Part shown: positions 1 to 64,000 of the stretch, piece by piece
How the letters are laid out: every line of letters begins with the position of its first letter
Position numbering within the stretch: the stretch's first letter is position 1
Source: Yuukianura sp. NJ FZ-2021
Taxonomy: Eukaryota
Assembly (NCBI GenBank): GCA_046563655.1
Contig: CM102284.1
Location: 1,178,001 to 1,242,000 of the forward strand
Direction: 5' to 3'
Length of the DNA stretch: 64,000 nt
Program-made: the position numbers and the translations under genes
Notes under the pieces: model-generated
Seen by the model: only the letters and a program-made list of their open reading frames with translations
Database searches by the model: none
What the model was told of the DNA's origin: nothing

Positions 1-445
1 TTGTAACGACAGTATTCTTCTTGGCTCTCATGAGGATATAGATACAATTTATGCTGGAATGATACATCAAAAAAATTTTGAAAGTGTTGTCTATGGCCAA
101 GAAAACCTGTTTCCACAAGATCGGATATTTGGTTTCACAACGCTTCAGTGGGATCGACTCGACTTTGTCCGACGCCGTTTTGCTGCAATATTCCATTCAC
201 ATGTATTTTACTACTCAAGAGCGAGGAGAATCGGTTCAATTGATGCATCCTTCAAAAAACATAACGCTAAAAACAAAGTTAAAGCAAAACAATTAGGAAA
301 TGAAAGTAATCTTCTGATGTCAACGTACATTATCTATAGCGCATGCATTGTAATTTGTGTTATACAATTTCTACTAGAGCAGGTTCTGAATTTTGTTAAC
401 ATTCTGTATTTTTTTAAAACGTTGAAGTGGAGGCCGGATCGGTAG
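1..445 (+). CDS. Divergent ionotropic receptor (IR)-like gene, last exon only (5' part outside window)
   Basis: Frame open from position 2 (CNDSILLGSHE...VVYGQENLFP..RIFGF..LQWDRLD..RRRF..LGNESNLLMSTYIIY + terminal TM). Clearly paralogous to exon 2 of the genes at 6488-17462, closest to the 9439-11550 copy. Confidence 0.75.
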   Translation, partial: CNDSILLGSHEDIDTIYAGMIHQKNFESVVYGQENLFPQDRIFGFTTLQWDRLDFVRRRFAAIFHSHVFYYSRARRIGSIDASFKKHNAKNKVKAKQLGNESNLLMSTYIIYSACIVICVIQFLLEQVLNFVNILYFFKTLKWRPDR

Positions 446-1094
446 ACACGGCAGAGTACACAAGAATTTGGTTTCAGAAAAAAACACGAGGATATAGAAG
501 GGTTCGTGTTCAAGGCCAATTTAGTTAAATAAAATTTCCGCTTTACTTTTTTCGTTTTGAATTGAATATGCATATATTTTGAAACTGCTCGCCTCCAACA
601 TATAATTAAGCGTCTTTTTGAAGGTATTTTTCGAAACCCAACATTTGATCACAATTAAACTTTAGTTCTTTGGAGTGAACTTACCGTTAGAAGAGTTGTA
701 ACTTTGTTGTTTAGCAAAAAGAACTCCAAACATTCCAAAACTGTTTAGACCAATGTTGCCGTATGTTTAAATTTGTTATGGGATTAGGGTTTACATAAGT
801 ACTTCAGGATGGCGCGCATAAATTCTTTTCCAAATATTCTTTTCAAAACTTAGTTTTCGACAATTTGAAGCCGTTGGTGTTTGAGGTCATACTAAATTCA
901 AAGGAGGAAGAAAATTATTCTAGACGCTTTCTAGTCATACAGTCTAAAGATACTAAATTTATGTACATTTGGACAAAGTTTCTGCGAGGTTCTACTGTAT
1001 ATAGATGTTGTACCTGTTTCAAGCGTTTCCAATTTTATGCTCATAATATCCTCATACTTTTTGGCCAACTTGTGCAAACCAACATGAGCATCTT

Positions 1095-1146
1095 TAGACG
1101 AGAAAAACACATTTACTCAATTGAGTAAATGTGTTTTTCTCGTCTA
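1095..1146. repeat. Perfect 52-bp spacerless palindrome
   Basis: tagacgagaaaaacacatttactcaa (1095-1120) is directly followed by its exact reverse complement ttgagtaaatgtgtttttctcgtcta (1121-1146). Confidence 0.95.
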
Positions 1147-1483
1147 GGCACTTTTGTAATTGGCTTTTCCTGCTAACTACATTTAAACTTGTACACTTCA
1201 ACTAAAAGTTTTGAGACCAAAGAATCACATTAATGCTTTTCTTTTTTTTAAAGACTCAAAATTTGATGAGTTCTTATTTGTTTAGTTTTGAACAAAACAG
1301 CGCAAATGCCTGTAAAATTTTAATTTACTTATTAATTTAATGCATTTATTGTTCAATTTATGTTTCATCTGATAATCTAAGATTCCGAACAATGTGTGAA
1401 GTAAAATTAAGATACTATTTCCAATACAAGAATAAATGAACTGATTGCCACGACCACGCAAAGATTTCGGTAAAATTATGCAA

Positions 1484-4369
1484 TTAGTCACTGAATAGAC
1501 TAAGATCCAACTTCGGAATTTTTTTACAAGACACAAGTTTGTTTCCATCACTCGGAAGCAGTCTAATTGATAGAATAAAAAAAAATTCTACTATAGTTGG
1601 ATTAAGTCCGTTTGTTGAATTTGTGACTTACAGTTGCATTTCTAAAATGCTTTCCGGATACCCCTTGACATTTCTGCAAACGAGATTTTTCAATGAAATT
1701 GCAAAGATTTGTGCATATTGTGCTTCAGTAAATGAGTGTCTGTCTGTGAAGAAAAGTCTATCTCCATACTTCAAATTATTAAATTGAATTCCCTGGAAAG
1801 ATAAATCAGCCTTAATAATATATATTGTAATTAATTATATAAATATTATTAATTAAGTAGTAACCAAAATCAGTCACAAGTTGTACCTGGAGACAAGCCA
1901 TTGTTGCACCAAGTACAGCTCCTGGACTCCGTTTCTCACTCAAACCTCCAGTGAATAAATCAATGTCTCTGGCATCCGCATACACTTGCTTCAGTAGTTC
2001 CACATTTGAATTGTCCATCAACCCATGTTTGACGAGGTCACTGAATTGTTTAAGATCTAGCCTCCCACGAGAACAGCGTTTAACTACGTCCACATATGTC
2101 CCTAACTTATGGTCACGGCCGCGCTGTACAATTAAAAAAGCTTTCACAATCCCTTCGTAGTCAATACGTCATTGTAACCACCGATTGTGATTCAAGGAGC
2201 GACGGTTACACCAGTGGTAACCAATGCAACTGGTTTTCGTCAACCATTTTACCTGTAGTGCAAATGCAACAAAATCCTGACCGTACTGTTGATTTTTTGG
2301 TTGTAGAAAATGATTTGTGAGTTCTGCGGTAACAAATCTATCAAAGTCCTGTGCTGGAGCAGACATTCCCTGTATCACACGGAGCAATCCAGAGGGCGCA
2401 TGTAGCTACAAAGTATATAAAGTCATGTATAGAAATGAATTATATAATAAATGTATACAATAATCTATATAAATATATAATATACTTATTATATCGTACA
2501 TATGAGGAGTTGGAGAATGTTTCATGTAAGGGAATTTTCTGTAGACCGTATTCCATCGTTCCACTTATTGAACTGAACATGTGCATATTACCTGCATCAG
2601 CATTCCCATTTGAAATGCTCGTGTAAAATCCACTGTGGTATTTACTCCTGCGGTATACCGGTAGACCAAAGTTGAGCATTTGATGCTCCCCAATAAGTAT
2701 GGGAAGATACTCTCTGTAAATTATGTTCTGATAAACTGAAATCAATATCCGCCTGGAACATATGCATTAGTAGGCATTGAAATTAAAATGAAATGAGTTA
2801 TATTAGTTTAGGATAGCTTTTAACCTTGCTTGTTGATATAACCATTCATCAGTTTTTGCAGAAAATGAGGCGTGTAGTTCCATTGCTATGCGATTGTGCT
2901 CCAATACGAAAACTATAAAGTGAAATTCATTTTAACACCAACCTGTACATGTGGAAATTTCAAGTTTACATATCCACTTTTGCAGTACACATATGCTTAC
3001 AATATGAAATGTATATAGTATAGTATATATATAGTATAAATAGTGTAATAGTATAGTATAATTTCTAATTTAATATTAATATAATATAATAACAATAATA
3101 ATAGTAATTAATAATAATAATAATAAATAAGTAAATAATAATTAATATTGTATAATAATAAAGTATAATTTTCATACTTGTGTAAATAGCCGTGAGTTGT
3201 GGAACAAAGTTGCCTAGTGAATCTCCTACTGCATAAGGTCCACTCACACTTTCGCTCATTCCTGCCTGCTCAGCGGCTGGAAGCGGTTCTTGGCCATCGC
3301 TAGCAACAAACGTTTTTAATCGGCCGTTTGAAAATGTACGCAACTTTCGTGCCTTAGTTTCATCACTTCCGTAAATTTGTGAAAGATCCAAAAATACAGT
3401 GTTGTCATTAAATTGAAAACGACCGCGTATTGTTGGCGGCGAACCAACCTTTCCTAGGATGTGTTTAAAATGGATTAAATATTAGATCAAAACAACAATT
3501 TGAGCAGCAAAATATCAAAAAATTAAAAAATAGATGCAATAAAACATACAATAATTTTTTTTACCTTCTTTACGACAAGAGCGCACATATTCCAAGCACT
3601 GTACGCCAAACTTTTTGTAGAATGTGTCATTGGCTGGAATTGCAATAGGGAAGCATGACTTTTGGCTGTTTTTGTTGCAACAACCTGACGAACCTTTGAA
3701 AATCGGCACAAAGTTACCGTATTTCTCCGCACAAAGTTACCGTATTTCTCGGCAAATTTTTTTTGAATCAAAGAACCTACTTGGTACCACAGTTTTTTGT
3801 ATATCGTTTACAACAAATAATCCAAAAAACGCAAAAAATTGATTGATGACGTTTGATGTAAAATTCTGATCTGTGTGTATAGTTGTACTGACGACTCTTG
3901 GATTTGGTAGATCCTTCCCCGTTACTGATTTGCGCAGTGTATCTAATTGTTTCAAATTTAGTTGGTTAGATTATTAAAATTCAGGATTTATTAAAGTATA
4001 TTACACATGTATATTGAATGTATTGTATGTTATTATACATACGGGTATACCTGTATCATTTGACTTTTCAGAAACCACGAATTTGTTATATACTTGCCCT
4101 GCTGCTCCCCATGTTCCATTAACATCATTGTTGCAACTTCCGTTAATAGTTCGCCATTTACTAACTAGGTTGCTACAGTTGAGAGATTCTGGTGGATCAG
4201 AACTACTTGGACAATCATTTTTTGTGTCACCAAGCTCTCCAAACAGCACTAAATTAAAAGAAAAGTAATAATTTGAAGAAATATAAAATAAATCTGAGAA
4301 AAATGTAGTATTGGTTTGAAAGCTATAGTTACCGAGGTGAACAATAATTGCTGCAACAACCCAATGCAT
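1484..4369 (-). CDS. Animal heme peroxidase family (chorion peroxidase/peroxinectin-like) protein, multi-exon, probably non-catalytic
   Basis: Signal-like start MHWVVAAIIVHL. Family motifs across spliced exons: WRTINGSCNN..WGAA, LPNPRVVS, CFPIAIP..D.FY..CLEYVRS, FLDLSQIYGS..LRTFSNGRLK, EHNRIA, YQNIIYREYLP, Q|RGRDH, DIDLFTGGLSE, QFNNLKYGDRLFF, CKKIPKLDLSLF*. GT-AG introns join the exons in frame as far as I could trace. Confidence 0.88.
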
Positions 4370-5552
4370 TGCAGTTTAAATCCTGAGTTATGTCTTTAAT
4401 CACCGAATCCAATCTAGAAACTAAAAATTAGTTTTGGTTGTTAGGTCGAATAAGTTCATGTACTTGAGAAATTGATCAAGTTATTTTTGCCTCTCCAATT
4501 TAAAACTGTTTGTCTTTTGACAAGAAAAAGCCTTGTTCTACAATTGAATTTGACCTATTTCAGTCGAACAACTCCCCAGAAATTGCAGCAAAATATTTCC
4601 TAACATAATGTCCACCAACAAATTTTTCATATGAACTTTGAACCCTTGTGCTAATTTTTTTTGCCGTATTGAAAAACACCGCCGAGAAACATATCAAATA
4701 TCGCAAATGCTCTAATATAATCGCGCGCTTGAATTCTCGGCCTCGACTAATGCTCAAAAGGCGACTGGTATTGTTTTAAATTTGAAAAGGGCCTTCTAAA
4801 AATAAAAGTAGGTCTGGAAAGTATTAGATCAAGGTTGCTATAGCAACCCAAATGTATTCTCTGCATCTAAACCAAATGATGTAGCAAACCAATTTGCTTG
4901 TTTGCTAACCTTGGAATAAATGTTTGGTTCAAAGCTGTAGAGTACACGGTCAATCTGCTCACTTAAAAAAGCAAATAGTAGCAATAGAGTAAAATCAGAA
5001 TAAGTGCATAGCCCTTGTCGTCCTCGCTTTAGCGATTTTCATCAACTCCTTTGTAGCATTGACTTAAAATTTATATAACCACATTATGGCATGATTTTTA
5101 AACTTTTAAATTTAAAATTATGGAACAAAGGTGAAAAAACTTGAAGCCAAGTTTTTACCATAGAACTGTCAATCTGGTTTAGAGTTTTTCTTCAAAATTC
5201 ATTATTTTGACGAAGCGGTAAGAGGAAAAGCCAAGAAGTTTTTGAGAGATGATTCGTAATATGGCGGGAGTTTGGCTTGGTTTTATGGTTTTATTAGAAG
5301 TATAGTCGCAAATTCAAATGAAATAGAGTTCATGGCAAAATAATTTTTTTAATTTATTGTCTATTTATTATTTAAAATAAAATTACTAATTGGGGTTTTT
5401 GTGATAGGTTGTTGTGTATTGTTTTCAGAAAAATCATATTACTGAATGTAAAGCGACTGGACATTTAAGCATACCGTAACTTTTGCGTTTAATCAATTTT
5501 ATAATGTTTTGAGTTCTTGCTAACAAACAGCACTATTTGATTTTTTGGGTTA

Positions 5553-5905
5553 TTAATATTTGGTTTCTCGACGTTGAATTAAACTAATTGCGTTCGCACC
5601 TTTGAAGATTAAAAATTCTTCTAATATAAATAACACAAAAGAAATTGCGACATATGCGCCGCAGATGATGTACGTTGACATCAGAAGATTACTTTCATTT
5701 CCTAATTGTTTTGCTTTCACTTTGTTTCTAGCGTTATGTTTTTTGAAAATTGCATCAATTGAACCGATTCTCCTAGCTTTCGAGTAGTAAAATACATGCG
5801 AATAGAATACTGCAGCAAAACGGCGTCGTACAAAATCCATTCGATCCCACTGAAGCAATTTGAAGCCAAATATTCGATTTTGTGGAAAAAGGGGTTCCTT
5901 GACAA
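5553..5905 (-). pseudogene. Inverted, 5'-truncated fragment of the IR-like last exon
   Basis: FPQNRIFGFKLLQWDRMDFVRRRFAAVFYSHVFYYSKARRIGSIDAIFKKHNARNKVKAKQLGNESNLLMSTYII is nearly identical to the 1-445 exon. Homology stops near 5905 with a frameshift and no upstream exon is present. Confidence 0.8.
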
Positions 5906-6487
5906 ACCGAATTGTGTTTCTTACAACATGTTGCCTAATAACTCAGAGTTACCAAAAATCTTACTTCAAACAAATTTCTGTACAAAATTTGCTTCAGTTT
6001 TTCCCATAATTTTTTTTGCAGCTGGTCGACTATTACTACAGTGGGAAAAAAGAAACAGAATAATCCTGAGTGGTTTATAAATGCGGCGCCATCTTTCGGG
6101 GCTCTCATAAGGTGCTTTTCAATCGTTTATAAAATTTAATGAAGTAAGTTAGCTCTCCAATTCAGGTCGCATGAGGAAAAGTTCTTAAACAATTTAACTG
6201 AAAGTTCGGACAAAGAATAAAGTTTCGATTTGTTTTTCAAATACTGTGGTTACTAAAAAAACAAACCAATTATTTTGCGATTTTCTACCTACAATCAATT
6301 TTGAACTTTACATTTTGTGAGCGTCGACCAATTGTTGAAAACTTTTTTCTGGATTTAAGTGGATCAAAGCACAAAATTTGTAAAACTGGAGGTAAGGTAA
6401 TGCACAAGTGAGCTCACCCTCGGCAGTAGTTGAGACACAACAGTCTGCTAAAATCAAATATTGCAAAGAAAACGGAAACAAATTGAA

Positions 6488-8781
6488 ATGTCTGCCCAAT
6501 TCAATTTGAGAATGTTTATTCTTTTCTTCGTTTTCATCAAAATTAACTGCTTGTCTACGTTTTCATTGGATCTTACGGATTTTAGGCACTGCTTTGCAGA
6601 TATATTTGTATCTGAACGCAATACATTAATGTATTTTGAAAGTGAACACAACAAATTTGATATCAATTCATTAGTTTCTGTTCGAGAAAATTTTGACCCT
6701 CCTCAAACTGATAATTATAAGGATCGAAAATTTCTATCATGGAAGGCAAGTAAGCAAAATTGTTATATCATTTTAGTAATCTACCCGACAATTAATTTTT
6801 GGTACACTAAAGTACCTTCCGAGTACTTGTGGTTACTAGAATGTCGCCAATACGACTTTACTATCAAAAGTTGTTACGGTAAATACACCTACTACATAAC
6901 CATTAGCACACCACATGTTTCCTTAAAAGATCAGATCGATGGGCCTGTTTGGAATAAAGTTCCAGTATTTCGCTTGGCTATAAAAAATAAAGCACTGGAA
7001 ATTTCAACAACTCTGGCCAATCCATGTAACGCACGGCTCACGCGCAAAGTTTACAGCCAACGTGACTTGAACGGCAACTCAACTCAAACTCCTATCAAAG
7101 TCGGTCGAGTACATTTGGACAATCTTGTACAAACTATGTTACTGTATGCATGTCCAATCAAATGGATACCTGAAATTGGACCAAACAGTTTCGGATTCGC
7201 ACATGACAACGTTTTTGCCAGTTCAGTGGAGCTCGAGACTTCACCTCCTAAGCATTCACCAGCAGGCATGATTCGGAATATAGTCAAAGTGGTAAACTCC
7301 AAACATGGACTCAATTTAACAAACATTTCAATTCAGCCGGTGGAAGTATCTCCGGAAATCAACGAAGTTAGACTGGTTTGGGATGTTCCACAAGTTTTGG
7401 AACATAAAGGCCTGGTATTTCGAGTTTCCAGACAAAGCGGTTACACAGTTAAGGCAAGTATAGTCGCCTACAACTTCATTACATGTTCTGGTATGGAGCA
7501 GTTTTTGACATTTGAACCCCTCCTGACGCCGTTCAAAATGTTTGTTTGGATTGCTACTATGGTAACATTGGTAGTTGTAACAATTTGTCTGAAAATGATA
7601 TTCCCGCGATTATTCAACCTTTGCAAATCCGCATTTATCACTTTTGATGTACTTCTGGAGCAAGGAGTCAAAGTGTCTGAAAAAGTTAGAAAGTCGGTCA
7701 AATTCAAATTTATTTTTGCCGTACTTATTATTTGTGGTTTGGTTTTAACAAATTCGTATAGAGGCAAAGTTACCTCAAATTTGACAGCTCCATTACCTAC
7801 AGCAAAGATAAGATTTATTGCTGAAGCTATGGAAAAAAATTTCACCATACTTTTACCCGTTCCGGAATTGCAAGCGTCCGAAGTAAACAGTAAGTAACTT
7901 TACAATTGTCAATTAATCCGTAATTGTGATACACAAAATTGATGCCTTTACTTGGCAATCGAATTGCCTGAATAACAACATATTTTTGAAATTTTAGTAA
8001 CAAAAACTAATGAGTAAAATTTTTTATTATTTTTGTTACAGAAGAGCTAAATAAAAATAACACAAAGAAAATAGAAGAAATGAAGGACCGTTTGTGGTTT
8101 GGATTTCTGAAAAAAGTGCGGCAAAAAATTGCAAATATTGGAAATATAACTGAAGAAACATCTTGTCTACGTCTCATGCAGAAAATTAGAGCGTCAATAA
8201 CTTTGGATTACTCTAACATTCCTCAAATTTCAAATTCAAGTTTTACAGAAGCGTTTTTACAATGCAACAAAAGTATTTTTGTTGGGACGCATGATGAGGT
8301 GGATAAACTATACGCTGAACTAATACGCAAACGAAATTTTGAAAATGTCGTATACGGTGAAGACAACTTTTTACCAGAAAGTCGAGTATTTGGTTTCTAT
8401 GACTTGGAATGGGACAGACTTGATATAGTTCGCCGCCGGTTTTCCGCTGTATTTCACTCACATATTTTCTACTACTCAAACGCCATCAATAGCAGCTCAG
8501 TTTATGCAACTTTGAACAAATTTAGGATTAGACACAAAGGAAGAGCAAACCGCCTTGGTAATGAAAGCAATGTACTTCTGTCAACGTACATTATATACTT
8601 TTCATGCATTGCAATTTCAGTTGTCGTGATGTTTGTAGAACATATTTACAACTACAAACTCACTTCTCGACGGTACTTTTCGCTGAAAAATTTCATACAA
8701 ATTTGCTTTCAAAAAACATACAGCGTGTTTGTTGTGTTCATATACAATTTTTACACATCATACTTACACAATACTGATTAA
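6488..8781 (+). CDS. Divergent IR-like receptor, two exons (6488-7889, 8042-8781), ~713 aa
   Basis: Signal peptide, long extracellular region, YNFITC, M1 (LLTPFKMFVWIATMVTL), pore-like FDVLLEQG, M3-like LTNSYRGKVTSNLTAP, S2-like region and a final TM. A phase-1 gtaagt...ttacag intron joins the exons in frame. Confidence 0.8.
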
Positions 8782-9438
8782 AATTTACATCTACCCAATT
8801 CTGACAGTTAATACACTTACTAGTCAACAGTTGATAAACTCTATATCATAATTTAATATACAGCGTTATTCAGCGAAAAGTAGACACCCAAAAATCGTTT
8901 TCATGGCACTTTTTTTTCTAAATTTGCAGTTTGTGGTGGAGATTGAGACCAAAAAACAAAATACGTTTAAACGAATTTATATTGCGCAGAGTATTTTTTT
9001 GAATTTGTTAGAAATGATGTTGCTATGCTGTTCACCGTTATGGGTAAGCCAACAGGATTGCGTGTCCAAATTCTATTGAGCAGATAAAATTTGAATAGTT
9101 TTACAAAAAAATGAACTGGTGACGACGTTCGTGCTCAAGGCCGCGAGGATATTAAAATTTCGTTTTGAGAATTGTGTCCGCTTTGGAAACCTTTGACTAT
9201 ATGACATAAAACACTAAATTACATGTATGTTCATTTCGGCGAAGTTTGTGGATAAATATATATCACATTCGAAACTGGTTCTTGTTCCTCATGCAATCAT
9301 TAAAAAAATTCAGCACAAGGAGACTAGCGTTGTAAGTTGTAAGATGATGTACTTTCTAGAAACTAAGTTACAGTGTTAGTTGTGTTGCTAGGAAATTGTG
9401 CAGCAGCAGAAATTTCTCAAAACAAATTGCATATAAAA

Positions 9439-11550
9439 ATGTATTTTCAGTTTATTCTAATCATTTCTTGCCCGTTTTTTGTAACTACAGCTACATCTTC
9501 AGAGTCAGATCTATTCAACTTTTCAGATTTTAAACACTGTTTTACTGATATTTTTGAAACTGAGAATAGCGAAATACTCCTAAATTCCATAGTTTCTGTT
9601 AGGGAGAGTTCTATCCAAAATATTAATTACACACAGCACAAAGACGTTTCATGGAAGTCGAGTAAACAAAATTGTTACGTGATTTTGGACATTTACCCAA
9701 AAAATCCTCTGAGATTTATTGGAGGATTCCCAGGTTGGTACGATTGGTTGGTAAATTGTGGTCGCAACTTGACTGCGACCGAAAATTGTTATGGTAAATA
9801 CACTTACTACTTGACTGTTACCCGCGAAAATACATCGCTACACAAGTTTAATCCTATTCCAGTCACTAATAGTTGGAATCACCTTCCGGTATTTATTTTG
9901 ACAGTAGCACACAATTCGACCAACCTTACTACTGTTCTGTACCTTCCTTGCCACACAAAAGTCACACAAATCTTTCATACGGAACATAACGCAACTCGGA
10001 TTGACACGAAATTTGGGCGAGCTGATTTTGACAACCTGTTGCAAATATTGTTATTATACGCATGCGCTGTAAAATGGGACTATGAAACTCAAGTAGTTTT
10101 TCACGTAATTCCAATTTTCAAGAATGGACACAAGTTACCACCGAGATACTCAAAAGAAGAGATGATTTGGAGTATCGTTAATTATTTAAATGCAAAGGCA
10201 GGTGGAAATGCTTCAAACATTTATATTGAAAATTTTTCGCAAATTCGTGAGCCAAGTAGTAGAGTCTACTGGGATTTCCCAATTGTTCCAGAAAATGAAA
10301 AGTTAGCATTTCGTACGCCACCACAAGCTGGGTTTGCAGTTAACGTTGGATCAGTAGCGTACAACTTCATAACTTGTTCCGGTACTCAAAAGTTTTTGAC
10401 TTTCCAACCATTAATTTCACCGTTTAAAATGAATTTCTGGATCACAACATTGATTACCTTGGTTATTGGAGCAATTTTTCTGAAACTTACTTTTTTTCGA
10501 CCACTTCATTTCCGAGAGTATGGATTTATTGTATTTGATGTAATTTTGGAACAAGAAGTTCAACTTTCGAAAAAAATTGGAAAGTTAACGAAATTCAGAC
10601 TTATTTTTGGCGCAATTATTTTCGGTGGTTTGGTGTTAACAAATAGTTATAGGGGCAAGGTAACCTCAAATTTAACGGGACCGTTACCTACAGCAACAAT
10701 GAAATATTTTTCGGAAGCAATGGAAAGAAATTTTACAATTTTGCAACCAATTCCGGACTTTACGTTGTCTCAACTACCGGTTTGTAAGTGATTTCAAAAG
10801 CTCTTAGGTTTTTTATTATCACTATTTCCATAATCATAGTAGTAGTTAAAAATAATTAAAATTTAATTTCCACATTATGGTATTTGTGTTATAGTTTTCA
10901 AAGAACAACTAGCAAAAAATGCAACGCTGAAAGGAGGACAATCAATTCTAAAAAACATACTAAAATTAGGATTCGTAAAACAAACATGGACTCACGAACT
11001 TATTGCCGCCAACAGAACGGAACAAATTTTGATGAGCAAAATTTACAACTCAACCGTTTTGTACAACCGTACTGCATCGCTGAACATCAGCATAACAAAT
11101 TCAACTTGGACTGAAGAGTTTTTCAAGTGTAACAAAAGTATTCTTGTCGGATCGCATGAGGAGCTAGATACAGATTACGCGTCAATGTTACACCACAAAA
11201 AAATTGAACGTGTTGTTTATGGTCAAGAGAATCTTTTTCCAGAAAATCGGATATTTGGCTTCAAAATGATTCATTGGGATAGATTCGATGTTGCTCGACG
11301 ACGAATTGCTGCAGTAATCCATTCGCATGTATTTTACTACTCAAAAGAGAGAAGAACCGGTTCAATCTATGCGTCTTTGAAAAGTCGCAAAGCTAGAAGC
11401 AAAGTGAAAGCAAAACAATTAGGAAATGAAAGTAATTTTCTGTTGTCAACATACATTATCTATTGCGCTTGTATTACAATTTCTGTTATGCAATTTATAC
11501 TAGAGCATCTACAGTTTCTTATTCACATTCTGTATTTTTTAAAACATTGA
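9439..11550 (+). CDS. Divergent IR-like receptor, two exons (9439-10783, 10895-11550), ~666 aa
   Basis: Same motifs (WKSSKQNCY, YNFITC, FDVILEQ, LTNSYRGKVTSNLTGP, LGNESN..STYIIY) and the same phase-1 intron position. Confidence 0.8.
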
Positions 11551-12288
11551 AGCAGATCGGTAGAGATGAAAGCATTGTCAGGCATTAAAAAATGTTAAAT
11601 TAAAATAGTTTAAGAAAAAAACGCTGCGGTAGAAGCGTTCGTGTTTTGGAGCGCTTCAATGTGATAGTTGGTCACAGGAAACAAAAAATAAAAAATGTTG
11701 GGGTTTTTGAGTTTTGCGTATTCTCTGTATTATTTGTTTTTCCTCTATTCAAGACAACAGAGAGCCAAGATGAGGGCACTTGATTTTTAAATTTTTCATC
11801 CGAATCTTGTCTAATTTCTCACTTCAGCTCACTCATTTGCCGTTCATTTTGTGTTCATATTTTTTAGAAACAAAGAGGCCAAAATATCATCAGCCGTTTG
11901 CAAACGCAGCGTCATCTTTCGCTGGTTTTGTACATCGGTTTACAAACGTTTATTGATTTTTATTGAAGCAACGAAAGTTGTGCATGTTCTGGCACAATTT
12001 GGCTAAAAGTTCGAAAAAAGAATAAACATTTCAAATTGTTTTCGAATACAGCAACCGGACAAAACAAGGCAATTATTTTGCCTTAGCTCTAACTATAAAC
12101 AATTCTGAACTTTACTTTTTGTAGGCGTCAACCAAACGCTAAGCGTGTTTTTAGACTGATGTGGATCGTAATGCTCAGAAAATTTGAAAAATTTGGTTTA
12201 TGGATTGGTGCGGAAACTTCACTCTCGGCAGTAGTAGAGGAAAAACACTCGGGTAAACTCAAGTATTGCCAAAAAAATACAATTTTTA

Positions 12289-14557
12289 ATGTCTGACAAG
12301 TTTAGGTTGAGAATGTTCACATTTTTCTTAATTTTTACAAACGCAGTTACAGCCGTATCACGTTTTTCATTAGATTTTACCGATTTCAGGCACTGTTTTG
12401 TAGATATATTAATATCTGAAAGCGAACCGCCACACTTTTTTGAATTTAAGCACAACAAATTTGATATCAATTCATTAGTTTCTGTTCGAGAGAACTTTAG
12501 TCACCGTCAAACTGCTCATTACGAAAAGTGGAAAATCGTATCATGGAAGTCGAGTAAGCAAAATTGTTATGTTATTTTGGCGATCTACCCAAAAACTCTT
12601 TCTAGGTTCAGTAGAGTGTCTTCGGACTACAGTTGGTTGGTACAGGGTTGCAAAAACAAAGTCAATGTCGGAAGTTGTCACGGTAAATACACATACTACC
12701 TAACTATTACCCCAGTTCCTATCTCTTTAAAAGAACATAAAAAGCATACTCCGTTAATTTGGGAAAGAGTTCCAATATTCTACTTCACTATACAAAATAA
12801 CACACTCGATATTTCAGCAACTCTGGCCTATCCCTGTAATGCACGGATTACACACAAAGTCTACAGCCCACATCAGTTAAACATCAATTCAACTGAAATT
12901 TTGCCCATAGTTGGTCGAGTATATTTGGACAATCTTGTACAAACCATGTTACTGTACGCATGTCCTATCCATTGGACATATGAAATTGGACCAGACGGTG
13001 TTAGAGATCAGAACATTTATAAAAATTGGCACAATTCAGGCGATACTCCGCCTCCGAAACACACACAAGCAGCTTTAACTTGGAATATTGTCAAAGTGGT
13101 AAACTCCAAACATTTTAATTCAGCCTGCGGTGGTATATTCGCATGCCCGCAAAGTTTCATTGTTGTGGGATACTCCAGAAGTTGAAGAAGATAAGTACAA
13201 CATATTTGTGCTTCAGAGTTCAACACGAAATGGTTACATTGTTAGGAATAATATAGTCGCCTACAACTTCATTACAGCGTGTCCATGTACGGAAAAGTTC
13301 CTGACCTTTGAACCCCTCGTGACCCCGTTCAAAATGTTTGTTTGGATTGCAACTATGGTAACCTTGGTAGTTGTAACAGTTTTTCTGAAAATGACTTTTC
13401 TACAATCACACCGTTTTTGCAAATACGCATTTATTACACTGGATATACTTCTGGAGCAAGGAGTCAAAGTATCTGAAAAAGTTAGAAGGTCAATCAAATT
13501 CAAATTTATTTTCTCCACACTCATTATTTGTGGTTTGGTTTTAACCAATTCGTATAAAGGCAAAGTTACCTCAAATTTGACAGCACCATTACCTACAACA
13601 AAAATGAAATTTATTGCTGAAGCTATGGAAAGGAATTTCACCATACTTCTACCAGTTCCTAAATCGCTAGCGTCTGCAGTAATTAGTAAGTTAAGTAATT
13701 TAACAAATGTCACCTAATCCGCAATTGATATATACAAAATTGCTGCTTGTTAGCGCCTAGCCCAACATCAATCGAATGGCACGCACCACAAATTGTTTTT
13801 GAAATAGAAATTTTGAAATTTGAAATTTTGAAGTAGTACTATTGGTGTGTGGGTGTATGTTAATGAAAAACTAATCGTAAGTTAAACTTAACTTCTGATT
13901 GTTTTTGTTGCAGAATCGCTAAAAGAAGTTTCCGCACGAATTTCAAGACCTACGAAGCGATTAGAAAAACTCAAGGAACATTATCAATGGTTTGGATTTT
14001 TGAGAAAAGTGTGGGAGAAAACTTCACATGAAAATGTGACTGAAGAAATACGTTTCATGAAGAAAATTGAGGCCTCAATTGTGCTGGATTACTCTAACAT
14101 TCCTCAAATCTCAAACTCAACTTTTACACAAAAGTTTTTGCGATGCAACAAGACTATTTTTGTTGGGACGCATGAGGAGGTGGATAAACTATATGCAGAA
14201 TTAATACGCAAAGGAAATTTTGAAAATGTCGTTTGCGGTGAAGACAACTTTTTACCAGAAGGTCGACTATTTGGTTTCTACGACTTACAATGGGACAGAC
14301 TCGATATAGTTCGCCGGCGATTTGACGCAGTATTTCAATCACGCATTTTCTCCTACTCAAAAGCAATCAAAAGTGATTCAGTTTATGCAACGTTGAAAAA
14401 ATTTAATACTAGAAACAAAGGGAGAGCAAGGCGTTTGGGGAATGAAAGCAATGTACTTCTGTCAACGTATATTATATACTTTTCATGCATTACAATTTCA
14501 ATTATCGTGATGTTTGTAGAACATACTATTTACCACATACGCACTTCTTGGATGTGA
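12289..14557 (+). pseudogene. IR-like paralog with a frameshifting 20-bp deletion in exon 1 (exons ~12289-13685, 13914-14557)
   Basis: ORF splits into 12289-13185 and 13130-13717. Relative to the 6488 paralog, the 20-nt segment aaacatggactcaatttaac is missing near 13108-13115. Confidence 0.75.
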
Positions 14558-14988
14558 TAGTAGCCGAAAAATTGCATACGAACTTTTTTTTTTCGAAAAA
14601 CATCCAATCTGTGTATACAGTAAGCAATAGTTTAATGTTTAAGAGTATTGGACCGCCTTGTTTCATGTATAACTTTTACATCTAACACGTTTTGCAACCG
14701 TTTATTGATTTTATTGTAGCAACTTTGGTGCATGTTCCAGAACAATTTGAATAAAAGCTCCAAGAGGGAACAAAATTCCAAATTTCCAAATTGTTTTCGA
14801 ATACCTCGACCGGAAAAAAACAAAGCAATTATTTTTCATTACATATAATCAATCCTGAACTTTAAATTTTGTGGGTCACTAGCTCAATAGTTCTTTCTAG
14901 ATTTAAGTGGATCCAGTAAATCACAGAATGGGAAAACGCAGTTGAGGTGTTCATTCAGCGGAAAACCTTCTTTTACAAACAAATTTAA

Positions 14989-17462
14989 ATGTCTGACCAA
15001 TTGAATTTGAGCATATTCCTTTTTTTCTTCATTTTTACAAATATAGTTACTACTTCCTTGAGTTTTTCATTGGATTTTACAGATTTCAAGCATTGTTTTA
15101 TAGATATATTTGTATCTGACCGCAACACATTTCAGTTTTACAAATCTGAACACAACAAATTTGATATCAATGCATTAGTTACTGTTCGAGAGAACTTTAA
15201 CCACCCGCAAACTGATGATTACAAAAACAGGAAAACGCTAGCATGGAAGTCGAGTAAGCAAAATTGTTATGTTATTTTGGCCATTTACCCGAAAATAGAT
15301 TTTAGAATTTATAGAATATCTCGGGAGTACGGCTGGTTGCTAGGATGTGAACGAAACAAGTTTAGTTCCAAAAATTGTTACGGTAAATACACGTACTACA
15401 TAACTATTAACCCAGCACCTATTCTCTTACACGAACAACTTACTTGGTCATTTTGGAACGACGTTCCGTTGTTTGACTTGGCTATACAAAATAACATACT
15501 CGAAATTGCAACAACTCTGGCCAATCCATGTAATGTACGGCTCACGCGGAAAGTCTACGTCCAACGTTCCTTTACTGCCAATTCAACTAAAATTTCTCCC
15601 AATGTCGGGCGAGTACATTTGGACAATCTTTTGCAAACTGTGTTACTGTACGCATGTCCAATCAATTGGATTTATAGAATTTCACGAGACAGTTTAAGAA
15701 ATCAGAACATTTATAAAAAATGGAACAGTTCTGTAGAGAGTCCGCCTCCTACTCACTCACCCGAAGGCATGATTTGGAATATTGTCAAAGTAGTCAACTC
15801 CAAACAGGGACTAAATTTAGCAAATATTTCAATTCAACCTGCGCTGGTATTACCTGAGGTCCTGAACGTTTCAATGTTTTGGGATGTATCACAACTACCA
15901 GAAGATACGCGCAGAGTATTTCAAGTTCCTAAGCAAAGTGGTTACATAGTTAAGGCTAGTATAGTTGCCTACAACTTCATCACATGTTCTGGTACGGAAG
16001 AGTTCTTGACCTTTGAACCTCTCGTAACTCCGTTCAAAACTTTTGTTTGGATTGCAACTGTGGTAACGTTGTACGTTGTAACAGTTTTTCTGAAAATGAC
16101 ATTCCTGCCATCACTTCATTTTGGCAAATACGCATTTATCACATTTGATATACTTCTGGAGCAAGGAGTCAAAGTGTCTGAAAAAGTTAGAAAGTCAATC
16201 AAATTCAAATTTATTTTTGGCACACTGCTTATTTGTGGTTTGATTTTAACAAATTCGTATCGAGGCAAGGTTACCTCAAATTTAACAGCACCATTACCTA
16301 CAGCAAAAATGAAATTTATTGCTGAAGCTGTGGAAAGAAATTTCACCATTCTTCTACCCGTTCCCGAATCACAAGCGTCCGAAGTAAAGTGTAAGTAACC
16401 TAACAATTCTCAACCAATGCACAATTATTAGTGTACACAAAATTGTTCAACTTACATTTTGGTGAATCGCCCAACACCTAAAGTAATGCCCATATCACAA
16501 ATTGTTAAAGTAATAAACAGAATTATTATACTATAATATGAATATAAAATAACGACTATACTATAATACTATACATTGATACACGCTACAATACTATACC
16601 TATAATACTATATTTACTACCACAATATATTACATATACTCTTTGATTGCTATAATATAATAGGTAACCGTAACTATCATATTGGCGTACTTAGAGGAAA
16701 AACTGATAAGTTACAATTTTGCTTGCTTTTGTTGCAGATTGGGTGAATAGCCCTTCTTTACAAATTCCATTGCATAAGCGAATAGAAAAACTCAACAACT
16801 ACTTATGGTTCGGATTTTTGAAAAAAGTACGGCAGAAAATTCGACCCCGTGAAAATGTGACTGAAGAAATAAGCTTCATGAAGAAAATAAAGGCCTCAAT
16901 CGTTCTGGATTACTCTAACTTTCCTGAAATCACAAATTCAACTCTTACAGAACAGTTTTTACTATGCAACAAGAGTATTTTTGTTGGAACGCAGGAGGAG
17001 CTAGATAAACTTCATGCAGAATTAATACGCCAAGGAAATTCTGAAAATGTCGTTTACGGTGAAGACAACTTTTTACCAGAAGGTCGAGTGTTTGGTTTCG
17101 ACGAGTTGCAATGGGACAGACTTGATATAGTTCGCCGACGATTTGATGCTATATTTCACTCACATATTTTCTACTATTCACAAGCACTTAACAGTAGTTC
17201 GGTTTATACAGCGTTGAAAAAATTTAATACCAGAAACGATGGGAGAGCACATCGTTTGGGGAATGAAAGCAATTTACTTTTGTCAACGTATATTATATAC
17301 TTCTCATGCATTGCAATTTCAATTATCTTGATTCTTGGAGAACGTATTTATTTACTACAAACTCATTTCTCGGTTTTACCTTTCGCTGAAATATTTCATA
17401 CAAATTTGTTTCCTAAAAACATTCAATGTGTGTCTGTGGTTACTACAAATGTTTGGCAGTAG
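14989..17462 (+). CDS. Divergent IR-like receptor, two exons (14989-16390, 16738-17462)
   Basis: Exon 1 has the same length (1402 nt) as in the 6488 paralog and all family motifs are present. The tail after the last TM is frameshifted relative to that paralog. Confidence 0.78.
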
Positions 17463-17536
17463 CTGGCATAGGATTGTGTTCAAGTCCAAAATTTACACAA
17501 CAAATTTATCGAACACTGATTGAAATTTACCAAATC

Positions 17537-17672
17537 GTATTATATACTTTTCATGCATTGGTAAATCATTTATCGTGACGTTGGTAGAACGTATTTACTA
17601 TACGCACGCTGTTCAACTGTACAGTTCGCTGATAAGCATTCCATTTTGTTTTCAAAACACATTCAATGTGTC
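17537..17672 (+). pseudogene. Degenerate duplicate of the IR-like 3' end (last TM and tail)
   Basis: cgtattatatacttttcatgcattg...gtagaacgtatttacta...aaaacacattcaatgtgtc repeats the sequence at ~17286-17432. Confidence 0.6.
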
Positions 17673-18913
17673 CCCAGAAATTCTAGACTTGATAAATTCT
17701 AGTTCATACTTTAATACTATTATTATTTACACGTTAAGCCTACATATTGAAATTATTCGGTGGAAATCGCATACTGAATTTGAAATTCCCGGGGCAATAG
17801 ATGATGGAATGTCATCTTCTAACTCTTTTTTGGAAGAGGTGTGACGAAACTGGAGGAAAGAGAGACAGGAGGAGGGCCCTTGATTTTTACCCGGAGAAAA
17901 GAGTCAGATGTTTTCTCTTTTGTTTACATTTTCTCTACAGCTCTCTCGTCGTTCATTTCGTCCTCGTCTCTTTTAGGAAAAGCAAAGGTCAAAAGGTCAT
18001 CAATTCTTCTACCAAAAAAGTAATTCCCTTCTTGTATAAATAAACAACGTTTGTGCATCACTTTTATTACTTGTGCAAGTCAATAGGACAATGGGAACAC
18101 TCGGACGCCCAGGCCGGACGCCGGAACTTGACAAAAGTAATTAGGTAAGGTACGAAAATTACGTTAACAAACAGAATATTCTTATGCTTAATGTACAATT
18201 TAACCAGTAAAAGGATTGATAGGTGGAAGTTGACTGACTCCAGAAGAATCAAGCGTATGTAGGCACAGTGCAATTAGCCTTGGACCGAACGTATGGCAAA
18301 CGTTTCATCCCGACGATTGAATTGCAACAACACCATTTATCGGTATAATGTGAATCCTGACTGGTCAAGTGTCTCGTCACTGTGGTAAATCTGCAATGCC
18401 GATTCAGTATTTAACCAACTATTGTTATTAAGTAGCTCATTTGTCCAATAGGAAGTCGTGGAGTGCAGTCATTGTGTTTTTTGCATGTTGAACGGACATT
18501 TGCGATTTGCATCCAGTATACGGTGACAAAGCAAGAGACTCTAGCATCTAGCTATTCAAGAATCGTAGTAATTGAAAATTTTTATTGAACGACAACGAAA
18601 TAACAATAACAGTTTAGACAAATTGTAACGCTTTTGAGAGCTCCGCTTTCACACTTGTTTCATAATCTAATCTCAGCAACTCCGCAAAAAAAACTCCACT
18701 TGATCAAAGCGAGGACAACTAAACAAAGTGGTTTTGTGGAGACTCTGTGTACTACTGATGATGGATGAGTAGAACCCAATTCATGTCAACATTTGAACTA
18801 AAACGAAATCTTTCGTTTGTTTGGGCAGAACTAACCAAATCTGAAGGACCACACTGGAGATGTGAGTACAGACAAGTCACGAGGCACAGTCATAGTAAAG
18901 GCACTGCAGACGA

Positions 18914-25894
<6,981 letters not shown>

Positions 25895-26548
25895 AGCGGA
25901 AATCAAATATTTCAAAACTAAATATTCCAAAAGTTACCTCATTCTAATCAATTTAATAAATTTTGACTTTAGATGCACTTTAATATTCGAATTTCCACCC
26001 AATTCTTTTTTCCTGCCAGACTTAAAATTCTACCCAAAATTTTTTCGAGGTACTCCAAGTTCATTTCCCAGATTCTATTTTTGTAAGTGGATTTGTTTTG
26101 GCGCGGTTTTTACTGTGTCATGGTCGCTTTTGAATGCTTCCTACGTACAGAATGGTGTTTTTACATGAAGGTCACGTGGGTCACGCGTATTCTTTTGTTA
26201 ACACCAAAAGCTATAACCTTGCCAATACATTTTCAACATTGAAAAAAGTGAAAGCTCTTAATATTCTACAAAGTCAGACAATTTTTGTTGTCCTTCCTTG
26301 TTTGTCAACACAAAATCCAAAAATACAAAAGTTTATTTTTAAACGTACATTCTACCTCACATAATCTGAATTTTGAAATTCTAGTCTAAGATTTTTTTTT
26401 TGGTAAAAAATTCAGCACCCCATATCGTGTAACTAAAGTTTCTGCAATTAAATTATGATTCAAAATTTCAATATTTCAATTAAAATTTAATTTCTATTTG
26501 TAATTTTTGTCTTTTTTTTTACATAATAAAACACAACATGAGTCACTG

Positions 26549-26846
26549 CAAGGTTCATAAACGAAAATAGTTTTTTCTTTCACAAGTTAGGCAATAAGTC
26601 GGTTTTTTTTTATTGTTTTCCACCCAAAATTGCAAAAATGAGAAGACATCACGGACAGCTCTCGTTTCCCTTGGCAATTTTAGCTCTGACTTTTTTTATT
26701 CATGTAGTTTGGTTTGATGCCAATTTTTAACTGAAATAAAGTGATTAACAAGTTCAGAGTAAAAAAAAATGAGTGAATTTTTTTTTAAAGTTGAGTTATT
26801 GCCTAACCTGTTGAAGAAAAAACAATTTGTTGCTTCAGGAACCTTG
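26549..26846. mobile_element. Degenerate MITE-like foldback element (ends approximate)
   Basis: Nested inverted matches: caaggttc (26549)/gaaccttg (26839) and gttaggcaataa (26586)/ttattgcctaac (26796). Confidence 0.55.
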
Positions 26847-28403
26847 AGCCACTGGGTCGTGGGAACTTTTTGCATAAAATAAAGAACTATTTACATCCTA
26901 AAAGTTTTTCTCAGACAGTAAACGAAATTGCATGACTTTTAGCAACTTTGACGACAAGACAATAAAATGTTGCGCAATTTCATGTTATTGTTGTTTAATT
27001 ATCAATTTTATTTAATTAAAAGCTACTTCAATAACTTTGTTCACATTGAAAACACTGTCACAAAGCAAGGTATGAAATCTGCTTTGAAATTTTTGCACAA
27101 AATCAAATTTTGCAAACTTTGCAAAAAATTGCAAAAACAGGGTCAAGAGTATTAGGAACAGCAATAACTAAGTTTGTTGCATTCTTTACATTGCAAAAAC
27201 GTTGCAAGTTACACCAATAGAAGTTGTTGTTGTGCAAAAAAAAAAGTTACGGTTGTGATTTAATTGCAGAATCGACCGAAGCGTAAACAAGGTTTAACTT
27301 TTTTGTTAATGATTAGAGTTGGTAGATTCAGTGAGAGTGTTTGCACATAGCCTTAACTTAAGTTTAACTTCAACTAACTTATTTAAGTAAGTTAACTTAA
27401 GCTCATTTACTTAGTGGTCGAGCTAATTCAAAAGATAAGTGTAGTATAAGTAAGTTGTTCTGCGGCCTCTAGCAACTTTTGTGAGGCTTTGAACTCCTTT
27501 TCCTTGCGTCATTGGATCCTTATTAGCAATTTGCACAAAATTGCAAATGCGAAAATCAAAATCCCTGTGCCAATTTCAGAGGTTCCTTATCTTTTTCCTA
27601 ACTTCGTTTCCCACCTTACGTCAATTCCAATTTTCCTCTTCATAACCCAAATTTTTATTAAGTGTTCATTGTTGCTTTTGTTTGCTGCAAAAATGAGTTT
27701 TGAAGGTTTTTTTTTTAATTTTTGTTTGTTACAAGGAAAAAGTGAACTTGGGTAATTTGAAAAAAGTGTTGGTTTGAGACAAAAGAGTGCTCAAAGTCCA
27801 TGGAAATTTTGTATTTGTGCAATGAGAACTTTTTTGGGACAAAAAAAATTTTTTTTTTTTTTGAATTTCGTGACCAATGAAGGAGCAGAACTTGTTTTGT
27901 CGTCTGGATTTGAATTGTTCAGTTCCAACAAACACTTCTGAGAATACAGAACGAGGAAGATAGTGCTTCGAGAAGTTTGGTTGCTGCGCACTATACATAA
28001 TAAGTATGCGCATTATGCAAGTTAAGTTTTTGTTGGTAGTATACACATGACACCAATCGGTAATTAACTATTTAGTTAATTGAGAAATTATCACGAGGAA
28101 CCTGAAAGCAACTAGAGCAAATTGTGGAGTTTGAGCTGTGAAGATACAAAAATTTTGTTGTTTGAAATTTTGAAATGTTGTGAGTTGTTGGAATTTTTGA
28201 CTTTTTCTAAACACTTTTTGCGAAAAGGTTTTGGAAATGGAATCAAATTTGTGAAAATGTTGACAAAAAGGGAGTGTCCAAACAGTAGGTTTTCTTCGCA
28301 TCAATTTTTTCAAGGTTTGAATCATCTGCGTCGTCTTTGCGTCAATTCTTGAGTGCACTCAACTGCGTCCGTTTTTTTTAAATTTCAACAATAATTTTTA
28401 GTA

Positions 28404-31400
28404 ATGCCATCGTTAGTGCTGTTTGGACGTCGATGGGGCGTTGGTTCAGATGATTTTGTGTTTCCGTCTTTGATTGACCTGCTACTCAAAAGCGTTTGGT
28501 AAGTTTGTTTTTCAAAAAAAAAAAAAGAAGAAAGAGAATTTGGAATTCTAATGAAAAATTTATTTTTTCTTAAAACTTCCGCATATTACAAAAAGCTTAA
28601 CGATTTGAAACTTTGTTTGCAACGTTTAAAAGATATCGCAATTTCGTTACGGAAGTTGCTGGAAAGTTGTTCTGATTTTTTTTTCAAAAACTCTCTCGGC
28701 TGCTGCAGTTTTAAGTTTTTATTTTTCTTGTTTTCTGAAATTTTTAGGTTTATTGTTACTGGTGTATTTTTTGGCAAAAATTATTCCGTTTTTCACTGCG
28801 TCGCTACTTGGTACGTCTTTGTCGGATACTTGGCAGTACACCAGATCGGCATCATTCTGGACGCAACATTGGCACACTTCAGTAGCCGGGGCGGAATTTT
28901 TGAAAATGACAAACGTAGAGTCGTGCCCACCATCCTTTACCTCAGGTCCACATTTTTATATATAAAATTATTGTAATACAATGAGTTTGCATTTCACACC
29001 ATTTATAGAATTTATCATTTATAGAATTATAGAAAGTATAGAATTTACGGTAAAGAGTGACCTTACTTTTTAAACTTTTCGTATTTCCAAAATTTATAAA
29101 CATCATTAAGTGTCATTATTGAGAAAAGTTTGGAAAGTGACGTCATAGATTTGAAATCGACCAATCACGAGAGGCGTAACAAAACGGGTGAGAAGAAGAG
29201 GCGGGACTTACTCAATTCTATACTTTCTATAAATTCTTTAAATTATTTGAAATTTAAACTCACCAATAAATTGTTGTTCACGTTTTAGTGACTTTAAGTA
29301 ACCTTTACACGTGTAAAGACTCCATGACGTTGAAATTAATTATGTTTTATGTACATGCCAATTAAAAATATACATGTATTAACTTTAAATATTAAACTAG
29401 ACATGTTCATTATTTCAGATGTGGCTCAGAGATGAGTCTGATTACATGGAATATTCTCAGCTCGATCTTGTACTGGACCAGCAGCTTCCATTGTTCCGAA
29501 AATGAACAAGTTTTCAAATTCATATCAAGTAGGAAAATCTCTTTTTTTAGAAATCCTGAAAATCCATTCTTTTCAGTTTTGAAAACTTGACTCGTTTTTC
29601 TCATAATTTTTTTAGGTTTGCTCATATTCAACTGGGTTATGCTGGCATTCCAGCTCGGTTTCTGTGCATACGCATTTGACTTCTTGGGAGCATCAAAGTC
29701 ATTGTATTTGCCAGTAGATAGAGACAACGTTGATTCCAATACGCATGTGCAATTGGCACTTCCAAAAACAAAGTACAGTCGGTCCTGCAGCAAAACTTTG
29801 CGACTTTTTGCATGTCGCTGTTGTGACTCCAGCGCTAAAGAGGACGAGCGGGATGCTTTTGGAGAACTTGCACGTAAGGCGGGAGTTTCTAAAAAAAAAA
29901 ACAACCGAACTTTTTAAAATTTTGAAAAATTGTGCGGATATTTTTCATTCTAGGCATGTTTGGACATATGCTGGGTGGAGAGGATTTGGTCCACTCTGAT
30001 GCCGTAGCGGGATTCATTTTGTTGGGAATAAAACATCGGAGGGAAAAACGAGTGCGCAGGTCAACAAAACGCGAATGGCGGGAATGGAACCATGGAACCC
30101 AAATTCAAATTTTGAGTGAACCGAAAGAATCAGTGACATGCGTAGAAGACTGGGGCAGTGACTGGCGGTCGTTCAAGCATTTATCACATTTCTTGAAATA
30201 CGCAAGCGCAATTTTCGGATGGAAAATTGTTGCTGTTCAACAACCGAATCCGTTTCAAGAACTTTTCAAACACGTCATTTCCGGAAACTGCATACCGTAA
30301 AAACAATGCTTTTCAAAATTTCATTCTTTTTCTCAAATTTCAATTTTCAATGTTCAAATTTTTGAAATTTTTTAATGTTCTAGGTGTCGTAAACATCCTG
30401 TTGATGTAGAAGGTGATAATTGCTGTTTTTTGGAAACTGCGGGCATCCGGGCCACACTTTCAGCTGAATACGAAGATATAATTTTCGTTTCATTTAAAAA
30501 TCATTTATTTGAAGTTCCATTTTTTGTTTCTGTTGATCATGTGACCAAGTCAATTGTGCTGACATGTCGTGGGAGCATGTCAATTAATGATTTGACATTG
30601 GATTTCGTTGGATGGCCAACTCAAATTCAAGGATATCCGCCTTCATTCAAGGTAAATTTCCCACCTAGCCTCATAATTAACTTAACTTTAACTAACGTAA
30701 TACATGAACACGGTTTTAAGCTTTTTGATTATCATTAAATGCAGTGCAATCGTCTAATTAAGTGAATATTGTGTTTGTTTTTCTAAAAATAATTTTTTTG
30801 AATAATTCCCAGGCGCACCGAGGAATGCTGGCGGCAAGTTGCAGAATAAAAGCGAAGTTGGAAAGGCTTGGGGTTTTCTCACGCGTGTTTTCAAAATATC
30901 CTGCCTATAATCTCGTCATAACAGGTAAAACTTATTTTTTTGAAAAAGTGGTTTCAAGTTTGGAACTTTTTTCTACTTTTTTTTTTAAATGTGCAGGACA
31001 CAGTTTGGGTTCTGGATGTGCCACAATTTTGTCGTTGCTATTCCGTCCGCAGTATCCAAACCTAAAGTGTTACGCATACTCTCCGCCGGGTAATCTTGAA
31101 GTTTTGAGAATACAAAATTCAAAATTTTTTATAAAGGACATGTCCGCATTTGCCTATGCTTTGGATTCCTCTGGGCCCAATGGGAGTTTTGCATTGTGCG
31201 AGATGGGAGAATAACATGGAGTTTTTCTCCCATTCATTTCTCTCATCTCATCTCCTATCTCGCATTGAAGAAAGCATCCTCATTGAATCGCCAAAGGGTG
31301 GAGAAAGGAGTTAATGAACACTTTCTCTTCCCCTCAGCTCCCCCCTTCTCCGATGTTTACTCGGCCTCACGAGTTTCACCGAGTGGAGTGGGATTTTGGA

Positions 31401-32615
31401 ATATGGGGTGATCACTGATATAGCTTAGGTGTAATGTGGAGTGATTTCTCTTCCCGCCATCACCGGATATATGGTGGTATATGGACTCGGAGTCTGACGC
31501 TTTGATTGGCTGCTGGACTCGGAGTCTGACAACCTGATTGGTTCCATATCCAAACCTACTTATAAAAACGCATTACGCGGGGGTACATACCCTTGTCTTT
31601 TCAACCTGCCGTGGCAGGCCGATGCTTTCTTCAATGCCTATCTCGCGTAATGCATTTCTTCGCGAGGGCCCAGGCCTGTACAAATGCGGACTTGTCCTTT
31701 TTGAATTTGGAATCTTTAGGTGGCTTGCTTTCAAAAGATGCCGCCGATTTCTGTGATGATTTCGTGACTTCCATAACTTATGGAGATGACATTGTGATTC
31801 GTCTGGGAATTCTTCAAATTGAAAGAGTTCGACAGAGGCTTATTCAAGTGTTGAAGGAATGTCCAATTCCAAAGGTAATTAGCTAACCACTAATTAACTA
31901 TTAACTAATTAAACTAATTAGTTCAACACTTTAAAAAAAATGAACTCAAATTGCCAAAAAAAAAAAGTATTTCTGCTTTTTGAAATTTGCAGTATCGACT
32001 GCTGATGCGAGGATTCGCGTGTTGCAAATTGCGAGACGACTTTTCCTGGTTACATCCGACCCCTGATGCTCAAAATTTTGAAAATTCGTACGAAAAATTT
32101 GAAGAAAATGGCAACACCTTGCCAACACTCTCAAAGGATTTCACAATTTCAATTGTGTCTCCCGCCGATAGCATCAATGCTCCACCGACCATCAAAAAAG
32201 TAAACTTTGAAAACTAAATTGTGAATATATAAACTCAAAAAAGTGAAGACAAAGCAAAACTTCAAATTTTTGAACAAAATTTTGAAAATTTCAGCACGTT
32301 TCTCAAGCTCCCTCGGGCACAAGGTATCCCTCAATAGAAGGAATGTATCCTCCCGGGAAAATCATTCATATTCGAAGCCATCCCAGGTCAATTATACATT
32401 ATATAAATGTAATTTTATTTATATTAATATAAATACATATTATAAATAGGTGGTCGCGTAAACGTGTTTCGGGAACTGACGCTGGACCACGGTGGATGTG
32501 GAGGTGGGCGGAGCGTACTGAATTTGATGACATGATCGTTTCCAAACGAATGCTCTTAGACCACGTTCCAATTATCATTCCAAAATCGCTCAAGTACTTA
32601 GAAATGTTTTATTAA
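28404..32615 (+). CDS. DAGLB: sn1-specific diacylglycerol lipase (DAGL-beta-like), multi-exon
   Basis: MPSLVLFGRRWGVGSDDFVFP start, TM segments, DLVHSDAVAGFILL, VPFFVSVDH..IVLTCRGSMS, AHRGML, GHSLG nucleophile motif, CYAYSPPGGLLS, GDDIVIRL, MYPPGKIIHI, MLLDH. It lacks the long C-tail of DAGL-alpha. Confidence 0.9.
29027..29232. mobile_element. Small MITE-like element in a DAGL intron
   Basis: Perfect 19-bp inverted termini ttatagaaagtatagaatt (29027-29045) / aattctatactttctataa (29214-29232). Confidence 0.65.
31133..31700. mobile_element. MITE/non-autonomous DNA transposon in a DAGL intron
   Basis: Inverted termini aaaggacatgtccgcatttg / caaatgcggacttgtccttt (1 mismatch in 20). The interior is more GC-rich than other introns and has a direct repeat ggactcggagtctgac...tgattgg. 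Confidence 0.75.
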
Positions 32616-34455
32616 ATTATTTTCTACTAAACAGTGTCAAAAATATGTTTAAGGTGACAATTGCACCTTAAGTTACACTCAACTGAAGTATTCGACTGAT
32701 TGATTTATCTATTGTATTTGTAAATTACTATTTGTAATTTACACTGGTGGTGATAGGTTGTTTTGACCCATGGACGTTTCGCATTAGTCCAATAAGACAA
32801 TTTCGGAGAATTTGAAACAATTGTCAATTGACTATTTATTATCAAGTAATTTAGTAATTTAGTAAGTTAATCTTCAGAAATCAGTTCAGAAATTTTTTAA
32901 TTTTTACATCTCCTACCAAGTTATGTGCAACTAAAAACCGTTTTTTTTTTGTAGTTTTAAGTGTCTGTACGATTGAAGCGTCTTGTGACTAAAGTTGATC
33001 TACTCTCTAAATTACACATTACTATTTTCTTGAGTTGATCATTTCAAGTTTTATTCCAAGCAAAGTTGAACTGGTGGACCTTGTGTCAATAAATGTTAAT
33101 CTTAGAGTAGGATTAGATTTGCAATTTTGCAATTCAATGATTTTGTGGTCGCAGCGAATGACTCACTGTGCTATCAGTCCAGAGGATGCATTGCATATTA
33201 TGATGATTCATCAGTCACACTCAAAAACAAGCTCTCTAAAATTACATCTCAGTCTCACTCTCAGTCTATAAGTCTGTCGTCTTTTCTGCTGTTTGCTAAA
33301 ACAAACAGCAATTTATACAAAAGGAAAAACATCGCGATTGAAATCCCAGAAGAATCATCAGTGCTTTACCAACTAACTGCTACACCAACTACTATTTCCC
33401 ACACGGACATTAAGTCCAGAAGTTGGCGCAAAGTAAGTACTAACTATACAGTCTTGTCTTCTTGTTTTTAGTAGAACTATGCTAAGCATATAGTAATAGT
33501 TATACTAGTATGTATAAGTACAAATGGTGGAGGTCGATCATGTTCTTGTTCTTGCAAACTGTGTTATTGCATGTGAATTTTTGCATTAAGGTCTGGGAAT
33601 CTGCAGTCGGGTGCCGCCGGAGGCCGGATGCTCTGTTTTGGTGAATGCGAAATCACTGGAAATGCACTAAAAGTGCATATTACATGACCTTGGACCCTAC
33701 TGTTTCGTCTTAAGTAAAAAATAATAACAACACGGGAGAAAGGAAACCAGACGTTTCACACAATTTCGAAAGGAAGGTCAAGGAGTCAAGGTCAGAGTGG
33801 CAGGCACATGTTAAACAATACCAACTGGCAACTGGTGACCTATGACAGGTCAACTATAGAGAACTCCACAAGTAAAATTTGAGTAAGTATTTAGTTAATT
33901 TGTCTTTAACGAGATCGATCACGGTACTGTAAATGCAAAAACACCAAAGCCGGGAAAATAATCAGCCAAGCAGAATCGAATTTTGCAATTCTTTTTACTG
34001 CTACTTGTTTTACTGTGCTGATCAAGGTAATTTCTTTTCCGTTTTAGATTACGAAGGCACTTTACCACTAATAATATCAGTAGATGTGTAGAGATAACTG
34101 AAGCTGCAACATAACAACGGTATTAGCCTCTTACCGAATTCCTAGATAAAATTTTAACCATAATTGCAATAACTGTAAAACTATTATTCTCCCGGTATAT
34201 CCTACACCCAGTAGTACTGAACTGAAGGAGTACTCAGCTTCGATTTGTTCGATATCGACGATATCGAGATGCAGTCAACATAAAATTAGGATAGCAATTA
34301 TAGCATTAGTACACATTACTCTAATACTGTTGTACCCATGCGTTAATTCCATACCGATTTATGCTTATTACAGATTCTGGTATTGGTGAACTAAACGTCA
34401 ACTCCAAGGATCGTATTCGTAATTGCCGCCGTCCTTGAGAGGCGGCAATTGAGAA

Positions 34456-37400
34456 ATGTCGCTTTTGCAGAGAGGGCGATCTGGTCAAGGACATCGAGGT
34501 GGTCGAGGTCATAATGGGAGAGGAAGAGGGGGACCTGGGGGTACACCTAGATCATGCTTTACTTGTGGACAAACTGGACATATTGGTCGCGATTGTCCAC
34601 GTATCGTTCCGTCTAGCTCACCAGGCCAGCCAAGAGATAATTGGAGACGGTAAGTCACCACCATCTGAACGTTATTCTTTACACGTTACACAGATAAGTT
34701 GTACACGTTACAACTAATCTATTGATTTTGTTTACCAATGTTGAAACTCTTTGTTTGATGCTGTAGGAATAACAATGTGGGCGAGCAACAAGAAACTCCC
34801 AATGGCAACCAACGTTCTCGTCCACCGGTCTTTGGCTTTACACGACTAAATGGATTTCTAAATGACGAATCTGGAGAGGTGATTATGTACATCGGTAGAA
34901 ACATTCCGGAGTGGTCGAACATTATCGAGTCGTTGCCAGATAGACCAGCTGAGTTCTTTGCCATCATCTTGCACGTACTTGCCAACAAAGTGTGCTGCCA
35001 ACAAGAAAATACTCTGTTACCCAATCGAGTCGAAGTAGTAACAAACACGCTTAAATCCAGCACTTTTACATCTCAGCTGCAACAACTCTACGGTCGAATG
35101 TTCAGCAATGAAGCACCTAACGCTGGACGTCGTGTAGAACCGAAGTTTAACGTTGACCAATCAAAATTGGGCTTATTGCAAAGTATTTACAGTATCTTTG
35201 CCTTCCTGACTCAACAATGTCCAAGTCTTGCCAGTGACGTAGTTCCAAGCACCGTTGTTCCAGGTGCCCTCGGGGTTATTTCTGTTCTATCCATGACATG
35301 TTCCCAGAGTGACAAGCCTAGAATCACAGAACTACAGGAGAAGTTCCAACAGCTGATTGAAATTATCAACACGTTCAAAGCCAAAACAAAAGTGGAAGCT
35401 CTTAACAAGCGACGGTTCAACGGTTATGAACTTACTCCGCAAGATGAAGAAACTCTACACACTCTTGCTCCACCGGAAGACTTTCGTGAAATTCCGATTA
35501 CTCCTACAATTGAAGAACTTTTGTCCTTAGAAGAACCGTTTCTTCGAACTAACAAAAGATCAGGAGGATACGCGGATTCTAACCACTATCTTGATGTCCA
35601 ATTTCGACTTCTGAGAGAAGACTTTGTCAAACCGCTTAAGACTGGGATTCAAGACTACAAAAAGCATCGGTAAGATAAACAGTCGATTGACTTCAAAATA
35701 GAAAACTCGTTTTGTATTTCTGATTTTTCATTTCCAGTGTGGACTATCTTAATCGCAAAAAGAAAATGCCTATGGGAAATGTCAGAATCTATGAAAATGT
35801 GACTATCCAGGACGTCGTTTTGAGCCGAGACGTAATGGTATACGGAGTTAGACTTCCAGCTGATCAGTGTCGTAGAATCAAATGGGACCGATCCAAACGC
35901 CTTTTGCATGGATCACTCTTGGTGTTTACCAGCGACTTGTTTCAAACAGCTCACTTTGCGATGGTAGCAAATCGCGACGTTGAGAAACTTACAAAACAAA
36001 ACATTCTTGGAGTGAACTGGATTGGAGAAGGCGAGATTCCGGATTTTGAAAAAACGTTTTTGATGGTCGAGTGTGAAGTGTATTTCGAAGCGTTCAGGTA
36101 AATACTGTTGAAAAGTGTTAAAAAGACTCTTTAGTCCTAAATACTATCAACCTAACCTGAAAAAAGCCTTGGTATGTTTCTACTAAAAGACCAGTAAGGA
36201 AAAACAACGTTTTTTCACAAATTTCAAATGACCCCAACTTCAGTCGAAAATTGAACTACAGTTGGGGTGTATTAAGATTTTTCCAAAAACGTTAGTTTTC
36301 ACTGATCGCTCAGTAGAAAACCTCATGTTTTTTTTTAAGTTAGATTCCGTTAAAATGAAGTTTCCGGTTTCAATTTACTAAAGCTTTTTTGTATATTTTT
36401 AGACACACATTGGCCATGTTGAAGAAGCTTAACCTTGAGAGTTTTCCAATGAAGAAGTTCATTGTTGATGCTTCGGGTACTGTTGGACCTCCGAAGTATT
36501 TAGAACTTTTGGAGCTGCAAGCGGGTAAAGAAGATGCGGAAATCTACAAAATTGGAATCCAGCACATTTCGCCATTAGTAGAGCCGTGGCCTTCTGCTGA
36601 GGAGCTTGGGCTTCCATTTGATGGCAATCAGTTTGAAGCATATCACGCGGCTATCACTAAAGAATTTTCGATCATCCAAGGGTAACCACTGATACATATT
36701 TAAATTAATAAGTTAAGGGAATACTTTATTTTGTTGAATTTGTTTTTATTTTCAGACCGCCAGGAACAGGAAAGACTTACTTGGGTCTAAAAATTGCAGA
36801 AACGTTTTTACGGAACATGAAAAGTTGGAGAAGGGAAGAGAGGGGACCAATCCTTGTTGTCTGTTACACCAATCACGCTTTGGATCAGTTTCTTGAGGGA
36901 ATTTTCGAAATCATGAAACAACTAAATCCAAAAGTGACTCCCGAGAATATGGAATTGATTCGTGTCGGAGGAAGATCCAAAAACGAAGCTCTGGAGCAAC
37001 TGAGTTTGGTCAACAAGAGGAGAGCAGCAAGTAGAATGAGAACTTTTTCGCACGATTATGCTCGGTCTGAACGCGAAGCACGATTTGAAGTTCGATCACT
37101 TGAGGAACAACTGGCATCTCTAAAAGCAGAAGCTGCTGGTTTGGGAGACTTGAGAGGTGAAAAAAATTGAGTTGAAACTTTTCCTTTTTCTTTGAAAATT
37201 TTGGAAAAAAAAAATATTTCTTCCCATTCTTAGGAGTCGTCAACATCTCAGCTCTGCGATGTTTACCTCAGTTGGAGCAAGACGTATCAGAAGGCATACT
37301 GGCTATGTTGGAAATGCCTTCCTTCCTAGGTCTGAATTCCATATTGTTCCAGTCTTCTGATTTTCAACCTCTTGGTTTACTGCGCATGTGGTTCAAAAAA

Positions 37401-40400
37401 CTTGATCCTGAAATTGAACAATCTGTTGGAATTGCTGCTCCCGTTTCGCGTGGCAATTCCAAGAACCCTTACAACGGTAACGGAAATGAAGTTGAAGATG
37501 GAGACGATGATGACGAGGAAGACTACGACATAGATGAGTTGATGGCTAATCGACTGGATGACAAGTATGAATACGAAGATGAAATCAAGTTTGAACTGTC
37601 CAAGAAAACGATGAGTGCCCATGTAGCCTATCTCAAGCACTATTCTGTGACGGGATGTGAACAGTTAGCTGACGACTGTCACTTCAAAATTAGCCAATTG
37701 AATGAATCCGCAAGCGACAAAAAATTGGATCGGAAGGCTAAGGACAAACTGCAGACGGATGCTGCTAATCTAACTAAGGAGATACTTGTTGTTGAAAATA
37801 CAAGAAGATTCCTGGAGTCGATCATGCGATTACACAAGGAGGGTCAGTTGGAGCTTCCAGACGTGACGAAATACATGGATAAGGAGGTTGACTTGAAGCT
37901 AAACCCGATTAATCAGCTGTCCATGACGGAGAAGTGGGCAATTTACTTCGGAGTTGTTGCAAAAGCGAGGAAACTAGCTATGAAGGCGATTTCAACTTTA
38001 AATGTTTCTTTGATTGCCGCTCAAAAGAAGTTGGAACAGATTCGACGATATGGCGATGGCATACTTCTGCGCCAAACGAAAGTTGTGGGAATGACGACCA
38101 CTGGAGCGGCAAAGAACCATGACTTTTTGGAAATGATGGAATCCAAAATAGGTATAAAAAGTTCACGACATTAATTAAATTAACATAGCTTAACTAATTA
38201 CTTCTACTGATTACTAATTACATTATTTACTTGCTTTTTAGTTATAGTGGAAGAAGCGGCGGAAGTACTGGAGTCACACATTGTTACTTGCATTACACAA
38301 CACTGCCAACATCTGATACTCATCGGTAATGTTTCTTAGATAAACTCGCACCATGTTATAACATAATGAAATGTTATCCCATTTATATAACTTGTACCTA
38401 TTGCTATGTAACTTACATTATACAAGTTTGCAATTGTGTACCTTTGACCTTCAGTTTTTGTTTTTAAGGCGACCACCAGCAACTACGTCCCAGTACAACA
38501 GTTTACGATTTGAGTACAAAATATTTTTTGGACATTTCGTTGTTCGAACGTATGCTGAACAATAATCTGAACTGCTATCGTCTCAAGGTTAGCAATTAAA
38601 ATGCTTGATATTGTCTGTACGTTTTCGTTAATCTACACCATTAGTCGGTTGATAACTCAACCTTTTGTTTATTTGTTAGGTGCAACATCGAATGCGTCCT
38701 GAAATTGCTGATTTGGTAGTCGGAACAATTTATCCTGAATTGGACAATGCACCGAACGTGTACGATTATCCCGATGTGGCTGGAATGCACTCCAACTTGT
38801 TCTTCATTGATCATCAGGAACATGAAAAATCAGTGAGTTTTTGTATACAAAAAATAAATAAAAAATTGATGTAATTCTTAAAATATTTGCATTTTTTGTG
38901 GTAGGAGGCAGATTCTATGAGCAAATCAAACACTTTCGAAGCACAGTTTTTGGCAAGGTTTTGTTGGTACCTGGTTCTACAAGGTTACGAGCCTTCTGAA
39001 ATCACGGTATTGACGACATATACTGGCCAAATGTTTCTGCTTAAGAAGGAGATTGGCCAATTGATGGAATGTAGAGGAGTTCGAGTGACCGTTGTAGACA
39101 ACTACCAAGGAGAAGAAAACAAAATCATCCTGCTTTCTCTTGTTCGAAGTAACGAAGACAATAACATCGGTTTCCTCAAAACTGATAACCGAATTTGTGT
39201 CGCCATTTCCCGCGCCAAGTAAGTCGATTTTAAAATTTTGAAATCTGATCGTGATGAGTGCGACGGCCAAAGTAAATTATCATTTTCTGTTGTATTTTTT
39301 AGGCATGGACTCTACATTTGTGGAAATATGAGCAACTTAACTTCGAAAAGTGACACTTGGAAGAAAATTAGAGAGAAGCTGATGAAACGACAAGAGATTG
39401 GAAGGAAGTTGAGACTTGTTTGTCAATTTCACCGAACCGTAACGGAAGTTGAAAAAGGCAACGATTTTCTAACGAAATCACCAGAGGGTGGTTGTCAGAG
39501 TCTCTGCGAAGCTCCACTCAAATGTACTCATAAATGTAGCTACATCTGCCATGCATCAGATCGTGAACATGAATTGAAATTCAAGTGCCTCCAAAGCTGC
39601 AAGAACTCTTGTAACAATGGGCATCCTTGTAGAGCATGGTGTTCTGCAAAGTGTCCACCGTGTGCCGTTTCCATGGAGAAGACACTCCCTTGTCAACACA
39701 AGCAGAACCTACCTTGTCACCGTGATCCTACTACTGTTAAGTGTTACGAGATGGTGGAAAAGGAGAAACCATGTGGGCATACGGATCAATTAGCTTGTTT
39801 TGTGGATCCAGCCAAGGTGAAATGTCGTGAAAAAGTCGTGAGACGGCTGGATTGTGGTCACGAGAAATCTGTTGAGTGTCATGTCGATCCTGGGACGATT
39901 ACGTGCAGAGTTGAAGTAACTAAAACCTTGGAGCCTTGTGGACATCAACAAACAGCTGATTGTCATCTCCGTCCGGATGTGATTAAGTGTGAGACGGATG
40001 TCGAACTGGAACTGCCGAATTGCAAGCACAAGGTAAGTTTTGAAAAAAAAAAAAAGAAAGCTTTGAGATCAGGATTTATGATGTTATAATCAGTTTTTTC
40101 TCAAATTTCTAGATTGTCGTGAAATGTAAAGTCGCGAAGGAAACGAAACTCGAATGTCGTGTTCAATGTACAACTCGTTTGGATTGTGGTCATCAATGTG
40201 TCAAACTTTGTCATCCGTTGTCTGATCCGGACCATGTGAACTACCAGTGTATGAAAGACTGTGCTCGGAAGTGTGTCAACGGTAAAACTTTTTTTGAAAC
40301 TGAAACTCGAAGGAAGTTTTTGTTTAGAGATTCAGTAAAAACTTTTTTTTTATTCCAGATCATCCATGCATTCAGAGACACAACTGCTATGTAGAATGTA

Positions 40401-42757
40401 ATCCATGTAAAACCTCTATTCGGAAAACGCTTAGTTGTGGGGTCCATACCAAAATGGTGCCTTGTAGTGTCCCAGTTGCGTCAGTTCAATGTGATAGTCC
40501 CTGCACTAAGACTTTGCCAATTTGTAACCACAAGTGTTTGAAGAAGTGTTTTGAACAATGCGCCCCATGCCAGGTTAGTCTTAGGTTGTCAATTAATTAA
40601 CCAATAATTAAACCTATTCCTCAACTTAACAATTTTATAGACAGTAGTAGAGAAAACGGCGACTTGTGGACATCAGCTTCCAACGAAATGTAGCGAGGTG
40701 GCATCAGCTGCTGAGTGTGAGAAACTTGTTCCCCCGAAAGAAAAAACATTATGCCATCACGACACACTGGTACCCTGTCGCCAAAAGAACTTTTGTGAGT
40801 TAACAATTTGCATAAGCAGTTAACTAATGTTAAGCTTAGGTAATAATAATGCATGCTTGTCTGTTTTACTATTAGTGAGTCCGACTCAAGTTCTGAGTTA
40901 CTGCAAACACCCATGTGGATACAAATTCGAACCGGCACTGGACAACGATAAAGGATGCAGTCACAAATGCCAAGGTAAAGTGAGTAGGTTTCCCTGCTTT
41001 AGCTACTGATAATAACTTTCAATTTATATCTATAATCGATTTTAAAGTTGTATCGATTTCGGTATAGGCACATGTATGGATTGTCATCAGGGTCGTCTTC
41101 ACATGAAGTGTCAAGAAAAGTGTGGGAAGGCTCTCATTTGTGGACATGTTTGCATCGCTCCGTGTGCTTCGGACTGCCCACCGTGCCGATCACCTTGTTT
41201 GATGGCTTGTGAACATTCGGTTTGTCGTGCTATTTGCGGCCAACCGTGTACTCCCTGCAGGGTAACAGTCTTAAAATAAAATATATTGCGCATTCGTCGG
41301 TTATCATGTTTACTTTCCGTTTTGTTTTTATTTCAACAGGAAAAGTGCAATTATAACTGCCCTCATAAACGATGTACGAAACTTTGTGGTGACCCCTGTG
41401 ACCGGGATCCATGTGACAAACCCTGTGCAAAACGACTCAAGTGTGGTCATCCATGTGTACGTATCAAATATCAATAAAATCAAAAGGTTTTAACCCTGCA
41501 ACATGCTTTTTGTATTGCAATTTCCCAGATTGGATTCTGTGGAGAACCATGTCCGCCTTTGTGTCGAATTTGTAACAAATCAGAATTGAGGGAATTTCAG
41601 TTGTATGGATTCGAAGAAGATGATGATGCCCGATTTGTTTATTTGGTGGAGTCGGACTGTAAGCATACTATCGAGGCGCAAGGGCTCAATCACTACATGA
41701 ACATGGAAGTTGAAGAAGGAGAAATTGGGATGAAGAAATGTCCAAGGTGTACAGCGCCTATACGTCACTCAAAACGTTTTGGAAACATCTTGAGATCCAG
41801 GCTCACTGATGTGATGGCCGTGAAGACTAAAATGTTCGGAGCCCTTGAAACCGAACCACTCAAGCGTAGTCTATTTGCTGAGGTTGAAGCCAATACGCGT
41901 GGAATGCAGAACATAATGAACGAAATCATTCCACAAATTGAATCGTACTTTAGGGAGAAATTGATTCGTGGAATTCAGTTTCAAGAGAGAACGAAGCAGA
42001 GAATTGTCAAATACAAGAACATTCCTTACGGGGAAGTGAAAAGTTTGGAGTTGATTTGGCGCCATGTCAATGACGTTTACTACATTTGCATTTCATCTCA
42101 AGGTCAACTTGCTGAAGTTGACTACACTTCACTCAAAATGAAGTATCAGCGCCTCTTCGCTGATTTATTGAAAAGAACACTTCCGCTGACGAAGACTGAA
42201 CAGGAGAATTTCGAAGCGGAGTTTGATCGACAGTACGACGTTTGTGAAGTATACAAACGTAAAAATGCAAAAGGATTTTACTCTGGACATAAAACTGCCA
42301 CTCCGTTGTACCAGAAAGCACTTGAACTTGTGTGTTGTATCACATCTTACTCCGAATCTAACAAGAACGAACTACAGAAAACTCTTAAGGTATTTCTAAT
42401 GCAAAATGTTTTCTGTTTAAAAGTGAAATTGCTAGATTCTTATTGGTGGAATTTTTTTAGGAACTGGACCATGAGATCAGAAGTGGGCTTCGAGTGACGA
42501 AACGAGAGAGACAAGACATTGTAAAAGCTTTTGGAGGGTCGCCAGGTCGTTTTTTCAAGTGTCGAAATGGACATATCTACGTCATTACTGAATGCGGTGG
42601 AGCTATGCAAGAAGCAAATTGTCCTGAATGTGGTGCTAGAATTGGAGGAACCAATCATCGTCTTCTAGCTGATAACCAACTGGCAACAGAAATGGACGGA
42701 TCCACTCATCCTCTCTATGGAGACGAGAACAATATCATTCCGGACTTCTTGGATTAG
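34456..42757 (+). CDS. ZNFX1: NFX1-type zinc finger-containing protein 1 (UPF1-like SF1 RNA helicase), multi-exon
   Basis: [47 protein letters not shown] (Walker A), [69 protein letters not shown], a long run of NF-X1-type Cys/His fingers, and C-terminal RZ finger [27 protein letters not shown]. Confidence 0.95.
36149..36346. mobile_element. Foldback/MITE-like element in a ZNFX1 intron
   Basis: Nested inverted matches: tttctact (36177)/agtagaaa (36312), aacgtttt/aaaacgtt, accccaact (36231)/agttggggt (36260). Confidence 0.6.
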
Positions 42758-43060
42758 TTTTTCCATGTCTAAAGTGAATTGGCGACTGAAATCTTTGGTG
42801 ATGTTGGGTTCGATTGCATCTCATGCACTTTTCACAGAACACAATGTTAATTAATAATTAATTAATCAAGTAATTTCAATTACTTAAAAATTTCAGAAGA
42901 AAAAATCAGTGCCATAGTTTGTAATCTTTAAAGAAATTATGGTGAATCATTCCAGTAAAAAAATTTAGGTAAATGTATTGGATGGGTTGTACTTTTTACA
43001 ATTTTATTGTAATTATAATTAATTATGACTTGTATTATTAATTATTTTTATTTTGGTTCA

Positions 43061-44002
43061 TTAATTTTGTTTATCCGTCTTAATTTGTAGAAAAATTTCG
43101 GCCATCGTACAGCGAGCGCTGCCACCTCCATTGTCTTCAATCGTACTCAAGTCCGAGTGGATGAGTTCATTGAACGTTTTGAGTTTTTGGATCTGCACAT
43201 GCGTGAGGACATTGTACGCACGAGTGGACATGACCAAGTACTTCTCTCCAGTTGAATTCTGAACTTGCAGCATATTTCCCGCGAAATTGTTCATTTGCGA
43301 AACACTAATTTCTATTATCTCTTTCCCAGAAGCTTCAATTGACTTTGTCACTTCTTGGCGTTCTACTGGATCAGTTATGGCATCCAGACAAACTACTGCG
43401 AACTTGTCTCCCAAGCACATCATCACATTCGTGTGGTAAATCAATTTACCATCATTATGTGATTCGAACAGGACAATCTTGGAGTAGTTCATAACAGAAG
43501 CAAACTTTTCAACCAGCGACGCATGCGTTCTGGCCGACCGACTTGCGTAGATGATCCTGTTTTGTCGATCCAGAATCATACTGCCAGTACCTTCCAGAAA
43601 CTGTTCAGAGGATTCCGATTTGGTCAAGTCCACCTTTCGTTCGATCTTGAAACGTTGTTGGATTAGGGACAAAACCGAAGCTTTCCGCTCGAGTCGTCGG
43701 TTTTTGGCGAGTAGCGGGAAGAGACAAACCGTTCCGTCGGAGTGAAACGAAATCCAGTTATTGGGGAAAATTGAGTCAGGAGTGGGTGGATCCGGGGTGT
43801 CATCGATCACAAGAACGACAATTCCAACAGAAGTTAACTTTGCAACGAAGTTGTCAAATTCTTGAAGAGCTTTTGATTGGATGAAACTCGACGAATCGTC
43901 GTCTGGACGTTTCTGGAAAGTATTGTCCAAGGCTGTCTCTGGGTTGAACCCGAAGTTTACTGGACGAATCATCAAAATCCTGCTGGCTGTTTGTGCTTCC
44001 AT
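43061..44002 (-). CDS. ctlX: Amidinotransferase/pentein superfamily protein, CtlX (citrulline utilization hydrolase)-like, intronless CDS, 313 aa
   Basis: ILMIRPVNFGFNPETALDNTFQ, PDSIFPNNWISFH, RRLERK, FLEGTGSMILDR, IYHTNVMMCLG, FAGNMLQV, IEDNGGGSARCTMAEIF are hallmark motifs of the bacterial CtlX-like family. Confidence 0.9.
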   Translation of the reverse strand: MEAQTASRILMIRPVNFGFNPETALDNTFQKRPDDDSSSFIQSKALQEFDNFVAKLTSVGIVVLVIDDTPDPPTPDSIFPNNWISFHSDGTVCLFPLLAKNRRLERKASVLSLIQQRFKIERKVDLTKSESSEQFLEGTGSMILDRQNRIIYASRSARTHASLVEKFASVMNYSKIVLFESHNDGKLIYHTNVMMCLGDKFAVVCLDAITDPVERQEVTKSIEASGKEIIEISVSQMNNFAGNMLQVQNSTGEKYLVMSTRAYNVLTHVQIQKLKTFNELIHSDLSTIEDNGGGSARCTMAEIFLQIKTDKQN

Positions 44003-45366
44003 GTTGGCAGGTACCTTTTACAGTAAGTTTAAAAAAAAATTAAAATTTTGTTTTGAAAAGTTTTTGATATTATTTTTAGTGTTTTATTTTGTGTATGTTG
44101 TATGGAATTTTTTTTTACCTGTTGAACTAATTGCTGTTTGACTTTTTGCAGATTTTTCAATTTCGTGCGGTGTTGATGAAGCTTTGTAGTTTTCTACAGA
44201 TTTGACAGCAATTTCTGACGAAAAGTGAGTGAAGAATTGTCATGGACGAGACCGATAAAAGTGAAGTTTTGTGATCGCGGTACTAAAAACTATAGTTTAG
44301 TTTAGAAAAAAAAGTCGTTAATTGTAAAGTTTAATTTTCTGATTGAGAAACTGACACCACTATGGTTTTGAATGACTGACGAAAGATGATGATTTATGTT
44401 GTGTCAAATGACAGGAACGATGAGTTAAACTTTTAGTTTATCTTTTCCAGACGTATTCAGTTACAGCTCCAAAGACGCTGACGTTTTATAAAAAGTGCTT
44501 CCCTAAAGCAAAGGAGCCAAAGCAGAATTTGAATTCTGCAAGAAATCCAGATTTATCCTAACTTTGTTTAGAAAAATATTTGTCACAAGTTATAAATAAC
44601 GTTAGGAATTGAGGTTAAGCGTCATTGAATGAAGAGTAGGTCAAAGGTCAAATTCGAAAATCCATTTCTGCTCGTGGTCGTGCATAGTCTCATGACCATT
44701 TTTTTTCACTGACGCAACGATAATTGGAGAGGCTAAGCACAGCTTTGTGTCTTCAGTCTACTACTGTTCAATTGTTTTCAAAATTATTGAGAATTACGAT
44801 TCAAAGAATTTGGGTTTAAAGAAACCCAGCAATGTTGACAGGTTTTTGCCATTTTGATTCTTTCTGGAATGTTCTGCAAATACGACTAATAGCTTTTATG
44901 ATGCAATTTTAGGCATTGGTTTTAGTAATCTATAGTCTTATCATGAATATTTGCAAAAACTAATTAAACTTTGCAGTTGAAACCACGACCACGACCGACA
45001 AACAGCAGAGGTGACTCAGCTGTAAACGTTTTCTTAGGTACACCTTGATTCTGTTATTAGGAAATGTTAATTTACTGGTTTGGCTAAATGCTAATTAGTC
45101 GTTAATCGTGATTAGTGATTCATCTGGTCAAGTAAAACGTATTTTGTTATGTTTTTCATATTGGTTAGCGACCAGACGCTCTTCGGCTGAAGCCCCACCT
45201 CGCGAGGAGAAGTTTTTGTTGTGCACAAAATCACGACACAATTGAAAAGTGTATGAGAAGGATTTTTAGGATACAGAAACACACAGACTACTGTTTTTAA
45301 AGCTCCTGATTTTATTTTTCTGGTAAAGTCATCCAAAGGTCACAATTAATTGTTTATAGTACGAAG

Positions 45367-47625
45367 ATGTATGGGACACAAGGTCAGCCAAATTTTTATC
45401 CGCCCCACCACGCTGGTGGGCCCGGTTTTGGGTCACCATTTCCCGGGGCACAGAATAAACCCGTTGGTGTTTATTGGTAAGCCTTTGTTCTTGGATTTAT
45501 AAACAGCTGTTGTGTTTCTTAGGACAAAGGAGCTGTGTAAGTTATGTAACTATGTTCAGTTATGTTATGTTATTGATGTAATCTACTAATTGTAACTTAT
45601 GTCATTTTAGGGATATTGAAAACTGTCCTGTTCCGAAGGACGTTTTGGCATCGTCCGTTGTTCATTTTATTCGTTCTTCGTTCATTTTGAACCGATTGAA
45701 TCATCGGGAGTTTGAGTTTCTGGTGGCAGCTGATGTACTGCGACTCAGGAAAGATATTTCAACGGATCTGGATAAAACTGGTAAGTTTGGGCTGTAACTT
45801 ATCGTTCAAGGTACGTTTTAAGGACTGGTTAATCGAGTAATGACTTCGTTTCTTACTGTTTAGGCGGAGTTGTGCTTGCTCATGTCAGTGGTGATAGCAA
45901 GAACGCTGCTGACGAGAAGATCCGAGAGAGCATGAAACGTTTCGTGGATACCCACGGTATTTTAACGAAGATTTACTATGTGGAACATTTGAATCGAATC
46001 ATAATCGTTTTGCAGCGACATTCAGTCCTATGCTGATTTTAATTTCTGGTGACATTGACTTTCTAAACGATTTACGAGGGTATCAAACTCGGTTGGGTTG
46101 TACGATTGTTGTTCTTCATGGAGCCACTGCTTCGCCCCATTTCAAAGCAGGATGGAATGAGGTAAGTTACAATAAAAATTCAAATGAACTTTCTTTTGCT
46201 TGAGCTTTCAGCTTGACTTTTACATCAATCTTATTACATCTTGAAAAAATTGCATTTTAACTAACTGTCTGTTGGTTCAAAAGGTCTATGCATTCAAAGA
46301 GTTTTTGCTAAGAATGCCCCCACCCGCTACGAATGCAGTGGGTGGTGGCAGTGGAAACCAACCTGCTATAAAGAACAAAGCCAATGGCGGTGCTGTTGCT
46401 GAAAACAAAGGTCAAGGTAGTGGAACTGGAAATATGAATCCAGGCACGAGACAGCCTAATCCTCAGCAACAGAATGCCGATTTTCGACCGAGGAATCCTG
46501 GCCAACAGAATGCTGATTTTCGACCGCGAAATCCTGGCCAACAGAATGCTGATTTTCGACCGCGGAATCCCGGCCAACAGAATGCTGATTTTCGTCCGCG
46601 AAATGCTGGCCCAAGAGGACCAAATCCGCAACAAAATCAACAGCAAGGGAACTTTAATCCCCGAAACGCTGCTCGCTTTCCCGCTCAGGGTGCTGCTCGG
46701 TTCAATGCAGGCGGGCAGCAGAATCAATATCAACAGAACCAGCAGCAACAGAACGTACCTGGCAACACTGGCGCAGATGCAGAACCGAAGCTTTCTAACA
46801 GAGCTAAAAAACGGTCACAGAAGCACGGCTCGAATCAGAATCTTGCTGGACCTCTTGCTGCTTCCAATGCTCCATCTCCTCAACCCGACGGACAGAACCA
46901 GCAGCCTCGACGGAACAAGAATAACGGTACTCCGCAGGGTGCCAATGGGGGTCCAGCAGGCCAGCGACATCCCAGTGGACAAAGTCAGGATGGAGGTCAG
47001 AACCAGAACGTCGGAGGAGTTGCTGGAGCGAAGAAGGAGAAGAAAGAAAAGAAACGCAAGAATTCTAATGCTTCGCAAGAATCGAATAATTCAGGAGGTA
47101 CATCAGGCAATCAAGCCAAAAATGATGCAAAAGGACCGAAACCGAACATTATTCTTATGGTTTCTGGATTACCCGGGAAAATGGACTTTCGTATTCTAAA
47201 GGACCATCTTCTAAAGGTGCTGCTTCTGGATCCGGGCCAGGAACTGATAACGGTAAGGAACCATTTCTATTAGTAATCCAGTTAAGTAATTAATAATTAA
47301 TTATTAATTCAATATAAATTCATTCAATTAGTGATTTTTTACATGGACAGGTCAGAGTGCTGCCGCTGGATTTGTTATGGTGGATACTCCCCCACCGCGT
47401 CCACCTCCACTATTCAATGCTGGAGCTGGAAATGCTGGTAATTCAAGCCCTGGATTCTTATCCAGCAGCTCATCAAACAGCAACTTCCAGGCATTCGTCG
47501 GTTTCGCTACGGCTGCAATGAATGAACTTGCTCTGAATCAAGCTGGGCAGCAGGAGGGGGCGACCGGCGGACAGAAAAAGAAGAAGGAAAAGGTCAAGGC
47601 GGATCCAAACTGCGTCGTCCAGTAA
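45367..47625 (+). CDS. NYN-domain (MARF1/Limkain-b1-type PIN-fold) ribonuclease with Q/N/G-rich disordered region and a degenerate RRM-like segment
   Basis: Spliced exons give KPVGVYW|DIENCPVP...SKNAADEKI...LILISGDIDF..DL..., the NYN acidic motifs. Exon 46283-47252 is low complexity and ends IILMVSGLPGKMDFRILKDHL (RNP2-like). The last acceptor is ambiguous (cag at 47355 is in frame with MVDTPPP). Confidence 0.85.
46467..46610 (+). repeat. 36-bp coding tandem repeat x4 (QQNADFRPRNPG)
   Basis: Four near-identical copies of caacagaatgc(c/t)gattttcg(a/t)ccg..aatcc(t/c)ggc. Confidence 0.95.
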
Positions 47626-48650
47626 CCAATTCGTCACTTCTGCACCATATGATCCATGGCCCCAGCGGTTTAATTTTTCTTCATTCTATCATTTAGTAGT
47701 ACATTTTAACATTTTAGTTTTATGATTTGTAAATTGTGACGTTACAAGATAAGGTTAGATACCCTTAATAATCCTGCCAGCATTGAGTGCAACGAAGGTT
47801 TAGTTGGAAGGCCTCACCTAAACGGAGTTGCACTTGATAAAAATGCTGGTTGATTGGTTTCGTGGAAACCTGATTATTAAGGTGAGTGAGGATGCTGTTC
47901 GAGTTTCCGGATTCTGGTCAAGCATTTTTTGAAATGCATTGAACTTTGAGGCTGCCAAATCCAGTTTTCAGTGTTAAACTCTTGAACTCCCTTACGGTAC
48001 TTTGTTGTATGAGTATCTAACTGCATTTTGTAAAAAAAAAAACTTTGATTTCAATCACATTTGTTTTGCTAATATTCAAGAATGGTCTTTTGTGGGTTGC
48101 ACTATAGTTGCATACTTTCGCAATTGTTAGCACAAATACTTGTAGAAAGTGTATAGAATAACCTTGATTGGTTATGGTTACTTTTAATCATCAACAGAAT
48201 CACTGTTGAATGTTGATCAATTAACAGTTTCTGATTCTGATTTTAATTCTCAATGTATAATTCAGTGTATCTGCTGATTGATTTCAATAAAAGTTGGGGC
48301 GTGGAATTCTCTCATATTTCCTATCTGCATTTTCTGTTATTTCTTCAGTTTCTTAAATTAAGTACAATTAGTTTAACAGTTAACGTTTAGTTGATTATAA
48401 ATTTCAAGTTTGCTCGTCGTTATACTATGTGGTTACACGTGATGCGATACACCTTACGTCAACCTCAAATTTCAGAGAAATCCGAAATGTCAGAGGATTA
48501 GTGCGGAGCCCGTTTAGTGTTGATGCAAACAGCTGTTTTGTAACATCTAATAACACGTGTAAATTCTGTTTTCTTGCAGTTAATTTCATTTATTATATTG
48601 ATCTGAAGTTTGTAGTTTGCGTTTGTAGTTTAATTGTTCGTATTTAAGCG

Positions 48651-49884
48651 ATGGGGAGTCTGAGCAGTCCTGTTGGTGCTGGAACAAGACGTGTGAAGTC
48701 AAGGGTGGAGATAAATTTTAATCGACTAATTGTGAAATGCGAAGAAATGGCGTTAGACACTGATAATTTCTTGAATCCGGAAAACTGGAGGTTGGAGAAG
48801 GTATGCTTTTTGCTTGCAGTTATGCTAATTAAAAAAGTAATTGATTTACTCAGCGATGTATGCTGTGACCCGCATCGACCTCTTGAATATGAAGTTTTGT
48901 TTTGCAGTATGTATCGTCGCTGGAAACCATGCTGAATGAAGTCAATCACGCTCCAAAGTAAGATTCCAAAATTATAAATCATAAATAAATGAAATTTTGT
49001 CATGTCAAAGTTTTGGTTTCCATTCGACAATGTTCTTGACAGCCCGCCAGACAATGCTCAATTACAGGAATATCAAGCAAGAGTGGACTTCTTGAAAGGA
49101 GTACTCAACACAGCCAAGTTGCCTTCACTTCCAGAAAAAGTTGCTGCATCAGAACTAATCAAGCCGGTTGAATTGATCACTCCTGTTTCATCACCTGGAA
49201 TATCCAGTCCTATGGAGATCAAGCAGCGTCATAAGAATAAATATTCCGAGGATCTTCGTCGTGAACTGCTCGGAGACTCTTCGCAGCAACTCGGTGAGAA
49301 ATCAACATATAGTACCAGAAGCGTTTTAGACTACTCTATATTATAACCCATACATGTTTCTGACGATTAGGTGACCCAAATGACCTGATGGGAAGCAGCT
49401 TAAACGATCTCGTAAAGTATCATCATTCAATCCAGGAAAAAATTGCAGACCATATGCTGGATCTCACACGGACACTCAAAGAACAAGTTACAATTGCTGG
49501 ACAAGTAGTAAAGAAAGACACAGAGGTAAAATTTATCTACTTCTCAATTTTTTTTCACTCTGGCTAACTTTTTTCTAAACATTTTTTAACATTTAAGCTA
49601 ATCGACATTTTTTTTCAGATTCTGGAATCCGCTGGTAACATGATGGACAGGAACGATGCAAGTCTGAGATTAGAAACAGAAAAATTAGCTGCCTACAACA
49701 AACGGGGATGTAAATGTTGGATTTGGTTAACGCTGGCAATAGTTTCCGGAATATTTATCGGTGAGCGAGTGAACCCGACTGAAACTAAAAACAAAAGTGT
49801 TGCAAAGATGTCAATTTTTTCATAATAATTTTCATTGCAGCAATGGTTCTTTTCATGCGACTCTTCAAAAAGAAAACCTACTAA
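48651..49884 (+). CDS. USE1: Vesicle transport protein USE1 (ER Qc-SNARE), multi-exon
   Basis: SRVEINFNRLIVKCEEMA..WRLEK|YV, EYQARVDFLKG, LRRELLG, YHHSIQEKIADHML.LTRTLKE, C-terminal TM CWIWLTLAIVSGIFIAMVLFMRLFKKK. Confidence 0.9.
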
Positions 49885-50178
49885 CGAAATATCTACCGGC
49901 TCCTGCTCTCAACACTCGCAAATTACGAAATTCAGCTTTACCTATTTTGATTAAATTCTTAACGTTAGTTAATGCACGGAATAAATATTACAGCGGAAGC
50001 AGTCAAACCACCCGCGAATTTGAATTTCCTTCCTACAGGATGCATCAAAGCGACCAACATCCAGGAAACAGAGTTCGACCACTGCCACTTCCTGTTCGTC
50101 AATCTTAAAAACTTCAACTTTTGACAGTTTCAACTTAAACTGAAATCAGTATCCGTCCATTAGAGTAAAACTTTCAAA

Positions 50179-50988
50179 ATGGGTTCAACCTTCCCGCTTT
50201 CCCAATTTCTTTTTCTATCATTCTGCATAGCTGTTATCCATGCTAATAAACGCTACTACGCAGATCAAGAGAATGACAAAGGAGGCTTCGAGTCACCGGT
50301 AATATTCAAAATATATGTTGAATCTAAATAAATTTGTAATTAATTAATAATTTTGTTCTTTGTTCTAACTTTGTAGCCGTTCAATCCGAATCCATCGGGA
50401 AAGAACACACCAGAGACGACAGTTTACGACCGAGGCCAATTCGGAAAGGATTCAAACAAAGGCGGGAACGCTGCCGACGCCTTCAAAAATCAGGAGACTT
50501 GGGCGGACAAAGTCAAAGGAAAAGACTCGTGGCGTGCAAGTAGTTCAGGCTTTGACTCTTGGAGTGTAAGCGGTAAAGGTCAATCGGCGGGAAACGACGG
50601 TGGTAAAGGTCAAGACTCATGGCGGGAAAGCGGTAAATATTCCGCAACTGAAGGTGGTAAAGGTCAATATACCGGAGGTGAAGGTGGTAAAGGACAATAC
50701 AATGGAGGTGAAGGTGGTAAAGTTCAACACCCGGGAGTTGATATTGGTAAAGGTCAATACACTGGAAGTGAAGGCGGTAAAAGTCCAGATCCGTGGCGTA
50801 ATGACATTGGCTGGAATGATGGCGAGTCGCGAGGTGGTTACGGGAAAACTACATTACCGCCCAAAGGCGGGAGTAACTACTACGACCAGTACAATGACGT
50901 CACGAAGAAGCCAGTGACCACAACGAAGAAACCGTGGTACGTTAGGTTCAAGGATTGGACTGGAGAAACGTTTCGGAAAATTGGCTAA
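50179..50988 (+). CDS. Secreted Gly/Lys-rich repetitive protein, two exons (50179-50298, 50377-50988), ~243 aa; not in the ORF track
   Basis: Signal peptide MGSTFPLSQFLFLSFCIAVIHA and a phase-0 gtaat...ttgtag intron. Exon 2 is open for 204 codons with EGGKGQY-like repeats. aataaa lies shortly downstream (~51032). Confidence 0.8.
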
Positions 50989-51593
50989 GTACGAACAAAT
51001 AACTTGAAATAATGTTCATCATACGTACCACAATAAATTGTCCAATTATATGCGACTATATTTGTATTACCTTTTCCCGCCAATTTATTTTACTTTATAC
51101 AGGGTGAAAGTGGGTACCTCGATCGTACTTTGCCTTTATGTCAAGCAAAATATTTCCTAAAATATACTACAGTTGCGGAAAGTCAACCCTTTCTACAGTT
51201 ACATTTTTACACTTTTACATTTCCTATCCGCTGGACCTGGAGTTTTCAGTTATATTTGTTCGGATACCACGTAAACACAAACTATATTTGGTGTTAATAA
51301 AAAATGGTTGTTGCTTATTACTGTACGTTGAGTGTCTACGACGTAAGTAGGAATCTCAATGTTGGAAATTCCGGTGGTTACACCGGTTGCATGTTATACT
51401 TGTGCCAACCTTCTAAAAATAAGCTGTAGGAACAGGAGAGTTTTCTTTTTTTCCCAGCTCGGAATGTTTTCTTGTCGGTGTCCGTTGTTTTTCAAATTTT
51501 CACGGAACAATTCAATTTTTTCAACCCTCTTTTTTTTTAAAAAGTATACTGTTAAACTTTTGAGTCCAATTTTGCAAAACGTCCTTCACAAAA

Positions 51594-52866
51594 ATGGTAG
51601 TTGCAAGATTCGATACTGTGGCTGTCCATGTTGTAACGAGGAACAAGGTAACGAGAAAGTTCAGTTTCGAACGCCTGGACTCACCCTTTGTATTTGTCAT
51701 TGAAGACAACGGTTATATACCCAATCCAATATGCCTTCGATTAAAGTTAGGTAAAGTGGAACACTAGTATTTATAATAAAAATAATTTTACTGTTTAAAA
51801 TAAATTATCGTCAAAAAAGTTGTATTGAAATTGCAGGCAATGTTGTTGAAGTGGAGGCACAGTTGAATGGAAAAAAAGGCTGCAGAGTATATTTTCGAGA
51901 CCAAACATTGTCGATTAAGGGACCCATGCATCTAAAAGACGAATCGACTGTGGTGCGGCGTTATCAAATCGAGCTCAAATGGGGTAGTGGTGAGTTTAAA
52001 AAAAACAATCCTAATTATTAGTCAGAACTTTTCACTTCGAATCCGAACTTACGCGAACATAATACATATATTCATACGGAGGGATGTTGGTGGCAACATT
52101 ATTTTAAACTTTCACGTGTTAAAAAACGTTTTTCGAATTAAAAACAGCATTTCTCGCAAATTAAAACAATGCGCGAAAGGTATTTTTAATTAGCGAAACG
52201 TATATTGCCGTAAAACTCAAATACAGAAAAACGAAACTCAATTGCAGAAAAACGCAGTTGAATTGGAGGAAAAATCAATTACTGCAATTGAATTTTTACT
52301 GCAATTGAGTTTTACTGCAATAAACGTTTCGCCAAAAATAATACTCTTCGTGCATTGTTTTAATTGGCGGAAAATGTCGTTTTTAATTAGCGAAACGTTT
52401 TGAACACGCGAAAATTTAAAGCAATTTTGCCACTAACATCCCTCTATACACTCACACGTAATAATTTCCAATTAATTAACATGCAATATGTCAGGATAGG
52501 GTTTTGGTGATTTGTTATCGAAAGTGATAGATTTAAAATAAAATTTGCATACTACACAAAAACAACTCTGTTTCCAATGCTAAAAAAGTTCACTTTAGAC
52601 TGGGATTTGGCGAAGCACGTGATAAACAAAGTTATTGATTGGGGAGCCTATAAAAACGAACTGGTAAGTCAATTTAATTGAAAACGAACGGCTTAATTAT
52701 TCCAGTCGTTTTCGGCTACCTATTGCAATTTATTCATTTCATTTTGAAAATTTACGTCCAAAAACATTCCAAATAGTGTCAATTTTTGCCAATTGGGAAA
52801 ATATTTAGAACTTTTTTTTCCTACACTTTACCTTAGGTGCAAATATCATTGAGCAGGAGCCTTTGA
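51594..52866 (+). CDS. Small orphan gene, probably 4 exons (51594-51750, 51837-51989, 52599-52663, 52837-52866), ~135 aa
   Basis: Canonical donors and acceptors join in frame: MVVARFDTVAVHVV...LRLKL|GNVVEVEAQ...IELKWGS|DWDLAKHVINKVIDWGAYKNEL|VQISLSRSL*. No family recognised; last exon uncertain. Confidence 0.55.
52077..52446. mobile_element. Foldback MITE with TA flanks (Tc1/mariner-like) in an intron of the orphan gene
   Basis: gagggatgttggtggcaa / ttgccactaacatccctc termini. The imperfect palindrome continues inward (gcgaaacgtatattgccgtaaaactcaa / ttgagttttactgcaataaacgtttcgc). TA flanks both ends. Confidence 0.8.
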
Positions 52867-53433
52867 TTCAAGAATTGGACATGTGAAACGGGAAGACAAA
52901 TCCTTTGAATAATTTTTAAAAAATGAGGCAAATAAATTTTTGTTAACAAATGTTGAACAACTGAGGAAATTGCAGAATTGCTAGTTTAGATTCAAACATA
53001 GTAGGTTGCCCAGTTGATGTCTTTACCCAATAGAATACGAGAAGTACATTCGGTAACGATTAACAAAAAAAAGATAATGCAAGGTAATTGAATTCACATA
53101 TACTTATATTTTAATGAATTTCAATTACAACAATATTGAATTAAAATTGCACGTTGACTTAACTTACAGTTAATATTTCACCTTCATTAAAGTTAACCTT
53201 AACATCTATCAGCCTCTACGCCGGTCGTGTTATACAACAACCGTCATAGACTGTCTAATATGTCGCTCTCGTTTTACGTTTAAAACATGCTTAGCTTATG
53301 TTTACGTTAGTATTATAAACACACGTTAAGATAAACGGGAATTGTATCACTATGTGTCACTAAATTTACTTAAATTTAATAAACTTGTTTTAATTTTGTT
53401 TAACAAAATTAACAATTTTGGCCCACTTTGAAT

Positions 53434-54180
53434 TTAGAATTCAGGAAACTCCTCATTTTGAATTTTGGCGCTACTAAAATTTCTTCCCGCCAATGGCCTA
53501 CTGCTACTACCTCCACTTACAATAACGAAATCCTCAGATCTTTGATGCTGTCCATTTTCTGTTTTGTTTTCACTTTGATGTGGAAAGTACAACAAAATTG
53601 GAACTTTCTTCTCAAATTCTTCCCGACGACTTGGAACTTTCTTTTTAAATTCTTGCAGCTGTATTGGAACTTTCGTATTTTCAAATTCTTCCCGCAGAAC
53701 TTGTTTGTTTTCAAATTCCGCGCCTAACCTCTGACCTTCTCTTGTGGCTTGAGTAGCGGATGTCTCCGTCCAGTTGAGATTAGAATTCAATTTTGTTAGA
53801 AGTAGAGCCGGTCTAGAATTGGATCTGTTCTCATTCAATTTGTCACGTCCTTCCGCTCCCACCGAAGACTCATTTTCCTCTTCCTCAATTCTAGAAGTCC
53901 ACTCCGAAGTACTCTCCGTGCTGAAAGTGCTGGGAGAACTGAAAGTAGTAGTCCTAATCCCGGAAGGATTTGAACGTGGAAAGAACTTTCTTTCCTCATT
54001 TCTTCCTAAAGCCCAATTTATACTTTTCGTTTCCCTGGCGTTTCCCGGGCAAAAGTTTGTCGTAGGAGACGATTTTAACGAAAACTTCATGACGTTTGTA
54101 TTTAAAATTCGGTTGTTATAGACGTCTACGACAAACTTTTGCCCGGGAAACGCCAGGGAAACGAAAAGTATAAATTGGGC
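53434..54180 (-). CDS. Probable out-of-frame continuation of the kelch/mucin-like ORF
   Basis: Frame is open from 54180 to 53434 with similar S/T/E/N-rich composition and internal repeats (REEFE.KVPI). It is offset by one frame at the inverted duplication. Confidence 0.4.
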   Translation of the reverse strand, partial: AQFILFVSLAFPGQKFVVDVYNNRILNTNVMKFSLKSSPTTNFCPGNARETKSINWALGRNEERKFFPRSNPSGIRTTTFSSPSTFSTESTSEWTSRIEEEENESSVGAEGRDKLNENRSNSRPALLLTKLNSNLNWTETSATQATREGQRLGAEFENKQVLREEFENTKVPIQLQEFKKKVPSRREEFEKKVPILLYFPHQSENKTENGQHQRSEDFVIVSGGSSSRPLAGRNFSSAKIQNEEFPEF

Positions 54181-54182
54181 TT
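54009..54182. repeat. Perfect 57-bp inverted repeat with 60-bp spacer
   Basis: 54009-54065 (aagcccaatt...gtcgtag) is the exact reverse complement of 54126-54182. Confidence 0.95.
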
Positions 54183-56318
54183 AAGCTCCTTTCTCCCGAA
54201 GGTTTTTGATCTTTGAGCCAATTGTGGGGGGCTGTCGTGCCACTAATCCCAGGATCAATTGAACTTTGGTTTTTGGCGGGAAAATTAGGGGTGACGGTAG
54301 GAGGATTTGAACTGGCGTTTCTGCTAAGCCAATTACTACGTTGGGTTGTGGTGGCGCTTAAGTTTGAATTTGATAAACTTTTAGTCTGAAAGAAGAGCTT
54401 AGCGGTGGAATTAATCATTTGACGTTGATTCCGCTTGACTTTGACAGGGATTGTCGGGAATGGAAGGTTTAAGAAAAATTTGGCGGGAGAGATTGGATTT
54501 GAATTTGAACTGGAATTGATTGGCACGTAATTGAGTTTAGGTTTGGCGCTAATTTTTGAAATTAGTTTTGAATTTAGTAAAGTTGAAATGGTAGCTTCTA
54601 TGCTAATGTTGGAAGCTGATTCTGGTTCTTTCTCGTGATTGGTTGAGACGATGATTTCTTTCCGCTGATTGGCTGCAGCAACGTCATCGATGATTTCTTT
54701 CTTTTGATTATTGGCTGCAACGAAATTCCCTGTCTCCTGATTGGTTGCAGAAATGTCGCCTGCTTTCTGATTGGCTGATGAAATGTCGTCTATGCTTGAA
54801 CTGTTTTGGTCCGCGGGTAAATTTAAATTGGAAATGTTGGTTACATGTGGTTTGAATTTTGCCGCTGCGGCAAACAGTGGTACCGAATTTTGATTGGCTG
54901 CTGGATGTGAACCAGTGATGTTGCTGATACTTTGGCTTGCAAATTGTGCTGGAAAATTTGAATTCAAATTTGAATTTGGCGCTTCTGTGGTAGAGTTCCC
55001 GCTGTTTGACACATTCAGAGAAGACTGGACTTCTGGAATGCTGTAATGGCTAGGTGGAATGTCACGTCGCGGAAGGAAGACGGTCGTATCTGGTTGGATT
55101 CTGACCAAAAACGTTTTTGATTGGTTGAGGTCAAAGGTCAAGGTCACATGACGTGGGTTGACTAAGTAAACAGTTCTGTTTTCACCAGAATACGACACAA
55201 CAATGTGGTAGAATCCCTGCAAATGTTGAAAAGAATCAAGGCTTGGTCCTCTCCATATGTTTTCAAGCGGTTGAACTTTGCCGCTAGAATGATCGTGGAT
55301 CCAAAAATCAACCAACTTGTGATACGCAACAACCAACAGCGTTTGACCTTTGACCTTCACAGCCGCCATGACGCAGGCTCCTGGTTGGCTTACTCCCTCA
55401 AATGCCGAATTCAGCGTGATTGTCGAAATCCAACGAATTGAGTTATCCTCAGTTCGAATCTCATAAACTTCCCGCCTTGATTTTGACTTCTCGCTTGAAT
55501 TATATGTTGGACACAGTATGTATGCGAGGTCATCGTCACTAGCTGTGATACATGCTGGGTCAAAGATTGCAGTAAAGTTGACCTCGCGTGACCCCGTGAC
55601 CTTGAGGGGGTCCAGTTTCATCCACTCTGTCACTTCGAGGTCAAATTTCCACCAATCCAGTTTCAGTGACTCACGTGACCCGTTTTCCCGGGAATTTAAA
55701 TTTAAAGCCATCAGAGCATCATGGGAGCACCACAAAATGTGTTTCTGTCCAGCACGTTCTTCGTCAAAGTGCGGACAAAATTCAAGTGTCGTGTTTTGGT
55801 CAGGAATGCACGCGTCGCAGCAAATGTACGACGTCCAGAGTCCGCTGTCGGATGAACTCGGAAGTCCGTTCGGAATGTCATAGAGCCAAACAGTGTTGTC
55901 TTCGTCAAACAACGGGTCAGCAGAGGTCATTGACCCCTCTTGTTCAAGTCCTCCAAAAACGGCTAGATGTCCGCTTGAAACACTTCCGCACATTATGATT
56001 TTCCTGAGATTTTGAGGATAGGAGCTCAGCGGAGTCGGAGTGTCTCTAATTGGTCGGAAAACCGGTTTCCATTTCCCGCCATTTCCGAGTGCCCAGAGGT
56101 CACCGAGTACTTCCGAGTCACTTCCGGTTGAAGTAGAGTCACTTCCGGTTGAAACCGACTCACTTCCGGCTGAAGTGTGGTTAATCCGAGGTCGTTGACC
56201 TCCGAAGATCCACCAAGTTCCGGCAGAGTCGTACCAGACAGCAGGGTTGATCCGCGGAGGTGGAATGTCGCCGTGGCTGGAAGCGACATTCGGCTGAACT
56301 CCTTCCAAAATCTCCCAC
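54116..56318 (-). CDS. Large exon encoding kelch/galactose-oxidase-like repeats followed by a Ser/Thr/Asn-rich stalk; upstream exons not resolved
   Basis: 730-codon open frame with PPPRINPAVWYDSAGTWWIFGG...LGDLWAL and LAVFGG...VWLYD kelch-like motifs, many N-x-S/T sequons, and an acceptor-like AG near 56319. Confidence 0.6.
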
Positions 56319-57156
56319 TCTATTTTTCAAAAAAACGAAAAAAGTTGTAATAAAAAATTTATATAAAAAAATCTCATTCAGCCCCAACTTGAAAGATTTA
56401 TTGCTCCCGCCTGAAAGTGTGCCTGAGTCTCATAAAACACAATTACGACTTACTCTTTTGGAAAAGCAAAAAGAAAATTCTTATCACACTTGGAACTTTC
56501 TCCTGCTGCGGCAGTTACTGCACTGGTAAGAGGCAATTTTCAAAAAAAAAGTTAGAAAGCGCGCCAAAAATCACATTTTGAAAAAAAGAAGAGATTTTGG
56601 AGAGAGGAGGATAGTATAGCATCATTTCCGTTCCAAAAGAATAAAAAGTGGCTCAACTTCTCGATTATACTGTGCGTTTTCTTCATTGCTTTTAGTAGAC
56701 TTTATAGTCTTTTGTAAAATATAGACGTTATAGTACTTTCCAAACATATAGTACTTTAAATTTTTTAGGCTTTTTCAAAAGTAGATATTTGAAATTTCTC
56801 TTTTTGGCAAAAGAAATTATGTGGAATGAAATGGGAGGCTGACAGGAAAGAAATGGGTTCCAATAAACAGAAAATGGAAGACAATAAACATCGAATGCAC
56901 TTGAATGCATTGCATAACGCTTGAAACCTAATATTACATTTTGTATATTGCCCAAATTAGGTTCAAATGCATGTCTTAAAAACTTCGAGTCAAATTGCGT
57001 TGCTAATATTTTAGCAACGAGGTGTGAAAGTTGAATTGTTAAAAACCCGTCAATCTCCATGTATAAATGAATATTCACCCCCCCCCTCCCCCCCCGATAC
57101 GCCAAAAGTAGTCAGCGTGGATGTAAGTTTTTACCAACATTCCTACCAACCCTATA

Positions 57157-57378
57157 CCAACATATTGCCAACATATTGCCAACATGTTGCCAACATATTG
57201 CCAACATATTGCCATCATATTGTCAACATATTGCCAGCATATTGCCAACATATTGCCAACATATTGCCAACATATTGCCAACATATTGCCAACATATTGC
57301 CAACATATTGCCAACATATTGCCAACATATGGCCAACATATTGCCAACATAGTGCCAACATATTGCCAACATATTGCA
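57157..57378. repeat. 11-bp minisatellite (ccaacatattg) x~20
   Basis: Directly visible tandem array, preceded by a poly-C tract at ~57077-57095. Confidence 0.95.
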
Positions 57379-59060
57379 TAAGGTTATGTAAGGCAAATGT
57401 TATGTTATGCTAGTTTTTGCTAAGTTTATGTAGCCTATGTTAGTCAAAACCAATAGTCGCTTCATTTCTGATAGACATTCATACCCAAATCCTTTTCCAA
57501 CTTCACCAAACTCCAATTTTGAACAAAATTTATATTCGAAGAACTTTTTCTTCGAAATTTTGAATTTAAGTGGAATTGATATTCCAACAAAAGTGGATAA
57601 AAACCAAGAGGCTTGAGATTTGAAAAAGCAATTTCCACACACAAAATTTTATGATGATAGTTTTATTAAATTTTATGATATTTTGTTTTCGCACAAAAAT
57701 TCCTCTTCCGGAACAAGAAAATTCGATCTTTTGTTCAAGAAATTTTATGTATGTTTGTACAGAACTTTAAATTTTGTTTTAATTTTCACAAAAATTGTAG
57801 TGTCATGAACCATTTGTCTGCATTTTTTTAAAGTTTACTCGAAAAGAGATTAGATAATAGATAGTAGTGAGCAAAGAGACAGAAAAGTAGTTTTTTGTAT
57901 TTTAAATTTCGTGCGGAAATTTTTGGAATTTAACATTTTTGAAAAAAGTGAAAGGTGAGGCGTGTAATTTTTGGTGTAATAATTCAAGTGTGAGTTTTTA
58001 ATTGAAAAAATTTGAAAGATGAAAGAAGACATGAAACGTCGCAACTTTTGATGTTTTTTGACAAATTAGGGCTTTCCATTTCTCATCATGTTTCATGAGG
58101 CGTGCCGACTTGTAAGACATTTTTTACTGCCACTTATGGAAACCTTGTGGGAAAAGGTTTAATCATTTGCTAAATATTTCTGGCTGTCGACGACATCTAA
58201 GTGTCAGTGGCAGGTGGATTTAAGTGCTGCGGAGGGAGTGAGGAGGGGGAGGAGGTGGAGGGAGGAGGAGGAGGAGGGAGACTTGTCGTGCAACCTCTAC
58301 TATAGTTAGTAGGGGGCAGACGTCGCCACTGGAAACTTTTCAGCGTCGGATTCCGTTTTTCTCCTGTCGTGCCCAACTGTGTCGCTCTGCTTCTCGTTGG
58401 AAGGCGGGAGATTTATGACAATCACTTGCACTACATACGAGACAATATGGTTCCATGCTAGATTCCCATTTTCTAACAAAGAACTTCTGCCAGTACTGCC
58501 AGTACTACTGCCACTTTCACCTTATTCTTCCAGAAAACCCATATGCAGACAAGGAAGCATTTATCAAGCTCAACTGTCCAGGAGAACAGAATACTTAACT
58601 TTCACCTCCTGTTTCTCCCATTTCCCAAATCTGAAATTGGCTGAACTTCACTCGACCTACTTTAGTTGTACCCACGAGTTCGAATCTTCCTGGCCTCAAA
58701 CAACTCCTTCCCGAATAGCCTGTATAATCAATCTCAAACAATGTCACATGACCTTCCAAAAAAAAACGATTTTTAACGCGAATATGAAAACTTTACCTAA
58801 CGCGAAATTTCCAGCTGGCAACACTGTGTCACTAACTTATACACCAATTTACAACCAAATTTCATTCCATTTGATTCACTGAAGGCTACAAATTGTAATG
58901 AAACTTTGCTTTTTGGTAGCGGCAACACTGCAACAATTTGACGGCGTGGCAAACACAATTTTTTGGTTTAAAATTATTTTCCAGTGTTGCCGTTGTGAAG
59001 TTCGCGCGTTTTGTGCAGTAGGAAAGATAGAAATTAAGTAAAGGTAGGTTAACGTAGGCT

Positions 59061-59331
59061 GTAACATTTTTTGGTTGACTATGGCAACAGTGTAAGTTAT
59101 GGAGATGTGGGTACAAGAAAAGTTGTCACGCTTACGTCACCCAACTTTTGTAAAAGTAAAATTGTAACTTTGTGTTTCTGGGCCCGTTTCATTGAGCGTA
59201 ACATTTTTTTTTTGGTTGACTACCGCAGCTGAGCAGTTTTTGGAGATGTGGGTACAAGAAGATTTGTCAGGTTCACCTCAACCAGCTTTTGTGAAAGTGA
59301 AATCGTAACTTTGTGTTTTCCTGCCCGTTTC
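59061..59331. repeat. Diverged ~135-bp tandem duplication
   Basis: Two copies of gtaacattttt..ggttgacta...ggagatgtgggtacaagaa...gtaactttgtgttt...gcccgtttca at ~59061-59191 and ~59198-59331. Confidence 0.85.
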
Positions 59332-60459
59332 AGTAGAGCGGTTCCGTACAGATTTAAATTTGAGTTTTATTTACGACCTTACGTAGGTTGACAGTAATTA
59401 AGTTGCATGGGTTTAGTAATCAGAGCTTACGGGTGGCTACAAATTCTCCGCAGTGGCTCAATTATGGCAACCTAGGGGCTTAGCATACAAGACTCAAAGG
59501 CCAACTTCTCTTTCCATTTCAAATTTTCCCGCCTCTTTCTCTCTCTCTGAGCTATTTGAAATTGCCACCTCCCATTTTCCTCTTGGGTCATTAGTAAAAC
59601 CGTTCACGGAAATGTTGGGAGAAAAGAGGAAAACCCAAATGTAAACCCATTGTGTCATGCCTCATGTCCTCCCTCTACATCCACAATCTCCAACCTAATA
59701 ATTTCAAATTATTTGCTTCACTTCCGATTTAAGCTTAGTCTACTGAACCAATTTGGATTTTCCCGCTTCTCAGAATTCTAATTTGACTTGACTTTCTCCC
59801 TCGTGACCCAAGAACAAAACTCAACTTACTTTCACTTGACGGAGTCTCCGCAATTTCTGGTCTTTTAAATTCAACCTACATTCAACAACATCCCAAATTG
59901 AGCTAAAGAATTTTTAATTTTATAAACCAAAATTAAAACCCGCCAAATTTAAAATTTTCCGACATTCCTTGCCCCATTACGTTCGAAACTTACAAGCACG
60001 AGCTTTTTAGTTTTCTAAAAATAGAAAAAGTCAGTTTTGGCCGGGGAAAGAGAAAGTCAGTTTTCAGCTATTAGGAGAAGGAAATTATGAAAAAAAAGTT
60101 TGGGGCACTTTGAGATTTCTGAAAGGGAAAACGAGGAAATTTAAATTCCGAGCATGCTTGTGCCAGTGCCACCACCACTCATTTTCAGAGTTCACTTGAG
60201 AGTGAAAACGAAATTGTGAAATTAGTGTTTCATAATTGCAGCTTTTTCCTTCGTTTTTTTTGAGAAAGTGAAAGTGAGCTAAAGGCCAAAGGCCCTACTT
60301 TCTCTCTTCATCTGACTCTGAGGAACCACAACACAAAAACAAGAGTGGCGGGAAACACAGTTCCAACGAACCTTAAACTCCGTGTAATTGAATATGAAAT
60401 GTTGCGGAGGGAAGATTTCCTCTGGGACTCACTTGTGCTCACCATTCACTTTAATGCTT

Positions 60460-60952
60460 TATAGTTACTCCCTCCGTTTACTGTTTCAAATAGTTACTTC
60501 CTCTGCTTATTGCTTCATATCTACCTCCCGTTGCTGTGTTCAAATAGTTACTCCCTCCGCTTACTGCAATTGAGAGCTTCGTTGTTTATACTGTTCTGAA
60601 TAGTTACTCCCTCCGCTTACTGCAGTTGAGAGCTGCTTCTATTTGTTGTGTTCGGAATATCTAGTTACTCCCTCTGCTTTACTACTTCATAGTTACTCCC
60701 TCCGCTTTAATGCAATTGAGAACTTCTTCTGTTTATTGTTTTGAATAGTTACTCCCTCCGCATACTGCTGCATAGTTACTCCCTCCGCTTAGTGTACTTC
60801 GGAGTTACTTCACCTGACTGTGTTCCAAATAGTTACTCCCTGTTTATCGTGTTCTGAATAGCTACTCCCTCCGCTTACTGTGCTTCAAAGTTACTTCAAA
60901 TAGTTACTCCCACTGTTTGCAATGTTCTGAATAGTTACTCCCTTCGTGTTGC
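60460..60952. repeat. Degenerate ~28-bp satellite with core atagttactccctccgctt and irregular higher-order spacing
   Basis: About a dozen recognisable cores, spaced at roughly 28 or 56 bp, with related intervening sequence. Confidence 0.85.
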
Positions 60953-63900
60953 TGTATCTGCAGCTGTCGGACTCTTCAAACGGAAGTGAAAGTTGTAAAT
61001 AGGAGAAACTTGAGAGGTTTTATCTCATCTTTCATCAAATTCAACACGTTTTCAAAACTATTGTCTTTTCCGCTCACGAAAACCAGACAAAGGCGGAAAC
61101 ATTTTCAAAACATAACCGCATATTTTTTTAAAAAATTGATTTTTAGAAATGTTGGCGTGTTAGTACTTGTATTAAATTTTTAAACACAGAGCACAGCGTA
61201 CTACAAGCTGTACCGCATTTGAAATTTTTCCCAAACTACATTTTAAGAAAATTCCTTAATTGAAACGTTCGCTTGATTGAATTCACCAAATTTAATTTTT
61301 TTTAATCTTGTGATTCAAGAAAAGAACACGAAGAAATTGGAATTTCAAAATCAACAATTTTTTTTATGTCAGTGGCAAAGGAAATTTTGAAAGAGAAAAT
61401 TGAAGATGCGTCTATTTTCCATTTAGAAAGAGCTTCTTTAGCAATTGAAATCAAAATATTTACAGAAAACATGAACGAAACGAAAAGGAAAATTCTGTTT
61501 GAGGATTCTGAAAAGCTTTTCACTTTTTTTTTGAAACTGAAAATTTGTCAAAGTGGAAAAACTGAAAGAAACCAAATATTTGGAAAGTCGTATTTCACAC
61601 CTTGCTCAAAAAGAGAATGCCATTTGGGACTTACGACGAATTTTTGTGTCCTCGTTTTTTTTCTGTTTTCTCTAATCCGATTTTGGGGGGAAAATTCAAA
61701 ATGTAAAGAAAAAAGGACATTTTCCCGCCTTTGGAAGATTTTTCTTTTTCCAATATTTATGCTCCAATGGTCCATCAGGTTTTTGAGTTTACATGTCGAC
61801 ATGGAATTTGCAACTTCACAAAGGGAAATTCTATTTGGACTCTTGTTACTACCTTGAAGGTTTTCCCTAGAGAAAAATACGGGCTACAACCAGAAGGGAA
61901 ATGGCCCTCTCGCTTTTCAAAATGTGAAAAAAGAGAGTTTTTTGAAAATGTAAAAAAAATGAGAAAAAGTAAGAGCACTGAGGCGTAAATGGAATCAAGC
62001 AAAAAGAGAGTTCGCGTCTTGCGCGCGGTTCTTCAAACGCACAGGAGTTTTTATGAACTCTTTTCCATACTTTTTTTTCACTTTCACCACATGCTCCAAA
62101 ATTTTCAAAAGTTATAAAAACATGTTCATGTAAAACGGACCAAAAATATTCAACTTTTGTTTCAAATTTTATTGTTTTTAAAATATGTCGTTTTGCATTT
62201 TTTAAAACCTTCAGTTCTTATAGTTTCTTTGAGCAAACATGTTTATGCTAACTCAAACTTTTCAACATTTTTTCACAATTGAAAAAACGAAATGGAACTT
62301 TTTACCTTTTAACAAGTAAAAAGTTTGTTTTTCTTATATTACACATTCAAAAAATTTCCTTTTAAATTTTAAAACGAGCAAAAATTCCAATTTTGAATTA
62401 CTACCAAATTATTGTTGAGAGAATGAGAAATGAAAAAAAATTATGAAAAAGTTTGGTAATTGGCCTTGTTTTGCACAGAAGATTTGTTTTCCATCCCTTT
62501 TTCGTTCAGGAAAACAATTTTTGTTTTTGCAAAACTAATTAAAATTATTTTCGCTAAAAAGCTGAAGTTGTGCGAAGTTGTTCTTTTGTTTATGAGTTTT
62601 TTTTTTGTTAAAATGAAAGCAGCATTTTTTTTTCAAGCGAAAAAATAGCCTAATCAGCATAGAACTTTTTTTTTGCCTGTCACAGCGATTCAATTTATAT
62701 TTTTTTTGAAAAACATGTTTTTGTAGATTTTAATTTAGATTTCAGAAGTTTTCTCAATTTCAGAAAAAAGTGAGATGAGTTACAGCTACCTCGTTAGGAT
62801 ACTAGGCTTAACAAAGCATAATTTTTTTCAAATCAAGTTAAGTTTTTTTAAAAAAACTATGTTAGCTTTTGATAAAATCCTAAAAAGTAGTTTGACGTAG
62901 TAAGGTAATAGAGATAAATGGAGAGTAAGATAGACAAGATGGTAAAACCACGAGAGTTTGTTCTGAACAAAACTTTTTTGGTTCCTTTTCCAATCAGAAT
63001 TAGCCACAAAACCGCTAAAAACTTTTTTTCTCAAAAACGACATAAACTAAACTTTGTCTTTTTCGAAAACTTTACGTTCTAATCAGACCACCACTTCTTC
63101 TTCCTCGGCATGGCGGCAATGTAATTTGATTTCAAAGAATTCAAATTTCCCTCTCTCTCTAACATTACAAATGTGAGAACTTTGTTCTAAAGTTGAAGCG
63201 GGAAGTTTCAAAATTTGGAACCACGAAAAGTAAAACTTTTGTATCATCAACTAATTCTCTGTCTCTGTTTTTAGCATAGAGTTCTGCATACCTTGCGTCA
63301 ATTAGGACATACACGTGCCGCACAGTGGAACTTTCAAAAAAAAAAAAACTACTTTCTCCCGGGACTTTTTTTTCAAATTTTGAAAGAGGTTCATTTTGAG
63401 GTGAAGGCGGGAAGATGACATCCATTTGAAAATGGGATTACCATGGAGAGAAAACGTACAAGTTTCAGAAGAGCCGAGGGAAAATGACTCTTAATTTAAA
63501 AAAGACTTTTAAAATAGGCGCCTTTAAAAAAATTTAGAATGCTCTTCTTCTCTTTTTTATTTGCCTTGTGGGACTTGCCGGGAGACCTGAAATTTAAAAT
63601 ATTCAAAAAATAAAGTGCTCCCACACGCGCTCTTTTCTTAGTACATGCGACTTGACGTTCTCAATTAAGATCAAGACTAAAATTTAATTTAAAAGTGTTT
63701 TAGGCCTCCATTAATTACATTTACATAGCCCATACTTCAACTCCGTGATTCTAAACACAACTTGTTGCTCGTTAATAGCTCTATTGTTCACTTTCATTCA
63801 AAATTGGGTTTTCAAAATTTTGTAGATTTTTCCAAAAAAAAATTCTCCTTTCTATTTTCTCAATTACTCTCTGTCTTTCACTCAAAATTTCAGAAATCAA

Positions 63901-64000
63901 AAACTTATATTTTTGGCAAAAATAATAAAAATTCACAATGTTTTTTTTTGTTACAATTGAAGATCAGAAGGAAGTCTGCAAATTGTCTGAAAATGCAACT

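Follow-up and report, generated by a model that had tools for sequence, protein, structure and literature searches.

A Bacteroidota-type ctlX gene, probably an old transfer, between host genes of an arthropod-lineage genome

CtlX, the closest described relative of the gene reported here, is a putative bacterial citrullinase; in the available text of the study describing it, the activity is inferred genetically, without biochemical demonstration (PMC9007349). The same text presents asparagines in place of two substrate-binding aspartates, which turn FTRD into FPNN and HLD into HTN, as diagnostic of CtlX (PMC9007349). A partial parallel in animals is offered by PADI genes, reported as cyanobacterial acquisitions (PMC8826395). 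Like the gene studied here appears to do, they encode a pentein-superfamily arginine/citrulline enzyme gained by animals through horizontal transfer; by their description in the accessible part of that report, they are set apart by a different family, a protein-arginine substrate, a different donor, and vertebrates as recipients (PMC8826395). The “citrullinase” of Arabidopsis was also considered and was set aside, being a PADI-like activity of agmatine iminohydrolase that has no relation to CtlX. Among animal sequences, a homolog is encoded on a 7-Mb contig of Folsomia candida (LOC110852013); its product, XP_021955660.1, carries the label “uncharacterized protein”. A longer Folsomia gene model, P0124, predicts this protein with 53 additional aa upstream and is uninformative on introns. 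We found no literature report of the CtlX/PF19420 family in animals; supplementary lists of horizontally transferred genes in springtail genomes may already include the Folsomia copy.

The window, by which we mean the whole 64,000-nt stretch of DNA analysed, contains a ctlX-like ORF that was compared with these systems (Table 1). Its product matches Pfam PF19420 over the full length (E = 2.8e-98, far beyond chance), which is its sole Pfam match, and scores 414.6 bits with the NCBIfam equivalog NF046062 (citrulline utilization hydrolase CtlX), for which the curated cut-off is 334; residues 8–304 align with profile positions 2–299 of 299. The first-pass annotation had described an intronless frame of 313 aa carrying the family motifs, and this description holds: the frame runs from ATG to TAA, IYHTN (residues 188–192) and GGGSARC are present together with IFPNNW (residues 78–83), and both diagnostic CtlX substitutions are found in the sequence. 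By analogy with the pentein family, Cys298 is predicted to be the nucleophile. Bacterial CtlX, represented by NF046062 and by homologs from Chitinophagaceae and Sphingobacteriales, is thus matched in score above the cut-off, in FPNN, HTN and GGGSARC, and in length, at 48–57% identity. Judged by profiles and motifs, the ORF is a full-length CtlX pentein of bacterial type. Its proposed separation from animal GATM, DDAH and PAD was likewise borne out, both by the single Pfam match and by structural matches to DDAH and GATM that reach 13–16% identity. As an aside, the name of PF19420, “DDAH_eukar”, suggests that further, more distant eukaryotic relatives of this family exist.

Table 1. Features of the ctlX-like locus and its neighbours (positions in the window)
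Feature	Position	Strand	Description	Basis
ZNFX1-like host gene	34759..42757	+	many exons; AAA_11 and AAA_12 helicase, RZ-type zinc finger	Pfam on exons, homolog search, tblastn of arthropod ZNFX1
Second AATAAA copy	43003-43008			motif scan
AATAAA, candidate polyadenylation signal	43047..43052	-	starts 12 nt past the ctlX stop; function inferred	motif scan
ctlX-like CDS	43061..44002	-	313 codons plus TAA stop, ATG start, intronless	ORF list, sequence, PF19420, NF046062
Cys298 codon in GGGSARC	43109..43111	-	predicted catalytic nucleophile	alignment-invariant
HTN codons, H190-T191-N192	43427..43435	-	replaces HLD; contains the catalytic His	alignment-invariant
FPNN codons, F79-P80-N81-N82	43757..43768	-	replaces FTRD of guanidino-acting penteins	alignment-invariant
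Candidate 5'UTR intron	44015..44118	-	104 nt, GTAAAA...AAAAG	sequence and splice scores
Other neighbour, divergent from ctlX	~45582..47622	+	Q/N-rich repeat exons, possible NYN domain; extent approximate, from ORF pieces	

Differences from bacterial CtlX lie in the setting of the gene. Its counterparts reside in bacterial genomes; the window gene belongs to the nuclear genome of an arthropod, where split host genes flank it, its codons follow host preference, and its 3′ signals are eukaryotic in type. It is also devoid of the ADI-family partner, which directly precedes ctlX in 55 of the 74 bacterial loci whose upstream sequence was long enough to judge. No ADI-like sequence was detected in the window (all tblastn matches had E > 1). 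The missing partner is expected if, as we suppose, a single gene was transferred, and it has no bearing on the enzyme family. In Proteobacteria, ctlX adjoins ocd or aruFG.

Split eukaryotic genes identified by Pfam around ctlX include an ABC transporter, a class-3 lipase, the ZNFX1-like gene and Use1. Pfam searches with ten long exon-like ORFs gave nothing, and matches were obtained with shorter, better-placed exon pieces. The ZNFX1-like gene, whose stop codon occupies positions 42755-42757, is convergent with ctlX, and 303 nt separate the two stop codons. Arthropods account for 10 of the 12 named ZNFX1 matches, and no collembolan is among them; on that count, the host does not resemble a near relative of springtails. 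For the neighbour on the other side, the NYN label proposed in the first-pass annotation can be kept as a possibility: it relies on a sub-threshold Pfam match (E = 0.09, 13.7 bits with a cut-off of 24.2). The flanks of ctlX are AT-rich host DNA with AATAAA signals. Repeats flanking the gene were limited to short matches of 12–30 nt, with no terminal repeats and no target-site duplication. The ORF had also been considered conspicuous because it is intronless among split genes; it indeed has no intron, but this state is not odd in itself, because uninterrupted coding stretches of the host reach ~0.9–2.2 kb nearby.

Linkage of ctlX with its neighbours was assessed using assembled contigs that match the window exactly. 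The sequencing runs listed for this locus included no RNA run. Contigs of three runs, X1 (42678-43139), X2 (42784-43157) and X3 (42758-43139), connect the final ZNFX1 exon with the 3′ end of ctlX across the spacer. These runs come from one sample, maybe the source of the window itself, and are not independent evidence; among the rows listed, it is the 3′ side of the gene that is bridged. Of the linkage to both flanking host genes that had been anticipated, the ZNFX1 side is the part bridged by contigs, in that one sample. In the window and in these contigs, ctlX is physically linked to native host genes.

We have also recorded the ends of contigs in the vicinity of the gene. Loose ends occur in all runs at ~42847-42891 and 44042-44085, flanking ctlX. 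In organism B (run X5), contigs are present on both flanks, depth is zero in bins 43213-44014, and loose ends are located at 44052 and 44085. Because no contig joins across the gene, this gap does not show that the relative lacks ctlX.

Codon usage was examined by correlating relative synonymous codon usage (RSCU) of the ctlX-like ORF with that of 2388 host codons. The value obtained (r = 0.61) falls within the baseline of r = 0.42–0.75, determined by comparing 313-codon chunks of host sequence with the rest of the host. The same comparison with 75 bacterial homolog genes gave a mean r of -0.04 and a maximum of 0.32. The codon usage of ctlX has converged on that of the host.

These observations bear on the question of whether a bacterial read or contig was joined to host sequence, through contamination or chimeric assembly. 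Such an origin could be suspected from the intronless ORF with bacterial best matches, and from the fact that the DNA runs containing most of ctlX all derive from one sample. It is extremely improbable, however, in view of codon usage that is host-like and dissimilar to each of the 75 bacterial homolog genes, and of an identity to the best bacterial protein of just ~57%. The AT-rich flanks with their polyadenylation-type signals, the contigs of three runs in which a host exon is joined to ctlX, and the absence of any gene of bacterial type beside ctlX, including the ADI gene that normally precedes it, point in the same direction.

To place the gene among its relatives, 5.8 billion clusters were searched twice, and both times the named rows among the best 120 consisted of 12 Bacteroidota and one Folsomia candida. 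Bacteroidota also make up, by title, 77 of the 80 genome loci collected. The nearest named bacterial relatives are Bacteroidota CtlX proteins, within the identity range given above, and the closest of the metagenome proteins, P0001, is 66% identical. The DNA context of P0001 was sought in a metagenome scan; its 80 loci were all ≤58% identical, and the contig of P0001 was not among them. Five of the 80 loci (L112, L140, L145, L152 and L160) were dropped from the trees, as the ORF extracted from them was outside 280–340 aa. A careful tree was built under a mixture model from 55 rows, comprising 43 of the 75 retained loci and 12 others, and was rooted on one Ignavibacteria sequence.

In this tree, the window protein forms a clade with P0001 and P0002 (support 99/97), which is joined with Folsomia, P0138 and P0139 (96/90); with the Ignavibacteria root, this whole group falls within the Bacteroidota radiation. 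The group shared with the window protein therefore comprises the Folsomia homolog and five proteins, the fifth being P0121, a near-identical cluster mate of P0001, and by these groupings the gene also occurs outside this host. The Folsomia protein resembles the window protein in being an animal-encoded CtlX homolog and in sharing D26, which is found in 0 of 81 other rows, while it differs in being just 54–55% identical and in forming a separate long branch together with two proteins. The expectation that the protein would nest among bacteria agrees with the tree, as far as a single outgroup and a backbone that is a polytomy permit. When analysed alone, the two animal-side halves attach weakly to different bacteria, one with two Bacteroidales MAGs (79) and the other with Parapedobacter (72), which places the donor no more closely than Bacteroidota.

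The same data speak to vertical inheritance, that is, to an ancient eukaryotic pentein lost from most animals with no transfer involved. In accordance with such a history are the Pfam family name, the assignment of trypanosome RESC5 to the PF19420 family by structural similarity, the clustering of the two arthropod genes, and the orthogroup with PF02274 that nematodes and tardigrades share (PMC5531438), which lies outside the sampling of our tree. We nevertheless regard it as very unlikely. Folsomia is the sole named eukaryote among the best 120 rows of each search, so the broad metazoan distribution that would speak against a transfer was not encountered there; the animal-side clade lies within and not outside the Bacteroidota radiation; and the mean identity of the window protein to bacteria (52%) is inside the range observed among bacteria themselves (mean 56%, minimum 46%).

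Conservation of the protein was evaluated on the alignment of the 75 bacterial rows. The window protein keeps 52 of the 56 columns that are invariant in these rows, and, when the threshold is set at ≥95% conservation, 77 of the 81 columns. The four substitutions at invariant positions are all conservative, and one of them, M299T, adjoins the catalytic Cys. An origin in bacteria, integration, and constraint over a long time are well supported as a reading of the sequence, because codon usage, kept invariants, Bacteroidota relatives, the tree and the host-gene context all lead to it.

The first-pass annotation had further proposed a gained intron in the 5′UTR. A donor (CAG/GTAAAA, with its G at 44118) and an acceptor (TAAAAG/GTACC, ending at 44015, 12 nt before the ATG) are indeed present on the minus strand, and the segment between them fits host intron length. 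In comparison with 17 scored host introns, the donor is typical (7.1), while the acceptor (1.2) is below 15 of the 17. Acceptors of the AAG type, on which the proposal drew, are used by the host at 22204 and 24486, where conserved ABCC motifs define their position, and a third case was found at 38468; that at 46282 is plausible. An equal or better donor/acceptor pair, however, turns up in 14% of 250-nt windows (350 of 2550) and in 7% of the sequences obtained by shuffling the upstream 250 nt (141 of 2000). The intron is accordingly kept as a candidate that is compatible with host splice signals, its pair of sites being within chance expectation.

An upstream splice-like signal at chance level is also what an integrated gene would display if it were silent or non-functional, an intact-looking relic, and the four altered positions, among them M299T, could be viewed in the same way. 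We consider this unlikely. Host-like codon usage implies age, and in an aged relic stops, frameshifts and lost invariants are expected, whereas the frame is open over all 313 codons, nearly all invariant positions are kept, and intact related copies exist in the sister group. The gene is probably a Bacteroidota-type ctlX that entered the nuclear DNA of an arthropod lineage by an ancient transfer and has since been maintained by purifying selection. The horizontal acquisition originally suggested fits a CtlX of bacterial type that is nearest to Bacteroidota, embedded among host genes, conserved, and written in host codons.

In the AF2 model, the ctlX-like protein has a mean pLDDT of 91.2, and its best matches among solved structures are penteins, namely the N-domain of the ArgZ/AgrE arginine dihydrolase and DDAH, with a TM-score of up to 0.80 (target-normalised). 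Searching the PDB by sequence gave no match with a single-sequence query, and only E ~1 with a profile query. The predicted pentein fold is supported by the model together with the PDB matches. Animal DDAH and cyanobacterial ArgZ/AgrE are thus alike in fold, but they are 14–17% identical to the window protein, which has Asn where they have the substrate-binding Asp.

The product would be an active cytosolic Cys-His pentein hydrolase, converting free L-citrulline to ornithine, ammonia and CO2 via carbamate, as proposed for bacterial CtlX. In the probable donor group, the ADI-family gene followed by ctlX would take arginine to citrulline and then to ornithine. An animal with the second gene only, as in this window, would need citrulline supplied by host nitric-oxide synthase, diet or microbes, which is speculation on our part.

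An expressed enzyme might alternatively use another substrate, such as arginine, methylarginines or a different ureido/guanidino compound, in the manner of DDAH or arginine dihydrolase. The nearest solved folds belong to precisely these enzymes, the NCBIfam arginine dihydrolase model gives a weak match (E = 4.2e-05), and the reaction of bacterial CtlX is without in vitro demonstration in the available text (PMC9007349). Another substrate is nonetheless improbable, given that, as in CtlX, Asn occupies both positions at which guanidino-acting penteins bind substrate through Asp, that the score with the arginine dihydrolase model is 22.9 bits where its cut-off is 450, and that identity to DDAH and ArgZ is so low. 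Citrulline is the substrate suggested by the CtlX-type residues.

Small arthropods are well known to have received genes from bacteria, and the phenomenon is not new. The locus presented here is a credible example of an animal that has adopted a bacterial gene, and not an unusual one. Its grouping with the springtail gene raises the question of one origin as opposed to repeated transfers. It is possible, although we hold it rather doubtful, that both genes come from one transfer, which yielded an arthropod CtlX lineage with a one-step route from citrulline to ornithine. This would imply that a common pancrustacean ancestor acquired the gene long ago and that it was then widely lost, or else that a gene of bacterial origin later moved from one arthropod to another. 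If it were so, citrulline from nitric-oxide synthase or diet could be drained without urea-cycle enzymes. To our knowledge, the step from citrulline to ornithine is absent from standard animal metabolism, and we know of no animal that has it. Should the enzyme be active, the host gains this step, and the case would add an enzyme of nitrogen metabolism to the known transfers from bacteria to arthropods.

An uninterrupted coding sequence of 313 aa had been proposed in the first-pass annotation, and the ctlX-like gene is indeed a continuous ATG-to-TAA reading frame. The Pfam family PF19420 matches its whole length (E = 2.8e-98), and the NCBIfam equivalog model NF046062, "citrulline utilization hydrolase CtlX", gives the ORF 414.6 bits, its curated cut-off being 334. 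Three family motifs are present, namely FPNN (F79-N82), HTN (H190-N192) and GGGSARC with Cys298. In the paper that defined CtlX (PMC9007349), changes from FTRD to FPNN and from HLD to HTN are given as diagnostic in comparison with guanidino-acting penteins.

Features of the window and of two bacterial loci (L081 and L084, loci with ctlX homologs)
Feature	Position	Strand	Remarks
ABCC-type transporter gene	~19-25.7 kb		many exons
Class-3 lipase gene	in window		split eukaryotic gene
ZNFX1-like gene	~34.8-42.76 kb		AAA_11, AAA_12, RZ-type zinc finger; split eukaryotic gene
Use1 gene	in window		split eukaryotic gene
ctlX-like gene	43061-44002	-	313 aa
Candidate 5'UTR intron	44015-44118	-	
Bridging contig, run X1	42678-43139		exact match
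Bridging contig, run X2	42784-43157		exact match
Bridging contig, run X3	42758-43139		exact match
Possible NYN gene	~45.6-47.6 kb	+	Q/N-rich repeats; Pfam NYN match sub-threshold (E = 0.09)
ADI-family gene before ctlX	L081:1384-2898		
ADI-family gene before ctlX	L084:1408-2847		

G+C contents of 28-48% and the split eukaryotic genes identify the window as host DNA, most likely that of an arthropod, possibly a crustacean, that has no closely related annotated species, as judged by sequence similarity. When the last large ZNFX1-like exon served as query in a homolog search, 13 matches were obtained, 12 of them with a named organism: 10 from arthropods (ostracod, stick insects, mayflies, aphids, crab and firefly) and two from sea urchin, the top match having 33% identity over 89% of the query. 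When eight of the matched proteins were compared with the window by tblastn, the highest summed score was obtained with the crab protein. The label "NYN" given to the other neighbour is plausible but not established, its Pfam match being sub-threshold. At 46245-47270 (+), this gene includes a long exon-like ORF whose product abounds in Q, N, G and P and repeats a peptide unit like QQNADFRPRNPG four times in tandem; it has no Pfam match.

Further observations concern the rest of the window. A one-strand series of long ORFs (481, 255, 474, 227, 315, 204, 221, 469 and 250 aa) extends over 6452-17462 (+); the three compared with Pfam gave no match, and, judging by its ORF sizes, the series may be a repeated gene family or one large gene with many exons. 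An uninterrupted 736-aa ORF at 54119-56326 (-), without a Pfam match at E <= 0.001, is followed by a 248-aa ORF at 53437-54180. The tandem repeat at 57015-57410 can be read as ANILPTYCQHI-like units on either strand and in several frames, and resembles a minisatellite rather than a gene.

Contamination as a source of ctlX is argued against by three lines of evidence. Relative synonymous codon usage of the ORF correlates with that of 2388 host codons at r = 0.61, within the range of 0.42-0.75 obtained when host chunks of 313 codons are compared with the rest, whereas the correlation with genes of 75 bacterial homologs averages -0.04 and reaches 0.32 at most. Exact-match contigs, assembled independently from public DNA runs X1, X2 and X3, join the last ZNFX1-like coding exon, a 303-nt spacer and 79-97 nt of the 3' end of ctlX, thus linking it on this side to the flanking host gene, as a consistency check and not as independent proof, since all three runs come from a single sample, possibly the source of the window itself. 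Furthermore, AATAAA occurs on the ctlX strand 12 and 56 nt past the stop, the ADI-family partner gene usual in bacteria is absent beside ctlX, and no repeats flank ctlX in the window. The ctlX gene in the window is real, intact and host-adapted.

Loose ends of contigs from all four runs (X1-X3, and X5 of another organism) cluster at 42847-42891 and 44042-44085, just outside both ends of ctlX, and the sample of X1-X3 holds versions of the region at >=99%, 95-99%, 90-95% and <90% identity. Possible explanations are haplotypes or paralogs that have diverged, a further copy in different surroundings, or a form of the locus lacking ctlX.

To trace the origin of the protein, the best 120 rows of a search through 5.8 billion protein clusters were considered. 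The top match, P0001, from a 1.2-kb metagenome contig, is 66% identical, followed by 62%, 59% and a continuum of 52-59%. Thirteen of these rows bear an organism name, 12 being Bacteroidota (Chitinophagaceae, Puia, Sediminibacterium and Sphingobacteriales) and one the springtail Folsomia candida, whose homolog (54% identity) lies on a 7-Mb contig. A second search, with a profile built from the four sequences that were most "animal-like", again listed 13 rows with a named organism, 12 of Bacteroidota and one of Folsomia, with no further named eukaryote among the matches listed, and added P0138 and P0139, each 70% identical to the Folsomia protein. Scanning one genome per prokaryotic species returned 80 loci, 77 of them Bacteroidota by title.

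For the trees, LG+C20 PMSF was used. With its root on a single Ignavibacteria sequence, the 88-row tree places a seven-row clade (SH-aLRT 86) within a larger, otherwise all-Bacteroidota group. A careful tree of 55 rows unites the window protein with P0001 and P0002 (99/97) and Folsomia with P0138 and P0139 (100/100), and joins the two halves (96/90) inside a Bacteroidota radiation of unresolved branching. As a control for long-branch attraction, each half was removed in turn; alone, they attach weakly to differing long-branched bacterial groups, two Bacteroidales MAGs (support 79) or Parapedobacter (72). The trees therefore single out no donor group within Bacteroidota, and the union of the halves is moderately, not firmly, supported. 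Two derived residues are strictly shared by the halves, D26 (in none of 81 other rows) and K100 (4.9%), while the 35 control pairings share none or one, which speaks slightly for common ancestry. If the host is a crustacean, a single transfer common to it and the springtail would mean that the gene has been lost very widely; possible alternatives are two separate transfers whose donors were related, or passage of the gene from one arthropod to another. In either tree the nesting agrees with the bacterial acquisition proposed initially, as does the host-like codon usage, and ctlX is, on present sequence evidence, a gene of Bacteroidota-type origin in an arthropod genome.

The window protein keeps 52 of 56 columns invariant in 75 bacterial rows, departing at Y95F, M97L, F178L and M299T, and 77 of 81 columns conserved at >=95%. 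Its identity to bacterial rows averages 52%, compared with 56% (minimum 46%) among bacteria themselves. Host-like codon usage and the intact conserved frame suggest that the gene has probably been in the host for a long time under purifying selection. AlphaFold2 gives a confident model (mean pLDDT 91.2, pTM 0.89), and its best matches among solved structures are penteins, the N-domain of cyanobacterial arginine dihydrolase ArgZ/AgrE and DDAH (14-17% identity). Searching the PDB by sequence gave no match, and we know of no solved CtlX structure. By family membership, the enzyme would be a Cys-His hydrolase with the ureido group of free citrulline as its target, yielding ornithine, ammonia and CO2. 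The bacterial reaction itself is presented as a genetic inference never demonstrated in vitro (PMC9007349).

We have also addressed the gained 5'UTR intron proposed just upstream of ctlX. The splice-like sequences are present, CAG|GTAAAA with its G at 44118 and TAAAAG|GTACC ending at 44015, 12 nt before the ATG. For reference, 17 host introns fixed at ABCC and ZNFX1-like exon boundaries have a median of 78 nt (range 66-143), donors that include GTAAAA, and CAG, TAG or, in 2/17, AAG acceptors; the AAG acceptor noted earlier at 22204, fixed by conserved Walker-A context, is a third host case. In the candidate, 104 nt long, the donor is typical (score 7.1) but the acceptor weak (1.2, below 15/17 host introns). 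An equal or better pair occurs in 350 of 2550 stretches of 250 nt across the window and in 141 of 2000 shuffled versions of the 250 nt upstream. The intron is possible, yet not supported. On inspection by eye, no ATG comes ahead of a stop in the reading frame on the upstream side of the putative donor, so the exon, if real, is non-coding. In some contigs there is a T>A change at 44017 (plus strand), which by our reading would make the weak AAG acceptor a TAG on the minus strand, and in some AAG is inserted behind 44107, within the candidate intron.

Two Chitinophagaceae genomes have ctlX immediately after a gene of the arginine-deiminase family (ADI, PF02274) that encodes ~480-500 aa. The upstream sequence reaches 1400 nt or more in 74 bacterial loci, and in 55 of these such a gene directly precedes ctlX on the same strand (Chitinophagales 29/34, Sphingobacteriales 12/12, Cytophagales 5/7, Flavobacteriales 0/9). 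The pairing is the usual one in Bacteroidota and suggests a two-step route in the donor group, from arginine through citrulline to ornithine. The accessible sections of PMC9007349 name ocd or aruG as neighbours in Proteobacteria and contain no mention of this pairing. No ADI-like sequence was found within the 64-kb window, so that, at this locus at least, only the second step is present in the animal; speculatively, its citrulline might be supplied by nitric-oxide synthase, food or microbes.

Eukaryotes also contain more distant relatives, as shown by the Pfam name of PF19420 ("DDAH_eukar"), one trypanosome protein whose structural similarity has placed it in the family, and a PF02274 orthogroup shared by nematodes and tardigrades (PMC5531438). 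None was among the best 120 matches listed in either search, so they are further from the window protein than Bacteroidota CtlX; our trees cover neither the trypanosome protein nor the orthogroup. We found no literature tying CtlX or PF19420 to an animal genome, although supplementary lists of transferred genes may include the Folsomia copy, annotated only as an uncharacterized protein. For PADI, a pentein of another family, transfer into animals has been reported (PMC8826395). Small arthropods, springtails for example (PMC5490193), are well documented as recipients of bacterial genes, and ctlX in the window adds an example to this already-known type of event.
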